Assembly (NCBI GenBank): GCA_027066455.1
Contig: JAMONT010000083.1
Location: 4,052 to 68,051, forward strand
Direction of reading: 5' to 3'
DNA from: Candidatus Altimarinota bacterium
GTDB lineage: Bacteria; Patescibacteriota; Gracilibacteria; BD1-5; UBA6164
DNA length: 64,000 nt
Part shown: positions 1 through 64,000 of the stretch, piece by piece
Layout of the letters: the number at the start of each line of letters is the position of its first letter
Position numbering within the stretch: position 1 is the stretch's first letter
Position numbers and translations under genes: made by a program
The notes under the pieces: generated by a model
Seen by the model: the letters and a program-made list of their open reading frames with translations, nothing else
The model's database searches: none
Told to the model about the DNA's origin: nothing

Positions 1-801
1 TATACTCTTTTGAATCCGGGGGAATATTTGGAAAAAAATCTTTGGGAAAAGTTGGATTCTTGTATTTTGACAAGTGCAACTTTGAAAATATGAAACAATT
101 TTGATTATATAAAAAATATTTTGCATTTAGACAGTTTTGAATTTGAAACTTTTGAGTCAGATTTTGATTATTCAAAACAGGCACTTTTGTTTATTCCAAA
201 TGATTTGTGAGATATTAGAACAAATTTAGATGTTTTAAAAGAATTTTTGTTAAAATTTTTTATAATTGTAAAATGAAAAACACTTGTTTTAACAACAGCT
301 TTTGCAACAATTAGGGAACTTTATGTTTATTCTAACAAAGATTTGAAAGCAAAAAAGATTTCACTTTATGCTCAAGGTTTTTGAGGAAGTAAGCATAAAC
401 TTTTAGAATTTTTTAAGCAAGATTCTAAAAATTCAATTTTAATTTGAACAGATACTTTTTGGGAATGAATAGATATTGCTTGAGAAGATTTGAGTTATTT
501 AATTATTCACAAATTTCCATTTATAGTTCCAAATGATCCAATTTTTATGGCAAGAAGTTCACTTTTCAAAGATGCTTTCAGAGATTATTCTATTCCAAAA
601 ACTATTCTAAAATTAAAGCAAGGTTTTGGAAGATTAATCAGAACAAAAGAGGACAAATGAGTTGCAATTTTACTTGATAATAGAATTATTACAACTGCTT
701 GGTGAGAAGTTTTTTTTGAAGCTTTTCCTGAAAATATTAATATAAAAGTTGGAAGTAGTGAGGATTTTTTGAAAATTATGGAGAAAAAGGTGGGAAAATA
801 A
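1..801 (+). CDS. DinG/Rad3-family ATP-dependent DNA helicase, C-terminal part (5' end outside window)
   Basis: Frame 1 is open from nt 1 to TAA 799-801 with TGA=Gly. Translation ...LTSATLKIGNNFDYIKNIL...ILIGTDTFWEGIDIAGEDLSYLIIHKFPF...LKQGFGRLIRTKEDKGVAILLDNR resembles the C-terminal helicase motifs of DinG-like proteins. Confidence 0.7.
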
Positions 802-826
802 AAACTCTAGTTTTCTAGAGTTTTTG
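802..826 (+). terminator. Rho-independent terminator-like hairpin
   Basis: AAACTCTAG-TTTT-CTAGAGTTT followed by a T run, directly after the helicase stop and between convergent genes. Confidence 0.55.
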
Positions 827-887
827 TTTATAAAGTTTTAGGATTTTTTTCATTTTTTAATAGGTGTTTAGTTTTTTTATAAAAAAT

Positions 888-2777
888 TTAACTTTTCCAT
901 TTATCAACTAATGTTATAGTTTCACTATTAGGTCTATTTTCTTTATTTTCTATTTCTCAAACTTTCATAACTATTGGAATTTGTGCAATTAATCAAGCTA
1001 ATATACAAGTTCAAGTTGCTAAATTAGGAATTGAATCTGCTGAAATTTTATCTAAATATGCAATTGTTTTTTCAACAGCCATTAAATCATTATTATTTAT
1101 CAACCTATGTAAAAAATAATTATGTAATTGTGAAATAATTGTAGAAGAGATATCTGATGGTCTTTGACTTGCAATAGTTAAAAATGTTCAAAATTTTCTT
1201 CCTTCTTTTATTATTTCTTCAAAAACCTCTAATCTATAATCTTTCCATTGTTCACTTTCTCTATCTGAATTTCTTGATAAAATATTATGTGCTTCATCAA
1301 TTATTATATGTAAAGATTTATTTTTATCAGTATTTTTTTTCTTTTCATCATATAATTCTTTTACTAAAAGCATTGGTATCATCTTTCTAATATCTAAGTT
1401 TACATTTCTTAATGAAATTATTGTAAAATTAGAATCAAATCTATCTGAATCATTTTTTAATCTAATTACTTTTTCTAAATCCAAAATTCTTTTTTCTAAT
1501 CTTTTTATTAAAGGTGATAAATGTTCTTTATTTGAAAAACCTCTAATCATTTCATCATAATATTTAATTATTATTACTAATCATATTTTTCTTATACTAT
1601 CTAATCTTGAAATGCAATTTATATCAAATAATCATATTTTTTCCTCAATTTTTATTTTAAATCAAGTTGGATTTTCATTAGCAAATATTCAATCTAATTG
1701 AAAAGAAAATCTTTCTGTTCATCAAACTAACTTATCTCTAAAATATTGAGCAACATTTCTTATACTACTTTCTCACATGAAATTTGCTAATTCATATAAA
1801 AAATCTTCTGTAATTGTTTTATCTACTGCTCCTCCACTTACAGATGTAGCATTAATTATTTTTTCAACTATTAATTGTTTAAATGTAGTAATATTATTCA
1901 ATTTTTCTTCTATAAAAGTATCTTTAATTGCTCTATTTAAAAAAGGCATTTGAGTTTTTTCAGTTGCTTCAAGAAAAATTGACCAAAAAGTAGTATTTTT
2001 AAGAGTTTTTTTATTTATAGGAAATTTATCATCTTCACCTATACCTTCTATTTGTTTATTAGTAGTTAATTCAAAAATATTTTTATATTTTTTTCAATTA
2101 ATTTTTTTTTTGATAATAGCATCTCAAATATATTCTCAATTAAAATCTATAAGACAAAATTTTGCTCTTTCTTGAAAATTTAGATTATCTTTATATTTTT
2201 CAAAAAGTTCTTTATAAATTTTTGCTAAAGTATAAGATTTTCAACTTCAAGTATTTCAAAAAATTCAAACATGACTAGCAAATAATTTATTTACTCATAA
2301 TAAAATATCTTGTCAATCATCATACTCTAATTTTCAAATTTTTATTGGTTCATCCTTATTATCAAGAAAATCATGAATTTTTTCAAATTCTTCTCTAGTT
2401 AATAAATAACAAGTATTATCAATTAATGGTAATTCTTTTATTCATCTTTTAAATTTATCTCACTCAAAAAATCATAAAATTTTTATATTTAAAATTCTAT
2501 ATATTTTTTCTTTATTACTTGAATATTCAGTGTTTTCTTTACTTTCTTTTATAGTTTCTCATTCAATCTTTCAAATCATTACTTCAAATCATTTTTTTAT
2601 TTTTATATAACCTCAAACAGAGATATTTTGAATAATATCTCATTTATATAAAATTGAAGAAGTATTTTTTCAAGTATCAACCTTAACTCTTACAGATTGT
2701 CAAATTATTTCAATAACATCTCATATTTTAAATATTGAATTATCAACTATGTGATTTTCTGTTAATTTATTCATCAT
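888..2777 (-). CDS. herA: HerA-type (DUF87) ATPase, partner of SIR2 in a SIR2-HerA defence operon
   Basis: 630-codon ORF once the many in-frame TGA are read as Gly; in frame with track ORF 1188-1550. Walker A is HVGIFGNTGSGKSYTLA (2235-2267) and Walker B is LHIIIDEAHNIL. The N-terminal part is barrel-like (GDVIEIIGQSVRVKV...). The start ATG overlaps the SIR2 stop by 11 nt. Confidence 0.8.
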
Positions 2778-3855
2778 TTTGGTTATTGTTATTATTTATT
2801 TTTTTTTGTTCATTATATGGAACTATTTTTTCAAAAACTTCTTCTGTTATTGTTTTAAAATTATATCTTTGTTCTCATTCTGGATAAACTATTTCTATAT
2901 TTTTATTTTTTGCTTCTTCTTCCATTTTTACTAATAATTTATCATTAAGACTTTGTTGTCCTACTTCCTTTTTAGGAGAATATTTAAAAATATAAATTTT
3001 TAATGTAGGATTAGAATTAGTAACTCTTAATGTTAAATTTCTAATATGTTCATCTGCAAAAGAAAATCACATTACAAAAAGTAAACTATTTTCTTTTTCT
3101 AATTCATTTGAATAATATCTTAATAAATCATAATAATGCTGATTTAAAACAGTATCTTCAAACTTAGTTTTTTTAGGATTAACTATTGTAAGCTTATCAT
3201 ATCTTTCAACTTCAAAATCTCAATTATCAATTTCTTTTACTAATTCTAAATTTCTATCAAAATAAATTTTCGTATTTTCTGTATCTTGTTTCCAAGATAA
3301 AGAACCATGAATTTTTAAAATATTAAAAATTGGTATCTCTGAAGTATTTTCATAATGAAGACTTTTTTTATAAATTGATTTTTTAAAATTTCATACATCA
3401 AAAATTGGATTAATTTTTCAATGAAATCAATCATTATATTCTAATCAAGTTTCTTCTAATGCTTTTTCAGAAAAAATATCAATATTTGTAGTAAATACAT
3501 TTACTTGCTTTGTTAAAATTGTATTTTCTCTTTTTAAAAGAATATTATTTATTATTTTATAAAAATTTTTATAATATTTTAAAGTATTGTCTTTATTTTC
3601 ATTTTCTACTTCATCAATAATTTTAATATTTCAAACCATACATGTTTCAAAATATTGTTTTTTTAGTTCAATTATTCTAGCTTGTGTTTCATTTGTACTA
3701 TTTTCAGAGTCATTTTTTTCAGCCTCTGTTAAATCAATTTCAATTGTAGTTAATGTTCCTAAAAAATCACTTGATAAGCCTGAACCAAGTAAAAAATTAA
3801 TATTTCAACTATCAATTCATTTTTTTATATTTCTAATTAAATTTATTTTTTCCAT
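2767..3855 (-). CDS. SIR2-family (SIR2_2-like) NAD-dependent effector protein
   Basis: 363-codon ORF with TGA=Gly. Motifs are NFLLGSGLS (GAGxS-like NAD pocket), VFTTNID (TTNYD-like) and LKIHGSLSW (catalytic His). It is translationally coupled to herA. Confidence 0.8.
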
Positions 3856-3880
3856 ATTCTTTATTAAAAATTATTCTTTT

Positions 3881-3948
3881 CCACACTATACCTAAAACCA
3901 AAAAAAATCAAAATCTAATAACTAAAAAAAATCTAGAAAAATTTCTAG
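3881..3948. repeat. Direct repeat copy A (about 68 bp) containing the hairpin CTAGAAAAATTTCTAG
   Basis: ccacactatacctaaaaccaaaaaaaatcaaaatctaataactaaaaaaaatctagaaaaatttctag closely matches 4277-4344. Confidence 0.8.
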
Positions 3949-3969
3949 TCTTTATATAGTCTTATACTC

Positions 3970-4251
3970 TCAATTAGAAAATTTATGAATAATTGAAGCT
4001 AAATATGTTTGATAAGGAAGTCCTTCTTTTATAGCCATTGCTTTTATTTTCAAAATATCTTCTTGAAATAATCTAATATTCAAAGCTTTTTTTCTAGTTT
4101 TCTTTTCAATGGTATTTTTTGCTATAATTTTTGCTTCATTTTTAAATTGTTCTACTTTTTTTTCACTCATAGAATCATAATTTCAATTTTCAATACTTTT
4201 AAAAAAATCTAATTCATCTTTAGAATAAATTTCATTATCTTTTTTTACCAT
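3970..4251 (-). CDS. Ribbon-helix-helix (CopG/BrnA-like) antitoxin-like protein, no adjacent toxin
   Basis: Extends track ORF 3970-4170 upstream through one TGA to ATG at 4251. C-terminal KKALNIRLFQEDILKIKAMAIKEGLPYQTYLASIIHKF is typical of BrnA/CopG-type RHH antitoxins. Confidence 0.55.
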
Positions 4252-4276
4252 AATTTTTATATTAAAAAATATTTCT

Positions 4277-4344
4277 CCACATTATACTCACCACCAAAAA
4301 AAATCCAAATCTAATAACTAAAAAAAATCTAAAAATTTTTCTAG
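4277..4344. repeat. Direct repeat copy B (about 68 bp)
   Basis: ccacattatactcaccaccaaaaaaaatccaaatctaataactaaaaaaaatctaaaaatttttctag. With copy A it brackets the RHH gene. Confidence 0.8.
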
Positions 4345-4509
4345 ATTTTTTGTTTATAAAATTTTAAAATTTTTCTTTTTATTCATTTTCAATGTAAACT
4401 TTCATTAATCATTTACTTTATCTATAAATTCCTCATTTGAATTTATTTATATTTGATTTTTTATGTATTATATTGTATAATAAAAGTAATAATTATAAAA
4501 TAAAAAAAT

Positions 4510-5322
4510 ATGTTTAAAAAATTAACAAAAGTTGAATTAAGATATATTAGATATATTAAAGAAGTATATACACATTTTCCTGTCTATAAATTATTTCTTT
4601 TATCTATAATTTGATGAACAACTACTGCTCTTTGTATCTATTTTGATTATTCATATAATATGAGAATTGTTGTTTCATTTTTCTTTGTATGAATATTTTT
4701 TGTTTTTAGTATAGTTATGAGTTTAATAAGTGAAAGAAGGTTTAAAGCATATGATGAAATTGCCTTAATTAAAGCAAATTTAATTTCTACTTTACAAATT
4801 ATAAAAGTAAAAAAAATTCCTGAAGAAAAAAAGATATTTAAAAATATTTCTAAAATTATGTTTAGAATTCAAGAAAATCTTAGAAATGAAGATGAAGAAA
4901 AGAACTTTGAACTTATGAAAAAAATGGATGATAGTATTAGTTATTTATCTAATGTTGCTGAAATAATGTTAAAAAATTGAGTTTCTAGTTCTGAAACTTC
5001 AAGAATTCAGCAATTTCTAGCTCAAATAAATTTTTCAGTACAAAAATTGATTTATATAAAACAAAAAAGAACACCTAAATTATTAAAATTATTTTTATAC
5101 ACTTCACTTCCTGTTTCAGTAATAATTTTATCACCATGATTTGCAGAATTATGAGTTTTATGAATAATTTCATCAATGATAATTTCTTTTTTACTTTCAA
5201 TGTTACTTATAATTCAAAATAAAATAGAAAAGCCTTTTAGTTGAGAAATTGATGATATTAAACTTAGAAATATTGCAATGTTCACAAAAAGAATAAAAAA
5301 TATTTTTAAAAATAAATTTTAG
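4510..5322 (+). CDS. Hypothetical membrane protein (two N-terminal and two C-terminal hydrophobic helices)
   Basis: ATG 4510 to TAG 5320-5322, same frame as track ORF 4717-4980, read through TGA codons. No family recognised. Confidence 0.55.
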
Positions 5323-5373
5323 AAATAGATTTTTTAGAGTATAATAAAAAAAAATAATTTTTAAATTAAATAA

Positions 5374-7287
5374 ATGGCTGAATTAGTAGACACATATATA
5401 GAAGAAGAATTACAAAAAATAGTTTCAAAAGTTCTAGAAATTCATGGAGAGGATTTTAATTTTTATGAAATAGAAGAAATTTGTCTGGATTTTTTAAATG
5501 AAATTCCAGCTAAAATAAAAGATGTTACTAAAATTAAAAGACTTATAAAATATGTAAATAAAGAGTTTGAATTAGAAAATAAAGTAGGGAATGAAAATTT
5601 TCATTCTTTACAAAATAATTCACAATACAGTTTAGGAAAAATTCCAAAATATTTATTTGAATGAAAAACAAGAATTCAATCATGATTAATTAATATTATA
5701 GATTTAAAAGCAAATATTTGATTAACTGAACTTTTTGACTGACTTAATTTAAAAGTAAATAAAACTGATAAAATAGCTCTAATTTGAAAAAATGGTTGTT
5801 GAAAAACAACTTTATTAAAAATGATTATTTGAAAAAAAATTGATTTAATAGAAAGTGAATGAGAAATAAAACTTGCTCAATGATTAAATATTTGATACTT
5901 ATCACAAGATTTATTTTGGGAATCAGAAAACAATACTTTAGAAGAAGAAATGTTTAAAATTTTTCCAGAAATAACACAAAAAGTTGAAGAATTAGAAAAA
6001 ATCTCCCTTTTACAAAGGGAGTACCCGGAGGGGGAGGGATTTGAATGTGAGTACACAAAAATCCAAGAATTAACAGAATATTTACTAGAAAATGATTGAT
6101 TTAAAAAATATGAATTGCAAAAAAATATTTTGAAATATTTTGGTTTTTCAGATGAAAGAATGAAACAAAATGTTTTAAGTTTATCTGGTTGAGAACAAAC
6201 AAAAGTTCAAATTGCAAAATTTTTAATACAGCAAGTAGATTTATTAATTCTTGATGAACCAACAAATCATTTGGATATTGAATGAATTATTTTTCTTGAA
6301 AAGTTTTGTCAAAATTGGAAAAAAGCAATAATATCAATTTCTCATGATAAAAAATTTATTGATAATTCTAGTGAAAAAATAGTTGAAATTTATAGACATA
6401 AGGCTTTTAATTATGTTTGAAAATACTGTGATTATGAAAAACAAAAACAAGAAAGGTATGATAAAGAACTAAAAGATTTTAAAGACCAGAAAAAAATAAT
6501 TGATGAAGAAGAAGTATATATAAATAGATTTAGAGCAAATTCAGCAAAAGCATCAGCTATTCAATCTAGAATAAAAGCACTTGATAAAGTAGTAAGATTA
6601 AAAGAACCTGAACATGATCAAAAAGCAAGATTTATTTCTATTTCAACAACTAGAAGATTACCAGAAATAATTATAAAATTAAGAAATATTGAAGTTTGAT
6701 ATGATGAAATTTTAATAGAATTGCCAGAAGAAATTAATGTTTTGAAAACAGATAAAATATGAATAATTTGAGCAAATTGAACAGGTAAAACTACACTTTT
6801 AAAAACAATTTTATGAGATTTGAAAGCTTTAAATTGAACAAGTGAAATTAATGAAACTTTAAAAATTGGTTCATTTGCACAAATTCTTGATGAATTAAAT
6901 TTAGAAAATTCAATAATTAATGAATTATCTGAAAGTTTAAATGAGCAACAAGAAGTAAGAAAAATTTTGTGATGACTTTTAATAAAATGAGAAAAAGTTA
7001 ATCAAAAAATAAACTCTCTCTCATGATGAGAAAGAGCAAAAGTATGACTTACAAAAATGCTTTTACAAAAACCAGATATAATAATAATGGATGAACCTAC
7101 AAACCATCTAGATTTGCATTCAAAAGAAATTATCAAAACAATGTTAAAATGATTTGACTGAATGACTCTTATTGTTTCACATGACAGAGATTTACTTGAA
7201 AATGTATCTAATAAAATTTGGTTAATTAGAGATAAAAAAATGGAAATTTTTGATGAAGTTGAAAAATGAATTAGAGAGGTTTATTAA
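5374..7287 (+). CDS. ABC-F family ATPase (tandem ABC domains, EttA/Uup-like) with an N-terminal extension of about 100 aa
   Basis: Two Walker A motifs (GKNGCGKTTLLK, GANGTGKTTLLK), two signatures (LSGGEQTKV, LSGGERAKV) and two Walker B motifs (LLILDEPTNHLD, IIIMDEPTNHLD). 638 codons with TGA=Gly. Confidence 0.85.
6002..6051 (+). repeat. GC-rich palindromic element, variant copy, in-frame inside the ABC-F gene
   Basis: tctcccttttacaaagggag-tacccggagggggaggg-atttgaatgtgag. Translated as SLLQREYPEGEGFECE in the linker of ABC domain 1. Confidence 0.6.
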
Positions 7288-7320
7288 TCTTAAAAAGTAA
7301 AAAGTTCTATTTCATAATTA

Positions 7321-9147
7321 TTATTCTACAGTTACACTTTTTGCTAAATTTTGAGGTTTGTCTACATCTTTTCATAATTCTTTTGCTATTTCTACAGCAA
7401 AACTCCACATTGGAATTAAAGGAATAAAAGGAGCTAAAATATGAGAAACTTCTGGAACTTCTATAATATCATCATATAATTCTTCATTTTTATCTCACTT
7501 TGTAACAACTCATAAAACAGTTGTATTTCTTGCTTTTACTTCTTTTATATTTGAAACTGTTTTACTTTTTAAAACTCATTTCAAATTCAAAGCAATACAA
7601 GGAAAATCTGGTCAAACAAGAGCTAAGGGGCCATGTTTTAATTCTCAAGTTGAATAACATTCACTATGTAAATAAGTCAATTCTTTTAGTTTTAAAGAAC
7701 ATTCTTCAGCTGTTCAATATAATAAATTTCTTCATAAAAAGAAAAAGTTTTTATATTTAGAATATTTTTTTGCTAATTTTTTGATATTTTTTGTATTTCA
7801 AAGTTGAGATTTCATCAAAATATTCAATTCTCAAATTTCTCAAATTATTTCTCTAATTTTAGAAATTTGAAGATTTCTTTTTTTACCAAAACTAAGTGAC
7901 ATAAGTAATAAAACTCATAATTGTCCTATAATATTTTTTGTAGAAGCAACTCAAATTTCTATTCAAGAATGAGTATATAATCAATAATCACACATTCTAG
8001 CAACTGTTGAACCAACAACATTTACAAGCCCAAAAGTAATTCATCATTTTTCTTTTACAATTCTAACAGATTCCCTAACATCTGCTGTTTCTCCTGATTG
8101 ACTAATAAAAACATAAAGAGTTTTTTTATTTGGCAAGAAAGTATCATATAAAAATTCTGAAGAAATTGTTACCAAGCAAGGCATTCAAGCTAATTCTCTA
8201 AACCAGTAAGAACTTGTTACTCAAGCAAAATAAGATGAACCACTTGCAATAATCTCTATTCTTTCAATATCAAGTTCTCAAAGTTCAGCCAAAGTTTCAT
8301 TTGTAATTGTTTTATTTTCAAAATTAATTCTTCATTTTAAACAATTTAGTAAAACTTCTGGTGCTTCATAAATTTCTTTTTCAGTAAAAGTTTCAAAATC
8401 TCACTTTGTAGCTATTTGAAAATCTTCAGTAATTTTCTCAGAATTTCTAAAAATTTCTTTTCATAAACTAAAAATTTTATGTTTTCAATTTTTTAAAACT
8501 ACTATTTCTTTATCTTCTAAAATAAAAAATTCTTTACAATTTTGACTAAGAGCATTTATATCACTAGACAAAAAACAAGCTTGTGTATCAATTCCTAAAA
8601 TCATAGGACTTCAAAATTTTGTTCATATTAAAACATCAGGATTTTCAGTGTCAATAATTCCAAGAGCATAAGCTCAAACAAGTTTTTGAGTAAGTTTTGA
8701 AATAGTTTCTATCAAATTTCAATCAAATAAATCTTCTATTAATTTTGCAATAATTTCAGTATCAGTTTCAGAATAAAATTCATATCATTTTTTTATTAAA
8801 TCTTTTTTAAGTTCAGCATAATTTTCAATAATTCAATTATGAACAACAAAAAATCTTTTATTTGAAGAATAATGAGGATGAGTATTTTTTTCTGTAACTC
8901 CTCAATGAGTAGCCCATCTTGTGTGAGCAATTCCTGAATTATAATCTTTATCTTTATTTTTATTTAGTTCTACTTTTCCTGCCAAATTACTAACTTTTCA
9001 AACAGCTTTTTCTAAAAAAATTTTTCCACCTTTAGTAATTCAAAAAACTCAAGCACTATCATAACCTCTATATTCCAAATTTGTTAATCCTTCAACCAAA
9101 AAAGGTATAGAATTTTTATTTCAATTATAAGCAAATATTCAACACAT
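7321..9147 (-). CDS. glmS: Glutamine--fructose-6-phosphate aminotransferase
   Basis: 609 codons. N-terminal MCGIFAY..., GIAHTRWATHG, SQSGETADV, C-terminal ...DKPQNLAKSVTVE. Dense TGA-Gly codons explain the absence of any track ORF on this strand. Confidence 0.9.
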
Positions 9148-9214
9148 AGTTTTATTTTTAAAAAGTACAAAATAATATTTTTTTTATGGTATTATCAAAA
9201 AAAGTTTTTAGTAT

Positions 9215-10765
9215 TTAAACTTCTTCCTCTTTTTTTCTAAAACTAAGAGCTTCTAAAATATGTTTTGTTTCTATATTTTTTATCTCTTCTAAATCAGCAA
9301 TAGTTCTAGATAATTTTAAAATTCTGTAATAAGCTCTTGCTGATAAATCCATTGAAGCAACAGCTTGTTTTAATATTTTTTCACTTTCTGAATCTAAAAT
9401 ACAAAACTTATTAATTTGTTTTGTTTGCATTTCAGCATTAAAAGTTATTTTAGTATTTTCAAATCTTTTTAATTGCAAAATTCTAGCTTTTTCAACTCTT
9501 GTTTTAATACTTTCACTTGTTTCTCTTCAAGAGTAATCTTCTCAAGTTTTAAATTCTTCTGTTTTCACTTTTGGAACTTCTATAAAAATATCTATTCTAT
9601 CAATTAATGGTCAAGAAAGTCTTGATCTGTAATTAGAAATTTGTCTAATTGAACAAATACATTCTTTATCTGGGTCAGTTAAAAAACCACAAGGGCAAGG
9701 ATTCATTGCTCAAACTAAAATAAAATTAGCAGGATAAGTATAAGTTGCATTTACTCTGTTTACTGTAATCATTCAGTCTTCTAAAGGTTGTCTTAAAACT
9801 TCTAAAACTGATTTTTCAAATTCCAAAATTTCATCTAAAAATAAAACTCATTTATGAGATAAAGAAATTTCTCCAGGTTTAGCATTAGTTCAACCTCAAA
9901 TTATACTTATAGCAGAAGCTGTATGATGAACTGTTCTAAAAGGTCTTTTTGTAATAATTGGATTATCATGAGTTAAAAGTCCAGAAATAGAATAAATTTT
10001 ACTGATTTCTATAGCTTCATTTATACTTAATTCAGGTAAAATTCCAGAAAAACTTTTTGATAACATAGTTTTTCAACTTCAAGGAGGTCATTCCATAATT
10101 ATATTATGTCCTCAAGCTGCTGCTATTTCTAAAGCTCTTTTTGCATGATTTTGACCAATTACATATTTAAAATCAAATTTTGAATTTTCAGAAAACTTAT
10201 TTGCTTTTTTTGAAAAATCTTTGAAATCAAGTTTTGGTGTTATATCTAAAGCAATTTCAGAGTTTAACATTTTTATAACTCAAGTCAAATTTTTTACTCT
10301 AATAATTTCAATTCAAGGAATTATTGAAGCTTCTGGAGAATTTTCATATGGTATAAAAATTCTTTTAAAACCTTTTTCTTTTGCTTTTATAGTTGCTGGT
10401 AAAATAGAATTTACTTTTCTTAAATCTCAGTTTAAAGATAATTCTCAAATAAAAATTGATTCAGAAATTAATTTTTCTTCTATTTCTCCAGAATTAAGTA
10501 AAATTCCTATAGCAATAGGAAAGTCAAAACTAGGCCCAGTTTTTTTAATGTCAGCTGGAGCTAAATTTACAATAATTCTATTGGTTGGAAGTTTTTTTCA
10601 AGAATTTTTCAAAGCAGACCTAATTCTTTCCTTAGATTCTTGAACAGATTGATCAGGAAGTCCAACTATTTTAAAAGCTGGCATTCAATTATTTATATCA
10701 ACTTCTATTTCTATTATTTCTGAATTTAATCAATTTACAGTTATAGAATGTATTTTTGAAATCAT
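9215..10765 (-). CDS. comM: Mg-chelatase-like AAA+ protein ComM/YifB
   Basis: 517 codons. GPPGSGKTML Walker [12 protein letters not shown] Walker B, MNPCPCG motif. The C-terminus equals track ORF 9215-9478. Confidence 0.9.
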
Positions 10766-10825
10766 AATTTTTATTTTTTTTAAGAAAATATTAAGGAAAT
10801 TTTATAAAATAAAAAACCTCATAAT

Positions 10826-10872
10826 GAAGCCTCTTTCCTTTTGACCAAAAGGAGAGAATTCAAGAGAGGAAT
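10826..10872 (+). repeat. GC-rich palindromic element, intergenic copy
   Basis: gaagcctctttccttttgaccaaaaggagagaattcaagagaggaa. Ends about 7 nt from the stop codon (10879-10881) of the minus-strand gene. Confidence 0.75.
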
Positions 10873-10878
10873 ATTATT

Positions 10879-11280
10879 TTATAAACCTAATTGTGCTTTT
10901 ATATCATCAATAGCTCAAGCATCTTGTTGTTCAACTTCTTTTTTTGCTTTTTCAGCAATATAAACTTCTCCTAATTGAATCCATTCTTTTTTTTGTTTTG
11001 TTAATAACTTTTTTATATCTTCTGGATGTTTTCCAGCTAATTCTCTGAATTTTTGTCTTTCTTCAACAAAAACTTTTGTAAGTTCATCAAATTGAAATTG
11101 AGAAAGTCCAGGTTGTTCATCATTTTTAGCAACTGCATCAATAACTCTTTTTTTCTCATCAGTATTCAAAGAAAGAGAATGTTTTAATAAATCACAAAAT
11201 TCTTCCACATTAACAACAACATCATCTCTATGATTTTTTAATAATGCTAATATTATTTCATTAACTTCTATATCTGTCAT
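10879..11280 (-). CDS. Hypothetical protein
   Basis: Track ORF 10915-11280 extended through one TGA to TAA at 10879-10881 (adds GAIDDIKAQLGL). Confidence 0.6.
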
Positions 11281-11363
11281 AATTTTACTTGATTAAAAAA
11301 TATTTTATACCTTTTTATAATATGAAAAAAAGCTAAATAGTCAAAAAAATTTTAAAAAAAAAA

Positions 11364-11410
11364 TTCCCCACTTGAATTCTCCCCTTTTGTAAAAAAAGGG
11401 AAGAGGCACA
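11364..11410 (-). repeat. GC-rich palindromic element, intergenic copy in reverse orientation
   Basis: The reverse complement reads tgtgcctcttccctttttttacaaaaggggagaattcaagtggggaa. Confidence 0.7.
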
Positions 11411-11427
11411 TAATTAATTACAATAAT

Positions 11428-11475
11428 TTGTAGCCCCCTTCCTTTTGACCAAAAGGAAGGGATTCAGGGAAGGAA
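11428..11475 (+). repeat. GC-rich palindromic element, intergenic copy
   Basis: tttgtagcccccttccttttgaccaaaaggaagggattcagggaaggaa. Ends 4 nt from the stop codon 11480-11482 of the beta-propeller gene. Confidence 0.8.
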
Positions 11476-11479
11476 TTTT

Positions 11480-13876
11480 TTATTTCATTTCAACATCAGA
11501 AATTTTTTCAAAAGTTTCCATATTATTTTCAAGTATTTTTTTATTTGAAATAGAATAAATATTATCTCAAATATATAAAGCTCTATTTATAAAAGAATCT
11601 CTTAATTGCCATCTTTTATTTGCTATATAAGTTCAAATACCAGAATCTTGATAACAATATTCAGGAATATAATTACTTTTTTGTGGACAATATTCTCTTC
11701 AATCAAGCAAAATTCTACATCTTTCTTTTTCTTCTTTTTGTTTTATAAAATCATCACATTTTACTTTTCTTTCATTTTCTAAAGCTTTATAATCAATATG
11801 ACTAATTCTTCATAATTTTTTTATTCCATAATCTTTATCTATTTTAATAGAATATAATCCTGCAAAAAAATCTATATTTTTATAAGAATCTTTATTTTCA
11901 TTTTTTGTAATTTCTACAGGTAAAAGTAAAGTTTTTTTATCTTTATTAAAAATAAACATTCTTGGATTATTGGTAGCTTCACTTCTACTTCCAGCATCTC
12001 ACATTGTCAAAGTGTGTAATTGTTTTACTTCTATAAAACCTTTTTTATCAGATTTTGAATTTTTAGGATTTTCACATTTTTGTACACATTGCATTGTGCA
12101 AATATCAGCTCAAGAAGGACAAGCAGAAGCACATTCATTTTTTACACAAGAACTAGGACAACTGTTAAAAGAAAATTGACTACATTCTTGACTTACACTA
12201 TTTGTTAATTTATCATAATTTATTTGGTATAAATCTAATTTTAATCATCATTGTCTAGTTCTTCAATTAGTTTCAAAAGTATCATAACCTAATCAAATTA
12301 TATGATTTTTATCATAAGGATGAAGATAACTTGAATAACCAGGAATTTTTAATTCTCAAATAACTTTTGGTTTAGATTCATCTTTTAAATCAATTACATA
12401 AAATGGGTCTATATCCATAAAAGTAACCAAAAATAATTTATCTCACATAAATCTAGAAGATTTGAAATTTTCATCTTTTCAAAGTCCTCAAAGACTTCAA
12501 AATAATTTCAGATTTTTATCTAAAATATAAACTCCTGTTTCTCTTTCAGGATATCTTTTTTGTGTAATAATTCTGAAATTATCTCATCTTTCATCCATAG
12601 AATATTGAGTCAAAGGATTTCAAGGAATAATTGTAGAAGTTTGATATTTTATATTATTTTTAGAAATATTCAATTTATGAATTAAAGAATTTTCTCAAGC
12701 CTCAAAATAAGGCATTATACAACGAGCAAAAGGTGGACAACTTACTTGATTATTATTGTAAAGTCTGTCTGTAATATAAAGATTTTTTAAACTCATATAA
12801 ATTTCTGTAGTATTTCAAACAACAACTTTTGTTTTAACAGGAGCATCAGAAATTTCTGTATCTACAACTGAAATAATATTATAACTTGGAGAAAAATCAT
12901 ATTTTTTTAAAGTATCTTTTGTTGGCAAAGAATATTCTATTTCACTACAATTGGCAACATTTCAAGAACTTATATTAAAAGGAAATTTTTTTCATTTTAA
13001 AACTAAATTTTGTTTAGAAGAATTTTTTGTTCAATTTACTTCAATTTTTCTAGGAATTATTCCATCTCTAGGAATTATTATATCATCAACATTTTTAAAA
13101 TTATGAAAAGGAATATTAAAAGAATTAGAAGAAATTACATAAAGATATTTTCCTATTTTTCTTGATTTTGCTAATCTTCCATCAACAACATAAAGTTTTA
13201 ATAATTTTGGTTTTACAATATTTGTAGTATCAAAAACTATAACATAAGTTTTATCTTGATAACTTCTCCAATAATTATTTTTTATTTTATTATATCTAGA
13301 ATATCAACTTGATAAAATAGTTAATCTATTTTTTCCTAAATATAAAACTGGAGAATTAAAATTTTTTGGAATTTTTATTTTTTTAATAATTTTTAGTTTA
13401 TTTGAAACAGAAGTTATATAAACAGCTTTATTTTTAGAATTATAATAATAAATATATTTTCCATCAGTTTTTACTATTTCAGATTCATCAACTCAATCTA
13501 CTTGAGTATTTGTTCTTGAAAAATTTCAATCACTAGTTCTAGAAGCAGAAGTAGGAACAGCATTTCAAGTAGATTCAAGTTGTAGAAGAGTTTCACTAAA
13601 ATCATCAGATGCTATAGTATCTATCATTCTATGTTTATAATTATATGAATATTTATTTTTATTTAATTTCCAGTAAGTTTTTATATATTTTTCCATTACT
13701 GATTCTAGATTTTCACAAGATTTGAAAGTTTGCAATTTAAAACTTTCTGAAATTTCAGAATTTTCTTGTTTATCTAAAGCATCAATGATTTGATTATCAT
13801 CAATTTGAGCAAAACTTGTAGAACTAATTATAAATAAAGCCAAAGCACCCAAAAAAACTTTTTTGATATTTGCCAT
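11480..13876 (-). CDS. Secreted beta-propeller domain protein (PF09826-like)
   Basis: Signal peptide MANIKKVFLGALALFIISSTSFAQ. Motifs TNTQVDGVDESEIVKTDGKYIYY and SSRFMGDKLFLVTFMDIDPFYVIDLKDESKPKVIGELKIPGYSSYLHPY. In frame with track ORF 13565-13909. ATG 13876 is preferred over the track TTG start. Confidence 0.75.
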
Positions 13877-13908
13877 AATTTTTTTAATTAAAAAATAAGA
13901 TATTCTCA

Positions 13909-13970
13909 ATTATAAGAATATCTTTTTTTAAAGCAAATTTTTAATGTGAAGATTTTGTGAAGAAATTTTT
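13909..13970 (-). promoter_or_regulatory. Conserved promoter cassette, copy 1
   Basis: Minus-strand reading: TTCACA-aaatc-TTCACA, then TTGCTT (-35), a 16 nt spacer, and TATAAT (-10, 13909-13914). About 33 nt upstream of ATG 13876. Confidence 0.6.
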
Positions 13971-13984
13971 TAGCAAATTTTAAA

Positions 13985-14869
13985 TTATTCTCAAGGAATT
14001 TCAAAGTCTCATTTTGCAATAATATATCAATTTCAACTTTTTATATAAAATTTATATTTTCAATTTTTTTCAATTTTTATACTATTTTCTCATAAAAGAA
14101 CAGAATGAAAAATTATTTTATCTTTTAATTTATAGGAAAGTATTTTTTTAGGTGTATTTACATTATAATAATAAAATATTCTATTATTTTCATCATAATC
14201 AGTCATACACATAAGATTTTTAATTGTATAATTTAATAAAAGATTTTTTCAATTAATTTCAAAAGTATATTTTAACATTGAATAAGGTTCTAATTGTCAA
14301 CATAAAATTTTAATATCATCAACACCTGAATTTGCAGCAATTTCAAAAACAAAACCTCTAGTAGCTAAAGCATCATAATCAGTAAATTTTTTAACATCTC
14401 ATTTTTTTTCAACTGCAAAATTTACAACTTGTTCTTGCCAAGTTTCTTTTTTTGTAGAATCATAAGAATATTTATCACCATAACTGGCTTTTACAATCAT
14501 TGCAACTGCTTCTGCTTTTGTTATATTTTTTTCAGGATTAAATTTTTTATTTTTGGCTATTAAATTATTATCTATTAAAGCTTCTATTGTATAACAAGCC
14601 CAAGAATTTGGATTTGTAGCAGAAACATCTGTAAATAAATTATCACATTTTTCCTTTTTTTCTATTCAAGCAAGTCATCTAGCCACAACAGCTATTTCTT
14701 GTCTTAAAACAAAATCATCAAGTTTATATTTTTCAGGATTTTCTAAATGGTTATTTATTATATTTTTTTCAGCTAAAAAATTGGCAGAAAGAATTTCTGA
14801 TTTAGTATATGCATTTGTATTATTTATAATAAATAAAGAAAAAATTATAAATAAAAATATTTTTCTCAT
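13985..14869 (-). CDS. Secreted protein with N-terminal SLH-like (S-layer homology) repeats
   Basis: Signal peptide MRKIFLFIIFSLFIINNTNA, then LSANFLAEKNIINNHLENPEKYKLDDFVLRQEIAVVA and a second ...ITKAEAVAMIVKA segment. 295 codons, in frame with track ORF 14675-14869. Confidence 0.55.
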
Positions 14870-14905
14870 AAAAATTTTAAAATTAAAAAAATAAATTACT
14901 TAATT

Positions 14906-14967
14906 ATTATAAGTAATTTATTTTTTTAGCAAATTTTTAATGTGAAGATTTTGTGAAGAAATTTTTT
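14906..14967 (-). promoter_or_regulatory. Conserved promoter cassette, copy 2
   Basis: Same TTCACAaaatcTTCACAttaaaaaTTTGCT core (14928-14967). -10 TATAAT at 14906-14911. About 37 nt upstream of ATG 14869. Confidence 0.6.
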
Positions 14968-14980
14968 AAAAAATTTATTT

Positions 14981-17662
14981 CTACATTCATATAAGTAAAA
15001 AAATAACTTCTTCTTCCAATTTTTTATTTAAATATTTAAATAAATTTTCATATTTTTTATGAGTTAAAATCAAAATATTTATTTTTGAAATAATTGATTT
15101 TAATTTAGCTATTTTTTGTTTATTAGTATAATTATATTTATCCATTTTTAAAATAAATTTTTTAATTATAGAATCTATTTTATCTTTTAATTCATTTGTC
15201 ACTTCAATTCCATTTTCTTTTTTCTTTTTACAATCTACAGAATAAGTATCTTTTTCTTTTTCACTACAATAATTATCTATCTTTACACATTTTGAAAAAT
15301 TATCAGTTCATTTAACTTTTACTTTTGCTAAACCTGAAATACAAGATTTATTACTATTTTTAGGAATATAAACAGTTTCTTCTCAATATTCCCTTATTCA
15401 AGTATATTTACAATTTTTAACATTAAAGGAATTCGGTAAGAAATGATTTACTTGTTTTTTTGTTTCAAAATTGTAAGAATAAACAGGATATTCCATACAT
15501 TCATAAGCTCATTTTTGAGTGTTAATAGTTTCTATTTTATCATATCAAATCACACAATTTTTAGAATTATAAATTTTTTTAGTTCAAGAAGGAACATCAT
15601 AGTTTTTACATCATACTTTACAATCTACAGAATTATATTTGTTTTCATTTGTAGAACATTTTCAGTCACCAATTTTTACACACATTTTATCTCATTTTCA
15701 ATCAGAAAGTGCTACTAAAGAATAAGCACATTCTCTTTTTATTGTTAAAGGTAATAAACTATAAAATTTTGTATTTAAACTTCAAAATTCTTTAACTTTT
15801 CAAGTATAATCATTTGAGTAATAAGAAAAAGAATAATTACTGTATTTCATAAATTTTTCAAATTCTTTACTTTCAAAAAAATAATCAAATATTTCTTCTT
15901 TATAAGTATTATTATATTTTTCTAAAAATTTTTTCCAATTTTGTAATTCATAACTAGTAATTTGTCTTTTTAATCAAAATTTATAAAGATTTTTTATAAA
16001 TTGTTCTTTTGAAATATTTTGAGTTAAGACATTATCTTGACTAACAAATAATTCTCAATTTGCTGCATCTTTTAATATGTCTTTTATTATACTGTTTTGT
16101 ATTTGATTTTCAGAATATTTTTTTGATCAAAATATTTTTTTATTTTGATAATAATTTATTTCTGTTAAAGAAGGCATTCTCCACAAAACTTCTTTATAAA
16201 TATAATTTATAAATTTTATATTTTCATCTTTTTCTTCTTTTATATCAGGTTTATTTATTTCTTCAATTAATTTATTATTTGGAGTGAAAACTGTCCAAAA
16301 ATTTCAGTTGTTACATAAACTTCCAGAATAATTTGCTGGATATTTTCAACTTTTTCAACTTCTAAGTTTATTAGTTAATTCTTGTAAACTAGAAGAAATA
16401 TACATTCAATGTTGGTCTTTTAATCATTCATATTTTGTTCAAATAAATTTTGAATTATAACATTTTTTTGGAGAATTTATATAAGAATAATCCATTTTAT
16501 ATAAATCACTTTTAAAAGTTCATAAATTTTTTATAACTTTTTTATTTTTTATTTTCCAATCAATTAAATCAAATTTTATTAAAGAAACTTTATTAGAATT
16601 TGAATTAATAGCTCAAGAAGGGTGAGCAAAACTTAAAGAATATAATCAATATAATTTTATATTATTTACTTTACAAATTTTTTGATAAATATTACAATTT
16701 ACTGAATTAGTTCAGACTTTTTTCATTTCACATCAATTTTCAGCTATTGGTTTTGGTTTACATACTGAATTTTCAACATCAATAAGATTATTGTTAAAAG
16801 TTCATTCAATATAACAATTTACTTTTGTTTTTCACTTAAATTGTTTAACCCATTCATCTGATATTTTTCTTGATAATCATCATACAAAATCTCAATATTT
16901 TCAAGGATTTATATTTTTAGGTGGAAATAAAAATAATTTCATTTTTTTTGTACTTCATTGACAAATTAAATTAAAATTAGTTTGGTTTATGTTAGAGGAA
17001 ATTCATCAAATATGACCTCATTGATTTAAAATTCTATAGCTATTTTTTTCCTTACTATAAGGGTTATTATATTCATCATTCAAAACTTTTAATTTTATAT
17101 TAACTCAAGAATTTCAAATAATTATTTCTCAAGAAATTGGTTTTATAGAAGTTTTTATATTTTTATAAAAATCTTCACATTTTCATTTAAACAAAAATTT
17201 TGAATTTTTTCTTTCCATTTCACATTTATTTCAAAAAGTTGTTCTTTCTCAATTATAAATTCAGCAAACAGGTATATATTCTTTTGTACAAGCGTTCAAA
17301 GAATTTTCTAAAACTTTTATTTTTAATTGTTTTGAAGTTTTATACCCATTAGTATCATCACAACTAATTCATAAATTCATACTATTTATTTTAGAAAAAT
17401 TTTTATGTTTAGCTGTTAAAGTATAAACTCAATTTGTTCAAGTTCTAAGAATATCTGTCCAATATTTTCATTCTGAAATTTTAATATGATTTCAAAAAGT
17501 GTAACAATCTTTAAATCATTTTGTTTCCCATTTTACTTGAAATTTATCTCATTCAAAAACTGTTTTAGGTCAAGTAAAATTTAAAATTGTATTTTCAGCA
17601 TAACTATTATTTATACTAAAAAAACTAAAAATTAATATAAATATTAAAAATCTTTTTTTCAT
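14981..17662 (-). CDS. Large secreted cysteine-rich protein with a Kazal-like domain and DUF4214-like segments
   Basis: 894 codons. Signal peptide MKKRFLIFILIFSFFSINNSYA. Kazal-like ACTKEYIPVCGIYNGERTTFGNKCEMERKNSKFLFKGKC (17174-17293). The C-terminus equals track ORF 14987-15202. Confidence 0.65.
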
Positions 17663-17695
17663 AAAAATTTAAAATTAAAAAAATAAATTATTCTC

Positions 17696-17765
17696 ATAAT
17701 AAGAATATCTTTTTTTTAAGCAAATTTTTAATGTGAAGAAATGTATGGGGTTTGTGGAAATTTTT
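17696..17765 (-). promoter_or_regulatory. Conserved promoter cassette, copy 3 (distal box diverged)
   Basis: TTCCACAaaccccatacatttcTTCACAttaaaaaTTTGCTT, 16 nt spacer, TATTAT (17696-17701). About 34 nt upstream of ATG 17662. Confidence 0.5.
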
Positions 17766-17770
17766 AAAAA

Positions 17771-19273
17771 TTATTTTTCAACACTAACAAAATTTTCAAC
17801 TATTTTATCCCACTTTTCTATTAAGTTAATATTGTCTTTATCCTTTAAAATTTTATATAAATATTCTTTATTAGCATACTTTTTATAAATTTCATCATAT
17901 TTATTATGGCCTTTATCTGATTCAGGTCATTTTCATTTAAGATTTCATACAAAAATAAAATCTGTTCAATTTATTTTTTTAATATATATTTTTTGCCACT
18001 TTTCTCCATAACCACCACATCCTCATCATTCTGTAATAATTCAAAACTCAAATTGACTTAAATTATTTTCTTTACTTTCACAGTATACATATTTATTTCA
18101 TTTTATTAGTGGTCAATCACATTTATATGAAATAGTTTTAGGGATTTTATTAGAATATAAACCACAAACATTTTTTATTCAATCTAAAGTTGTGATAAAT
18201 AAATCATTATAAAAATATTTTCATTCTAATCATTCTTCTAATTTATCTTTTTCTAATTTGAATATTTTTCATCAAATTGTTATTTCTTTGAATTTTTCTT
18301 TTATATTTAAAAATATTATTTTTTCTTTTTTTATAAGATTATTTCAAATATTTACTTTTAAAAATAATTTAATTTCTCAATTTTCTAATAATTCATAATT
18401 TTCTAATTTCTCCCATTTTATAGGCAAAACATTATTTCAAAAATCTTCTATTTTAGAATTGTCTTCATATATTTTTTTTATTTCCAAATTATTTGAAATT
18501 TTAAAAAGAGAAATATTTTCTTGTCATCATCAAATAGTAAAATAAATTCAACTTTTTCATTTTTTTATATTTTCTATAATTCAGTTATGTTTTATTTTTT
18601 TTAAAGTATTTGAATTTAAATTATAAATATAATTTGTTGTTTCTGTAAAAAAATTTTCTCAATTAGTAGAAAACAAAAGGATATTTTTATATTTTCAAAG
18701 TATTTTTATTTCAGAAAAAATAAAGTCTCATACTCACATTAATTTTTCAGCAAATTTTTTTTCTAAAATTATATTTTGAGTTTTATTCTTAAAATCATAT
18801 AAAACAAATTTAATTTTTATTTCTTCTATAAAATCTTTTTTATTATTTAAAAATTTTTTAGATAAATCTTCAGTATAAATATACTTATTTTCTCTAGTTC
18901 TATAAAAATTTTTTCCTGTATTCTTCTCAAAAATAATTATTTTATAATCTCAATATTTTTTTTCTTTGACTATATTGAAGCTTAAATCATTTATTTTTAA
19001 AATTTCATTTATATAAAAGTGAATATAATTTAAAATCAATGATTTATTATTATTAGTTTTTTTTCAATTTTTCTCTATATATAAATTTATTTTTTCTAAA
19101 AATAAACTAGTTTTTTTTAATCAATCTGTTTCAATTTTTTTAAAAAAATAATTATTTAATATTTTTTGTATTTTTTCTTGTTTTTCTTTTTGTATTTCAG
19201 CATTAACTTGAAAATTTCAAAAACTAAAAAATAAACTAAAAACTAAAATTAGACTTAATAAAACTTTTTTCAT
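17771..19273 (-). CDS. Hypothetical secreted protein
   Basis: 501 codons with TGA=Gly. Signal peptide MKKVLLSLILVFSLFFSFGNFQVNA. No family recognised. Confidence 0.55.
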
Positions 19274-19309
19274 AAAGATTTTAGGGTTAATGTAAAATAA
19301 GTTAACTAA

Positions 19310-19372
19310 AATATAGTCAACTTATTTTTTAAAGCAAATTTTTAATGTGAAGATTTTGTGAAGAATTTTTTT
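19310..19372 (-). promoter_or_regulatory. Conserved promoter cassette, copy 4
   Basis: TTCACAaaatcTTCACAttaaaaaTTTGCTT, 16 nt spacer, TATATT (19310-19315). About 37 nt upstream of ATG 19273. Confidence 0.6.
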
Positions 19373-19375
19373 AGA

Positions 19376-19568
19376 AAATTTATTTCTACATTCATATAAG
19401 TATAAGTAAAAAAATAACTTCAATTCCATTTTCTTTTTTCTTTTTACAATCTACAGAATTATATTTGTTTTCATTTGTAGAACATTTTCATTCACCAATT
19501 TTCACACACATTTTATCTCATTTTCAATCAGAAAGTGACATTAAAGAATAAGCACATTCTCTTTTTAG
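19376..19568 (-). pseudogene. Deleted remnant copy of the 3' end of the 14981-17662 gene
   Basis: Near-identical to about 14981-15012, 15203-15245 and 15621-15735 joined head to tail. Junctions lie at the short repeats acttc and caatctacagaat. No start codon or signal peptide found. Confidence 0.5.
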
Positions 19569-19656
19569 AGAAATTCACAACTCTTTTAAAAGTCTTTTGA
19601 AATTGTTTTTTATAAATATTTTACTACCATTTTTTATATACTTCCAAATATTTTTT

Positions 19657-20337
19657 TTAAATTTCTTTTATTTCTAAAACATAAAGTTTTTTATAAACTT
19701 CTTTTAAAATAAATTCTGATAATTTTTCAGATTTTTTTGCTGTAATAGTTATATTGATTTCTTGAAAGAAAAATGAAAAAATTTTGCTAGTTAAACTAAG
19801 TAAAAATTTATCTTTTCAATACATTTTTATCAATCTTTCAGTTAAAAGTGAAGAATATTCTATACTCAAAACATCAATAATATCTTCAACCCAAAGATTT
19901 ATTCTATTTTGAATTTCTGTATCAATAGTCAAATCATTAAATTCTTTTAATTCTTCTGAAATATAACTAAAATCTATTAATTCTTTTCATGATTTTATTC
20001 TGATTTTATCACTTATTGGTAAATAAATTAGAGATAAAAGTCAGATTAAAAAGTTGGAAGGATAACTTTCATCTAAACATGCAAAAAGGTCAGTTAATAA
20101 AAAATCATATTTTTTATTTTTTATTATTTTTATCAAAAAACTAGATAATAATAAATCACATTTTTTAGCTTTTGATTCATCTTTAATTGTTCTTTTTATT
20201 CAAGCTGCATCTTTTTTTGCTTTTTCAGAAGCCTTTTCAGATGCTTTTTCAGAAGCAGCATTTATTCAAGAATTAACTTGTCAATCTAGATTATTATCTG
20301 TACTTTCAAAGTTTGATTCTATATCTTCTAATCACAT
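19657..20337 (-). CDS. Hypothetical protein
   Basis: 227 codons, ATG 20337 to TAA 19657-19659 with TGA=Gly. N-terminal SEKASEKASEKAKK repeat. Confidence 0.5.
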
Positions 20338-20404
20338 ATTTTTTAAATTTAATTTATAAAATATTTTTTTTATTATATTTAAATAAATGTTTTTTACAAA
20401 AGTT

Positions 20405-23400
20405 TTAATCTTTTTTTTCAAATTTTATAGTTCAACCTTTTTTTACAAAATTTTCTAAAATACTTATATATTCATTATATTTTTCTTTATCTAAATCAGA
20501 ATGATAATTATTTTTAATATTTTCATAAACTGATTTTAATTCATCTGCTTCAAAATTATCTTTTTTTACTTGAGACAAAATAAGTTTTATAATTTGCATC
20601 AATTTTTTTGATCTCATTCTAGTTTTTACTCCAGTATTATCTTTGAAAACTACCCATTTATAAATACTAACATCAATATTTTTAATTTTTTTATTAACTG
20701 TTTTTTCTTTATCTTTCAAATTATCAAAACTAAATTCTGAAAGTAAATTATCTCAATATTTTTTTGTATATAAAGTAGAAATAATTATTAAAACAACTCA
20801 TAAAATTCAAAAAATAATATATCTTGAAGTTATATCTCAAACTTCCCAAACATCAAATAAAAATATTTTAGAGATAGTTAAAACTAAAAAATATAATCAA
20901 ATAGTTCTAAATTTTTGTAAATCTTTTTGAATTCAATAAATAAGTAAAACTGAAGCAATTAATCACCAATACAAAGTTAAAGAAAAATGTTCTAAATTAT
21001 TTTTAAAAATATCTAATACATAAATATTACTAACTAAAAATGCATAAATTCACAAAATAATTTTTAAAGTTAAATTAATTTTTTTATTTCAAATATTTTC
21101 TTCCTTTTCCAAAGGAAGTCCCGAAGGGGATGGATTATTGCTTTTTTTCCAAATAAAAATATTAAAAACTAAAATTCAAGTTACTAAATATTGCAATATT
21201 TTCAAATATTCTAAATTTCTAACTTCTAATGTAGAAAAAATATTATTTATATCTCAAATATGAAAAATAGAAAATCATAAAATAATTACTACAAAAACAT
21301 ATTTTAAAAAATTTGTATTCAATTTTGAATAAAAAAATCACAAAATTGTTATAAAAATAATTATCCCAAATTTACTCCATCAATTTCCATTACTAGGAAT
21401 TATTTCATATAATAAAATTCACATAATAATCATTCAAATTATATGTAAAATATAATGAATATTTTTTAAAACTATATTTTTTTCTTTTATACTCCTTCCC
21501 TTAGGCTTAAGGGAAGGTTGGGAAGGGTTAATTTCTTTTTCCTCTATAAAAAATAAATTTAAAATAAATGAAGCTAAAATTACTGAAAAACTAACTAAAA
21601 ATAAATAATTTTCTGATTTTACTTCATCAATTAAAATTCAAAATTGTGTTAATCAAATGAAAAATAAAATAGTTGCAGCAATAAATATTTTTTTAGAATT
21701 ATTTCTAGAGAAAATATAATACAAAATAGTTGCTTCAAAAAGCCAAACAGTTGTAATAATTTCTGGATATTTTGAAAATACAAAAACCATAGAAACAGAA
21801 AAAATTGAAATACTAATTCAAGCAAAAGTATAAAAAATATTTTTCAAACTTTCATCTTTTTTTACATTTTCTATTCAAATTTTTTGTATAAAAAAGTAAG
21901 CTTGTAAAAAATAAACAATTGCTAAAGCTAAAAAAGCAAATCATTCTATAACTCAAGGAAAATAAATTTCTCAATAATTATAAATTTGAAAAGAAATAAA
22001 TAATGCCGAAGCTACTACTCAAATAATTAAATTATAAAGATTTTGTTTTTCAAATAATCTTTTGTTTATAAAAGGTAAAACAAAATTAGAAATTGCAAAA
22101 ATAATTATTGCTATAATTGAAACTAAAAATAAAATTGAATTATTATTAGAAATTACTAAATATGGTGCAAAAGTTATTATTGTTCAAATTGTTCAAATAG
22201 GGAAGAGTGTAGATAAATCTTTTTTTGTTGAATAATAATAAGAAAAAAATAAAAATATAAAACTAGAAAATAAAATAGTAAAAAATTCTAAATTATTAAC
22301 ATTATTTAAATTTCAGATAATATTTAATTCTAAATTAAATAAAAATATAAAAAATCATAAAAATATAAAAAGAAAATATTTATAATAATTAGAAATATTT
22401 TTTTCTATAACTGAAAATCAAAGTAAAAATAATATTAAAAAAAGTGTTAAAGTGAAAGAAGAAAAAATTAAATCTCAAGAAAATAAAATTAAAATAATTA
22501 TTACAAAAGGAATAATAAATATAGAAAAAATTCCAGATTCCTTATCTTTTACAAAATTTTTCAAAAAATAAATACTAAAAGCAAATAATCATATCAAAGC
22601 AATATTATAAGCTAAAAAACTAAAAGTTTCAGATAAAAATCAAGAAGAATTAAATAAATTTAAAATTATAAAAAAATAAGTTCATAAAAAAATATATAAA
22701 ATATTTCAGCTAATATTATCTTTAGAAAAATTGTATGCTATTTTTATTGAAATAATACTTAAAATAATAGTAAAAATAATTTTTACACTCCAGCCAATTG
22801 AATCAGAAAAAGGTGCTGCAAAAAATAATAAATTTCAAAAAATAAAACTAATAATTAAAAGAGTTAAATTATTTTGTTTGTTAGCTAAGAATAAAGCTCA
22901 CAAACTTACAATAAAACTATATCAAACCAGAGTATAAGGTTCAGTTCCAGAAGTTCAAATTATAAAAGGATTTATGTATGCAAAAATAAATGAAAAAATT
23001 AAAAGAGTTTTTGATTTATAAATTAAAGAAGTTAAAATTCAAAGAATTGTATTTAAAATCAAAAATAAAAATGTTGTAGTTTCAGCAAAAAATATTTTAT
23101 TTCATCATATTAATAATTCATTTCATCATACTAAATGTCTTCAAGCTAAGATAACAGCATAATTTATCAAAATCCCTGTTCACATCAAAATAAGTCATTC
23201 TTGTTTATATTTTTTATGTAATTTTATTCAAGAAAAATAAATAATAAAACCAATAATTATTCAAATAACAACTCTTCAAATAGGTCAAATAATTTCCCAA
23301 ACATTTATTGCAAGTCATTTTAAAAAATATACAACCATTAAAAAAAGTAAAATTCATCATATTTTAGCTAAAATATTTGTAGAAAAAAAATTTTTTATAT

Positions 23401-23974
23401 ATGTTCAAAGTTTTTCAAAAAATATTTCAGTAGGACTTGATTCATAAAGTATTTTTTCTTTTGAAATTATTGTAGCCCCTTTCTCCCTATAAGGGAGAGA
23501 GGATTCAGGAGAGAGGGGATTTTCTTTTTTTATAGTTTCAAATCATTCATCTGGTAAATCATTAATTCCAATTTTTTCTTCTTCCAAAGATTTTGTTCAA
23601 AAACCAATTTTATCTAATTTAGTTTCAATATTTTCTTTTAATTCCAAAGATTTATATTTTATATCTTCATTTTTTAATTCATCTACTTTACTTTTTATTT
23701 TATCAATTTCTATATTTTCTTTTTTTTCATTTTTTACAAAACTATCATTATTTTTAGTTTTTTTATTTTCAATTGCATTTGCAAAAAATTCTAATCTTTC
23801 TTTTATAAAAGTACTAGAAAATAAACTTTTTTTTATAATTAAAATAAGAAAAATAGTAGTTATGAAAAAAATAAATTCTCATAAAAAATAAAAAAATCAT
23901 GAAAAAAATCCAATAATAACTATTCAAAGTATTATTGATATAACCCAAGCAAATCTATTTAGTAATTTAAACAT
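20405..23974 (-). CDS. DUF2339-like polytopic membrane protein (about 1190 codons)
   Basis: N-terminal TM helix plus coiled coil, then several dozen hydrophobic helices. The C-terminal soluble domain equals track ORF 20432-20719 plus GTIKFEKKD. Length is divisible by 3 and no TAA/TAG was met in manual translation. Confidence 0.65.
21100..21136 (+). repeat. GC-rich palindromic element, variant copy, in-frame in the DUF2339-like gene
   Basis: cttccttttccaaaggaag-tcccgaagggga-tggatt. Read on the minus strand as NNPSPSGLPLEKEE. Confidence 0.6.
21492..21529 (+). repeat. GC-rich palindromic element, diverged copy, in-frame in the DUF2339-like gene
   Basis: ctccttcccttaggcttaagggaaggttgggaagggtt. 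Read on the minus strand as NPSQPSLKPKGRS. Confidence 0.6.
23470..23519 (+). repeat. GC-rich palindromic element, consensus-like copy, in-frame in the DUF2339-like gene
   Basis: ttgtagcccctttctccctataagggagagaggattcaggagagagggga. Read on the minus strand as ENPLSPESSLPYREKGATII. Confidence 0.85.
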
Positions 23975-24019
23975 ATTTTTTTTATTAAGAATTATTTTAT
24001 AATTAAACTTTCCCTTTTT

Positions 24020-24067
24020 TGTAGCCTCTTTCTCCCCACAAGGGAGAGAGAATTCAAGAGAGAGGGA
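24020..24067 (+). repeat. GC-rich palindromic element, intergenic copy
   Basis: tgtagcctctttctccccacaagggagagagaattcaagagagaggga. Abuts the stop codon 24070-24072 of the TSP3-repeat gene. Confidence 0.8.
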
Positions 24068-24069
24068 AA

Positions 24070-25731
24070 TTATTTCAATTTTACAGCCATTTTGAATATT
24101 GCAATTCAGAAAAACACTATAACTAAAGACAAAAGTATCATAAAAATATTTTTATTTGATTCAAAAAATCTATCATCTTTTTTATCACAAACATCTCAAA
24201 TTCAATCCAAATCAATATCACTTTGAAGAGGATTATAATCATAAGGACAATTATCATTTTTTGCTAAAATTTTATCTAAATCAGAATCTTCACAAGCATC
24301 TCAAATCCCATTATTATCCGAATCTTTTTGAAGAGGATTATAAATATTTATACAATTATCTTTTATTCAACTTATTCAATCAGAGTCAGAATCTTCACAA
24401 ATATCTCAAACTCAATTTTTATTTTCATCAAGTTGATCAGAATTTTGAATATTTTTACAATTATCACAAACATCTCAAATTCCATCTTTATCAAAATCCT
24501 CTTGCTTAGGATTAGCCATTTCTTCACAATTATCTTGAGAATTAATTATTTTATCTCAATCTTTGTCATTTTCTTTTAAAAATTTTTCTTTTTCCTCAGT
24601 AACATCTCCAATTCAATTATTATTTTTATCTAATTGTCTTGGATTATAATAAATTGAATTATCACATTTATTTCAAATATTATCCAAATCATCATCTTTT
24701 TGAAGAGGGTTAGCAATATTTATACAATTGTCTAATTGATCAAAAATTCAATCAGAATCCTTATCAAATTCACATTTATCTCATACTCAATTTCTGTTTA
24801 TATCTTCTTGCTTAGGATTATAAACATTTATACAATTATCTTTTTTTCAAATTATAGAGTCTCAATCATCATCACTACACAAATCTCCAATTCAATCAGC
24901 ATTTTTATCAAATTGTTTTGGGTTAGCTATTTTTGGACAATTATCTTCTGAATCAGGAATTTTATCTAGGTCAAAATCTTCTACTTTATTTGGATTAAAA
25001 TTTGGATTTTCTTTTAATTCTAAAAAAATAGTTTTTGTATTTTTATTTAAATTATATTCTCAATAATTATTTTTTAAATTTATATAATTATTTTTACAAA
25101 TATTTTTAGCATAAGCTTTTATTTCTCAAATAGTTTTTACTAAATAAATATAATTTTTTGAAATAAATTTTAGTTCAAAAATTTTAATTTTTTCAGGAGG
25201 AGTAATATGTTTTACTGTTGTATTAAAAGAAATTTTTAAAAATTTGAAATCATAAGTGTTTAATTTTTTTTCTGGAACAAAAAAATATTTTTCTCAATCT
25301 TTAGAAATTTCAATATGAGCATTTCTATAATTTGCTTTATATTCAAAATTAAAATCAAAACTTCAAGCTTTTAATATTTTATCAAATTCTAAAAATATAG
25401 AATTTTTATTTTTTTCCTCATCATAAATTAAAAAAGTTTTATAATTTTCATCACTCAAATATTCTAAATTTCAAAATAAATTTTTTATTTTAAAATCCAA
25501 AATTCATCAATAATTTTTATATAATTTATGAGGAATAATTTTATTATCAGAAATAAAAGTATCTATTTTTTTTGTAGAATTTATTTTTAAAGTTCATTTT
25601 TCTTGTTTTAGAATTCAAAAAAATTCATAACAATTTTCTTTAAAATTTTCAGGAATTTTTTTGAATTCTTGTGCAAAACTAGAATTTATAAATAAAAAAA
25701 ATATTGAAATTAGAACTATTAATTTTTTCAT
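24070..25731 (-). CDS. Secreted thrombospondin type-3 (calcium-binding) repeat protein with C-terminal TM anchor
   Basis: 554 codons. Signal peptide MKKLIVLISIFFLFINSSFA. About eight DNCxxxxNPxQxDxDxDGIGDxCD repeats. C-terminal IFMILLSLVIVFFGIAIF helix. Confidence 0.8.
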
Positions 25732-25816
25732 AAAAAATATCTTTAAAAAATAATTATTTTAAGTATAATAGAAAATGTATTAAAATGCAAATTTTAAAAA
25801 AATATTAATAAAAAAA

Positions 25817-26470
25817 ATGAAAACACATATAATAACTATTTTTCCAGAAAGTTTTGAATCTTATTTTGGAACTTCAATTATAAAAAATTCTATAAATAAA
25901 AAATTATTTTTCCCAGTTTTTTATAAATTAAATGATTTTTCTACAAAAAATACTAGAAGGGTTGATTCAAAAGCTTATGGAATGCACGGACAAGTTATAG
26001 AAGCTGAACCTTTGAGTAAAGCTATAGAATTTATTTTTAAAAAAGTTTGAAAAAAAATTCCTGTTATTTATTTTTCTCCAGATTGAAATTTGTTAAAACA
26101 AAAAAAAGTAGAAAAATTTAGTGAAGAATTAAAAGAATTTATTATAATTTGTGGACATTATGAAGGAATTGATCAAAGAATTAGGGATTTGTATGTAACT
26201 CAAGAAATTAGTATTTGAGAATATATTATTTCTAGTTGAGAATTAGCAGCAATGGTTTTTTTAGATTCTTTAGTTAGAAATATTCCCTTAGTTTTAGGAA
26301 ATAAAAAAAGTTTAGAGGAAGATAGTTTTTCTGAAATTTTTGAATGAAAAAAGGAATATCCAATTTATACTAAGCCAAAAATTTTTAAAAATTTGCAAGT
26401 TCCAGAAGTTTTATTTTCTTGAAATCATAAACAAATAGAAATTTGGAAGAAAAAAAACTTGAAAAATTAA
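25817..26470 (+). CDS. trmD: tRNA (guanine37-N1)-methyltransferase
   Basis: Track ORF 25817-26050 continued through TGA codons. ...[14 protein letters not shown]...[24 protein letters not shown]...[11 protein letters not shown]. Confidence 0.9.
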
Positions 26471-26529
26471 CTATTTCTGTTATATATAATAACAAGAAAA
26501 TTTTTATAAAATTATTTAGCTAAAAAATT

Positions 26530-27357
26530 ATGAAAGAAACTTTTTTTGAATATCTTGATATTATTCAAGTATTTTTTCAAAATATTATTAACAATATTTT
26601 GAATTTTGATTATGTTACATTTTTTATTGATTATTTTGAAAATTTTTGAATGGAAGATTTTTTCAAAATAATAGTAGTTTACTGATTTTTATTATGGGTA
26701 GCAATAATAATTTGGGTTACTAGAGATATTTTAGCAAGAAGTAATAGTATTTTATTACAACTTTTTTCTATCTTATTAGTAGTTTTTTTAACTCCTATTT
26801 TTGGTTTAATAATTTATTTTATAATAAGACCAGCTCATAAAAAATACGATGAGTATGATGATGAATATGAAGAAGTTTATGAGGAAGTTTCAGAAGAAAA
26901 TCCTGAAAATTTAGAAAATTTTGAAAAAAATATTAATCAAAAAATAAAACAAGAAAAAGAAATTGTAAAAACAGATATTTTTTTAGAAAAAGTAACTTGT
27001 TATAATTGTCATTATCACATAGAAGAGGATTTCAAGTTTTGTCCAAATTGTGAAAGTCAATTACTTGATAATTGTAAACAATGTTCTAAACAAATAAAAT
27101 CTAACTGGAAAATTTGTCCTTATTGTGCTTTAAAAATCACAAAAGAAGAAAAAAATATTGAAGAAGAAGAAAAAGAAGAGGAGTTAGAAGAAGAAAAAAA
27201 GGAAGAAAAACCATGATTTTTTTCTAATTTATTTTCTTGAAAAGAAGAGCAAATAAAAAAAGTAGAAGAAAAACCTATAAAAATAAAAGTTGAAAAAGAG
27301 GCTCCAGTGATTTCTGAAAAAGGGAAAAATTATAAAAAAAATGTAGCTAAGAAATAA
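26530..27357 (+). CDS. Membrane protein with PLD-nuclease-N-like TM domain and a double zinc ribbon
   Basis: WVAIIIWVTRDIL...LTPIFGLIIYFIIRP, then CYNCHYHIEEDFKFCPNCESQLLDNCKQCSKQIKSNWKICPYCA. 276 codons. Confidence 0.6.
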
Positions 27358-27399
27358 TTTTTCAAAAAATTTTTATACAGAAATTTAAACAACAAAAAA

Positions 27400-27436
27400 A
27401 AATTTAACTAAAATTAATTTTAGTTAAATTTTTTTG
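27400..27436. terminator. Bidirectional terminator-like perfect palindrome
   Basis: aaatttaactaaaatt/aattttagttaaattt flanked by A and T runs, between convergent genes. Confidence 0.6.
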
Positions 27437-27483
27437 TAAAGGAGTAATTAGTTAGTATTTTATTCTCTACTTTGTGAACTATT

Positions 27484-30276
27484 TTAAGTAGTACTATCAG
27501 TGCTAGCTCAAGAATTTTCAGTTTCATTTACAGGAGTAGTAGTATTATTTCAAGCTTCAGTTTTTAAAAAATCTGTTCAAGTTCAATCTACTGCCTTTAT
27601 ATTTCAATTGTTATTTTTATTTATAATAGGTTTTCAACTATCATCTTTTTTTACATATTTCTTCATTCTTTTTATTATTTCTTGTTGTTCTGTAGTTTGT
27701 TTTATTTCAAAATCATTGTCTAATATTTTTTTAAATTTACTTTCTTCCATTTCTCATAATAATCATTGTTTTTCCATATATTGAACCATTTGTTTTATAT
27801 CACTTTCTTTTTCTATTTTATTGTCTTTTACAACAATATTATATGCTCAAATTCTAACATTAAATTTACCATCTTCAGCTTCTAATGGTACAGCATTAAA
27901 CCCTCAACCACCACTTCAAGGATTAGAAGAAGAAGTTTTTTCTACCCAATTAGTATTTCAAGTTCAAGTTGCAGTTTCATTATATACTAATTTTCATTTT
28001 TCATCTGTTTTAAGATGTTTTCATAATGCTTTCATTTCTTTACCTATTTCTTTTTCATCTATTTTTAAAGAAAGTAATACATCTTTAATTTCTCATTCTT
28101 TTGTAATTCATTCTTGTTCTAAGTATTTTGCTATAAGTGGTATATCATTATTTTGAAGATTATTATCATTGTTTTCATATCTATTATTAAGCTTAATATC
28201 ATTTCATTTATTACCTCTCAAAGAAGTTGGTCATTTTTCAGTGTTTTTAATATATTTAGAAGTTGAAATAGAGTCAGAATCAGAATTATCAATTGTAGAT
28301 TTTATTAATTCAGACATTGATGAATTTTCTCATTCTCCTCCATCAGCATTAAACATAGCTATTTTAACTTTAGCATTAGTAGTAGGTGCAGTTGCAACAT
28401 CTCTCCAAGTAGTATCAAGTTGACTTTCAGTTGTAACATTTTGTAATTTTTTAATTTGTTCTTCTGAAAATCACATTTTATTTCATAACATTTCCATAGT
28501 TTTATCAAAAGCATTTGACTTTATAAATTCATTAGCATTCTTGAATTTTCATCATCTTACAACCTCTTTTATTAATAAATTAATTTGATTTGATATTACT
28601 TTGTTATCACCACCTTTAACAGCACTTTCTATAGCTTTTAATCTTTCATCTGTTTTACCACTTAATAAAACTCTCATTGCTCAATCACTTTGTATTCACA
28701 TAGCTTTAGAAGCATAATCTCAAATAGCTTGTCAAAGAGCAGCTCATTTATATGCTGCATTTCATTCTATTGTTGCTTTTGTTTTTTCAGCAGCATTTTG
28801 TAGTGAAGTTAATGTGTGTCATTTTGTAAAAGGTAAAGGTATATATTTCGGTGCATTCATCATCAGACTTCAGGCAGATTTTCAGAGTTCACTTATTGGA
28901 GCAATAATACTTCCTGTAATTTTGGAAGCTGATAGCGCGGTTATAACTCAAAGCCATAAAATTATTAATCAAAATAAATCTAAAATTATTATTCATACAG
29001 CTCAAAGTCATGTTGAAAATAACTGATTTACAGAATCAGCTGCTTGTATATTTGCACTATTAGAAAAAGCTAAATCAAAAGTATGTTCATATGTACCTAA
29101 AATTTCAAGAGTAGAAGTCTTATCTGTATTTTTCTTTATATTTATAATATTTGTAGTTGGAGATGTTGCTAATCAGTTTCATACTATACTTAAAAAAAGT
29201 AATCAAAATGCTAAAGCTCAGGAAACATATACAGGAACCATTGCTAAAGCTACTAATTCTTTTATAGAAAATTTTTCATTAAAACCACTCCAACCTTTTC
29301 AGAAAAATATAAATATTCAAAAAACAGGAGAAAAAATCATATATATCCATAAAGCAACTCACCTTACAAATAAAGCAAATCAGAGAGCTATTACAAGTAT
29401 AAAATATATTATTATAAATACAATATCAAAACCAATTTTTATTATTAAGTCAAAAAGAGTACTTACTTTATCACTTATTGATTCTGAATATAATACCATT
29501 GTTTCATCTAAAGCAAAAACTCAATAAGTATAAATATTTAATATTCAATATGCTGAACGAGGTCAGTATAATAAAGTACTTATAAGCACTTTATCTTCTT
29601 CACTTCTACATTTTGTAGTACTAACTTGGTCACCAACTACAGAAATTGTAGTACCATCAGCTTCAACAGAGCTTTCTATTTCGTCTCATTTTTTCTTTTC
29701 ACTTGTTGTTGTCACAGGATGTGTACAGATTTTTTTTGCTAAAAATTCTTTTACGGCTGGTTGATTTTGAAAGGTATCAAAAGGGAGAGTTAAAATAGAA
29801 GCTGCAAGCATAGAAGAAATACTTATTAATCATGCTATTAAAACCCAAGATAAGGGAACCATTAATACTCAAAGTAAAAGTTTTGGAAGTGCTTGTTTTA
29901 GTTCAAAGGTTCAGTCTCATTTTCAAATAATATTCATAAATGCTATTGCTATAAGCAAAAATATAAATATAAGATATACTACATTTGAAACCAAAATCCA
30001 TAATTCATGAATATAATTAGTCATTCAAAAAACTTCTCAACTAGTCCAAGCAGGATGTAAGAATAATCACACAAATTGTGTTACAATTCAAATTAATGTT
30101 GATAATAAAATAAAAATACCATTTATTTTTTCTATTAAATCAGCTTTTTCATCTGTTGCATTTTTAACATTATTAGCAAAACTTAAGTCTGAAAAATAGA
30201 AAATTATAAAAATTCCTAAAAATATTAGGATTGTTTTTCTATTATTTGTAATATAGTTTAATATTTTTTTAAACAT
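27484..30276 (-). CDS. Large polytopic membrane protein with long hydrophilic C-terminal half (possibly TrbL/VirB6-like)
   Basis: 931 codons, in frame with track ORF 30088-30276. About 8 hydrophobic helices in the first 470 aa. The family assignment is tentative and based on architecture only. Confidence 0.55.
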
Positions 30277-30572
30277 TTTTTTGTTATAATTATTATATAT
30301 TTTCTCTAGATACTTTTATATTTATCTTATCTTAACATTATTTTTAAAGTTTGACAATTTTTTTTACTTGCTTTTTCTATAAATTAGTATTTTAATAACT
30401 TTTTTTAAAAAGCAAGAGATTTTTTATTTTATTTTTTATTTCATTTTTTTCTTACAATTTGGTCTTTTTTTAATATTTACTAATTTTAAAATTGATTTTT
30501 TATAATTATCTATACAATAATAAAAAAATATTTTATCTTAATTATTAAATTTTGAATTTACAATTTTTTTAT

Positions 30573-30619
30573 TGTAGCCCCTTTCCCTTTGGCTAAAGGG
30601 AAAGGATTCAGGATAGGGA
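30573..30619 (+). repeat. GC-rich palindromic element, intergenic copy
   Basis: tgtagcccctttccctttggctaaagggaaaggattcaggataggga, in the divergent intergenic region 24 nt upstream of ATG 30644. Confidence 0.8.
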
Positions 30620-30643
30620 TAATATTAAATTAAAAAACTACTT

Positions 30644-32050
30644 ATGAAATACATTGTTGCAATATTTTTCTTTTTATTACCATTTCATGCTTTTTTGGTA
30701 ACTTTTTTAAAATGTAAAATTGGCTTAAATACTAATTTTTTAAGATTTTGGAAAGAAATTTTTTTGCTTAGTTTTTTTATTTATACTATTTTTTATGTTT
30801 TAAAAAGATATAAATATAAACTTTCAAAAATTTATGAAAATAATTATATATTGTGAACAATTACAACTTTTTCTTTGATTTCATTATTTTTTATATTTTT
30901 TCCTTTTAATTTTTTTGATTATTGGTGAGCTTTACAAAAAGGTGAAAATGGTTTTTTAGTTATTACAAAAGAATTTTTATCTTCTGATAATATGAAAGCT
31001 GCTTTTTTAGGTTTTAAATATGATGTTTTTTTCTTACTTGCAATAATTATTTGATTTTATTTACCTGTTTTTAGAAAAAATATTTCACTTTATTTAGCTT
31101 CAGTTTTTTCAGCTATTTTTATTATATTAATTATTTTTATTCCAGTTTATTTTTCTTGATATATTTTAGAATTTTATAGCTTTTTTGGTTATTCAACAGA
31201 AGTTTCAACTTATAAAGCAAATACTTGTTTAGCTTATTCTCAAAATGTAGAATGAGGACATAATAGATTTCAAGCAACTTTTTGAGGGCCTATTAGGTTT
31301 TCAGTTTTTTTAGTTGTCTTTTACCTATTATATATAGCTTTTATTTTTCAAAAAAATATTAAAAATTTGAAGTTAAAGTATTTACTTATTATTTTTCCAA
31401 GTATTTTATTTTTTATAGCATTATTTTCAGCATATACAAAAACAGCTATTTTATGATTTTTTGTTTGAGCTTCTGTTTTTGCTTATTTGGTTTATAGAGT
31501 AAAATTTTCTAAAACTATTTCAAAAACTTATTTAACTTTTGCTTGAATTTTAGCTTCAATACCAATTATTACTTTACTTTATATTAAAAGAGATTTATTT
31601 TTGCATCTTTGAGCTATTATAAATAGATTTGAAAATTTGAAAATTTCTTTTGAAATGCTTGGGTATAATATGTTTGGTCATTGACTTGGAATTGCTGGTC
31701 CTGCTAGTCAAGTTGGAAATTTAATAAATTATGATGCACCAGAACAATCTATTTATTTTTCAGGAAAAATTCATAAATTTCTTCCAGAAAATTGGTATGT
31801 ACAAATACTTTTAGAACAATGAATTTTGTGATTTTCATTTTTTATTTGAATAATTCTTATGTTATGAGTTTATCTTTATAGGATTGTAAAAAATAGAAGA
31901 GATTATTTAAGTATTTGATTTTTTTCAGCTTTTATAGCACTTATTTTTATGGCCAATTTTACTCACTCTTTTGAAGAATCAGCAACAAGTTATTTATTTT
32001 TTCTTTTGATTTGAGCTTATTTATGAGGAAAAATAATCAGAAGTAAATAG
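30644..32050 (+). CDS. O-antigen ligase/polymerase-like (Wzy_C family) membrane protein
   Basis: 469 codons with at least 10 hydrophobic helices. Loop with ...NRFQATFGGPIRF... and ...GHGLGIAGPASQVG... typical of O-antigen ligase-like proteins. Confidence 0.7.
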
Positions 32051-32157
32051 TATGCAAATAAAAATTTAAAAAAACTAAAAAAAAAATTTGCATAATAAAA
32101 AAAATTTTATATAATGCCTGAGCTTTATTTTTAGAAAATAAAGTTTTTCAGAAAAAT

Positions 32158-32235
32158 GGATGTGTAGCTCAGTTGGTTTAGAGCACTGCACTGTCACTGC
32201 AGGGGTCGCGAGTTCGAGTCTCGTCATATCCGCCA
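32158..32235 (+). tRNA. tRNA-Asp (GTC)
   Basis: Cloverleaf GGATGTG/CATATCC acceptor, anticodon loop CTGTCAC, TTCGAGT T-loop, encoded CCA. Confidence 0.9.
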
Positions 32236-32326
32236 TTTAAAAATTGGTAAAAAAGTTATTTAAAATTATAAATTTGTATTAAAATTTGCAAAAATATAAT
32301 TTTAATACAAATTTTTTATTGTTTCT

Positions 32327-32403
32327 GGGGAATTAGCTCAGTTGGCTAGAGCGCCTGCCTTGCACGCAGGAGGTCAGGAGTTCGACTCTCCTATTCTCCA
32401 CCA
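32327..32403 (+). tRNA. tRNA-Ala (TGC)
   Basis: Acceptor GGGGAAT/ATTCTCC with G3:U70, anticodon loop CTTGCAC, encoded CCA. Confidence 0.9.
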
Positions 32404-32427
32404 TTATATTTATTTAATTTCCAAAAA

Positions 32428-32637
32428 ATGCCAGCAAATAAAAGACCAAGAAAATTAAACTATGCTGTAAATCAAAAAGGTAAAATAACTTGAAGTAAAG
32501 TTGGTAATGCTATTAAGGCATATAAAAAACTTAAAACAAGAGAAGATTTTGAATGAAAAACTAAATGGCTGGAAAAAGCTTTTGAATTTTCTAAAGCTAA
32601 GTTAAAGAAATATTGAATAAATCCTAACAAAATTTAG
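32428..32637 (+). CDS. Small basic hypothetical protein (69 aa)
   Basis: ATG 32428 to TAG 32635-32637 through three TGA codons. MPANKRPRKLNYAVNQKGKITGSKVGN... No family recognised. Confidence 0.35.
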
Positions 32638-32787
32638 TTATGTATAGATTAAGAACACAAGCTCGTAAAAAAATACAAAGAGCATTAAGAACTATTGAAA
32701 AAAAAGTTAAAAAGAAACAAAGATAATTTTTCTTTTTTAACTGTATTAAAAAATTATTTAAATTTTATTTTTATTATTATATATATT

Positions 32788-33987
32788 ATGGCTTACGATA
32801 GAAGCAAACCACATATGAATATTGGTACTATTGGTCATGTTGATCATGGTAAAACTACTACTACTGCTGCAATTTCAGCTGTATTAAGTGCTAAATATAA
32901 TCCTGATGCAGTAATCAAAGATTTTGCTGCAATTGATAATGCTCCTGAAGAAAGAGCTAGAGGTATTACTATTAATACTTCTCATATTGAATATGAAACT
33001 GCTAATAGACACTATGCTCATGTTGATTGTCCAGGACATGCTGATTATGTTAAAAACATGATTACAGGTGCTGCACAAATGGATGCTGCAATATTAATTG
33101 TTGCTGCAACTGATGGTCCTATGGCACAAACTAGAGAACATATTTTATTATCTAGACAAGTATGAGTTCCTTATATTGTTGTTTATATGAATAAATGTGA
33201 TATGGTTGATGATGAAGAAATGATTGAATTAGTTGAAATGGAAATTAGAGATTTATTAACTAAATATGAATTTCCTGGTGATGATACTCCAGTTATTAAA
33301 GGTTCAGGTTTAGTTGCTCTTGAAAATCCTACTGATATGGATAAAGAATATGGAGCAAAAACTATTATAGAATTATTTGAAGCTATAGAAGAATTTGTTC
33401 CTGTTCCTGATAGACCTACTGATAAAGATTTTCTAATGCCTATTGAAGATGTATTTTCAATTAAAGGTAGAGGTACTGTTGTTACAGGTAAAATTGAAAC
33501 TTGAATTATTAAAGTTGGTGAAGAAGTTGAAATTGTTGGTATAAAAGAAACTACAAAAACTACTGTTACTGGAGTTGAAATGTTCCACAAATTATTAGAT
33601 GAAGGACAAGCTTGAGATAATGCTGGTTTACTAATAAGAGGTGTAGAAAGAGAAGATGTTGAAAGAGGTCAAGTTCTTGCTAAACCTGGAACAATCAAAC
33701 CACATACTGATTTTGAAGCTACTGTATATATACTTTCTAAAGATGAAGGTGGTAGACATACTCCATTTTTCAAAGGTTATAAACCTCAATTTTACTTCAG
33801 AACTACTGATGTAACTGGTGATATTGAATTACCAGAAGGAGTTGAAATGGTTATGCCTGGTGATAATATTGATTTCAAAGTTAAATTACAACAAGCTATT
33901 GCAATGACTGATGGTCTAAAATTTGCAATAAGAGAAGGTGGTAGAACTGTTGGTTCATGAGTTGTTTCTAAAATTATTACTGTATAA
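32788..33987 (+). CDS. tuf: Elongation factor Tu
   Basis: [24 protein letters not shown]...DCPGHADY...NKCDM. In-frame TGA at 33163-33165 (LLSRQV-G-VPYIVV), at 33502-33504 (GKIET-G-IIKVGEE), and at two further conserved Gly positions (GQA-G-DNAG, VGS-G-VVSK). Confidence 0.97.
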
Positions 33988-34082
33988 TTTTACATAGAAA
34001 TAAAAAAATATCATTTGATAAACTAACTATTATAAAAATTATAATAGTTAGTAATTAAGTTATATTTGTTATTTAAAATAAA

Positions 34083-34406
34083 ATGGCTACAAAAAAAGCA
34101 GAAGGAAGAATTAGAATTACAGTTAAAGCTTTTGATCATAGATTATTAGACTGAGCTGTTAAAAATATTATTTTAGTTGCTAAAGACTCTGGTGCTAGCA
34201 TTGCTGGTCCAATACCTCTTCCAACTAAAATTGATAAAATTACTGTTAATAGATCTACATTTGTAAATAAAGATGCTAGAGAACAGTTTGAAATTAGAAG
34301 ACACAAGAGATTGATTGATATTAAAGAATCAACTCCTAAAACTTTGGAATTATTACAAAAACTTAATATTCCAAATGGTATAGGTGTTTCTATAAAAGTT
34401 GGGTAG
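34083..34406 (+). CDS. rpsJ: 30S ribosomal protein S10
   Basis: MATKKAEGRIRITVKAFDHRLLDGAVKNII...GPIPLPTKIDKITVNRSTFVNKDAREQFEIRRHKRLIDI. Confidence 0.95.
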
Positions 34407-34443
34407 CCAACAATTAAAAATTTATTTAGTTAAAAATTAAAAG

Positions 34444-34641
34444 ATGTCTAGAGTATGTCAAGTAACTTGAAAAAAAACAAGTTTCTGAAATAATAGAAGT
34501 AAATCTTTAAGGGCTACTAAAAGAACTTTTAAACCAAATCTTTTTTACAAGAAAATAAAAGATCCTGAAACTGGTTTAGTTTTTAGAATTAGAGTTTCTG
34601 CTAAAGGTATTAGGACTTTAAGAAAACATTGAGTTATATAA
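34444..34641 (+). CDS. rpmB: 50S ribosomal protein L28
   Basis: [33 protein letters not shown]...VSAKGIRTLRKHG. Confidence 0.9.
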
Positions 34642-34707
34642 AAAATTATATAAATTCCCTTTAACCTCCTCTTTTTTGAGGAGGAAAAAATAAAGGAAAC
34701 TACTTTT

Positions 34708-34792
34708 GCCCGGATGGTGGAATTGGTAGACACGCAAGACTTAAAATCTTGTTTCTTCGGAAGTCCGGGTTCAATTCCCGGTCCGGGCACCA
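34708..34792 (+). tRNA. tRNA-Leu (TAA)
   Basis: Acceptor GCCCGGA/TCCGGGC, anticodon loop CTTAAAA, long variable arm, encoded CCA. Confidence 0.9.
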
Positions 34793-34832
34793 TTTAAAAA
34801 AATTAAAAAAATAATTTATAAAAAATAGAATA

Positions 34833-35072
34833 ATGTTAAAAATAAGATTATCAAGAGCAGGTAAAAGAAATATGCCGTTTTTTAAAATAGTATTAACTGA
34901 ACATACTAAAGCTGCTAAACACGGTTATAAAAAAGTATTAGGTTTTTTTAATCCTATATCTAAAGAATTTAAAATAAAAGATGTTGAAGAAGTTAAAAAA
35001 TATATTTCTAATTGAGCTCAATTTTCTCCTAGAATGAAAAAATTACTTGAAATGAATAATGTTACTATTTAG
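34833..35072 (+). CDS. rpsP: 30S ribosomal protein S16
   Basis: MLKIRLSRAGKRNMPFFKIVLTEHTKAAKHGYKKVLGFFNP... Track ORF extended through one TGA. Confidence 0.93.
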
Positions 35073-35141
35073 TAAATATTTTTAAGTACCTTCTTTAAAA
35101 AACATTTAAAGAAGGTTTTTTACCTTTTTAAATATAATATT

Positions 35142-35381
35142 ATGAATAATGAAGTAGAATTTTTACAATATGTTGTTGAAAATTTGGTAGAACATAAAGA
35201 TGATATACAAATAGAAAGAAAAGAAGATGAAATGTGAATTTTATTAACTTTAAAAGTAAATGAAGAAGATATGAAATATGTTATATGAAAGGCTGGAAAT
35301 GTAGTTAATTCTATAAGAAATTTGTTAAAAATTTTAGGTTTAAAAGCCCAAAAAAGAATTAATTTAAAAGTTGAATGATAG
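35142..35381 (+). CDS. KH-domain RNA-binding protein (YlqC/KhpA-like)
   Basis: ...ILLTLKVNEEDMKYVIGKAGNVVNSIRNLLKIL... with the GxxG motif. Follows rpsP, as is typical for this family. Confidence 0.8.
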
Positions 35382-35487
35382 TAAAAAAATATTTATATTA
35401 TCCAATATAATAAAAATTAAAATATAATATTTGATTTTTATTATTTTATCAATATAATATTTTTATTATTTTAATAAAAAAGAAAAT

Positions 35488-35940
35488 ATGTTTATAGAAA
35501 CAGTATCAGCATTATATCAAAATAGTGATGCTGAAGGTTGAGTTTTTGCATGAGCTATGGATTTTTGAGAGTTTATATTATTATGAATTTCTGTAGTTGT
35601 ATTTTTGTGATTTTTATTATCTGTAATTTTTATATTATGGTGAGGTTTACTTTTGATTTTATCAGGAGGTAAAGAAGAAAAAACAAAACCAGCTATTAAT
35701 ACTATAAGGTATGCAATTTTGTGAATTTTTATTACAGTTGGTGCTATTTTTATAGCTCCTATACTTTGAAATTTACTTTGAATGCCAGAAATTGCTAAGA
35801 AATATTTTAGTCCAACAGCAATTTATGAAAATATTAGAGCTTTAGGTGATAAAATGTTTAATTGAAATAATACAGCTCCTTGAAGTTCAGATATTTATGA
35901 TTGAAATGATAGGTCTAGTTTAAAAGATTTAGATTTCTAA
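35488..35940 (+). CDS. Small two-helix membrane protein (possibly T4SS pilin-like, TrbC/VirB2-type)
   Basis: Two hydrophobic helices separated by the charged loop SGGKEEKTKPAINTIRYA. 151 codons. The assignment is tentative. Confidence 0.45.
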
Positions 35941-36055
35941 AAAATCTAAAAAATTAATTTTTAAAGAAAAAAAGTAAAAAAAAAGTTTGACTTTTTAAAG
36001 ATAAAATATAAAATCCTTCTTGCTTATTTAAAAATATAAATAAGTAAGAAAATGT

Positions 36056-36130
36056 TCCTCCGTAGCTCAGTGGTAGAGTAGATGACTGTTAATCATTTGG
36101 TCCCTGGTTCGAATCCAGGTGGGGGAGCCA
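36056..36130 (+). tRNA. tRNA-Asn (GTT)
   Basis: Anticodon loop CTGTTAA, T-loop TTCGAAT, encoded CCA. Confidence 0.85.
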
Positions 36131-36201
36131 TAAAAAAATATATAAGGACTTATAACTTAGAAAAATAGAATTTCTATAATTTAAGTTACAAGTCCTTTTT
36201 T

Positions 36202-36290
36202 TGGAGAGATGGCTGAGTGGTCGAAAGCAACGGTCTTGAAAACCGTCGTATCGCAAGATACCCAGGGTTCGAATCCCTGTTTCTCCGCCA
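36202..36290 (+). tRNA. tRNA-Ser (TGA)
   Basis: Acceptor GGAGAGA/TTTCTCC, anticodon loop CTTGAAA, long variable arm, encoded CCA. Confidence 0.9.
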
Positions 36291-36331
36291 TTTTTAAAAA
36301 TTGGCTAAAATTTAAAAAATTAAAAAATATT

Positions 36332-36421
36332 GGAAAGGTGCCAGAGTGGTTGAACGGGCTCCCCTGCTAAGGGAGTGAACCTTTACGGGTTCCGTGGGTT
36401 CAAATCCCATCCTTTCCGCCA
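36332..36421 (+). tRNA. tRNA-Ser (GCT)
   Basis: Acceptor GGAAAGG/CCTTTCC, anticodon loop CTGCTAA, long variable arm, encoded CCA. Confidence 0.9.
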
Positions 36422-36442
36422 TTAAAAATTTTTCTTTTTTAA

Positions 36443-36518
36443 GGGCCTGTAGCTCAGGGGTTAGAGCAGTTGGCTCATAACCAATTGGTCGTTGGTTCAA
36501 TTCCAACCAGGCCCACCA
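36443..36518 (+). tRNA. tRNA with CAT anticodon (elongator Met or lysidine-modified Ile2; not initiator-like)
   Basis: Acceptor GGGCCTG/CAGGCCC with a paired 1:72, anticodon loop CTCATAA, no GGG/CCC anticodon stem, encoded CCA. Confidence 0.85.
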
Positions 36519-36531
36519 TAAAAAAAAACAA

Positions 36532-36565
36532 AAAAGCACTTAAAATTTTTTTTAAGTGCTTTTTA
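36532..36565 (+). terminator. Rho-independent terminator after the tRNA cluster
   Basis: AAAGCACTTAAAA-ttt-TTTTAAGTGCTTT followed by a T run. Confidence 0.65.
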
Positions 36566-36604
36566 TAATATTATTTTTTAGTATTATTTATCTAATTTTT
36601 TCCT

Positions 36605-37360
36605 ATGAAATCAGTATTTATATTAACTATTATTTGAAATGTAATTATTGCTACTTGAATTATATGAGTTGTTCTTGTAACAAAATTTTTTTTCAATAAA
36701 ATATCAAAATATTTAGAATATATTACAGCTCTTACAGTTTGATTATTATTTTGAATAATTTTTTTAGGTTTTATACCAAAACTTACTAATTCAAAAATAA
36801 CTTGAGAAGAATTAGGAGCTTTTATTTTAGTTTGAATATTTTTCTTTTATTTACTTGAATTATTTTTACATTGGCATCATTGTAAAGACTTAGAGCATAA
36901 ACAAACTTGTCATTCACATCATACAAATGAACATAAAAATTGATTTTTGATGTTTATATGAACTATAATACATAATTTTTTTCACTCTATAATTTTATTT
37001 TCAGCTTTTGCAGTTGATACTAGTTTTTGAATTGCTACAACGCTAGCTATTTTATTGCACTCTATTCCACAAAATATTGTTAATTACATAATGAATCATA
37101 ACAATATAAAATATGCTTATTATGCAGCATTTTGATGAATTTTATGAGCATTAGTAATTTATCCTTTTTCAGATTTTTTAGTAAATAACAAATTTTATAT
37201 TTTAGCAATTATTACTTGATGATTATTATATACTGCTTTAGCTGATATTTTCCCAGAATTTAAATGAAAATGAAGCTTTTTGAATAAAATTTCATATTTT
37301 GTTCTTATTATTTTTTGAGTTTTTATATTTTTATTATTTGAAAAAATATCACATATTTAA
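36605..37360 (+). CDS. ZIP-family divalent metal transporter
   Basis: 252 codons, multi-TM. His-rich loop HWHHCKDLEHKQTCHSHHTNEH, then IIHNFFHS and LLHSIPQN motifs. Confidence 0.75.
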
Positions 37361-37437
37361 AAAATATAAACAAAATTTTTGCAAAATAAAATATAGTGTG
37401 TTATTATTAATGTAATTATTTACTAATTACACAAAAA

Positions 37438-38139
37438 ATGGCTACTTTAAATAAAAACTATATATCTAGTAATAGATGAATTTACTTTGCTATTTTTTTA
37501 TTTATGATAATCATACTTTTTACAACTTGGTTATATTATCAAAATAATATTTTAGAAGAAAAAGCAAAATTTTTAAATAAAGAAATAAAAGATCGAGAAA
37601 TAATTTTAAAAACATTAAAGCAAAATGATGTTTTACAAGTATTCTCTCTATTAAAATCTAATATAAATACTTTTAAAAAACAAGAAAAATTATCTAATAT
37701 TCCTGTTTTAATTAATAAAATAAAAGAATTAGAAAGTGAATATAATTTAATTTTTACAAATTTTTCTTATTCTAAATGAATAGTTAATTTAAAAGTTGAA
37801 TCTGATCAACAGGACTTATGAGATGATCTAGCATCACAAAAGGTAACAAATTTTATTTGAGATTTTAGAACAAAAATAATTAAAGAAGAATCAGGAGAAA
37901 AAAGAACAATAAAAGCTCAAAAAGAAGAATTTGAACTAGATTTTATAAAAAGTTTTTCTTGAAATAAAAAAATTGGTTTTAATATTATCTTAAAAATAAA
38001 TCTTTCTAAATATGAATTAGAAAAAAAAGAAAAGATAGAAGAAATATTAGGAGTAAAAACAGTTACCTCTATAGAAGAAAAAATAAAAGCTCAAAATGAA
38101 AAAATAAAAGAAAATAAAGTAGAAGAAATAAAAAAATAA
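37438..38139 (+). CDS. PilN-like type IV pilus assembly protein (architecture-based)
   Basis: Short cytoplasmic N-terminus, single TM (IYFAIFLFMIIILFTTWLYY), coiled coil, then an alpha/beta region. Lies upstream of a PilO-like gene and pilC. Confidence 0.4.
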
Positions 38140-38249
38140 AAAATCTTTAGATGTTTTCCTTTGAAAGATAGGAAAATAAAAATAATTAGGAGTGTAAAGA
38201 AATTTTTAATTTCTAAATAGCTCAAACTTTATTTAATAAAAATTAAAAA

Positions 38250-38804
38250 ATGGAATTAGGATCAAAAAATATACTTACTTATTTTACATTACTTTTATGA
38301 CTTTTTATTTTGTTATTTTTTACAAAAAATTACTTTTTTGATTATGAACAAAATAAAAATAATTTGACAGAATTAAATACAGAAAATAATAAATTAGAAA
38401 GTGAAATTAATTCATTAAATAAAAATTTGAATGATTTAGAAAAAAATAAAAATGAAACTATAAAAAAAGAAGATTTAGATAAATATATTATTAATTTTAC
38501 TGAAAACAATTTTGTAGAGTATTTTTATTCTATATGAGAAGATTTTGAAATAGAAAAATTGGATATAGATAAATGAAAATTAGATAAAAATGGATTCATT
38601 AAGTGAAATATAAATATTTCTTTACAATTTTTAAATGAAGAAGAAATGAAAGAATTCTTGAATAGATTAATTGATAATGATAGTAAATATAAGTTTTATA
38701 TAGAAAACTTTGAATTTCCAATGTGAAAAATGTGAAATTGAAATAAAACAAAAATAAATATTTCTATGTATATTTATTATAAAAATAAAAGTATAAAAAA
38801 ATAA
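38250..38804 (+). CDS. PilO-like type IV pilus assembly protein (architecture-based)
   Basis: Single N-terminal TM, coiled coil (LTELNTENNKLESEINSLNKNLNDLEKN), C-terminal globular part. 185 codons. Confidence 0.4.
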
Positions 38805-38891
38805 TTTCCACTCCTTAAAAACCCTTTTTAGTAAGGAACAGAAAGAAATTTTTAATTTTAAAGGAGGTCTTAAAATATTTAAAAAAAAATT

Positions 38892-39989
38892 ATGTGAGAA
38901 AACAATAATAAAAAATCTGAAAAAAAACAATATTATTTGTCTAAAAAAGTATCAAATTTAGATAAATATATTTTTTATGAATATCTATCAATTATGCTTG
39001 ATTGATGAGTTTGAATTAATGAATCTTTAAAATCTGCCTGAAGAAGGTGAAAAAATCTCTACTTTAGGGAACAATTAGAAAGTCTATCAGTTTTTTTAAT
39101 GAGTTGAGATAGCTTAAATAAAGCAATGAGAAAATTACCAAGAATTTTTTCAAAATTTGAATATTCTTTAACAGAAGCTTGAGAAAGTTCTGGTACTTTA
39201 GTAAAATCTTTAGAAAATTTAGCTTATATTTATCAAAAAAAATATTTACTAAGAAAAAAATTAGTTTGAGCCTTGACTTATCCATTTATCATTTTTTTAG
39301 TTTTAGTTTCAGCTATTTTAGTTGTTATGGTTATGGTTATTCCTAAAATAAAATGACTTTTTGAAGAAGCTTGAATAGATTTTCCAATTTCAACTCAAAT
39401 GCTTATTTGAACAAGTGACTTTATTTCAGCTAATTTTATATATATAATATTTTTCTTTTTAGTTATTTGGTTTTTTATTTATTCATATAAATCAACATCT
39501 AGATGAAAATATGATTTTGAAATGTTACTTTTTTCAACTCCTTTAGTTTGAGAAGTTTATGTAAATTATGTATTAACCTGAATTTCCTCTAATTTGTGAA
39601 ATTTATTATCAAGTTGAGTTCCTATTATGAAAACCTTAAATTTGGTTTGAAAAGCTACAAATTCTATAGTTTATGAAGAGCTATTTGAAAAAATTACAAA
39701 AAAAGTTTCTCTTTGAGATAAAATAGTAGATTCTATGAGGGAAGTTGATAAAGAAGAAAAATTTTTTCCAAGTGATTTTTTACAAATGTTACAAGTTGGG
39801 GAAAAAACAGCTTCAATGTGAAAGATTTCAAGAAAAATGACAAACCAATATGAAAGAGAGGTAGATTTTTCTTTAGAAAATTTAACAAAATGGATAGAAC
39901 CAATTATGATTATGCTAGCTTGAACTTTTGTATTATGGTTTGCTTTTGCTATATTTTGAGCAATTTTAAAAATAACTGATACAGTATAA
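38892..39989 (+). CDS. pilC: Type IV pilus platform protein PilC (GspF family)
   Basis: 366 codons. ...YEYLSIMLDGGVGINESL... and ...NLLSSGVPIMKTLNLV...FPSDFLQMLQVGEKTASMGKI... are duplicated GspF-domain signatures with 3 TM segments. Confidence 0.85.
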
Positions 39990-40000
39990 AAAAATCAAAA

Positions 40001-40033
40001 AAAATATTTTACAATTTGTAAAATATTTTTTTT
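40001..40033. terminator. Bidirectional terminator-like palindrome
   Basis: AAAATATTTTACAA/TTTGTAAAATATTTT plus a T run, between convergent pilC and the 40055-40837 gene. Confidence 0.6.
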
Positions 40034-40054
40034 ATTAGTTTTTTAGATTTTTTT

Positions 40055-40837
40055 TTAAATCATAATACTTCCAGATTCCATTAATTTATATAAAATAGAA
40101 TTAGTATTTTTATAATTTCAGATAAAAAGTTTTCTTGCTTCTATAGTTTCAGCTTTTGAAATATTTCCAGAATGTCTTTTACTTCAAAGTAATTCAGATT
40201 TATTTAATTTTTCAAAATTTTTATAAAAATTATTAGAACTAAGTAAATATGAAATATCATCATACTTTCTTAAATATTTTTTAAAAAACTCTACATAATC
40301 TCATCAACTTCATCATTCATTTACTATTTTCATAAGTGCAAAAAGTCTTCAAGCACTTAAAATATATCATTTATTTACAACTAAATGTAAGGCTTTTTCA
40401 AGAGGTTCATTTATTCTAAGAATTGTTTGACCTTCTTTTTTTGCAAATTTTCTAAAATTTTTTGTGATAATATTTTCTATAAATAAATCAAGAATTTTGT
40501 GATAACCTCAAACTACAGAAAATCAATCTAAATCCATTTTTATAACATTTGCATAATTTATTTCACTTGTTATAAGAGCTTCAATAGTTCCATTTGGAGC
40601 ATTTAAAAGTAAAATTTCTCAAAAATATTCTATAATATTATCTTTTATATTTTCTTCCAAATTTTTATTTTTGTCTAATCATTCAACTTTTTCAATTGCA
40701 ATTTGGTCAATTTTATTTTTTACCTCTTTATGCATCCAGCTTTCAGCTACTTTTATTTTTTTTTCTAATATTCTTATTTTTTGCATTTCTGCTAAAAGCT
40801 TTTTTTTACATAAAGCTATTAATTCTGAATTTTCCAT
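40055..40837 (-). CDS. Hypothetical protein
   Basis: Track ORF 40679-40921 continued through TGA codons to TAA 40055-40057. Internal ATG 40837 (MENSELIAL...) is preferred because the upstream 28 codons are hydrophobic low-complexity sequence. Confidence 0.45.
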
Positions 40838-40972
40838 TTTTTTTTTTATTAAACTAAAGATAATTTCTATGATTTTACCATATTTTAAAAAAAATAACAA
40901 AAAAAATATTATTTTTTTCAAAAAAAGTATATAAATGTATAAAATTATTTATATTTGTGTTAAAAAATTATT

Positions 40973-42652
40973 ATGAAAAATATTTGGTTAAGAATTGTTG
41001 TTATTTTTATACTTGCTATTTGATGAATTGCATATATTGTTCCTTGGACTTCTTTGTGAATTAATCCAGGTTTTCAGACAGAAAATTTTAAATTAGGTTT
41101 AGATTTGAAATGATGAATTGAACTTGATTATAAAATAAATTTAGATCAAGTTAGAGATGATGTAGACTATAATAAGGAAAAAGAAAATTCTATAATTGAG
41201 CAATTAAAATTGATTGTTGATAAAAGAATTTCATCACTTGATATAAATGATTCAGTTATTACAACTGCTACTTATTGAGACCAAAAACATATTATTGTTC
41301 AAATCCCTTTAAAATGAAAAAGTTTGGAAGAAGATAAAGAAAATATAGAAAGAGTAAAAAAAGCTGTTTGAAAAGTAGTAAAAATAATGTTTAAAGAATT
41401 AAGAACAACTGAAATTACTCAAAAAGATTTTGAACAAAGAAAGCAAACAGCTGATAATATTTTAAAAGATTTAAAAATTTCTAAATATAGTTTTTTTGTT
41501 ACAGCTGACCAATACAGAGATTCTACTTATTGAGTTGAAAATTGAAATATTAATTTAACAAAAGAAATTTTAGAAAAAAATTTTTGATTAAAAAAGTTTG
41601 AAGTTTGAATAAAAAATAAAATTTTTACAAAAACAGGAAGTTTAGAAAATTTAGAAATTCCTAAAAAAGAATGATTTTTTATTTTTAATATAAAAAAAAT
41701 TGAAAAAGAAAATGTTAATTTAGATTTTGTTTTTGTAGATAAAACTCCTTCTGAATGGGTTCCAGCAAAAGATAGTGAATGAAATATTTTGGATGATAAA
41801 TATTTTGTAAAATCTTGAGTTTCAAAAACTGAAGCTTGAATTCCTCAAGTAGAATTAATTTTTAATAATAAATGAGGTGAAATTTTTTGAGAATTAACAA
41901 AAAGAGTTTCTAAAAGAGCTCCAGAAAATCAGATAGCAATATTTGTTTGATGAGAACTTTTAACATCTCCAAATGTTTCAGAGCCAATTTTAGGTTGAAG
42001 AGCTGTAATTACAGGAGATTACTCTGAAAAAGAAGCAAATGATTTAGCTAATAATATAAATACTTGAGTTATTCCTGCTCCTATTTATTTAACTTCAGAA
42101 AGAACAATTGATTCAAAATTAGGTTGACTTGCTTTAGAAAGTTTGATAAAAGCTTGAGCAGTTTGACTTGCAATAATATTTATTTTTTTAGTAATAATTT
42201 ATAGATTTGCTTGAATTATGGCTGGTTTATCATTAATTATTTATGTAATTTTTGTACTTGTAGTTATAAAATCTTTTTGAAATATTTTAACTCTAGCTTC
42301 TGTTGCAGGACTTATTTTATCTATTGGTATAGCTATTGATGCTAATATTTTGATTTTTGAAAGAATAAAAGATGAATTAAGAAATAATTTAAAACAAGAT
42401 AGAAAAAAATCTATACAAATCTGATTTGATAATTCTTGGTCAGCTATATGGGATTCTAATATTACAGGACTTATAATTTCTATAATTTTATTTATTTTTT
42501 GAGTAAATATGATTAAATGATTTGGTTTAATGTTAGGTATTTGAATAATTGTAAGTTTAATAACAGCAATGCGGGTAAGTAGAGTTTTGATTTTATCTAT
42601 TTGAAAAGATAAAATATCTACTAGTTCATTTATTGGTTTTAATAAAAAATAA
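40973..42652 (+). CDS. secD: Protein translocase subunit SecD
   Basis: 560 codons. N-terminal TM, periplasmic-type domain with LGLDLKGGIEL, and a C-terminal six-TM block ...[31 protein letters not shown]... No secF follows. Confidence 0.85.
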
Positions 42653-42664
42653 TTTTTATATTTT

Positions 42665-42982
42665 ATGGATAATAAAGAAAAAAAAATAAAAAAAATTTTA
42701 TTTGAAAATTTGGATAATAACAAATATTCTTATTTTTTATTTGGTTCTAGAGTTAAATGAAATTTTAATAAAAATTCTGATTATGATGTTTGAATTTTTT
42801 GAGAGAAAAAATTAGATTTGAGAAAATATGTTAGTTTGAAAAGAAAATTAAATGAACAAATAAATTATAATGTTGATTTAGTAGATTTTAATAGAGTATG
42901 AAATGATTTTAAAAAAATAGCATTTAAAAACATAAAAATATGGAACAATTGAAAAAATATAAAATTATTAGAAAAAAATTAG
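42665..42982 (+). CDS. Minimal nucleotidyltransferase (MNT) of an MNT/HEPN toxin-antitoxin pair
   Basis: LFGSRVKGNFNKNSDYDVGIF matches the GSx(n)DxD NTase motif, and the motif Gly is a TGA codon. With TGA=Gly the ORF runs to TAG 42980-42982 and overlaps the next gene by 43 nt. Confidence 0.7.
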
Positions 42983-43335
42983 TAAAAGCTTTTTCTAGGT
43001 TAGAAAATTCTTTAGAACAAGAATTAAATGAATATATTCAAGATAGTGTTATTCAAAGATTTGAATTTACATTTGAACTTTTATGGAAAACATTGAAAAT
43101 ATATCTTTTAATTCAAGGGTTTGATGAAAAAACTCCAAGATGAGTTTTGAAAAAATCTTTTGAAATATCTTTGATAGAAGATATAGATTTATTTATTGAT
43201 ATGATAGATATAAGAAATCTTACTAGCCATACTTATAATGAAGAATTAGCAGAAGATGTTTATGAATTTATAAAGAAAAACCATAAAGAAATATGAAAAG
43301 TAATAGAAAAATTAGTTAGTGATGATATAGATTAA
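42940..43335 (+). CDS. HEPN-domain protein (HI0074-like nucleotidyltransferase substrate-binding family)
   Basis: ...DSVIQRFEFTFELLWKTLK... and the Rx4-6H motif RNLTSH. Track ORF 42940-43143 extended through TGA. Confidence 0.75.
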
Positions 43336-43382
43336 AAAAAATTTACTTAAAATATTATTAATAAAAAATAATTTAAAAAAAT

Positions 43383-44096
43383 ATGGAAGATTTAAAAGAA
43401 GCAATAGTTAATTTTTTTGTAAATAATTATAACTATATAAACTCAAAAATAGATTTTACAGAAATATTAGAATTTATTTGAATAATAATTCTTTGAGTTG
43501 TTGCAGCAAGATGAATGTATTTATTTATTTTGTATTTATTTAAAAGATTTAGGTTAATAGAACTTATAGATAAATTACAAATAGATGTTTATCAGGAAGA
43601 AGAAGAGGAAAAAGTAGAAAAAAAAGAGAAGAAAAAAATAAGTGACAAAATAAAAATAAATGTTTTAGTTGCAAAAGCTATTTCATATTATATATTTTTA
43701 CTTTTTTTCAGATGGGCAATTCTAATAATTTGAATAACTCAAATAGAAAATTTTTTAAGTGATTTAATTAATTATTTACCAAATTTATTTGTATGAGTTG
43801 TGATTTTATTTTTTTGAATAAGATTTGCAAATTCAGCTTATGATATAGTTTACCACGCTCTTGATTTGGCAAAACAAGAAGATTCTGCTGAAATTGTTGC
43901 CTTTTGAGCAAAAATAACAATATTATTTTTTACTTTCACTTTAGCACTTGGTTATATAAAAATAGTTGATGAATTTATAATTAGAACTTTTTTTGTATGA
44001 TTTGTTTCACTTTTAGCAATAGCTTGAGGACTTGCTTTTTGACTTTGATGAAAAGATATTGCAAAATCACTTTTAGAAAATTTGAAGAAAAAATAA
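43383..44096 (+). CDS. Hypothetical membrane protein (conserved-TM-helix repeat type)
   Basis: 238 codons, four hydrophobic helices. Same frame as track ORF 43515-43733. Confidence 0.5.
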
Positions 44097-44134
44097 TTTA
44101 TTTTTTGAAATAAATTTTTATAAAAATAATATTT

Positions 44135-44842
44135 TTAAATTTTATCAAAACAAATTATATATTCTTCAAATGAAGAATCTCTACAAGCCAAAGGTTTATA
44201 AGTTTTATAGCTTTTAAATCTTTTTTTTATTTCTTTTTGTAAATCTCTAAAATCTTCTCAAACAAAAACTTTTAAAAGCATATTTCATCATTTTTTCAAA
44301 AAATTATCAGAAAATTTACAAATTTCTATATTTAATTCAACAGAAGCATATTGGTCAACATCTTTTCTCCCAGTTGTATTTGGAGCAATATCACTAGTTA
44401 TTAAATCAAATTGTTTTAATTCATATTTTTTTGTAGCCCCTTTCTCCCCAATAGGGAGAGAGGATTCAGGAGAGAGGGCTTTTATTTTTTCTCTTAATTT
44501 TTCAAAATCAAAAATATCACAAACAATAGTTTTTATATTTTTATTTCAAAAACTTTTTATTTCCTTTAAATCAACTCAAATAATAATTTTATTTTTTACA
44601 ATTTGACTAATTAATTGCAAAAAACTACCAGGAGCTGCTCATATATCTATTATATTCATTTCTGGTTTTATAAGTTCAAATCTTTTTTGAATTTCTTCTA
44701 ATTTATAAATACTTCTTGCTCTAAAACCAGCTTTTTGAGCTGCAATTGCATAAGCATCTTTTACAACAAATTGTCACTTTTTTGTATTTCTTTTTCTATG
44801 AAAACCAGTTTTTCCTTTTCCATTTTTTATATTTTTTTTCAT
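44135..44842 (-). CDS. rlmE: 23S rRNA 2'-O-ribose methyltransferase RlmE/FtsJ
   Basis: ...RARSIYKLEEIQKRFELIKPEMNIIDIGAAPGSFLQ...DLITSDIAPNTTGRKDVDQ...NMLLKVFVGEDF... 236 codons including a 17-aa insert encoded by a repeat element. Confidence 0.85.
44432..44478 (+). repeat. GC-rich palindromic element, consensus-like copy, in-frame inside rlmE
   Basis: tgtagcccctttctccccaatagggagagaggattcaggagagaggg. Read on the minus strand as ALSPESSLPIGEKGAT. Confidence 0.85.
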
Positions 44843-44852
44843 TTTTTTACAA

Positions 44853-45569
44853 CTAATAAATAAAAATAGCTCCATCATCATCAGCTAAAAAAATTTTTCA
44901 TTTTTCATCAAAAACTATTCATTCCCAAGAAGCTCAAGATAATTTTTTTGTTTCTATAATTTTTTCATTTTCTAAATCATACTTAAATATACTATCATTT
45001 TTATCTGATAAAATATATAAATTATTTTCATAAAAAGTCATTCAACTCAAATCTTCATAATCCAAATCAAAAACTTTTTCTAATTTTAGATTTTTATTAT
45101 CTTTTTTTATTTTAAATTTTAATAAATTATTTTTTTTATTTTGAGTAGATATATAAAAATATTCTCCTGTGTAAGCTAATCATTCAGCACCAGATTTTTT
45201 ATTAAAATATTTCTTTCTATCTTTTTTATCTAAATCTAAAAGAAAATCTCATACAATTTCCAGATTAGAAGAATTTATTTTTATCAAATTTCAAGAATCT
45301 TCTAAAAGTAAATAAATTTTATTATTTTTTTCATCACAAACAATTCCTTCAAAATCATAATTTCAAATATTTTTTTCTTGTAATTTTTTTCACAACTTAT
45401 CTATTTCATAAACTTTTCATTCATCATTTGCAACAAAAAAACTATTAGTATTTTGCATATAACAAATTCAAGAAGCTTCAGAAATTTTTGCAATTTTTTT
45501 ATATTTATTTGTAACATTATTACAAGAATATAAAAAAAGTACAAATATTAAAAATATTATTTTTTTCAT
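44853..45569 (-). CDS. Lipoprotein, possibly a YjiK/SdiA-regulated-type beta-propeller
   Basis: Lipobox LFLYSC. Recurring ...EASGI..., ...FEGIV..., ...AEGLA..., ...WEGIVF... blade-like segments. 239 codons. Confidence 0.45.
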
Positions 45570-45579
45570 TAAGTTAATT

Positions 45580-46110
45580 TTATCAAAATAACTCTTCTAT
45601 CTCTAAATTTAAAATAGTATTTTCTATATATATACATTCAGATAATTCTAAGTATAATGTATGAAATATTTTTTTTAATTCTTCAAATGTTCATTCTTCA
45701 GAATTTCATTTTTTAATATTTCATACATTATTTGTACTTAATTCAAAAATAAGCTTTTTTAAAGAATACAAATAACTATCTATTTCACTATGCTCTGTTT
45801 TTTGTAAATCTAAAAATTCTTCTATAATTTTTTTGTCTACTTTTTCTTTTTTTTCTAGTTTTATTATTTCAGCATAAAATTTGTTTTCTTCTCTTAATAT
45901 ATGAGTAGAAAGTTCTGATTCAAATTGTTCAAAAAGTTCTTTTATCATTCAAAAGTTTTCAAGATGAAACTTTTCAGGAAAATGTTTTATTTTTTCTAGT
46001 TGAATTTTTATTTCAGGAAGAAGTTTTTTTAAAGGTTCATGATAGGTTTTTATAATAAATTTTATCATTTCCTGAATAGATAATTTAGAAAATTCTACAG
46101 TATTAATCAT
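45580..46110 (-). CDS. Hemerythrin-like (HHE cation-binding) protein
   Basis: ...IKFIIKTYHEPLKKLLPEI...ELSTHILREENKFYAEI...QKTEHSEID... In frame with track ORF 45721-45948. Confidence 0.45.
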
Positions 46111-46224
46111 TTTTTTTAATTATTATATAAATTTTTTAAACTTAAGTTTTATAATTTCTTCTAAAAAAAAGAAATTAATTCAAAATTAATTATAACTCAT
46201 TTAAACTAAAAAATCAATTTTTTA

Positions 46225-47523
46225 TTATTTATAAACAGGAAATTTTTCACATAAAATTAAAACTTCTTTTTTTAATTTTTTTAATTTTTCTAAAAATTCT
46301 TCATTTTCAAAAATTTTCATATCAGATTTATCTTCTATTTTAGTATTAGTTGTTTTATATTCTTTTAATGTATTTAAAGTTTCAAAAAATATTTTTGCAA
46401 TTTCTTTCATTTCAATTTCATTCATTCCTCTAGTTGTAGCTGCTGGAGTTCATATTCTTATTCAACTTGGATCAAGAGGTTTTCTAGGATCATAAGGTAT
46501 CATATTTTTATTTGTTGAAAGACCAACTAATTCTAAAGCTCTTTCTGCTTGCTTTCAAGTTATTCAAAAACTAGAAAAAACATCTACCAAAATTATATGA
46601 TTGTCAGTTCAATTTCAAATAATTTCAAATCAATAATTTATTAATTCAAAAGCTAAAATTTGTGCATTTTTTATTACTTGTTTAGCATAATTTTCAAATT
46701 CTGGTTTTAATGCTTCACCAAATGCAACAGCTTTTGCAGCAATTAAATGTTCATGTGGTCAGCCTTGAACTCAAGGAAAAACAGCTCTTGCTATTTGTTT
46801 TTCATATTTTCACTTTGACATAATCATAGCTCATCTTGGTCATCTGAGAGTTTTGTGAGTTGTTGTAGTTATTACATCACAATAGGGAACTGGATTTTCT
46901 AAAGCTTTTCCAGCAATAAGTCCAGCAATATGTGCTATATCAGCCATTAAAATTGCTCAAACTTTATCAGCTATTCTGCGAAATCTTTTCCAATCAAGAT
47001 TTTTTGAATAAGCTGAAAATCCTGCAATAATCATTTTTGGTTTTTCTCTAAGAGCTATTTCTTCAAGTTCATTCATATCTATTTTTCCTGTTTTTTTATC
47101 AATATTATATGGAATTATTTCATATAATAATCCTGAAAAGTTAAGAGGATGTCAATGTGATAAATGTCATCATTGGTCAAGACTCATTCCTAAAACTTTG
47201 TCTCAAGGTTTTAAAAAAGCCAAATAAACAGCTAAATTTGCTGGACTTCCTGAAAGTGGTTGAACATTTACATATTCTGCTCCAAATAATTCTTTTGCTC
47301 TTGAAATAGCCAAATTTTCTATTTTATCAATTATTTCATTTCAAGCATAATATCTTTTTCAAGGATAACCTTCACTATATTTATTTGTAAGTACACTTCC
47401 TGAAGCTTCCATAACGTCAGCTGAAGCATAATTTTCTGAAGCAATTAATTCTATTTCTTGTTCTTGTCTTTTTGTTTCTGCTCATATTAATTCAGCTAAA
47501 ATGGGATCATTGTTTTTTATCAT
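46225..47523 (-). CDS. glyA: Serine hydroxymethyltransferase
   Basis: ...[34 protein letters not shown]...[13 protein letters not shown]... 433 codons. The C-terminus equals track ORF 46225-46425. Confidence 0.93.
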
Positions 47524-47540
47524 AGTTTTTTTATTAAAAA

Positions 47541-48365
47541 TTAAATTTTATTTATTTTTACTTCTTTATTTAAAAAATCAATAATTAAATTTTTTAAATC
47601 TTTTTTAATTTTTGGCTGAATATATCAAATAACAGCTCAAAGTTTATTTTCTAATTTTTCTAAATCAAACAATCATTCTTTTGTAAAAAAATCTTTAGCA
47701 AAATATTTTTTAGGAATTTCATTTTGCTGCTTATATTCTATTGCTTTTACTCAAAATAATTCTAAATAAATCAAATTTGTCATTTCTCAATAAATACTGG
47801 AATATTCATTTTTCTTTTCCTCTTTCAAAGTTTTCATAAAATCTAATTCTCAAATAGATTTTGTAAATTCATTTCTAGTTTCTATACTTTTTCATTTTCT
47901 AAAAACAAGTCTTAAAAATTCATCTTTTATATCAAAAATAAATCTTCTATACAAATCTCAACTATCTCATTTTGTTAAAACAGCACAATATTCTCAAGCT
48001 CTTAAAGTTAAAATATAATCAATTTTTTTTACTGGCCTTTTTCCCACTTCTCATTTTTGGGAAGTGGTAGACTTGGCTTGTAATTCTATTTTTTCTATTT
48101 TTTCATAATCAATATTTTCTTTAAGTCTTGCAAGGTTTGAAACACTATTCCACCACTTTTCAAATGTTTGTAGTGTTCAACTTTTTGTTAAAGGATTTAA
48201 TAATCTCCATAATCACTTTGCTGAAATTCAAGTTCAAAATCATTCTTCATCTATATCTAAATTATTTAAATAACTAAATAATCAAGATAATTGTTTTACT
48301 TCTTCATCATTATATTTTTTTGTTACTTCAATTGCTTTCACAATCATTTGGTATCATTTTTTCAT
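47541..48365 (-). CDS. Hypothetical protein
   Basis: 275 codons, ATG 48365 to TAA 47541-47543 with TGA=Gly. Contains a diverged repeat element in frame (LQAKSTTSQKGEVGKRPV). Confidence 0.45.
48034..48080 (+). repeat. GC-rich palindromic element, diverged copy, in-frame
   Basis: ggcctttttcccacttctcatttttgggaagtggtagacttggcttg has the same pyrimidine-arm / loop / purine-arm layout. Confidence 0.45.
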
Positions 48366-48414
48366 AAATAAATTTTTTTATTAAAAAATATTAATTGCAT
48401 TATAACTAAAAAAT

Positions 48415-48448
48415 TAAAAAAATCTAGAAAAATTTCTAGATTTTTTTA
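48415..48448. terminator. Terminator-like hairpin (recurring module)
   Basis: aaaaaaATCTAGAAAaATTTCTAGATttttttt. The same hairpin core recurs at 3931-3948 and 4328-4347. Confidence 0.55.
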
Positions 48449-48524
48449 ATAATTTTAATATACTTATAAATATTAATTATTTTATTGAAAGGTGAAATAA
48501 GTATATTTTTTTAAAAAAATAATT

Positions 48525-48980
48525 ATGAAAATAATAGTAGAATATTTTGATTTAACAGGAAAAAAGTATATAGAAATATTTGATAGAATGAGATCAAATG
48601 CTTTTAGTTGTCCATAAACATGTAATTGAAATCCTTGATAAATATCTTTTTTGGATAACTTTTTGAGTTTTAATTCCTAGTTTTTTATATTATTATTCTG
48701 ATAATTTCAAATCAAAGTTGTTGATGAAGTAGGAGAAATTAGAAAAGATGAAGGGGGAAGAACACTTTAATAATAATATGTGATATAATTCCTGAATGTG
48801 ATACAAGATATGTGAATTTTGGCAAATGCTTTGAAATGAGTTGTTTGAGAATATTTAGAAAAAAAATGAATAGAAAATCCTGAAAATATTATTAGTAATG
48901 AAGCTTATAAAAAAGCAGAAGCAAAAAAATATATAAAAAAAATAGAAGTAGAAGAAGGAACTTTGGATTTGAGGTAGAAA
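48525..48980 (+). pseudogene. Decayed coding region (short ORF fragments in all three + frames)
   Basis: ATG 48525 opens a 30-codon ORF ending at TAA. Downstream fragments (VVDEVGEIRKDEGGRTL, CDIIPECDTRYVNFGKCFEMSC..., ...ENPENIISNEAYKKAEAKKYIKKIEVEEG) are interrupted by TAA/TAG even under code 25. Confidence 0.3.
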
Positions 48981-49028
48981 ATAATAGTAAAAATTTTAAC
49001 CATTTAAAAAATAGATATTTAATTATTT

Positions 49029-49814
49029 TTAAATATCTATTTTTTCAGCCTGTTTATAACCTAATTCAATAAATTCATCAACTTTATTAAAATGAATAAT
49101 ATCTAAATTTCAAAATTCAGGTCTTAAAAAAGATATGTTTTTTTCTGGAGTTTTCAAACTATTATCTTCATTAACTTTCATCATCAAAATAACAGACCTT
49201 TTTATTATTTCATAATTATTTTTGAAAAATCAAGTTTTGAAATTAATTCATAAAAATTTATTTTCTTTTATTATTTTTCAAGAATTTATTTTCAAAGCTG
49301 AAATGGCAATAATATTTTTTGGGGATAAAATTTCAATTGGTAAATTCATCATAATTCATCAATCTATATAAGATTCTCAATCAATTTCTTTTGGAACAAA
49401 AATTCAAGGTAAGCTGATACTTGCTCTTATAACATCAACTATTTTTCAAGTTGTAAAAATTTTTATTTGAGAAGTTTCTATATTTGTAGCAACTATTTTT
49501 AAAGGAATTTTACAATCTTCTATTTTTTTATCTCAAAATATTTCTGCTAATTTTTTTTCTATTTTTTTTCATTTTAAAAGTCCTGTTTTGAAATCAAAAT
49601 CAGCTAAACTAAAAAAATTTATAGATTTTGCAAAATTTTTTATTTCTTCTGAATTCATTCAAATTGCAAATAATGATGCAATTATTGCTCACATAGAAGT
49701 TCCTGAAATTTCAGTAATTTCTATATTTTTTTCTTCCAAATATTTTAAAATTCAAATATGAACTAATCATCTAGCAGCTCATCAACCAAGAACAAGACCA
49801 TATTTTTTTTGCAT
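49029..49814 (-). CDS. Patatin-like phospholipase
   Basis: GLVLGGGAARGLVHIGIL (oxyanion GGGxxG), GTSMGAI (GxSxG nucleophile) and YIDGGIMMN (DG catalytic Asp). 262 codons. Confidence 0.85.
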
Positions 49815-49867
49815 ATTTTTTTTAATTATTTTTTATATTTCCTTAAAAATTAAAACTAATTTTTTTC

Positions 49868-49902
49868 CCTCCTTACTAAGGAGAGGATTTTGGATTTTCA
49901 GA
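49868..49902 (+). repeat. GC-rich palindromic element, truncated copy forming the 3' end of a gene
   Basis: ccctccttactaaggagaggattttggattttcag. On the minus strand it encodes ...SENPKSSP followed by TAG, which lies in the hairpin loop. Confidence 0.5.
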
Positions 49903-50538
49903 AATTGTTTTACTAATTATTTTTTTAATTATTTTCTTTTTAATAATTTTTGGAGGATTTTTTTCTAAAGTTTCAAGTAAAACTTTTAAATAAATATATA
50001 AAACTTCTGTTCTTAATTGGTCAATACTTATATTACAAGTTTCTTTATCAACCAAATAAATATTTTTATTTTGCATATCTATTTTCCCACAATGCTCTAC
50101 TTTTGATAATAAAGTTTTGAATTCTCTCAATTTTTCTCACAAAATTTCTTCAGCATCATCTGGTAACTTTACTGTAAAATTTAATTCATCAACATCATTT
50201 TCATCATAAAAATCATAGTTTTCATCTTCAGAATCAAAAACTTCCAATTCTTCATCAGAAAAAAAATATCTATTATGAATTTCTTCTAATTTTACAATTT
50301 TTTTATTTATTTCCATTATTTCATCTATTTTTGCTGATTGTTCTAATTTTATTATTCTTCTATTTCTTATTTTTTCTAATTTTTCTTCATAAACTTTTAT
50401 AATTTTTGCAATAAATTTTTCTAATTCTGCTCATTTTTGTTTGAAATAATCAGCAAAAGATTTTTCTTTAAATTTGTCTAAATTACTAGAATCAAAAGTT
50501 TCTTTAAAAATATCTTTTATTTTTTTTACAATATCCAT
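49876..50538 (-). CDS. Hypothetical protein (acidic central region)
   Basis: Track ORF 49876-50130 extended upstream through TGA to ATG 50538. 221 codons. Confidence 0.5.
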
Positions 50539-50624
50539 TTTTTATTTTTATTAAATATATTTTTTTACATTTCTTTAGTTTTTTATATATTAACACATTT
50601 TTTTTTTAAAATCTAATTTTTTTT

Positions 50625-52508
50625 TTATTTTGTAAGTAAATTATAATATCACATAAATTTATAACCAACTTTTTCCATTTCTATTCAAACAACTTGAGCA
50701 TAAAAACAAGTTAAATTATTATCACAAATAGTCACAATTTCTACATCTTTTGGAATTTGTTTAATAGATTCTGCCCATTTATTTTTTGACAAATAAACCA
50801 AAGGAATATTAAAACTTCATTTTAAATGAGAATTATCAAAAACTTCTTTTTTTCTAACATCAATTAAATAAATTCAATTTTTGTATTTTTTTTCTAAAAT
50901 ATTTTTTGAAAATTTGTATTTATATCTAGGTTTTTTATAAACTTTAAAAACATCTTTTTCTCACTTATAGTTTCATTTTTCTTTTATCCATCAACTTACT
51001 CAATTTTCTAAAAATCTCACATCAAATCATTTTGTTTTCAAAAATTCAGCAACTTCTATTGATTTTGTTTTTTCCCAAGTATAAACAACTATAATTTTCT
51101 TTTTATCCAATTTATCATATCCACCATTTATTAAATCAGCAAATCTGATAAACACACTTCCATCAATATAACCAGCCTTTCTTTCTATATTTTCTCTTGC
51201 ATCTAAAAGTAAATATTTTTTATTTTTTGTTTTTAAAATATTTTTTAATTCTATATTTTTAATTGATTTTATATTTATTTTTTTATTTATTTTTTTATTT
51301 TCTTCTTTTTTTTCTAAAGGAGTAATTTTTATAGTTTTACTTGTTTTTATCTTAAATTTTCAATTTTTTAATTTAATTAATTCTTTCAAAACTAAATAAT
51401 TTTTTAGTCAATTTTTATCATAAATTTCTAAATCAATAAAATAATTATTTTTAGTATTTTTCTTTAAGTAAACTTTATTTACAACTATTTTTTTTACATC
51501 TTTATACCAATTTTTATACTTTTCAAAACTAGTTTTTTTAGCTGAATTTTCATAAGCTTTTTTTAATTCTTTTTTTACTATACTATTATAATGATTTCTA
51601 AAAAATTTTTCCTCACTACTTTGCTTTACAGCCCCTTTTTCCACACCCAGGAGAGAGGATTCAGGAGAGAGGGTTTTTTTGGTTTCTGCTTTTTTTCACT
51701 TCACCAAAATTATTTTTCTTTTACTTTTTGCAAGCTCTTTTTTATAATTTTCTAGTTCTTTTTTATAATCTTGTTTTTCTTTTTTAGATAATGATTTTTC
51801 ATTTTCTATTCAAAAAAAATCATCTTCTTCATCTTCAATATTAATAGAAAAAATATCTGTTTTAGTATTTGTTTTAGCTTTTTCTAATTCTAATTCTCTT
51901 AATCTTTTTCTATTTTTTAATTTTTGAGAAATACTATATTCTTCAACTAAATTTTCAGAAAAATCTCAAGAATTTACTTTATTAATGCTTTTATCAATAT
52001 TAATTAAATCTTGTTGTAATCTTTTTATATTTGTTTGAATTTCATTACTTTTCAAAATATTTTCATTTGTACTAAAAGTGTCTTTTTCTATTTTTTTAGA
52101 ATTTTCTATTTTTTCTTCAAGTAATTTAAATTTAGAAGTTTGTTTTTCTAATTCTATTTGTAAAAGTTTTCTTCTAGCTTTTTCACTATTAAACTTTATT
52201 TTTATTGAAGTTGTTCACTTTTTTTCTTCATTTTTCAAATTTAATATTTGATTTTTTTGAAAATTTAAATCAAGTAAAAATGAAAATCATAATGAAATCA
52301 AAATAATAACAGAAAAGAAAAAGTTTTTTTTATTTCTTTCTATATATTTTGTTTTTGTATAAAAGTGAAAAGTAATTCATATAAAAAAAGTCAAAGCAAT
52401 AAAATATAACCAAAAATTTGATTTTGGTTCAAAATTATTTATATTTTCTGCATTAGAAAAGGAAATAAATAAAAAGAATATTAAAAATATTTTTATTAAT
52501 TTAATCAT
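50625..52508 (-). CDS. Membrane-anchored coiled-coil protein with two C-terminal rhodanese-like domains
   Basis: 628 codons. Start, stop and track ORF 51408-51644 share one frame. ...LLLDARENIERKAGYIDGSVFI... and ...YLIDVRKKEVFDNSHLKGSFNIP...ICDNNLTCFYA... are rhodanese signatures. Confidence 0.6.
51629..51674 (+). repeat. GC-rich palindromic element, consensus-like copy inside the rhodanese-protein gene
   Basis: acagcccctttttccacacccaggagagaggattcaggagagaggg. The track ORF start (MEKGAV...) lies inside it. Confidence 0.8.
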
Positions 52509-52644
52509 TTTTTATGATTATAAATTATTTTTTTATCATTATATTGTTTTTAAGAAAAATTTCAATTTTTTGTTTATAGTTTTTTTGCTTTAAAAATAAT
52601 AATATGATATTATTATAATAATTTAAATAATAATTTAATTTTTT

Positions 52645-55600
52645 ATGACTAAAAAGAAATTTAAACAAGCTTTCACATTAATAGAATTAATTGTAGTTAT
52701 TGTAATTTTAGCTATTTTATGAACTATTGCTTATATTTATATGAGTAATTATAGTACTGACTCAAGAGATACAGTTAGAATTACTGATTTAAAAAACATT
52801 CAAAAAACACTAGATATTTATTTTGCTAAAGAATCACAATATCCAGAACCAAGTGATACAATTAATATCACTTATAGTTGAGCAACTGTATGGCTTCAAT
52901 GAGTTTTTTGAAATAAAACAAGAAAAGATTTATGAATTATATCAACAATTCCTTTAGATCCTATAACTAGAAATCCTTATTCATACTCAATAACAAATCA
53001 AAAAATGGAGTATCAGCTGTGAGCTGCATTAGAGTGAGATAATCCAGCAAAATCAGATTTAGAATGAATGCTAATAAATAAAGTTTATGCTTCACAAGAA
53101 ACATTAAATACATATATTATTTGAAATTATAATTGAAAAATAGTAAAATTCTCAACTTGATGATTAGACTATATTATCACAACACCAACAATTATAGCCT
53201 CTGATTTATCTAATACTGATATTTTAGATGTTATTGAAAATAAAAAATTATCTTTTAATACTTTTTCAAATCTACCAAATTCATATTCTTGAGTAATATT
53301 AGATAATAATAATTTTGATTTTAGTTGATGAGATAATATTGTTTTTAAATGAAGCTTTGAAAAATTATATTCAAGCAAAAATGAAAAAATGAAATTATAT
53401 GAAAAAATTGCAAAAAGATACAATTTTTCTTTTTTAGAATGAAAATGAAAATATAAAATTTTTTCTGATACTTATTCTGATTCTTTAAATCCTACTACAC
53501 AATATATTGACCATACTTGTCTAATAATATGAGATTTGATAAAAGATAATAATAATAGAAAATGTTTAGAAAACAAAGATGATATATTAAAATGAGAAGC
53601 TTATACTTGAGTGTTACTTCCAAACTGAGAAACAAATTATGTATGACAATGGCCTCTTTGAGATGTTTATAATTATTGACAATGAATTCAAACTGCTAAT
53701 CATGATAGATCTAATTTATGATTAAAATGATGATTAAATAAAACAATTTGAGTAAAATGGAAATTATTTACAAAAAACAAAAATGCAACAAATTATTTTT
53801 GATGAGAAGATATTAATTGAGACTCTAAAGAAAATATGCTTTATTGATTTTGATGAAAACTTATTTTATGAGATACTACTAATTGAAAAATAGTATGGCA
53901 AACTAAAGTTTTATGAATAAAAAAAGTTTTATGAATAGAAGATATAATGTGAGATTGAAGTAAATCTATAATAGTAGCTTTATGAGAAGATTGGTGGATA
54001 TGAGTTATTAATTGAAAAACTTGAGAATTAGATTGGATATCAAATAAAGTTTCTTGAACTGAAAAAAAAGTAAAAGTATGATGGCCATGACTTAATTATA
54101 AAACATTTGATATAAACTGAGATTGAATTAAAGAATATCATTTTAAACAATGGTACAAAAAATATCATTCAATGAAATTTTTTAAATCTTGAAATAAAGT
54201 AATATGAGAAACATTATGGTCTTCAGAATGATTTTGAAATTATAATGAAAATGTAACTGATTGATATCAACCTTATGTTTGGTCAATGTGAAAAATAAAT
54301 AATAAGTTAGTAATTTGAGCTAAATGAGCAAATCAATTTAGTTTTTATTCAAATGATGTAGATTCTAGCTTACCTCTACCAAATAAATTTAAAATGCCAG
54401 CATTTGCTAAATTAAATAATTGATGAAATACTTATAATTGACGGAGTAGAAGTATATGATATTTTTATGATATAAATTGAGATTGAAATGATGAATATAT
54501 AGCAAGAATTGATAAAGAATTAAATAATAATAAAAAATCAAGAATAATTGTCTCTTGACTTGATCCTTTAGATTCTAAAATGAAACAATTTATGTCTCTT
54601 TCTTCTTTTAATAATTCAGCTATAAACTATCATAAACCAATAGTTTTAAAAAATAATTCTAGCCCTGAAAATTCATACATTTTGACCTACTGAGAAGACC
54701 CTGTAACAAAAGCTAATAAATGGATGTTATTAAAGTACAATTGACAAAATAGTTTTAGTTATAAAAAAGATTCAGCTGAAAATGAATCATTTAATTATAA
54801 AATAGAATATGATAAATTTGACTCTAATTATAGTCCTGTTTGAATTTATAATAATTGAACTAAAGATTATATAGTTTTAAGAAAATGAACTTATTATTAC
54901 TTTTATACTTTTAATTGAGTTGATACATTCAAAGCCCCATTAACTGAAAGTTCTTTAAAAATTTCTTGAAGTTTTTTTGGAAACACTCTTTTTGATAATG
55001 GTTATGATGAAAATAGAGAAAAAGGGAAAGATTCTTGAATATTTTTAGCTTCTTATGATACAAATTGAAATTGAAAAAAAGAATTTGTAGTTTCAGAATG
55101 ATGATGATTTAAACTATATGAAGTAGAAGACTCTTGAACAACTTTAATAAAAACTTTTAATTGATATGGTAGTGTCCCTAGTAGACAAAAATATTGATTA
55201 ACTAAGGATAATAAGGATATGTATATTATTTCTTATAATTCCTCAAAAAATACTGTAAATTATTATAGAACAGATTTTGATAATTGAATTACTAATTTTA
55301 TTAAAAAAACAAATGATACACTTTATTCTTGAGGTGAAACTAATGATATGATTATTTCAAAATTATGACAAGGAAATAATAAATATAATAGATTAATGAT
55401 AAAATCTACTTGAATGTTTGATGCCAGAAATGCAACTCCTATTAATTCCCCAACAAAAATATCAAATGAATTTTTTTATTCATATGATATGAATAGAGAT
55501 GGAGAAAATGAAATTTTTCAAAACTGAAAAGCTTATACTTATAATTGACCTTGAAATTATACATTAAAATATAACTGAGAATGATGGCAATGAGATATAG

Positions 55601-56856
55601 ATTGAGACTGAATTTTAGATAATAGTTGGTCTTATTGTTCTGCTAGTGCAAATTTTTCTAGAAATTTATTTTACACAATAAGAAGTTGAAAAGATAATAG
55701 TGAAATAATTCCTAAATTAGATTGGGGAAATTGAAATTGATGGTGTGCATGATGAGATAAATATTCAGCTGTTTCAGAAGACTTTGATTCTGATTGAAAA
55801 GATGATTTTGTAATTTGAACTCAAGCAAGAGCACATAGAATATTATCTTTAAGTTGAAGTATAGCAAGTTGATTTTCAATAAATGAATGAAATCAAGCTA
55901 TTAGAAATGCTAGTAAACTTTTATCAGCCTTTGATTTTGATTGAGATTGAAAAAAAGAAATTTTAAGAGGTTATGATGATGATTTAAAAATATGGAAAAT
56001 TGATGAAAATGATAAAACAAAGCTAAATTTATTATTTGAAATAACTACAAAACAAATTAAAAAAACTCATCGGCAAGATATATGAATTCCTTCTTTATAT
56101 AAAGATGAAGACACTTGAAAAGTATATATTGCTATTAGATGAATAGATTGAGAAATTGCTTTGTATACTTGGGAAAAAGATGAATGATTAAAATATTTAT
56201 GGAAAAATTATTATATATATGCAAAAAAATATAGTTCTGATATATCTGCATTAAACAATAATTTAATTCCTATAGCAACAGCTGATGTTTTATTATGAGA
56301 TTTTATGAATGAATGAAAACCACAAGTATTGGTATGATCATGAGATTGATATGTTTATTTAATATGAATCAATTGAGATATTAAAAGATGATTTTATATA
56401 TGAAGTTCTATAAAAAGAATGATAATATGAGATACAAATGAAGATTTGTTATTAGATATTTTAGTTTGAGCTGAAGATTGATATGTTTATCAAATTTCTA
56501 GTTCTAGACTTGATCCTCCTGCATTAGTTAAAGATTGATTAAGTTGAGATTATAACAAACAAACAGAAGAACAAAAAAGTGCAGTTAATTTTAAAAAGGT
56601 AAAAGAAGCAAATTGATATTATGTGCAATTGTATAATTATACTAAAAAACAAGCTGTATTTGATTTTGTAAATATTTGAAATAAAACAAGTACTTGTGTT
56701 GTATCAAATAATTATTCTTGAAATATTTGAAATTGTATAAAAGTTAACAAAAATTTTAGTTTAGAAAAAAATGTTATATATGTTTGGAGAGTTCAAGCAT
56801 ATAACAATGAAATGTCTTCTCCTGAAGCTATTTCTGATTGATTTTATATTGAATAA
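52645..56856 (+). CDS. Giant pilin-headed protein: prepilin-type N-terminal methylation/cleavage motif fused to FG-GAP-like repeats
   Basis: 1404 codons. MTKKKFKQAFTLIELIVVIVILAIL... Repeated DINGDG, DTNGNGKKE, DIDGDGILD, DFDSDGKDD and DFDGDGKKE calcium-loop motifs. Well over 100 TGA-Gly codons, so the track has no + strand ORF anywhere in this 4.2 kb. Confidence 0.75.
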
Positions 56857-56865
56857 AAAAATATT

Positions 56866-57921
56866 ATGTTTGAATATTACTTAGACTTATTAAAAAACAA
56901 TTTTTTTATAATAGTAATTCCTATATTTATAATTATAGGATGACTTTGATATTATTATTTTACAAATTATAAAAATATTGATGTAAAAGAAATGTGAAAT
57001 AATAATATAAATATAAAAGTTGATAAAACTAAAAATGAAATAAAACTTGTTAATAAATTAAAAGATAGTACAAAAAAAGATATTAATAAATATAATTATC
57101 AAGTTCAAATTTTTTTAAATAAATTTGAATTATCTTGTAATTGAGAAAAAAATATTTGTGAAAAAATTCTAAAAAATAAAGAAAAATTAAATAATTTTAT
57201 TTTATGAAATTATTCTTGAGAACTAAAAACTTTGGATAATTTTAATTTAAATATAGATAATTTTTTTGATAAAACTTTTAATGAAGACAATTTTAAATTT
57301 AATATTATAGATTTTTTATATACTTTTCAAAATAATTTTATAAAAGAAACTAATATAAAAAATACTTGATTTGAAAAATATTTTGAATTTAAATCTTGAG
57401 AAAATATTATTTTAAATAATATGGAAATTCAATGTGCATCAGAAATAAAGATGTCTATAATACCATGAACTTTTGAAGAAGATAAAATAATTTCTGAAAA
57501 AGTTGAAGAAAATTGTAAAAATTTATGATGAGAAGTTTTTTTAACATTAGAAAATAATGAAAAAAATCAAATAAAAAATAATGAAATTAATTTAGAATTA
57601 AAAATACAAAAATTAGAAGTAAAATATATTTTTTTTGAAAAAAAGGATTGAAAATTTTTAGAAATTGATTCTAAAAAAACATTAATAGATTATGAAAAAA
57701 ATTATATTCTTAAGAAAGAAAAAGAAAAAGAATCTAATATTAAACAAGAAAAAAGTCAAGAAAAAACAGAAAAAAAGGGGGAAAAAATAATAGAATATGT
57801 TAATAAAGATAATAATTTAAATAAACAAAAAAATTATAGAAAAAAAATTAATGATATTTTAAAAGAAAAATATAGAAAAAAAATAAATAATATTTTACTT
57901 GAAAAATATAGAAAAAAATAA
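56866..57921 (+). CDS. Hypothetical N-terminally anchored protein, Lys/Glu-rich C-terminus
   Basis: 352 codons. TM IIVIPIFIIIGGLGYYYF. Starts 10 nt after the giant pilin-like gene. Confidence 0.45.
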
Positions 57922-57985
57922 AAATTTTGTTTTAAATTTTTTTTATATATAATTATAAAAAAATAATTTAATAAAAAATAAAAAT

Positions 57986-59362
57986 ATGGAAATAAATACT
58001 ATTTTTATGCAACTTTGAATTGCATTATTTGCTTGAGCATTTATAGGATTACAAAGAGAAATGCATTTTAATAAAAGCGAAGAAAAAATAAAATTTTTAT
58101 GAATAAGAACAAATATTTTTTTAGCAATATTATGAGTAGTATCAACTTTTTTTAGTACAATGCCATATATGCCAATTATATTTTTCTTTTCAATTTTAGT
58201 ACTTTTGGCTATTTCTCATATTTCTGGTAGTTTTAGATTAAATAGAATTTGAATAACAGCTGAACTATGAGCTTTTTTAGTTTTTTGGATTTGAGTTTTA
58301 ATAGGTTTTTGACAAGAAATTATAGCAATTATTTTGACTATTATTATTGCTTTAGTGAATACTTTTAGATATCAAATAGATAATTTTGCTGAAATTCTAA
58401 ATCATAAAGAATGGTTAGCTTGACTGCAACTTTTAGTTTTTTCTTGAGCAATTTTACCAATTTTACCAAATATTCCTATTAGTGAATTACTTGTTTGAAC
58501 TAATTTTGAATTAAGTAAAAATTCTTTAGTTTTTGCTATTTTTTCAGATATAAATTTATTCAAAGTTTGGTTATTTGTTTTATTTATTTCTGGTATTTGA
58601 TTTGTTTGATATTTTCTTTCAAAATTTATTTGAGCAAAATGATGAATTCCTATTTCAGCTTTTTTATGATGATTATCTAGTTCAACAGCTGTAACTATTT
58701 CACTTGCTTCTCAAGAAAAACAAGCTCAATCTAGAAAACATTCAGATTTAATTTCTTTAGTTTTTGCATGATGAATTTTGATTTGAATTTCAACAATGAT
58801 GCTTAGAGTAATATTATGAATTTTTGTAATTTGATGATTAAGTCTTGGTTATAAAATTTTTTATATTCCTTTATCTATGTCTATTTTTGCTGCAATTTTG
58901 GCTATTTATTGTATGAAAAAATATCACAAAGAATCAAAAAAAGCTTGAAATGAAAAAGCTGATATAAAATTATCAAGTCCATTTGAAATTTGGCCTGCTA
59001 TACAATTTTGAGGTTTTTATGTTATGATTTCAGTTTTGATGAATACAGCTCTTTATTATCAAGATTTTTTAAAACAACAAGTTAGTTGGTTAAGTGAAAA
59101 TATGCCTATTTATATAATTTCATTTATTTCTGGTTTTGCTGATGTTGATGCAATTTATATAAAAGTTTCTTGACTAGTTTCTGATGAAAAAATGTTAGCT
59201 TCTGTTTGAGTAATTACAATTACAATTGCTGTTATTATGAATACTTTGGTTAAAATTCTTTATGTAAAAATAAGTGCTTCAGATTATTTAGCAAAATTGA
59301 TGTTTTATTTAGTTTCTTCAGTTTGTGTAGTTTGAGCTTTTGTTACTTATTTTATTGTTTAA
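57986..59362 (+). CDS. MgtC/SapB-family plus DUF4010 membrane protein
   Basis: 459 codons. ...GAFIGLQREMH...FLGIRTNIFLAILG... then a multi-TM DUF4010-like half. Confidence 0.65.
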
Positions 59363-59428
59363 ATATTTTTTTAGCTTTTTTTTGGTTTTTGAGTATATTT
59401 ACTCTAGTTTAGAAATAATTTTAAAAAT

Positions 59429-60313
59429 ATGAACAAATCACAAAATATAATTATTTACAAAAAAGAAAACTGACAAATTTCAGTTGATATTTTGATTGAA
59501 AATGAAACTTTTTGGATGACTAATTTACAAATTAGCCAGCTTTTTTGAAAATCAAAATGAACAATTAGTGAACATATTAAGAATATTTATGATGAATGAG
59601 AATTCGAAAAAAAAGCAACTGTTTGGTTTTTCCAAACAGTTCAAAAAGAATGAAATAGAGAAGTTAATAGGGAGTTAGAATATTATAATCTTGATATAAT
59701 TTTTGCAGTTTGATATAGAGTAAAATCAAAACAATGAGTGCAATTCAGAAAATGGGCAACTACTAAATTAAAAGAATATTTGATAAATTGATTTACAATT
59801 AATGAAGAAAAAATAAAATCTTGAAAAACAACTCAGTATTTTGACAAACTTCAAAATAAATTAAGAGAAATTAGATTATCAGAAAAAATATTTTATCAAA
59901 AAATTAAAGATATTTATACTACAAGTATTGATTATAATCCAAAAGATGATAAAACAATTAAATTTTTTACAACAGTCCAAAATAAATTATTATGGGCAAT
60001 TAGCAGGAAAACAGCAGCAGAATTAGTTTATAATAGAATTGATATTTCAAAACCTCTACTTTGAATGCAATCTTTTAGTAAAGAATGAGAAAATAAAATA
60101 ACTAAAAAAGATGTAATTATTGCAAAAAATTATTTAGATGAAAAGGAAATAAAAACACTCTGACTTTTAGTTGAACAATTTTTAGCATTTGCAGAATCTA
60201 TGGCAGAATCAAAAATAATTATGAAAATGTCAGATTGGATAGAAAGATTAGATTTAATTTTAAAAATGAATTGAAAAGAAATTTTAGAAAGTTATTGAAA
60301 AATTTCTCAATAA
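59429..60313 (+). CDS. RhuM-family protein (3' end apparently truncated by a frameshift)
   Basis: ...FWMTNLQISQLFGKSKGTISEHIKNIYDEGE...EYYNLDIIFAVGYRVKSKQGVQFRKWATTKLKEYLINGF...IAKNYLDEKEI... Ends GKISQ-TAA. Confidence 0.8.
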
Positions 60314-60499
60314 ATTAGCAGAAGAAAAATCAAAAATTATTTATAATAAATTCAAAGAAAAAAATAAAGAAATAGAAAAAGAAGAAAGTTTAACTCAACT
60401 TGAAAAAGATTTTAAAAATTTTAGTAAAAATAAATAAAAAAAATATGTTTTTTAATGATAAACTATGATAAAAAGAATTTTTTTAGCCAAAAATTTTTT

Positions 60500-61201
60500 T
60501 TATTCATTAAGCTTTTTTAAATCAATTCTTGTAACTTTTTTTTCAGATTTATTTTCTTTTGGTTCTTCAGATACTATTATTCTAGCTTTTTCTTCATCTC
60601 TTAATTCCTTTATTCTTCTTGCAAAACCTATAACTAATATAAAAAATATATATAATATAATCCTATAAAAAATTATAAAAAATAGAAAATAATAAATCAA
60701 ATAATCATATTGTTTTATTAATATAAAAATATTAGAATCACTTAAAAATCAAGCAATATATGCAAATAAAGAATTCATTTTAATTCAATATTTTTCTAAA
60801 ATAAATAATGTTCAAAATAAAAATATTAAAAGAAAAAATCATAAAATAAAAGAAAAAATAGAACTAAGTAAAGAATTTTTATTATTTGTAAAAAAAATAG
60901 AATTATTAAATAACATTCAAAACATAAAAAACACTACAAATAAACTTCAATAATCTTGTATTAAAACTTTTTTATTTAAAATAATTTCTTCAAAACTATT
61001 CAAATTCATTCAAAATTTCAAGCCAACAACTTCACTTTGTAATCACAAAACCATTGCAATTAAAAAACCTAAAAAAAGTCAAAAATACATTTTATATACT
61101 TTATCTAAACCTATAAAAAATAATAAAACTCAAATAGCAAAACTAAGAAAAATTAATCAATAATCTTGAGTATTAAGGGAAAAAGAATTTATTTCTAGCA
61201 T
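60500..61201 (-). CDS. Hypothetical polytopic membrane protein
   Basis: 234 codons. The C-terminus equals track ORF 60500-60700 (stop is TAA). Extended upstream through TGA codons to ATG 61201. Confidence 0.5.
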
Positions 61202-61296
61202 TTGTTTTATAAAAAAATTGTAAATTATAATAAATTGATTATAAATAGAATATAAAATAATGCTAGTTTTTTTTAGTTTTTTAATAAATTTTCCAA

Positions 61297-62403
61297 ATGT
61301 TTTTAGAACTTTTTACTTTATTTATAGCTTCTATATTGCTATCTTTAGGTCTAATTTTACTTATAAAAAAAATATTTTTTAAGTTAAATATTTTAGATAA
61401 TCCTGAAAAATATAATTTAAAAAGAAAAGCAATTCCATACAGTATGTGAATAGTTTTTTTTATATGATTTTTTATTTTAAGTTATTTTTCTATTTTTTCT
61501 AATTTACTTTGAGAAAATCCTGAACTTACTTCAAAATTATTTTTACTTTGGTGATTTTGATTTTTGATTACAGTTGTGAGTTTTTTAGATGATTTGTTAA
61601 ATGTTAGTCCAAAAATTAGACTTTTAATGCAAATAATTATTTGAGCAATTATCTGAATAACTTCAATAAAAATCGGATACATAAGTAATATTTTTAATTG
61701 AATTTTTGACTTATTTGGGAATGATAAAACTATTGATTTACATATTTATTCTACTAATTTTTTTGGCTTAGAAATTTTTTTAATTCCACTTATTTTTACA
61801 ATTATTTGGTATGTTTTTATTTTTAATGCAATTAATTGGAGTGATGGAATTAGAGGGAATACTACAGGACTTTCAATAATTTCTTTTGGAGTTTTATTTC
61901 TTTTATGAATTATTTTATTTAATTGAGATGAATATACTTGAGGAGTTGAAAATGCTTATTTTGTAATGAAAATTTCTCTTATTTTAGTATGACTTATTTT
62001 ACCATTTTGGTATTTTGATATAAAAAATAAACTGCTTATGTGAGACTCTGGAACAATGTTTTTAGGTTTTATGTTAGCTTCTTTAGCTATAATTGCTTGA
62101 GGAAAAATTGCCACAGTTTTGGTAGTTTTTGGGATTTATAGTGTTGATGCTATTTATGTAATTTTGAAAAGATTACAAAATAAAAAAAGTCCTATGACAT
62201 GAGACTTTACACATCTTCATCACAGACTTTTAAAGGTTTGATTTACAGAAAAACAAGTTTTAACTTTTGTTTATAGTTTATCTTTAATTTTTTGAATAAG
62301 TGCATTATTTTTAGATAAAGTATGAAAAATAATAGTTTTTATATTAATTATTGTAATTGTTGTTTTTATAAATAGAATAAAATTAGTAAAATTTAAAAAA
62401 TAA
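61297..62403 (+). CDS. Glycosyltransferase family 4 polyprenyl-phosphate sugar-1-phosphate transferase (MraY/WecA family)
   Basis: 369 codons. FLDDLLNVSPKIRLL, FNAINWSDGIRG and MGDSGTMFLGF motifs with about 10 TM segments. Confidence 0.8.
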
Positions 62404-62474
62404 TTTTTCCCTATTTTGAGGGGGGAAGGTAATTTTTTTTAAATTAGTTTTAAATATTAATCATTCATATTTTT

Positions 62475-63527
62475 TTAAATTACTTCCCATTGTTCAAATT
62501 CTAAAATTTCTCAACTGTCTAAAAAAATTTTTCTATCTTCAAATTTTTCCAAAATTCAATTCTTTTTTTCTCTTGAATAAATATTTTCTAAACAAATTTT
62601 TTTTCAAATATTTTTTTCTAAAATTTCAGTTTGTTTTCCTATCATAAAAATAATTTTATCTGTATATTTTTGACCTAAATTAGCATTTTCTCAAAAATAT
62701 TTTGCTGAACTTTCTATATTTTTTATAAAAGAATTTTCATCTTTTTGTTCAACAAATTCATTGAATTTTTTTGTAGATTTCATAAATTCTTTATGAACAT
62801 TCAAAACTTCAGAATTATACATTTGTATATCTCCATAAAGTTTTGGATTTTGCCCAACATATCTACCAACTGAACTAATCATTATTTTATAAATTGGTGA
62901 AACAAAAGAAAAAGATTTTTTTATATCAAACTCTAAATTTTTCATTGTATCAGCTAAAACAAACATATTAAAATGTGTCAAACCTTGAACTACAGCCATC
63001 ATTTTGTCGTGTTCTTCTGGAGTTTCTTCTACAACTTTTGCTCAAGAATTTTCTAAAAAATTCTTTAAAAAAATATATCTTTCATCATTTTTATCATTTT
63101 TATTTAAAGGAGTTAAAACAAAAATTTGTCCAGCAATTGTTGAAATAAATGGCCCAAACATTGGGTGAGTTGGTAATATAAAAACATCTTCTGGAGAATA
63201 TTTTTTCAAAGCTTTTGCAGGTCATTTTTTTATAGAACAAACATCTAAAACAATTGAATCTTTTTTCAAAAATGGTGCAACTTTTTCTATAATTTCATTC
63301 ATAAAAGCAATTGGAACAGCAAATACAGTTATATCAGAATCTTTTACTGAAGCTATATTATCTACAGAAAATAAACAATTTAATTCTTTAGCAACTTTTT
63401 TTAATTTTTCTTCATTTCTTCAAGTAATTGTAAGTTCAACTTTTTCTTTGAAATTTTTTAAAATAAATTTTGCTAACCATAAACCAAAACCATCACTTGC
63501 TCATATAATTGTTATTTTTTTTATCAT
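62475..63527 (-). CDS. tyrA: Prephenate dehydrogenase
   Basis: MIKKITIIGASDGFGLWLA (NAD fold) ...THPMFGP...EEHDKMMAVVQGLTHF... In frame with track ORF 62691-63002 and extended through TGA to TAA 62475-62477. Confidence 0.8.
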
Positions 63528-63571
63528 TTTTTATAATGTTAATTTTATTTTTTTCAAAATTTCAATATTTT

Positions 63572-63620
63572 TGTAGCCCCTTTCTCCCTATCAGGGAGAG
63601 AGGATTCAGGTGAGAGGGAG
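63572..63620 (+). repeat. GC-rich palindromic element, consensus-like intergenic copy
   Basis: tgtagcccctttctccctatcagggagagaggattcaggtgagagggag. Ends 1 nt from the stop codon 63622-63624 of the tex fragment. Confidence 0.85.
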
Positions 63621-63621
63621 T

Positions 63622-64000
63622 TTATTTTTCTTTCATACTAAGTTGTACTTTTCCTTTTTCTTCATCAATACTTAGAATTCTTACCTTAACTTTTTGTCCA
63701 ACTTCTACAAAATCATTTGGATCTTTTACAAAACTATCAGCTAGGTGTGAAATATGTACAAGTCAATCACTTTTTAATCAAATATCTACAAAAGCTCAAA
63801 ATGCCAAAACATTTCTAACAACTCATTCTAAAACATCTCAAACTTGCACTGAATCAATAGTTATTGGTTGTTTTGCTTTTTGATGAGAAGAATTAATTCT
63901 CTTTTCTTTTCCTAATTGTTCATAAGAATCTAGTATAAAATTAATTGTATTTATTGTAGTTTCTGGATATAATTCTTTTAATTTTTCTTCATTTTTTTCG
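63622..64000 (-). CDS. tex: Tex-like transcription accessory protein, C-terminal S1 domain (5' part outside window)
   Basis: ...VGDVLEGVVRNVLAFGAFVDIGLKSDGLVHISHLADSFVKDPNDFVEVGQKVKVRILSIDEEKGKVQLSMKEK-stop. Confidence 0.7.

Follow-up and report, generated by a model that had tools for sequence, protein, structure and literature searches.

Sense-oriented placement of a dispersed hairpin repeat just past stop codons in a Gracilibacteria genome

In the genome of an uncultured member of the Gracilibacteria (1.49 Mb, 21% GC, TGA=Gly), a GC-rich repeat of about 47 nt lies close behind stop codons and is nearly always oriented with the upstream gene. Across 51 stop-to-start spacers, 26 copies begin no more than 8 nt past the stop, where uniform placement predicts 7.8 and the maximum in 20,000 simulations is 20. 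The pattern is thus present across the genome. We lean towards reading the element as a REP/BoxC-like dispersed repeat that selection has filtered into short 3' untranslated spacers, with its orientation fixed relative to transcription. The position against stops would then be mostly the residue of a spreading repeat that is tolerated only in transcribed DNA and away from the next start.

The profile of the repeat gives 155 hits genome-wide, 135 of them full-length copies with a hairpin and a mirror arm. On the G-rich strand, TGYAGCC leads into a pyrimidine arm, a loop of 4-6 nt and a purine arm, after which come ATTCA and the mirror image of the purine arm. Nearly all profile copies carry the TG(T/C)AGCC head ahead of a 10-bp hairpin. 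The hairpin shows covariation, with changes on both sides at 8 of the 10 pairs. The third arm mirrors the second with 88% identity in register and 21-66% identity if shifted. Coupled changes join these two arms at several positions, the clearest of which has 62 C/C and 55 T/T copies with 1 discordant. Deviations in the third arm are A-to-T changes, which the purine motif permits. The sequence follows the class II triplex-repeat pattern (G*G-C and A*A-T, with T*A-T allowed), the triplex itself being putative. The arrangement matches that of class II intrastrand-triplex repeats, to which a REP-like GTAG head is joined.

The sense RNA of the element is predicted to form a hairpin of -15 to -18 kcal/mol. 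A pyrimidine-motif RNA triple helix on the mRNA is disfavoured because it would require about seven adjacent protonated C triplets; where the third arm deviates, the A-to-T changes are compatible solely with the purine motif of the opposite DNA strand. An exact-pattern scan of 185,579 species gives matches only in genomes with Gracilibacteria or CPR/Patescibacteria-type labels, and the family appears to be confined to the Gracilibacteria. Several matching contigs with different labels are from genomes already assigned to the same family. The element-bearing genomes number 42, among them the complete genome CP042461.1. No Rfam family matches the element in the 64-kb window.

The window, which is the whole stretch of 64,000 nucleotides analysed, contains the following copies and adjoining stops.

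10825..10872, minus strand: diverged intergenic copy with a GAAG head replacing GTAG, 6 nt past the stop of the 133-aa gene and 59 nt ahead of the start of a comM-like gene
10879..10881, minus strand: TAA stop of the conserved 133-aa gene (10879..11280)
11363..11411, plus strand: sole oppositely oriented copy of the window, antisense to the flanking minus-strand genes and in the same spacer as the copy at 11429-11476
11429..11476, minus strand: intergenic copy, CCTTCCTTTTG/CAAAAGGAAGG stem variant, 3 nt past the stop of the 809-aa beta-propeller gene
11480..11482, minus strand: TAA stop of the 809-aa Beta_propel-domain gene (11480..13909; E=5e-114)
23471..23517, minus strand: translated copy in a DUF2339 membrane-protein gene, same orientation, peptide PLSPESSLPYREKGAT
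24020..24066, minus strand: intergenic copy of the TT..A subfamily, 3 nt past the stop and 45 nt ahead of the next ATG (23974); the mRNA-sense (minus) strand reads CCCTCTCTCT-TGAAT-TCTCTCTCCC-loop-GGGAGAAAGA-GGCTACA, with a predicted sense-RNA hairpin of -18 kcal/mol
24070..24072, minus strand: TAA stop of the 553-aa TSP_3-repeat protein gene (24070..25731; Pfam E=4.6e-47)
30573..30620, no strand assigned: one of two copies genome-wide that lie between divergent genes; 23 nt separate its G-rich end from the downstream ATG at 30644
44432..44478, minus strand: translated copy in a 248-aa gene (44135..44881), same orientation
51627..51673, minus strand: translated copy in a 627-aa gene (50625..52508), same orientation
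63572..63618, minus strand: intergenic copy of the CC..G subfamily, 3 nt past the tex stop and 44 nt ahead of the next start
63622..63624, minus strand: TAA stop of the 767-aa Tex-like gene, with a C-terminal S1 domain

An earlier note on this DNA had placed four of these copies directly against stop codons, in the same orientation as the translated copies. Both observations hold. The gaps are 3, 3, 3 and 6 nt, the coordinates first noted being accurate to 1-2 nt, and the mRNA-sense strand is CCCTCTCTC...GGCTACA in the four stop-adjoining copies and in the translated copies at 23471, 44432 and 51627. The host genes of the four stops are open solely under table 25, in which TGA=Gly. The alignment of the Tex-like protein with its relatives reaches within 1-5 residues of the C-terminus. 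The 133-aa gene is present in 61 of 61 genomes of the family, nearly all of which align as far as residue 131-133 of its 133. In other genomes, the element follows the tex stop at 0 of 29 orthologous loci and the stop of the 133-aa gene at 0 of 19, and the protein ends are conserved. From these comparisons, the stop-adjoining copies are likely to be young insertions.

Genome-wide, the copies are unevenly distributed among sequence contexts. With our own crude ORF-based gene calls (1,343 ORFs, 90% coding), which are not a curated annotation and on which the distance statistics depend, 65 of the 135 full-length copies lie within a CDS, 6 lie across a gene end and 64 are intergenic. Sixty-three of the CDS copies are in sense orientation and the other 2 are antisense in a doubtful 87-aa ORF. 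Among the 63 intergenic copies with both neighbours known, 57 are downstream of a stop in sense orientation. Overall, 120 of the 128 copies with a defined orientation are sense to their host or upstream gene. By spacer type, 55 copies are co-directional (51 sense vs 4 antisense), 6 convergent and 2 divergent, the divergent spacers totalling 33 kb. Per kb, co-directional spacers contain approximately 0.7 copies, convergent ones 0.36, divergent ones 0.06 and CDSs 0.05.

Among the 57 sense copies, the distance from stop to element start is 0-8 nt in 27, 15 nt or less in 37 and 30 nt or less in 48. The distribution has a step at the stop codon: one sense copy falls in the last 100 nt of all CDSs vs 48 in the first 30 nt past stops. 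Translated copies are evenly spread along genes and show no enrichment near 3' ends. The distance from element to next start codon has a minimum of 23 nt and a median of 38. The median free spacer is 61 nt with an element vs 64 nt in element-free spacers. Stop and element do not show the frame relation that a read-through idea would suggest: among the distances up to 15 nt, the three phases are represented 13:17:7 (hand count), which is not significant.

When the final 23 nt ahead of the next start are closed to placement, the expected number of copies within 8 nt of the stop rises from 7.8 to 17.4, compared with the 26 observed (P=0.0017). In 14 other genomes with the same exclusion, 11 copies are observed vs 8.7 expected and the excess is no longer significant (P=0.09). 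The earlier note had proposed a target preference for gene 3' ends, a terminator or 3'-end role, or the survival of insertions that just miss the ORF. As a set, these readings are partly supported. Survivorship is the best supported of them, given the sharp step at the stop, the lack of any copy less than 23 nt from the next start, the short spacers, the rise in expectation under the exclusion and the loss of significance in the other genomes. The terminator role and the target preference are not upheld. In the present genome, a stopward skew persists after the exclusion (median relative position 0.25, KS P=0.0016), which may reflect a genuine preference for position or a function. In long, roomy spacers, the copies are still 0-21 nt from the stop, many with a terminator just behind the element.

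Under a selective filter, the copies would have spread recently through the genome and would persist only where they are harmless. Within genes, they would survive only in frame, mostly as a hydrophilic LSPESSLP..EKGAT loop. The 63 sense CDS copies leave the ORF open, and 47 of the 63 are in the one frame that encodes LSPESSLP..EKGAT. The subfamilies differ by context, with 41 CDS and 20 intergenic copies of CC..G compared with 11 and 41 of TT..A (P=1.4e-6), which suggests selection on the translated copies. Between genes, copies would survive only inside a transcription unit, past the stop and ahead of either a terminator or the approximately 23 nt required before the next start. The spacers of this compact genome offer only about 60 nt, and native 3' hairpins likewise begin 0-8 nt past stops; survivors would therefore end against the stop. 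Direct contact with the stop would not be forbidden, because the element opens in the mRNA with 15 unpaired nt, made up of the first pyrimidine arm and UGAAU. The hairpin begins 15-23 nt past the stop, which would place it outside the terminating ribosome.

A different origin of the same pattern lies in the insertion step. The mobilising machinery could insert one way into transcribed DNA, for example into a displaced non-template strand or into A-tracts, which are common just past TAA stops and before terminators. Orientation and stop proximity would then be set at insertion and not by selection. The sense strand is A-rich on either side of the element, with 63-88% A at the three closest positions vs 43% background, and orientation goes with gene strand in CDSs and spacers alike. 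The near-absence of copies from divergent, non-transcribed spacers, with 2 copies in 33 kb, also fits this reading. Between stop and element, an extra CCCTCTCT-like box is present in 9 of the 17 or so copies that lie 14-38 nt from the stop, and these boxes may have been left by previous insertions at that site. However, the even spread of translated copies and the absence of a target-site duplication beyond A-richness mean that a preference for gene 3' ends is neither needed nor shown. Neither the length nor the sequence of the stretch from stop to element is constant, and the step coincides with the stop codon itself, a feature invisible to a mechanism acting on DNA. We consider an insertion-site preference unlikely.

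The genome also offers no partner for such a mechanism. It has no PF01797 match (Y1 transposase/RAYT) at 97.7% completeness, and no reverse transcriptase is found in it. In the family, 44 of 96 genomes have Y1 matches and about half of the element-bearing genomes have one, with no apparent link to element presence. At 12 Y1 loci of the family, no flanking elements are found. Mobility is inferred only from copy number, the near-identity of copies and absence at orthologous sites, because no transposase partner is found. As for strain-level empty sites, an exact-protein look-up gives no match and a metagenome scan gives only a 54%-identical relative.

The orientation bias of approximately 20:1 in untranslated spacers goes beyond survivorship alone and therefore calls for an orientation-dependent cost or an orientation-specific insertion mechanism. 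Orientation tracks gene strand. A replication-strand cause gives no signal, as contigs show no excess clustering beyond their gene-strand composition (P=0.76). Strongly biased contigs have a weak trend (48 vs 3 copies, expected 43.5 vs 7.5, P=0.08). GC skew cannot place the origin because the coding strand dominates the skew (r=-0.96). Fixed orientation would keep the C-rich strand as the non-template strand. Most likely, a copy placed the opposite way would impede transcription via R-loops, its 25-nt G-rich homopurine block then being non-template. In vitro work has established that G-rich homopurine sequence on the non-template strand blocks transcription in an orientation-dependent manner (PMC3561996). 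This explanation of the orientation is weakened because other Gracilibacteria tolerate reverse copies in co-directional spacers (12 vs 21) and even as translated sequence within long ORFs of 416-745 aa.

The position directly downstream of genes and the stable predicted hairpin would suit a transcription terminator that ends transcription of the upstream gene. The element after tex occupies the position of the terminator in relatives, many of which have native terminator hairpins beginning 0-8 nt past the tex stop. However, no U-tract follows the element; the next 3 nt on the sense strand are 70-88% A and 4-13% T. A separate AT-rich, terminator-like hairpin with a T-run follows 11 copies, 3-21 nt on. 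A co-directional gene follows 51 of the 57 copies, usually 24-45 nt off, and this distance is probably too short for a new promoter and leader. Factor-dependent termination is disfavoured by the absence of any PF07497 (Rho) match in the genome, in a search whose control matched 9 of 14 reference genomes; the C-rich leader of the element therefore has no Rho to pair with. The 63 copies within genes are transcribed and translated through, and the E. coli PIT/BoxC elements have no terminator activity (PMC4666352). A terminator role is highly improbable.

The element may possibly act as an mRNA 3' hairpin or 3'-end stabiliser, as its predicted fold allows. In such a case, the intergenic copies, mainly TT..A, would be a co-opted 3'-UTR module whose hairpin shields the upstream mRNA from 3'-to-5' decay or, in a very AT-rich genome that lacks Rho, insulates neighbouring cistrons. 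The residual stopward skew, the near-strict sense orientation in co-directional spacers and the dominance of a distinct subfamily in the intergenic niche are consistent with this. So are the predicted stability of the hairpin in a genome whose other RNA is approximately 80% A+U and, after tex, its location at the site of the terminator hairpin of relatives. In E. coli, REP325 stabilises its upstream transcript, and such roles are shown for some REPs. Several observations point the other way. The position is not conserved across genera (the 0 of 29 and 0 of 19 loci above), and a canonical terminator hairpin stands just behind many copies, where it would by itself shield the 3' end. The third arm deviates by A-to-T changes, which suit a purine-motif triplex with template-strand DNA and not an mRNA structure. 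The same element is tolerated as coding sequence, and sister genera have looser rules of orientation and placement. A co-opted module is conceivable but doubtful.

A bolder form of this idea makes the intergenic TT..A copies a domesticated 3'-UTR device of a Rho-less, TGA=Gly host. Standing one ribosome footprint past UAA/UAG, possibly with a template-DNA triplex, the hairpin would take over from conventional terminator hairpins in controlling mRNA 3'-end stability or in coupling and uncoupling neighbouring cistrons. Co-orientation would be functional and not the product of a filter. This we regard as improbable. If the residual pull to stops is functional, the repeat would be a 3'-UTR element of a new kind, in a lineage whose genetic code is altered.

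As this genome shows, a triplex-type dispersed repeat can follow strict transcription rules: sense only, within transcription units and never less than approximately 23 nt from a start. The best-studied relative, BoxC/PIT of E. coli, has no strand bias and no known function. The 135 copies in one genome, together with the looser sister genomes, are a natural data set for asking whether homopurine or triplex DNA on the non-template strand is selected against in vivo. They also provide a map of the tolerance of structured RNA around stops and starts in candidate-phyla-radiation bacteria, which cannot be grown alone. Annotators of such genomes should expect these repeats directly past stops and inside ORFs, and would do well not to label them as terminators or frameshift artefacts.

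The element resembles three known groups of repeats in part. The Rickettsia palindromic elements (RPE) are likewise dispersed palindromes present in frame in genes and in spacers of a small, AT-rich genome. They are longer (approximately 100-150 bp), are not known to carry a mirror arm and belong to an unrelated lineage. We know of no stop-proximal, sense-only rule for RPE.

The BoxC/PIT/TM_ECO repeats of E. coli (Hoyne/Maher 2000; Holder et al. 2015, PMC4666352) share with the element the pyrimidine, purine and mirror purine arms on one strand, a class II purine motif with class IV on the complementary strand, and one tolerated mismatched triplet. Their loops are also less conserved than their arms, they form inverted doublets and they have no terminator-like anatomy. 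The sequences are unrelated, with (GA)n-type arms in E. coli and G/C-rich arms here, and the GTAG head is carried by the Gracilibacteria family. TM_ECO is always intergenic and has no strand bias (PMC4666352), whereas the Gracilibacteria family has half of its copies in coding sequence and is oriented approximately 20:1 with respect to transcription.

The REP/BIME/REPIN repeats of E. coli are also short GC-rich hairpins with a GTAG-type head and more than 100 copies per genome. They share with the Gracilibacteria element a location in 3' untranslated spacers, between tandem or convergent genes and hardly ever between divergent ones, and head-to-head doublets of the element are present in sister genomes. 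Unlike REPs, which are extragenic, the element has 65 of 135 copies inside ORFs, and it has a third, mirror-image arm. In the REPIN-RAYT system, the RAYT gene is typically flanked by the REPs that it mobilises. This genome is without a RAYT; in the family, the element does not flank the Y1 genes, and its presence shows no visible link to theirs. REPs near stop codons reportedly affect translation of the upstream gene, a result ascribed to Liang, Rudd and Deutscher in 2015. Rho-linked effects of REPs cannot apply because the host genome has no Rho. In E. coli, approximately 40% of REPs are in tandem spacers, 60% in convergent spacers and 1% in divergent spacers (bioRxiv 10.64898/2026.03.23.713779). 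The spacer bias is the same as that of the element, and placement filtered by tolerance is already known for such repeats of E. coli.

Four intergenic copies of the element, a dispersed GC-rich repeat of ~47 nt, adjoin stop codons in the window, as the earlier note reported. They start 3, 3, 3 and 6 nt past the TAA of real genes, and all (4/4) share the orientation of the translated copies, here called sense.

Intergenic copies next to stop codons in the window
24020-24066, minus strand, after a TSP_3-repeat protein gene
63572-63618, minus strand, after a gene for a Tex-like protein (tex)
11429-11476, minus strand, after a beta-propeller protein gene
10825-10872, minus strand, after a gene for a 133-aa protein (61/61 family genomes)

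The TSP_3 gene contains seven tandem 105-nt repeats (24185-24979) that encode thrombospondin type 3 repeats.

The assembly of the window's own genome comprises 1.49 Mb in 102 contigs, at 21 % GC, and the window is C83:4052-68051 in it. Translated with table 11, the window yields just 12 ORFs that reach 100 aa; with table 25 (TGA=Gly) long ORFs run throughout. TGA accounts for 9 % of codons in one 1,403-aa ORF, and its usage fits glycine, not tryptophan. Our own gene calls, the longest ORFs under table 25, number 1,343 and are 90 % coding. The element profile has 155 matches in this genome, 135 of which are full-length.

Placement of element copies in the window's own genome
Inside coding sequences: 65 copies, 63 sense (47 of these in one frame), evenly spread along genes
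Across a gene end: 6 copies, of which 3 overlap the stop codon by one base
Intergenic: 64 copies; both neighbours are known for 63, of which 57 follow a stop in sense orientation

The 57 sense copies after stops comprise 51 in stop-to-start spacers and six in convergent spacers. Co-directional spacers contain only four antisense copies, and the 33 kb of divergent spacers only two copies. The median distance from stop to element is 8 nt, with 27/57 copies at 8 nt or less, 37/57 at 15 nt or less and 48/57 at 30 nt or less. The last 100 nt of coding sequences hold only one sense copy genome-wide. Neither the length nor the sequence of the spacer between stop and element is constant, and the stop therefore does not belong to the element. 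The exception is a small number of copies from one subfamily, where the first two A's of the element complete a TAA. Of ~17 intergenic copies whose distance to the stop is 14-38 nt, 9 have a further CCCTCTCT-like pyrimidine box between stop and element, 8-21 nt upstream of the latter (for example C35:1358, C25:11630, C20:2698, C95:2852 and C37:19380, by contig). This box could be a fourth arm or a remnant of an older insertion.

The comparison with random placement that the earlier note proposed gives a clear excess: in 26 of the 51 spacer copies the stop is at most 8 nt away, where 7.8 are expected. The null placed each copy uniformly within its own spacer, and none of 20,000 simulations exceeded 20. 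The nearest copy to a next start codon is 23 nt away (median 38 nt). When these 23 nt are forbidden, the expectation rises to 17.4 against the 26 observed (P=0.0017) and the median relative position is 0.25 (KS P=0.0016, Wilcoxon P=0.056). Spacers with the element offer 61 nt of free length, and element-free spacers 64 nt. Some 14 other Gracilibacteria supply 65 non-redundant copies; of the 21 sense copies, 11 are within 10 nt of a stop, against 4.4 expected (P=0.0003) or 8.7 with a 21-nt exclusion (P=0.09). The proximity to stops is real and reproducible, and most of it arises because spacers are short and a zone before the next gene is excluded.

The 30S subunit requires about 20 nt ahead of the start. 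In the predicted fold of the sense RNA, the first pyrimidine arm and a UGAAU linker are unpaired, and a hairpin of -15 to -18 kcal/mol begins ~17 nt past the stop. Such a hairpin would lie beyond the stretch of mRNA that a terminating ribosome covers, which would account for the lack of an exclusion zone on the stop side. In other Gracilibacteria (loci L009-L028 and L086-L118), the G-rich end of 9 of 22 reverse-oriented copies precedes a start codon by 21-26 nt. This spacing marks either the sharp edge of an exclusion zone or a 5'-UTR or promoter role. The window copy at 30573-30620 precedes the ATG at 30644 by 23 nt.

No element follows the tex stop in 29 other genomes or the 133-aa gene in 19 others. 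Protein alignments reach the C-terminus in both families, which makes the stops native and the copies later arrivals. Native terminator hairpins at these loci in the family typically start 0-8 nt past the stop. In the window's own genome the first 5 nt past stops are the richest bin for terminator-like hairpins (75/406, with a detector that is loose in such AT-rich DNA). Structures against stops are thus the norm in this genome. With a terminator behind, the transcribed, untranslated room for an element is a few bases only. Of the earlier note's three options, survivorship of insertions that just miss the ORF is the best supported source of stop proximity. Target preference for gene 3' ends is improbable. 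No target-site duplication is found beyond A-rich flanks, and neither a Y1 transposase nor a reverse transcriptase was found in the window's own genome. Y1 genes elsewhere in the family lack a flanking element and show no visible link to element presence. One complete genome of the family has 29 Y1-transposase (IS200/IS605-type) matches and zero element copies.

The option that the element is itself a transcription terminator is rejected, including in its intrinsic form. The transcript after the hairpin reads CUACAAAA. A makes up 70-88 % and T 4-13 % of the three bases that follow, an A-rich rather than U-rich tail. A separate AT-rich hairpin with a T-run lies 3-21 nt past 11 copies, 51 copies have a co-directional gene next to them, usually 24-45 nt on, and transcription and translation run through 63 copies. 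Rho is absent from the genome. Escherichia coli PIT elements likewise showed no activity as terminators (PMC4666352). Many relatives (tex loci L054-L076) carry a canonical bidirectional terminator of A-tract, hairpin and T-tract 0-8 nt past the tex stop. In the window (63528-63621) the element stands in its place, and no clear terminator lies between it and the next gene.

Element orientation tracks gene strand without further clustering by contig, and there is a weak trend towards fewer copies with minority-strand genes. Peptide selection cannot explain this bias in untranslated spacers. In the kept orientation the template strand carries the two G-rich purine arms. In vitro, homopurine tracts rich in G block transcription strictly as the non-template strand, via R-loops (PMC3561996). 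By analogy, an R-loop block by a G-rich homopurine non-template strand would be the most likely candidate for the orientation filter. Sister genomes are looser, with 12 reverse and 21 sense copies in co-directional spacers, 10 copies in divergent ones, and translation of reverse copies in ORFs of 416-745 aa. In other Gracilibacteria (L106, L105, L086 and L009), reverse copies are translated within ORFs of 266-745 aa. Their peptides read (V/A)ASF..GE(R/K)IQ(E/D)RG, an orientation essentially absent from the window's genome.

Two covarying subfamilies differ in niche (Fisher P=1.4e-6). The CC..G variant (peptide LSPESSLP; 23471, 44432, 51627 and 63572 in the window) has 41 coding and 20 intergenic copies. 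The TT..A variant (LSLEFSLP; 24020 and 10825) has 11 and 41. This split gives signs of selection on translated copies.

The consensus of the G-rich strand is TTTT-TGYAGCC-YCTTTCTCCC-(4-6 nt loop)-GGGAGAGAGR-ATTCA-RGAGAGAGGG. Arms 1 and 2 form a 10-bp hairpin with both-side changes in 8/10 pairs across subfamilies. Arm 3 is the mirror image of arm 2, not its complement (88 % identity in register, at most 66 % shifted), with coupled changes at several positions. Departures from the mirror in arm 3 place T opposite a purine-arm A. Such departures are permitted by a purine motif formed on the G-rich strand of the DNA, and would not fit an RNA triplex of the pyrimidine motif on the mRNA. In some copies a second ~47-nt insert (CAAGTGAAGAAACGAGTG.AACGACTATTCTGAAGTTGGAGTG.AAC) lies within the purine arm, and a longer translated variant encodes LSPALNSMTHKGPKSSLP. 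Both may represent a nested second element type.

Loci of these variants in the window's own genome
C23:12448-12543 and C74:22957-23051, outside the window
C3:1477, C35:38538, C42:1254 and C53:28788

No Rfam family matches the element. An exact-pattern scan of 185,579 species restricts it to genomes labelled Candidatus Gracilibacteria or CPR/Patescibacteria-type, and several differently labelled contigs belong to genomes already assigned to the window's family. In a covariance-model search, 42 of 201 genomes of the order contain it, and 42/42 fall in one family, across 15 genera.

The distribution among spacer types resembles that of E. coli REPs, of which about 40 % are tandem, 60 % convergent and 1 % divergent (bioRxiv 10.64898/2026.03.23.713779). 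In E. coli, REPs serve as 3'-UTR stabilisers whose effect depends on context, or as partial Rho-dependent terminators; a 3'-end stabiliser role for the present element is doubtful, if slightly less so than target preference. In sequence alone, the element has the same block order as the E. coli BoxC/PIT/TM_ECO class II intrastrand-triplex repeats (PMC4666352). In placement, its in-frame coding copies resemble Rickettsia RPEs. In a sister genus within the window's family, a genome deposited as an uncultured 'Candidatus Peribacteria' MAG (G049, ERP019367_co1_95) often has elements as head-to-head inverted doublets, which are REPIN/BIME-like.

Doublets in G049
C6:3124-3228
C6:24707-24803, sense copy 3-6 nt past a stop
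C6:32035-32134
C6:40435-40535, sense copy 3-6 nt past a stop

Unlike REPs, the element has no RAYT in the genome and is not extragenic. Unlike BoxC/PIT, which are found exclusively between genes and without strand bias (PMC4666352), it has a strong strand bias. The element is therefore classed as a variant of the REP/BoxC kind that lacks defining features of each.

What the first reader, a model, noticed from the sequence alone, without database searches (positions are those of the whole stretch)
44432..44478. Housekeeping rRNA methyltransferase RlmE carries an element-encoded 17-aa insert
rlmE (44135-44842, minus strand) reads ...CDIFDFEKLREKIK-ALSPESSLPIGEKGAT-KKYELKQFDLITSDIAPN... The inserted peptide is nearly identical to the one in the DUF2339-like gene (PLSPESSLPYREKGAT). 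It sits between the SAM-binding fold strand and the conserved DxAPN catalytic strand, where RlmE proteins normally have a short connector. An essential-type enzyme tolerating the element argues that insertion is recent, or that the peptide is structurally benign.
Basis: partly seen in the sequence, partly recalled or inferred. Interest (0 to 1): 0.65.

Follow-up and report, generated by a model that had tools for sequence, protein, structure and literature searches.

The report
Translated triplex-type repeat inside rlmE
A 48-base GC-rich repeat of a family found only in Gracilibacteria sits in frame inside the rRNA methyltransferase gene rlmE and adds a 16-residue, probably harmless, surface loop; across copies, three of its segments change together in the way expected for a DNA triple helix.

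Summary
Window 44432-44479 is a 48-nt, 55% GC block in a 21% GC genome that reads TGA as glycine (code 25). It lies in frame in rlmE (44135-44842, minus strand) and encodes ALSPESSLPIGEKGAT, which is 16 aa, not 17. All 120 orthologues examined lack it. Their connector is 17-18 aa in 117 of 120 and at most 23, against 33 here.

The block belongs to a dispersed repeat family found only in Gracilibacteria-type genomes (about 13 species-level MAGs plus one metagenome relative). Each unit has an invariant TGTAGCC tag, a pyrimidine arm, a loop, a complementary purine arm, an ATTCA spacer, and a third arm that mirrors the purine arm. Hairpin pairs and base triplets (C.G*G, T.A*A, T.A*T) covary among copies. 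This is the layout of E. coli BoxC/PIT/TMECO intrastrand triplex motifs, combined with a REP-like GTAG tag.

In this lineage about 40% of copies lie inside genes, including DnaE, DnaX, MutL, RecQ and HtpG in a relative. Genic copies are always 3n long and read in one frame, so they are translated, much like Rickettsia palindromic elements. In RlmE the insert falls in the helix-to-beta4 connector, away from the catalytic end.

No transposase was found, and triplex formation is inferred, not shown. I rate it a new variant of known kinds, of moderate interest.

The parts
44135..44842 (-). rlmE (FtsJ-type 23S rRNA 2'-O-methyltransferase), 235 codons plus stop, read with code 25 (7 TGA = Gly)
   Evidence: Translation. 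Pfam FtsJ E=6.6e-47. PDB hits MRM2 and FtsJ 1EIZ. 120 orthologues. Catalytic K47, D151, K191, E226 invariant.
44432..44479 (+). The inserted 48-nt repeat unit. The TGTAG-tagged strand is the + strand; it is read on the - strand as ALSPESSLPIGEKGAT (RlmE residues 122-137).
   Evidence: Absent from all orthologues. 42-nt net gap against the closest relative's DNA.
44433..44436 (+). GTAG tag, within the invariant block TGTAGCC (44432-44438)
   Evidence: T1 G2 T3 A4 G5 C6 C7 are invariant in 70 distinct copies.
44439..44448 (+). Pyrimidine arm (Y arm), CCTTTCTCCC
   Evidence: Pairs with 44454-44463. Hairpin covariation across the family: 94.5% of cells paired against 82.7% in shuffles, 9 of 11 pairs with compensatory changes.
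44449..44453 (+). Hairpin loop, CAATA. Variable among copies; encodes the variable 'IG' residues.
   Evidence: Loop sequence and length vary freely among copies.
44454..44463 (+). Purine arm (R arm), GGGAGAGAGG
44464..44468 (+). Spacer ATTCA, near-invariant and the centre of mirror symmetry
   Evidence: A33 T34 C36 A37 invariant and T35 in at least 90% of copies.
44469..44478 (+). Third arm, GGAGAGAGGG: the mirror image of the purine arm (putative reverse-Hoogsteen strand)
   Evidence: Mirror model 9.2/12 (11.3/12 allowing A to T) against 2.4/12 for direct or inverted repeats. 88.6% canonical triplets against 67.7% when permuted and 33-47% when slid.
23471..23518 (+). Sister copy, in frame in the DUF2339 membrane-protein gene (20405-24151, -), peptide PLSPESSLPYREKGAT
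24020..24067 (+). Sister copy (TGTAGCCTC / GAATTCAAG variant) in the open frame just upstream of the first ATG of the DUF2339 gene, so probably 5' leader
51627..51674 (+). Decayed copy (tag TACAG, Y arm mutated), still 48 nt and in frame in a rhodanese-domain gene (50625-52511, -), peptide TLSPESSLLGVEKGAV
63572..63619 (+). Intergenic sister copy between two minus-strand genes
30573..30621 (+). Intergenic copy of a different arm subfamily (CCTTTCCCTTT / AAAGGGAAAGG / GGATAGGGAT)
11429..11477 (+). Intergenic copy of another arm subfamily; right half of a head-to-head pair
11363..11410 (-). Inverted partner copy (tag TGTGCC), left half of the head-to-head pair; coordinates approximate
10825..10873 (+). 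Intergenic copy with a degenerate tag (TGAAGCC)
21485..21535 (+). Untagged Y-arm/R-arm/mirror-arm motif inside the DUF2339 ORF (peptide NPSQPSLKPKGRS); a related architecture, membership of the tagged family not shown

Best explanation
The 48 bp at 44432-44479 is a copy of a small, non-autonomous, GC-rich structured repeat that spreads within Gracilibacteria genomes. One strand reads: T-GTAG-CC tag, 10-11-nt pyrimidine arm, 2-8-nt loop, complementary purine arm, ATTCA spacer, then a third arm that mirrors the purine arm (G opposite G, A opposite A or T). This is the 'class II' pyrimidine-purine-purine layout of a potential intrastrand purine-motif DNA triple helix, as in E. coli BoxC/PIT/TMECO, joined to the GTAG tag typical of REP elements.

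A copy landed in an A-run inside the connector between the helix that follows the CDIF strand and strand beta4 of rlmE. Because the unit is a multiple of three bases long and has no stop codon in the frame used, the ribosome reads through it. This adds 16 residues rich in Pro, Ser, Gly, Glu and Lys, which form a flexible loop at the N-terminal end of beta4, on the far side from the SAM site and catalytic residues. The enzyme therefore most likely still works.

Shown: the insert is a family member; orthologues lack it; the family is confined to this phylum; hairpin pairs and triplets covary; genic copies are restricted to 3n length and one frame; many conserved enzymes carry copies.

Inferred: that the insert is translated and tolerated in RlmE; that the DNA forms a triplex; that selection removes copies that break the frame.

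Unknown: the enzyme that mobilises the family.

The confidence of 0.8 applies to 'a repeat-element insertion that is translated and tolerated'. The triplex part alone I would put at about 0.5.
For: Insert identity and position.

Absence from orthologues.

Family and distribution: 47 loci from about 13 Gracilibacteria-type MAGs, with no hit from any other kind of genome, using a pattern expected to match by chance about 0.1 times (my estimate). 32 low-GC metagenome loci carry the window's own subfamily.

Architecture: mirror model 9.2-11.3 of 12 against 2.4 of 12 for direct or inverted repeats. The relationship is specific to each copy, 8.19 against 6.53 +/- 0.20 of 9 variable positions. Hairpin 94.5% paired against 82.7% in shuffles (0 of 500 reach it), 9 of 11 pairs with compensatory changes, slid registers 52-73%. 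88.6% canonical triplets against 67.7 +/- 1.6% permuted (max 73.9% in 2000) and 33-47% slid; 8 of 10 positions show both C.G*G and T.A*(A/T); column 8/35/41 is C.G*G in 55 copies and T.A*A in 15 with no exception; the third arm follows the purine arm where the Y arm is a wobble T (31 of 31). The window has 9 motifs against 0-1 in shuffles.

Known parallel: TMECO consensus CCCTCNCCC-N3-6-GGGNGAGGG-N3-GGGNGAGGG, described as class II and as forming a triplex in vitro (PMC4666352).

Translation: 17 of 17 genic copies in the window and its relative are 3n long (46 nt from GTAG, and 47 nt for one variant-subfamily copy), while intergenic copies are 46-49 nt. All 14 main-subfamily genic copies in the relative, and those in the window, use one frame. 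A decayed copy at 51627-51674 is still in frame.

Tolerance: hosts in the relative include DnaX, MutL, HtpG, DnaE, RecQ, a HerA-like ATPase and an acyl-CoA synthetase.

Location in RlmE: the orthologue model has helix 122-133, loop 134-139 and strand 140-145 and matches 1EIZ with TM 0.88. The insert is coil with pLDDT below 50 in the fragment model. The catalytic tetrad is intact.
Against: No full-length structure prediction with the insert could be run, because the tool refuses code-25 translations. The fragment model is poor overall (mean pLDDT 61.6), so 'disordered loop' is weak evidence.

There is no expression or protein data, so translation is inferred only from frame and length statistics.

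Triplex formation is inferred from covariation. The copies are related by descent, so shuffle controls overstate independence. Nearest-neighbour folding gives only a modest hairpin (-8.5 kcal/mol, z = -1.8).

No RayT or other Y1 transposase and no REPtron arrangement was found in 744 kb, so the REP-like mobilisation route is unsupported.

Exclusive use of one frame is not explained by stop codons, since 5 of 6 frames are open, nor by the codon phase of A-runs.
Confidence: 0.8

Rival explanations
1. The insert has been co-opted. The extra loop, or the DNA/RNA structure inside the gene, now serves a purpose: for example a new contact during 50S assembly, or a structure that slows transcription or translation and so tunes rlmE expression.
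For: In this lineage all genic copies use one frame out of five open ones. Orientation relative to transcription is biased about 54:7, more than the 1.7-2.5-fold excess of A-runs over T-runs on sense strands can explain. Arms stay GC-rich in a 21% GC genome.
Against: The loop-encoded residues vary freely between copies (IG, YR, DR, CG, DV, FG, GG, CW), so conservation is at the DNA level, not the peptide level. The hosts are functionally unrelated. The closest orthologues work without the insert. Decayed copies exist (51627-51674).
Confidence: 0.1
2. The insertion has inactivated rlmE, which is now a decaying pseudogene in a reduced genome.
For: Candidate-phyla bacteria lose many genes, and RlmE is dispensable (slow growth) in E. 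coli (general knowledge). No functional data exist for this gene.
Against: The 235-codon frame is intact, with all seven TGA codons at conserved glycines. K47, D151, K191, E226 and the DIGAAPG motif are conserved. The protein is 80% identical to the closest orthologue with no frameshift. The insert preserves the frame. The same element sits in essential genes such as dnaE and dnaX of a relative.
Confidence: 0.07
3. The 48 nt is present in the DNA but not in the protein: it is removed from the mRNA or bypassed by the ribosome, like GC-rich 'byp' inserts in some yeast mitochondria or the T4 gene 60 gap.
For: A GC-rich structured insert in an AT-rich genome resembles mitochondrial GC clusters and byp elements (general knowledge).
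Against: Elements that are bypassed or spliced out do not need to be 3n long or stop-free. Here 17 of 17 genic copies are 3n long, while intergenic copies are 46-49 nt, and all are open in the frame used. The unit is far too small for a self-splicing intron, and Rfam finds nothing there.
Confidence: 0.04
4. It is not an insertion: the segment is a native, lineage-specific RlmE connector that happens to resemble a repeat, or an assembly artefact.
For: Connector length varies a little among orthologues (17-23 aa).
Against: 55% GC in a 21% GC gene. 42 of 42 identity outside the loop to copies in unrelated genes and in intergenic DNA. None of 120 orthologues has it. The flanks are collinear with the orthologue. 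The same kind of in-frame copy appears in independent assemblies.
Confidence: 0.02

Closest known systems
Rickettsia palindromic elements (RPE; Ogata et al. 2000, as summarised in PMC10969869 and PMC3733652)
   Same: Small non-autonomous repeats that insert in frame into many unrelated, often housekeeping, genes and are translated into a family-specific peptide without destroying the host protein. A large share of copies is genic. Hosts include replication and repair enzymes (DnaE in both cases).
   Different: The best-known RPEs are about 100-150 bp palindromes confined to Rickettsia. This unit is 48 bp, carries a GTAG tag and a third mirror arm, occurs in a UGA=Gly candidate-phylum lineage, and shares no sequence with RPEs.
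E. coli BoxC / PIT / TMECO intrastrand triplex motif (Hoyne et al. 2000; Holder et al. 2015, PMC4666352)
   Same: The same pyrimidine arm, loop, purine arm, short loop, mirror purine arm ('class II') layout, with 9-10-nt arms. Multi-copy and dispersed. Occurs as inverted pairs of two sequence variants. A to T substitutions in the third arm.
   Different: TMECO is always intergenic and almost invariant in sequence, so it offers no covariation. The Gracilibacteria family has many arm variants that covary as triplets, has a 5' TGTAGCC tag and an ATTCA spacer, and about 40% of copies in one lineage are inside genes and translated. There is no sequence homology to the TMECO consensus.
GTAG-tagged REP elements and their RAYT transposases (Di Nocera et al. 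2013, PMC3733652; Nunvar 2010 and Ton-Hoang 2012 from general knowledge)
   Same: Unpaired GTAG at the 5' foot of a short hairpin. High copy number. Frequent head-to-head dimers of two variants. Positions just after stop codons. Occasional intragenic, translated copies, often in replication and repair genes.
   Different: Classical REPs are 20-40 bp simple hairpins and mostly extragenic. This unit has an extra third arm. No RayT-like gene or REPtron was found in 744 kb.
GC clusters and byp elements of yeast mitochondrial genomes (general knowledge, not tested here)
   Same: Short GC-rich structured mobile inserts scattered through a very AT-rich genome, including inside coding regions.
   Different: Byp elements are skipped by the ribosome and need not preserve the frame. 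Here the frame and length statistics indicate translation.

Membership tests
RlmE/FtsJ 23S rRNA 2'-O-methyltransferase (host gene) | FtsJ domain above Pfam's curated cut-off | tested here: met
   PF01728 E=6.6e-47, 160 bits against a cut-off of 24.1, residues 40-233.
RlmE/FtsJ 23S rRNA 2'-O-methyltransferase (host gene) | K-D-K-E catalytic tetrad and SAM-binding DxGxxPG motif | tested here: met
   K47, D151, K191 and E226 are invariant columns. DIGAAPGSF is present with TGA read as Gly. Equivalence to E. coli K38/D124/K164/E199 rests on general knowledge.
RlmE/FtsJ 23S rRNA 2'-O-methyltransferase (host gene) | Class I methyltransferase fold matching solved FtsJ | tested here: met
   Tested on the closest orthologue only: model pLDDT 80.5; Foldseek 1EIZ TM 0.88, MRM2 TM 0.81-0.86. 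The window protein itself could not be modelled at full length.
RlmE/FtsJ 23S rRNA 2'-O-methyltransferase (host gene) | Methylates U2552 of 23S rRNA | not testable with these tools
   Needs biochemistry.
Intrastrand (class II, purine-motif) triplex motif, BoxC/PIT/TMECO type | 5'-pyrimidine arm, loop, complementary purine arm, short loop, third arm antiparallel to and mirroring the purine arm, with C.G*G, T.A*A or T.A*T triplets over at least 6-8 positions | tested here: met
   The rlmE copy has 10 triplets, 9 canonical plus one T.G*G. Across the family 88.6% of triplets are canonical, with controls at 33-74%. The 8-nt detector finds 9 in the window against 0-1 in shuffles.
Intrastrand (class II, purine-motif) triplex motif, BoxC/PIT/TMECO type | Sequence match to the TMECO consensus CCCTCNCCC...GGGNGAGGG...GGGNGAGGG | tested here: not met
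   The arms here are CCTTTCTCCC / GGGAGAGAGG and variants. It is analogous in layout, not a homologue of TMECO.
Intrastrand (class II, purine-motif) triplex motif, BoxC/PIT/TMECO type | Physical triplex formation (CD, NMR, footprinting) | not testable with these tools
   ViennaRNA scores only Watson-Crick and wobble pairs.
GTAG-tagged REP / RAYT system | Unpaired GTAG at the 5' foot of a short hairpin, high copy number, dispersed | tested here: met
   TGTAGCC is invariant in 70 distinct copies. 6 tagged copies plus 3 degenerate ones in 64 kb, and 37 in 289 kb of a relative.
GTAG-tagged REP / RAYT system | Frequent head-to-head dimers of two sequence variants (BIME-like) | tested here: met
   The CALREY and JAQTXG loci show ...GGGAGGCTCAT facing TGTAGCC... 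with outer ends TTCATAACTC / GAGTTATGAA. The window has the pair 11363-11410 / 11429-11477.
GTAG-tagged REP / RAYT system | A RAYT (Y1 HUH transposase) gene in the genome, typically bracketed by inverted REPs | tested here: inconclusive
   An E. coli RayT profile and single sequence against 2461 code-25 ORFs from 744 kb gave no credible hit; the best two were a Nudix protein and an oxidoreductase. ORFs between inverted copies are housekeeping genes. The seed profile was narrow and the genomes were only partly sampled.
GTAG-tagged REP / RAYT system | Predominantly extragenic | tested here: not met
   15 of 37 copies in the relative and 3 of about 9 in the window lie inside long ORFs.
Rickettsia palindromic elements (RPE) | In-frame insertion into unrelated genes, giving a family-specific peptide | tested here: met
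   xLSPESSLPxxEKGAT in RlmE, DUF2339 and rhodanese proteins, and in DnaX, MutL, HtpG, DnaE, RecQ and others in the relative.
Rickettsia palindromic elements (RPE) | About 100-150 bp palindrome with RPE sequence, in Rickettsia | tested here: not met
   The unit is 48 bp, has a different architecture, and was found only in Gracilibacteria-type genomes. It works like an RPE but is not one.
Classical MITE | Terminal inverted repeats and target-site duplication | tested here: inconclusive
   Single units have no terminal inverted repeats. Pairs have TTCATAACTC / GAGTTATGAA ends. Flanks are T-runs on both sides, so a duplication cannot be told apart from context.

The most novel reading that the evidence does not exclude
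The family is kept in shape by selection for an intramolecular DNA triple helix. Its many arm variants would then give the first comparative (triplet-covariation) evidence that such triplexes matter in living cells. On this reading it is also a mobile element that enters coding DNA in a transcription-oriented way, spreads without a RAYT-type enzyme, and has evolved a 'stealth' reading frame whose Pro/Ser/Gly-rich peptide lets it persist inside essential enzymes of a UGA=Gly bacterium.
Probability: 0.3. Interest if true: 0.8.

Novelty: new variant of a known kind. Interest (0 to 1): 0.55.

Why it matters
For RlmE itself the result is reassuringly ordinary: a tolerated loop insertion. The family behind it is the more interesting part, for three reasons.

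1. It extends the Rickettsia-type phenomenon of selfish repeats translated inside housekeeping genes to a candidate-phylum lineage with a reassigned stop codon. There the genic fraction is high, and the hosts include DnaE, DnaX, MutL and RecQ.

2. It links two repeat classes that have been described separately: GTAG-tagged REPs and BoxC/PIT triplex motifs.

3. Its arms differ between subfamilies while C.G*G and T.A*(A/T) triplets are preserved. This gives natural covariation data on whether intrastrand DNA triplexes are under selection in cells, which the nearly invariant E. coli motif could not provide.

There is also a practical point. Such inserts, together with code 25, can confuse gene calling, orthology and indel-based phylogeny in these genomes.

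Tried and rejected
- **Full-length structure prediction with the insert.** I used an 85-aa TGA-free fragment and the closest orthologue instead.
- **Finding the source contig or close strains for empty-site alleles.** The window protein could not be looked up. Neither the genome scan nor the metagenome scan returned the window's own genome. The nearest RlmE is 80% identical.
- **L056 as a possible rlmE orthologue with the same insert.** A blastn hit suggested this, but L056 is an unrelated 876-aa lysine-rich ORF carrying four copies.
- **The 'MSLPLLNKRGN' ORFs next to copies as a possible transposase.** They are inverted partner copies, not genes.
- **RayT and REPtron searches.** Negative.
- **Rfam.** Only tRNAs in the window.
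- **The GC-rich block in the ABC-F gene (6001-6057) as a second housekeeping insertion.** E. coli YheS aligns through it without a gap, so an insertion is not shown.
- **Seven high-GC metagenome hits.** These are one unrelated locus sampled repeatedly, with no Y arm.
- **T-run targeting as the full explanation of the orientation bias.** A-runs exceed T-runs on sense strands only 1.7-2.5-fold, against about 8:1 observed.
- **Codon phase of A-runs as the explanation of the single frame.** The phases are nearly even.
- **A tRNA(UCA) in the window as direct evidence for the code.** None of the 7 tRNAs has that anticodon. The code assignment rests on alignments.
Full report
**1. The observation**

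On the minus strand, window 44842-44135 reads as a single gene only if TGA is a sense codon. With code 25 it gives a 235-residue protein. All seven TGA codons fall at glycines that are conserved in orthologues and in human MRM2, for example DIGAAPG, IIGVD and KKGGN..VFVGED. Under the standard bacterial code, no ORF in the whole 64 kb reaches 170 aa. The window is 21% GC.

The protein is RlmE/FtsJ. Pfam FtsJ scores E=6.6e-47. The best solved relatives are MRM2, FTSJ1, Spb1 and E. coli FtsJ. The catalytic K47, D151, K191 and E226 are invariant in the orthologue alignment.

44432-44479 is 48 nt, 55% GC, and encodes ALSPESSLPIGEKGAT, which is 16 residues rather than 17.

**2. It is an insertion relative to orthologues**

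A protein search returned 746 RlmE relatives, the closest at 79, 78 and 75% identity. In an alignment of 25 of them, every sequence has a gap opposite the 16 residues. Across 120 orthologues, the connector between the CDIF strand and FDLITSD is 17 aa in 86, 18 aa in 31, 19 aa in 2 and 23 aa in 1. In the window protein it is 33 aa. Removing the insert restores the typical length.

A nucleotide alignment with the closest orthologue (L048, GCA_054003655.1) shows well-conserved flanks and a 42-nt net gap in the connector.

**3. It is one copy of a repeat family**

GC-rich islands and repeat searches find sister copies at 23471, 24020, 63572 and 51627 (decayed), arm-variant copies at 10825, 11429 and 30573, and an inverted copy at about 11363-11410. 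Outside its loop, the rlmE copy is identical to the copy in the DUF2339 gene at 42 of 42 positions, and to the 63572 copy at 41 of 42. DUF2339 is confirmed by Pfam.

I scanned 185,579 species-representative genomes with a pattern that tolerates arm variation. It returned 47 loci, all from about 13 Gracilibacteria-type MAGs, a few of them labelled Peribacteria. My estimate of chance matches for that pattern is about 0.1.

A metagenome scan for the window's own subfamily returned 32 low-GC loci, mostly from one sample, Ga0256834. It also returned seven hits that are a single unrelated high-GC locus, which I discarded. None of these loci is the window's own genome. Rfam has nothing at these sites.

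**4. Anatomy of the unit**

On the strand that begins TGTAG, the unit reads as follows, using the rlmE copy:

| Part | Sequence | Coordinates |
|---|---|---|
| Invariant tag TGTAGCC (GTAG within it) | TGTAGCC | 44432-44438 (GTAG 44433-44436) |
| Pyrimidine (Y) arm | CCTTTCTCCC | 44439-44448 |
| Variable loop | CAATA | 44449-44453 |
| Purine (R) arm | GGGAGAGAGG | 44454-44463 |
| Near-invariant spacer | ATTCA | 44464-44468 |
| Third arm | GGAGAGAGGG | 44469-44478 |
| One variable base | C | 44479 |

The third arm is neither a direct nor an inverted repeat of the purine arm. It is its mirror image. Over 43 distinct copies, 9.2 of 12 positions match the reversed purine arm, or 11.3 of 12 if A may become T. 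Direct and inverted models each score about 2.4 of 12. The relationship is specific to each copy: 8.19 of 9 variable positions match, against 6.53 +/- 0.20 when third arms are swapped among copies (max 7.29 in 5000 permutations).

On a 70-sequence alignment the hairpin shows clear covariation:
- 94.5% of cells are paired, against 82.7% in shuffles (0 of 500 reach the observed value).
- 9 of 11 pairs have compensatory changes.
- 137 cells are changed on both sides, against 37 in shuffles.
- Slid registers give 52-73%.

Counting base triplets (Y arm, R arm, third arm):
- 88.6% are C.G*G, T.A*A or T.A*T.
- Permuting the third arm among copies gives 67.7 +/- 1.6% (max 73.9% in 2000).
- Slid registers give 33-47%.
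- Eight of ten positions show both triplet states.
- Column 8/35/41 is C.G*G in 55 copies and T.A*A in 15, with no exception.
- Where the Y arm keeps a wobble T opposite G, the third arm is G in 31 of 31 copies, so it follows the purine arm.

A generic detector for this layout finds 9 motifs in the window, all on the + strand, against 0-1 in composition-preserving shuffles.

C.G*G, T.A*A and T.A*T are the triplets of the antiparallel purine-motif triple helix. Pyrimidine arm, then purine arm, then third arm is 'class II' in the scheme of Holder et al. (PMC4666352).

**5. Comparison with known repeats**

E. coli BoxC/PIT/TMECO has the consensus CCCTCNCCC-N3-6-GGGNGAGGG-N3-GGGNGAGGG. It has 23 copies, is always intergenic, often occurs as inverted pairs of two variants, and forms a triplex in vitro. 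According to that paper, purine-motif triplexes do not form in RNA. The Gracilibacteria unit has the same layout but a different sequence.

Its 5' GTAG is the hallmark of the GTAG super-family of REPs. Those also form head-to-head dimers, are sometimes intragenic and translated, often in replication and repair genes, and are thought to be moved by RAYT transposases (PMC3733652). Head-to-head pairs of two variants are common in other Gracilibacteria genomes, and one occurs in the window (11363-11410 with 11429-11477).

I looked for a RAYT. An E. coli RayT profile and single sequence, run against 2461 code-25 ORFs from 744 kb of held Gracilibacteria DNA, gave no credible hit. ORFs bracketed by inverted copies are ordinary housekeeping genes. 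The window proteins I scanned with Pfam include no transposase. This test is inconclusive, not negative: the seed profile was narrow and the genomes are only partly sampled.

**6. Evidence that genic copies are translated and tolerated**

In the Ga0256834 relative, 15 of 37 copies lie in ORFs that stay open for at least 40 codons on both sides. All 14 of the window's subfamily, and the window's own genic copies, are read in one frame as xLSPESSLPxxEKGAT.

Every genic copy of the main subfamily is 46 nt from GTAG, which is 48 nt with the flanking T and N. Intergenic copies are 46, 47, 48 or 49 nt. This is the pattern expected if only frame-preserving copies survive in genes. Elements that are spliced out or bypassed would not need it.

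The loop-encoded residues vary freely (IG, YR, DR, CG, DV, FG, GG, CW). So conservation is at the DNA level, and the peptide is a by-product.

Hosts in the relative, confirmed by Pfam:
- DnaX
- MutL, in the interdomain linker
- HtpG
- DnaE, splitting the HhH domain
- RecQ, inside the DEAD domain
- a HerA-like ATPase
- an ADP-forming acyl-CoA synthetase
- large lysine-rich proteins with up to four copies

RlmE is therefore a typical host, not an exception. This is the behaviour described for Rickettsia palindromic elements (PMC10969869; PMC3733652). Other Gracilibacteria subfamilies use other frames and both strands, so there is no universal 'designed' peptide.

**7. Where the insert sits in RlmE**

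A full-length prediction with the insert was not possible.

The closest insert-free orthologue models well (mean pLDDT 80.5). It has helix 122-133, loop 134-139 and strand 140-145, which leads into DIAPN. The model matches 1EIZ (TM 0.88) and MRM2 (TM 0.81-0.86).

The window's insert aligns to the end of that helix and the loop. That is the helix-to-beta4 connection at the N-terminal end of beta4. In a Rossmann-type methyltransferase this edge is opposite the C-terminal strand ends that form the SAM and catalytic site (inference from the fold).

In an 85-aa fragment model, the insert follows a helix and is coil with pLDDT below 50. The fragment model is poor overall, so this is weak evidence.

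**8. Orientation and target**

Every copy is preceded by a T-run: T at -1 in 43 of 43 copies, and mostly TTTT. On the coding strand this is an A-run after the ACA codon, and the empty rlmE site would be ...ATAAAA|AAAAAATAT.

In the window's lineage the TGTAG strand is antisense to genes. Genic copies are 19:1 and genes flanking intergenic copies are 35:6. Other subfamilies show no bias, 39:36. None of the window's 9 motifs lies in a plus-strand gene block, so the bias follows transcription rather than a fixed chromosomal strand.

Sense strands carry 1.7-2.5 times more A-runs than T-runs, which explains only part of the bias. A-run codon phases are nearly even (261/274/367), so target phase does not explain the single frame. 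Five of the six element frames are open under code 25, one of them only because TGA is a sense codon. These two biases remain unexplained.

**9. Age**

The intact GC-rich arms in a 21% GC genome, together with absence from the closest available relative (proteins 80-85% identical, partly syntenic), fit a fairly recent insertion. DNA-level constraint could also keep the arms intact. No closer strain was available. The decayed but still in-frame copy at 51627-51674 shows that copies of different ages coexist.

**10. Verdict**

The thing itself is a new variant of known kinds. It works like an RPE (a translated selfish repeat), is built like BoxC/PIT (a class II triplex motif), and is tagged like a GTAG REP. 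It is not a sequence homologue of RPEs or of TMECO.

The triplex and the mobilising enzyme are inferences and open questions. A search of the held literature found no prior description of such repeats in Gracilibacteria.

Noticed in passing
whole window: The genome uses genetic code 25 (TGA = Gly). No code-11 ORF reaches 170 aa, and TGA sits at conserved glycines of RlmE. None of the 7 tRNA genes in the window has a UCA anticodon.
   Followed up: yes
window 891-3870 (-): Adjacent HerA-type ATPase (DUF87; 891-2795) and SIR2_2-domain protein (2770-3870). This arrangement resembles a SIR2-HerA anti-phage defence pair. It was not scanned against PADLOC.
   Followed up: partly
window 5995-6062 (+), in the ABC-F gene 5374-7287: A 50% GC block with a hairpin (CTCCCTTT/AAGGGAG), encoding ISLLQREYPEGEGFECEYT in the ABC1 arm region. 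It looks like another inserted repeat type, but E. coli YheS aligns through it without a gap, so an insertion is not shown.
   Followed up: partly
window 21095-21150 and 21485-21535 (in the DUF2339 gene): Two further GC-rich structured blocks lacking the GTAG tag, in frame (SNNPSPSGLPLEKEE; NPSQPSLKPKGRS). The second has the pyrimidine/purine/mirror-arm layout. With them, this one gene would carry three elements in its coding region, plus a fourth (24020-24067) probably in its 5' leader.
   Followed up: partly
L048 10714-10756 and 9036-9093: The closest relative has untagged pyrimidine/purine/mirror-arm motifs, one of them immediately downstream of its insert-free rlmE. The triplex-type layout therefore recurs in several repeat families of these genomes.
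   Followed up: partly
window 42653-43332 (+): A nucleotidyltransferase (NTP_transf_2/Polbeta) and NTase_sub_bind pair, like a toxin-antitoxin pair, lies between SecDF and the mechanosensitive-channel-like gene. The syntenic region of the relative L048 has no such pair.
   Followed up: partly
window 24073-25758 (-): A secreted protein made of thrombospondin type 3 (calcium-binding) repeats, encoded by 105-nt tandem DNA repeats at 24185-24979.
   Followed up: partly
window 13881-14004, 14869-15000, 17661-17739, 19326-19405; also 15617-15741 and 19443-19567: AT-rich blocks of 70-125 nt repeated (78-96% identity) next to several secreted-protein genes. They may be shared promoter or leader regions, or remnants of a paralogous duplication.
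   Followed up: no
window 59408-60310 (+) and 47544-48377 (-): A RhuM-family protein and an AntA/AntB-like protein, both often associated with prophages or mobile islands.
   Followed up: no
L056 5218-7845 (-): In the metagenome relative, an 876-aa lysine-rich protein with a signal peptide carries four in-frame copies of the repeat (two subfamilies). L062 (MutL) carries one tagged copy plus an untagged block (NPSLKSKGRGEE).
   Followed up: partly
L002, L005, L015, L024, L032, L034, L039, L045, L046 (CALREY MAG): Units occur as head-to-head pairs of two variants with outer ends TTCATAACTC / GAGTTATGAA. Some left halves carry an extra 25-nt insertion (GTCCACAGGATACACCTTCGGATAA). These resemble composite BIME or MITE structures.
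   Followed up: partly

What the first reader, a model, noticed from the sequence alone, without database searches (positions are those of the whole stretch)
52645..56856. 1404-codon pilin-headed FG-GAP protein hidden by recoding: candidate pilus-tip adhesin
The ORF begins with a type IV prepilin signal (KKKFKQA-FTLIELIVVIVILAIL, with Ala rather than the usual Gly at -1). It continues for about 1350 residues with recurrent D-x-[DN]-G-D-G-x-x-[DE] calcium loops typical of FG-GAP/VCBS beta-propeller repeats. It ends in a beta-rich domain (VWRVQAYNNEMSSPEAIS). Typical pilins are about 150 aa, so a pilin anchor fused to an integrin-like propeller suggests an adhesin displayed on the pilus. The gene has so many TGA codons that the standard-code track reports no + strand ORF of at least 60 aa in 4.2 kb. 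A small membrane-anchored ORF follows 10 nt downstream.
Basis: partly seen in the sequence, partly recalled or inferred. Interest (0 to 1): 0.7.

Follow-up and report, generated by a model that had tools for sequence, protein, structure and literature searches.

The report
Giant pilin carrying beta-propeller adhesin cargo
This is a real 1403-residue gene of a tiny bacterium that reads TGA as glycine. It fuses an ordinary type IV pilin head to a large calcium-loop beta-propeller, most likely to stick the pilus to other cells. This is a design already known as a "modular pilin".

Summary
Window 52645-56856 (+) is one ORF of 1403 codons plus TAA, with 130 in-frame TGA and no internal TAA/TAG (chance about 1e-52). 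TGA means Gly (code 25): 16 of 20 TGA codons in the window's SHMT gene align with Gly in a solved SHMT, and none with Trp.

Read with table 25, the protein has:
- a prepilin signal (Pfam N_methyl, above cut-off) and a pilin module of about 270 aa;
- about 14 FG-GAP-like blades with 6 strict and 2 loose Ca-loop motifs (FG-GAP_3, above cut-off);
- an FN3-like C-terminal domain.

Full-length orthologs (43-73% identity) occur in Gracilibacteria. One lies inside a type IV pilus gene cluster. The downstream membrane-anchored ORF is conserved and travels with the propeller. It also follows a paralog that has a plain signal peptide instead of a pilin head, and that paralog sits among prepilin genes, as PilY1 does.

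Best reading: a modular minor pilin that displays an adhesin. "Hidden by recoding" is just the genome-wide code, and Ala at -1 is canonical. Pilin plus FG-GAP architectures are already catalogued (Raynaud 2021), so this is a new member of a known kind. Tip location and ligand remain inferred. The structure models were poor.

The parts
52645..56856 (+). Complete gene: 1403 codons plus TAA, read with code 25 (TGA = Gly). A modular type IV pilin.
   Evidence: ORF statistics; genetic code; Pfam; colinear orthologs; identical in two other assemblies.
52645..52671 (+). Leader peptide M1-A9 (MTKKKFKQA). Predicted prepilin-peptidase cleavage after Ala9.
   Evidence: Motif read from the sequence. N_methyl covers residues 7-30. 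Leaders end in Gly or Ala (PMC10191384). Ala occupies -1 in 10 of 17 related heads. Cleavage itself is inferred.
52672..52743 (+). Hydrophobic N-terminal half of the pilin helix, F10-M33. In the mature protein this gives Phe1 and Glu5.
   Evidence: Sequence. PDB sequence matches to Geobacter PilA-N (1.8e-7), GspG (6.8e-4), MshA and S. sanguinis PilE1. In the AF2 model of ortholog P0005, residues 12-63 form one long helix.
52645..53454 (+). Pilin head module, about residues 1-270. It is shared with hundreds of shorter Gracilibacteria/Peribacteria pilins and with other giant pilins that carry different cargo.
   Evidence: shared N-terminal part, then divergence. (974 proteins at E<=1e-15, mostly 200-500 aa). 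(39% identity over 127 residues to a stand-alone 248-aa pilin in the pilus locus L003). The fold is not confirmed.
53455..53736 (+). Connecting region, residues 271-364, with two Cys (C292, C307). No family assignment.
   Evidence: Conserved among orthologs, but no profile hit.
53737..56517 (+). Beta-propeller cargo, residues 365-1291. It holds about 12-14 FG-GAP/PQQ-like blades, probably two seven-bladed propellers (inferred).
   Evidence: FG-GAP_3 above cut-off. My own blade HMM finds 12 units here and 13-15 in distant relatives. PDB sequence hits to PQQ-like propeller designs and BBS2. The AF2 model of the ortholog is all-beta with about 70 strands but low confidence. Foldseek returns multi-propeller proteins at E 1e-12 but TM only 0.1-0.2.
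54109..54135 (+). Ca-loop motif DINGDGIKE (residues 489-497), one of six strict loops. The others are at 54469-54495, 55486-55512, 55594-55620, 55780-55806 and 55933-55959. Looser ones are at 53809-53835 and 55057-55083.
   Evidence: 6 observed, 0.03 expected. Conserved in all five code-25 orthologs. Calcium binding itself is inferred from the FG-GAP/integrin precedent.
56518..56853 (+). C-terminal FN3-like beta-sandwich, residues 1292-1403, with an inserted loop carrying two conserved Cys (C1351, C1364).
   Evidence: Profile of this domain against PDB: titin FN3 4.7e-6, contactin 4.7e-5, FN3con 0.014.
56866..57921 (+). Conserved partner gene (351 aa): N-terminal membrane anchor, four conserved Cys, no prepilin motif, no known family. 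Probably co-transcribed (9-nt gap, no terminator-like site).
   Evidence: An ORF occupies the same position in L003, L004, L005 and L007, aligned with 4 invariant Cys. A profile built from these matches the ORFs after P0170 and after the non-pilin paralog P0167 at E 1.5e-42 and 1.5e-41. No Pfam hit. No terminator-like site.

Best explanation
The gene encodes a modular minor type IV pilin of a bacterium that uses genetic code 25. The closest named relatives are Candidatus Gracilibacteria.

Proposed mechanism:
1. A prepilin peptidase removes the nine-residue leader after Ala9. This leaves Phe1 and Glu5 on a hydrophobic helix, which lets the protein be polymerised into a type IV pilus like any other pilin.
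2. The remaining 1130 or so residues stay outside the filament. They comprise a connector, about 14 FG-GAP-like blades with conserved calcium loops, and an FN3-like domain.
3. This cargo acts as a calcium-dependent binding module for the surface of another cell, a host or prey.
4. Its bulk would place the protein at or near the pilus tip.
5. The co-transcribed membrane-anchored partner works with the propeller, for example in folding, disulfide formation, delivery or as a co-receptor.

Shown: the ORF, the genetic code, the pilin signal, the FG-GAP and FN3 domains, conservation, the conserved partner, and the link to pilus genes in relatives.

Inferred: cleavage, incorporation into pili, tip position, calcium binding, adhesion and the ligand.
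For: - ORF and code.
- Pilin head: N_methyl is above cut-off in the window protein, and TIGR02532 is above cut-off in ortholog P0005.
- PDB pilin matches for the head.
- The head is homologous, beyond the helix, to a stand-alone pilin in a pilus locus. It belongs to a family of at least 974 mostly short pilins.
- The same head carries other cargo types (LamG/fibrinogen-like, DUF285, LRR_5, discoidin) in proteins P0011-P0017. This is the modular-pilin pattern of Raynaud 2021 (PMC8179133).
- Cargo: FG-GAP_3 above cut-off and conserved Ca loops.
- Ortholog P0005 is flanked by T2SSE, T2SSF and pilin genes.
- An unfused paralog of the cargo plus the partner sits inside a cluster with two prepilin genes above the N_methyl cut-off and a third just below it. 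The cargo is therefore linked to pili even without its own pilin head.
- Colinear conservation at 43-73% identity over the full length.
Against: - No pilus machinery, other pilin or PilD is encoded among the ORFs I scanned: 11-32 kb (Pfam), 42-64 kb (precomputed Pfam) and the whole window for prepilin motifs. ORFs at 1-11 kb were only partly scanned and those at 32-42 kb not at all.
- Four of the six ortholog loci examined also lack pilus genes nearby.
- Glu5 is invariant, whereas the capping subunit of known tip complexes lacks it. The protein may therefore not be the very tip.
- Both AF2 models are low confidence (pLDDT 47 and 51), and Foldseek gave no significant pilin match.
- No experimental data exist for any member.
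- FG-GAP propellers also occur in non-adhesive proteins.
Confidence: 0.7

Rival explanations
1. The class III signal is used only as a membrane anchor or for short pseudopilus-like surface display, and the protein is never built into long pili. The propeller then sits on the cell envelope as a surface-layer adhesin or receptor. This would resemble archaeal surface proteins that carry prepilin-type signals (Sulfolobus 'bindosome'; from my own knowledge).
For: In this window and in four of the six ortholog loci, the gene pair stands apart from pilus genes. The same cargo is also deployed with a plain signal peptide (P0019, P0020, P0022, P0167) and, in distant relatives, with a MYXO-CTERM anchor. 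This shows the cargo works as an envelope protein without a pilin head. The head scores weakly as GspG-like.
Against: The head is the ordinary pilin type of this clade, with Phe1 and Glu5 kept invariant. One ortholog lies inside a pilus locus. The unfused paralog lies among prepilin genes. Modular pilins studied so far are in pili (PMC8179133).
Confidence: 0.17
2. It is pilus-borne, but the propeller is mainly not an adhesin. It could be a calcium-sensing regulator of pilus extension and retraction, as proposed for the PilY1 propeller (my own knowledge). Alternatively it could be a glycan-degrading or glycan-binding module used on prey envelopes.
For: Many conserved Ca loops. The unfused paralog has a PilY1-like gene arrangement. 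Some FG-GAP/VCBS propellers are enzymes (my own knowledge).
Against: No catalytic or PilY1 family hit at E<=0.1. The other cargoes carried by the same head (LamG, LRR, discoidin, fibrinogen-like) are typical binding modules.
Confidence: 0.1
3. It is not a functional gene. It could be a pseudogene, an assembly artefact, or a protein that should be read with TGA = Trp (code 4) or TGA = stop.
For: Public collections store this very protein with Trp at every TGA (P0001, 10.7% Trp). Standard-code ORF callers see nothing here.
Against: The chance of such a stop-free frame is about 1e-52. The sequence is identical in three assemblies. Orthologs are colinear over the full length. TGA aligns with Gly at 16 of 20 positions in SHMT and never with Trp. 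Only TGA = Gly restores the D-x-N-G-D-G loops and the FG-GAP Pfam hit.
Confidence: 0.01

Closest known systems
Modular type IV pilins, as defined by Raynaud et al. 2021 (S. sanguinis PilB with vWA, PilC with lectin; PMC8179133, PMC9934059)
   Same: An N-terminal pilin module with a class III signal is joined to a bulky binding module that is not specific to pilus biology. The cargo is expected to be exposed on the filament, and metal-dependent binding is likely. Their InterPro census already lists IPR012902-IPR013517 (pilin plus FG-GAP) in 5 proteins and IPR012902-IPR033764-IPR013517 in 3. Many examples come from CPR phyla.
   Different: The cargo here is far larger, about 1130 residues with about 14 blades plus FN3, against a single vWA or lectin domain. 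The head is a 270-residue clade-specific module. There is a conserved non-pilin partner gene. No member has been studied experimentally, and the organism uses code 25.
PilY1 / PilC tip adhesins of Pseudomonas and Neisseria (Pfam PF05567, IPR008707)
   Same: A large beta-propeller protein with calcium sites that is associated with type IV pili. The unfused paralog P0167 is encoded among prepilin genes, as pilY1 is within fimU-pilVWXY1Y2E (the operon comparison is from my own knowledge).
   Different: No sequence match to the PilY1 family. The window protein is itself a pilin, whereas PilY1 is not. The blades are of FG-GAP type.
Large tip-located minor pilins: CofB and TcpB (type IVb pili), GspK (type II secretion), ComZ (Thermus)
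   Same: A pilin head carrying extra structural domains, presented at the filament tip (discussed in PMC8179133).
   Different: Those extra domains are beta-repeat/beta-sandwich, alpha-domain or beta-solenoid folds of a few hundred residues. GspK-type caps lack Glu5, whereas this protein keeps it.
Integrin alpha-type FG-GAP / VCBS beta-propellers
   Same: Repeats with D-x-[DN]-x-D-G-x-x-[DE] calcium loops. Pfam FG-GAP_3 is above cut-off.
   Different: Only one repeat pair reaches the Pfam cut-off. There are about twice as many blades as in one integrin propeller, the last blades look PQQ-like, and the overall fold is not resolved.
Uncharacterised surface proteins of about 1100 aa in Myxococcota with a MYXO-CTERM sorting signal (for example P0069 and P0090; P0130 is from a Polyangiales MAG)
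   Same: Distant homologs of the cargo. P0090 matches in several stretches from the first blades to the last blades (4 matched stretches, the best over the first blades). P0069 and most others match mainly the C-terminal third plus the FN3-like domain.
   Different: They are anchored by a signal peptide plus MYXO-CTERM instead of a pilin head. Identity is only 16-19%. They come from high-GC, standard-code organisms, and their function is unknown.

Membership tests
Type IV pilin / prepilin (IPR012902, Pfam PF07963 N_methyl, TIGR02532) | A short, charged leader ending in Gly or Ala directly before the cleavage site | tested here: met
   MTKKKFKQA|F. The rule is stated in PMC10191384. Relatives have Ala or Gly at this position.
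Type IV pilin / prepilin (IPR012902, Pfam PF07963 N_methyl, TIGR02532) | A hydrophobic stretch of about 20-25 residues after the cleavage site, usually with Glu at mature position 5 | tested here: met
   FTLIELIVVIVILAILGTIAYIYM. Glu5 is invariant in 17 aligned heads.
Type IV pilin / prepilin (IPR012902, Pfam PF07963 N_methyl, TIGR02532) | Profile score above the curated cut-off | tested here: met
   N_methyl 30.3 bits against 21.2. Ortholog P0005 scores 17.3 against 16.3 on TIGR02532.
Type IV pilin / prepilin (IPR012902, Pfam PF07963 N_methyl, TIGR02532) | Pilin fold: a long N-terminal helix packed on an antiparallel beta-sheet | tested here: inconclusive
   The AF2 model of the ortholog head has a helix at 12-63 followed by strands, but mean pLDDT is 47. 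The best Foldseek hit is the CofA pilus at E 0.49.
Type IV pilin / prepilin (IPR012902, Pfam PF07963 N_methyl, TIGR02532) | Processing by a prepilin peptidase and polymerisation by a pilus machinery present in the same genome | not testable with these tools
   No such gene was found among the window ORFs scanned. The rest of the genome is not available. The ortholog locus L003 has T2SSE, T2SSF and pilins.
Modular pilins (Raynaud et al. 2021) | An N-terminal pilin module plus at least one extra domain that is not specific to pilus biology | tested here: met
   N_methyl plus FG-GAP_3 plus an FN3-like domain. The same architecture class is listed in their Dataset S1.
FG-GAP / VCBS beta-propeller (Pfam PF13517, PF01839) | Repeat profile above the curated cut-off | tested here: met
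   FG-GAP_3 37.4 bits against 26.9 at residues 1046-1107. PF01839 scores only 15.4 against 22.1.
FG-GAP / VCBS beta-propeller (Pfam PF13517, PF01839) | Recurrent calcium-binding loops D-x-[DN]-x-D-G-x-x-[DE] | tested here: met
   Six strict and two loose loops, against 0.03 expected, all conserved in orthologs. Calcium binding itself was not tested.
FG-GAP / VCBS beta-propeller (Pfam PF13517, PF01839) | A closed seven-bladed propeller fold | tested here: inconclusive
   12-15 blade-like units by my own HMM. The AF2 model is all-beta but low confidence. Foldseek hits to multi-propeller proteins have TM 0.1-0.2.
PilY1 / PilC adhesins (Pfam PF05567, IPR008707) | The PilY1-type C-terminal propeller domain | tested here: not met
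   No PF05567 hit at E<=0.1 in the Pfam scan. The relation is one of analogy only.
Type II secretion major pseudopilin GspG (TIGR01710, Pfam PF08334) | Profile score above the curated cut-off | tested here: not met
   T2SSG 14.2 bits against 21. TIGR01710 scores 34.5 against 88.85 for ortholog P0005.

The most novel reading that the evidence does not exclude
The propeller-plus-partner gene pair may be the code-25 CPR counterpart of PilY1. On this reading it is a calcium-loop propeller cassette that determines which host or prey cell the pilus grabs. Evolution would have re-anchored it repeatedly: fused to a pilin head (this gene), left unfused inside a minor-pilin operon (P0167 in L008), or attached by MYXO-CTERM in Myxococcota. 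If so, it would be a concrete, testable candidate for the host-recognition determinant of uncultivated, possibly predatory or episymbiotic Gracilibacteria.
Probability: 0.3. Interest if true: 0.6.

Novelty: new member of a known kind. Interest (0 to 1): 0.35.

Why it matters
Gracilibacteria and their relatives are thought to live attached to other cells, and their pili are the suspected attachment organs. Papers on these groups propose this role for pili and giant surface proteins (PMC11452946, PMC8080830). The molecules that recognise the host are unknown.

This gene family offers a defined candidate: a pilin that carries its own large calcium-loop propeller, always paired with one partner protein. 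The same head carries many alternative cargoes, which suggests a swappable adhesin repertoire.

There is also a practical lesson. Public protein collections store most copies of this family with TGA read as Trp. That hides the FG-GAP domain and weakens homology and structure prediction.

Conceptually, however, it fits the established modular-pilin idea and does not change it.

Tried and rejected
- **Table-25 translation refused.** I used the correctly translated ortholog P0005 (53% identical, colinear) as a proxy. All coordinates from those jobs are P0005 coordinates.
- **Structure prediction.** The only available alignment rows are mostly mistranslated (Trp for Gly). Both models are poor (pLDDT 47 and 51). 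Foldseek gave nothing usable for the head and only generic multi-propeller hits for the cargo. I draw no topology from them.
- **Pilus genes in the window.** I found no second prepilin motif. Pfam scans of 10 ORFs at 11-32 kb and the precomputed families at 42-64 kb show no pilus machinery. ORFs at 1-11 kb and 32-44 kb were only partly scanned or not scanned at all.
- **tRNA-Gly(UCA).** None of the 7 tRNAs in the window has this anticodon. The code rests on the SHMT alignment instead.
- **Promoter and terminator scan.** There are 67 promoter-like sites against 64.8 in shuffles, and no terminators. This is uninformative in 20% GC DNA. A TTAAAA-18-TATAAT site at 52590-52619 is noted only.
- **PilY1 membership.** Rejected, because there is no profile hit.
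- **GspG equivalog.** Rejected, because scores are below cut-off.
- **Literature.** A search for Gracilibacteria plus FG-GAP found no paper.
- **Code 4 reading.** Rejected.
Full report

Yes. Window 52645-56856 on the + strand is a single frame of 1403 sense codons ending in TAA. It contains 130 TGA codons, no internal TAA or TAG, 20 TGG and only 9 GGN codons. The nearest upstream in-frame stop is at 52636. The other five frames of the same stretch hold 56 to 137 TAA/TAG each. With this base composition, the chance of 1403 codons without TAA/TAG is about 1e-52. The same 4212 bases are found without a single difference in two other public assemblies (L001 from ENA, L002 from Logan).

**2. Which genetic code?**

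The window is about 20% G+C, and its genes are full of in-frame TGA. I masked the 20 TGA codons of the serine hydroxymethyltransferase gene (46225-47523, - strand) and aligned the protein to solved structures. Sixteen of the 20 positions face Gly in 3pgy and none faces Trp. They include the classic GYPGKRYY, GGHLTHG, THKTLRGPRG and FPGxQGGP motifs.

TGA is therefore Gly (table 25), as described for Gracilibacteria and Absconditabacteria (PMC11452946). So 'hidden by recoding' is the ordinary code of the organism, not a property of this gene. This gene does use TGA for 130 of its 139 Gly codons, while the EF-Tu gene uses it for 4 of 36. No tRNA-Gly(UCA) lies in the window.

**3. What the protein is made of (table-25 translation)**

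*Leader and helix.* Residues 1-9 (MTKKKFKQA) are a charged leader. Residues 10-33 (FTLIELIVVIVILAILGTIAYIYM) are the hydrophobic start of a pilin helix, with Phe1 and Glu5 in the mature numbering. Pfam N_methyl scores 30.3 bits against a cut-off of 21.2. The best PDB sequence matches are pilins and pseudopilins: Geobacter PilA-N at 1.8e-7, GspG at 6.8e-4, then MshA and S. sanguinis PilE1.

*Ala at -1 is normal.* The field's review says the leader 'invariably ends with ... Gly or Ala' (PMC10191384). Among 17 aligned relatives, 10 have Ala and 7 have Gly, counting TGA as Gly.

*The head module.* The head extends to about residue 270. A profile of it finds 974 proteins at E<=1e-15. The best 120 are 171 to 507 residues long, and those that carry a source name are mostly from Gracilibacteria, with one from Peribacteria. 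A stand-alone 248-residue pilin in a pilus locus matches the head at 39% identity over 127 residues, well beyond the helix. The head is therefore an ordinary pilin type of this clade.

There are six strict D-x-[DN]-x-D-[GS]-x-x-[DE] loops and two looser ones, against 0.03 expected. All are conserved in the five orthologs I could translate correctly. Pfam FG-GAP_3 scores 37.4 bits against a cut-off of 26.9. A blade profile built from the family detects 12 units here and 13 to 15 in distant relatives. I infer about 14 blades, probably two seven-bladed propellers. The last blades resemble PQQ-like propeller designs, and BBS2 also matches.

*The C-terminal domain.* Residues 1292-1403 are an FN3-like domain (profile against PDB: titin 4.7e-6, contactin 4.7e-5).

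Most alignment rows were mistranslated. The head model has a 52-residue helix followed by strands, but pLDDT is 47. The cargo model is all-beta with about 70 strands, but pLDDT is 51. Foldseek gave no significant pilin hit and only generic multi-propeller hits with TM 0.1-0.2.

**4. Relatives and context**

*Orthologs.* About a dozen full-length or nearly full-length relatives (1386-1436 residues, 43-73% identity, colinear) exist. Those that carry a source name are Candidatus Gracilibacteria. The 91% 'relative' P0001 is this very gene stored with Trp at every TGA.

*Other cargoes on the same head.* Other giant proteins share only the head. They continue with LamG/fibrinogen-like, DUF285, LRR_5 or discoidin modules.

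*Window neighbours.* The neighbours are unrelated to pili: a rhodanese-domain membrane protein, DUF4010, RhuM and a glycosyltransferase. The scanned ORFs at 11-32 kb are surface and membrane proteins without pilus machinery.

*Link to pili in relatives.* Ortholog P0005 lies in a pilus locus with two T2SSE ATPases, a T2SSF platform protein, two near-identical 250-residue pilins and a further pilin.

*The partner gene.* The small downstream ORF is conserved. An ORF sits 9-30 nt after the gene in all six pilin-headed loci examined. Five copies align with four invariant Cys, and a profile built from them matches the sixth at E 1.5e-42.

*The partner travels with the cargo.* The same profile also matches, at 1.5e-41, the ORF that lies 57 nt downstream of P0167. 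P0167 is a paralog in which the same cargo has a plain signal peptide instead of a pilin head. That paralog and its partner are embedded in one-strand gene order among prepilin genes:
- a 416-residue prepilin-like protein (N_methyl 18.1 bits, just below the cut-off);
- a 633-residue NHL-repeat modular pilin (23.9 bits);
- a 252-residue pilin (38.0 bits).

This is the arrangement known for PilY1 among minor pilin genes (comparison from my own knowledge).

*More distant relatives.* A full HMMER scan of 1.84 billion representatives finds proteins of about 1100 residues that match the cargo. P0090 matches from the first blades to the last. P0069 and most others match mainly the last third and the FN3-like domain. 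P0069 and P0090 end in a MYXO-CTERM sorting signal (22.4 and 29.1 bits against a cut-off of 20). P0130 comes from a Polyangiales MAG. The cargo is an old surface-protein unit that has been given three different anchors.

**5. How it most likely works**

The best-supported reading is a modular minor pilin. The leader is cut after Ala9, the helix enters the pilus core, and the propellers stay outside as a calcium-dependent binding module for another cell's surface. The partner acts with the cargo.

Shown: the parts list, conservation, and the genomic links to pili in relatives. Inferred: processing, assembly, tip position, calcium binding and adhesion.

A cargo of about 1130 residues can hardly be packed along the filament, which favours the tip. 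However, the invariant Glu5 argues that it is not the capping subunit, because caps of known tip complexes lack Glu5.

Three rivals remain:
- The prepilin signal serves only as an envelope anchor. This fits the isolated position of the gene pair in most loci.
- The propeller regulates pilus dynamics or acts on glycans, and is not primarily an adhesin.
- The gene is an artefact. This is excluded.

**6. Comparison with what is known**

Raynaud et al. (PMC8179133) defined modular pilins, counted more than 1200 of them in 264 architectures, many from CPR phyla, and argued for tip display. Their Dataset S1 already lists pilin plus FG-GAP (IPR012902-IPR013517) in 5 proteins, and a three-part variant in 3. 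NCBI annotates ortholog P0005 as a 'prepilin-type N-terminal cleavage/methylation domain-containing protein'.

The protein meets the sequence criteria of a type IV pilin and of a modular pilin. It meets the FG-GAP profile and motif criteria. It does not match the PilY1 family or reach the GspG cut-offs.

Three things go beyond the catalogue: the size of the cargo, the obligatory partner gene, and the existence of fused and unfused forms of the same cargo next to pilin genes. These are worthwhile details for people who study CPR cell-cell attachment. Papers on these groups propose that pili and giant surface proteins mediate host attachment (PMC11452946, PMC8080830).

**7. Verdict**

- The novelty class is a new member of a known kind.
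- Interest is moderate to low (0.35). The finding is a clean, well-conserved example with a testable PilY1-like hypothesis. It has no experimental support, no resolved structure and no conceptual surprise.

Noticed in passing
window 888-3855 (- strand): ORFs 888-2777 and 2767-3855: An overlapping gene pair matches the anti-phage SIR2-HerA defence system. PADLOC scores HerA at 6.3e-171 over the full length and SIR2 at 8.2e-62.
   Followed up: partly
Public protein collection: P0001 (this gene), P0002-P0004, P0006-P0010, P0012-P0018, P0167-P0171: Most stored copies of this family are translated with TGA as Trp (7-14% Trp, about 1-5% Gly). For P0001 the precomputed Pfam record shows only a weak N_methyl hit and no FG-GAP. 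Only P0005 and P0011 are translated correctly. This mistranslation weakens homology searches and structure prediction for code-25 organisms.
   Followed up: partly
window 32695-33987 (+) compared with 52645-56856 (+) and other genes: The share of Gly codons written as TGA varies widely between genes. It is 11% in the EF-Tu gene, 44-80% in most genes, 90% in ORF 14981-17662 and 94% in the pilin gene. This may reflect expression level or local AT pressure.
   Followed up: no
window 11480-25731 (- strand): A run of predicted surface proteins lies here: Beta_propel PF09826 (382 bits), an SLH-domain protein, a Cys-rich 893-aa protein with DUF4214, a 1189-aa DUF2339 membrane protein, and a 553-aa protein with thrombospondin type 3 calcium-binding repeats (157.8 bits). 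The organism invests heavily in calcium-binding envelope proteins.
   Followed up: no
L008 3003-14981 (+), Logan SRR23684533 contig: A one-strand cluster reads: prepilin-like 416 aa, signal-peptide protein 780 aa, unfused cargo paralog P0167, partner 278 aa, NHL-repeat modular pilin 633 aa (Ala at -1), 264-aa protein with a hydrophobic N-terminus but no Glu5 motif, and pilin 252 aa. It looks like a minor-pilin/tip-complex operon.
   Followed up: partly
P0016 (1553 aa) and P0017 (1662 aa), relatives sharing the head: In these two proteins the second half of the head module (GNYNG...PSI[IM]A.DLTNPD...NKL.YNGF) appears near residue 1150. It follows about 1000 residues of repeat domains, instead of directly following the first half. 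The cargo seems inserted into the pilin module and not appended to it. This was seen by eye in the sequences.
   Followed up: no
window 27484-30276 (- strand): A 930-aa protein has several transmembrane segments, a long hydrophilic C-terminal half and no Pfam hit. Its function is unknown.
   Followed up: no
window 59429-60313 (+) and 57986-59362 (+): A RhuM-family gene and a DUF4010 membrane protein lie directly downstream of the pilin-partner pair. RhuM genes are often found on mobile or island DNA (my own knowledge).
   Followed up: no
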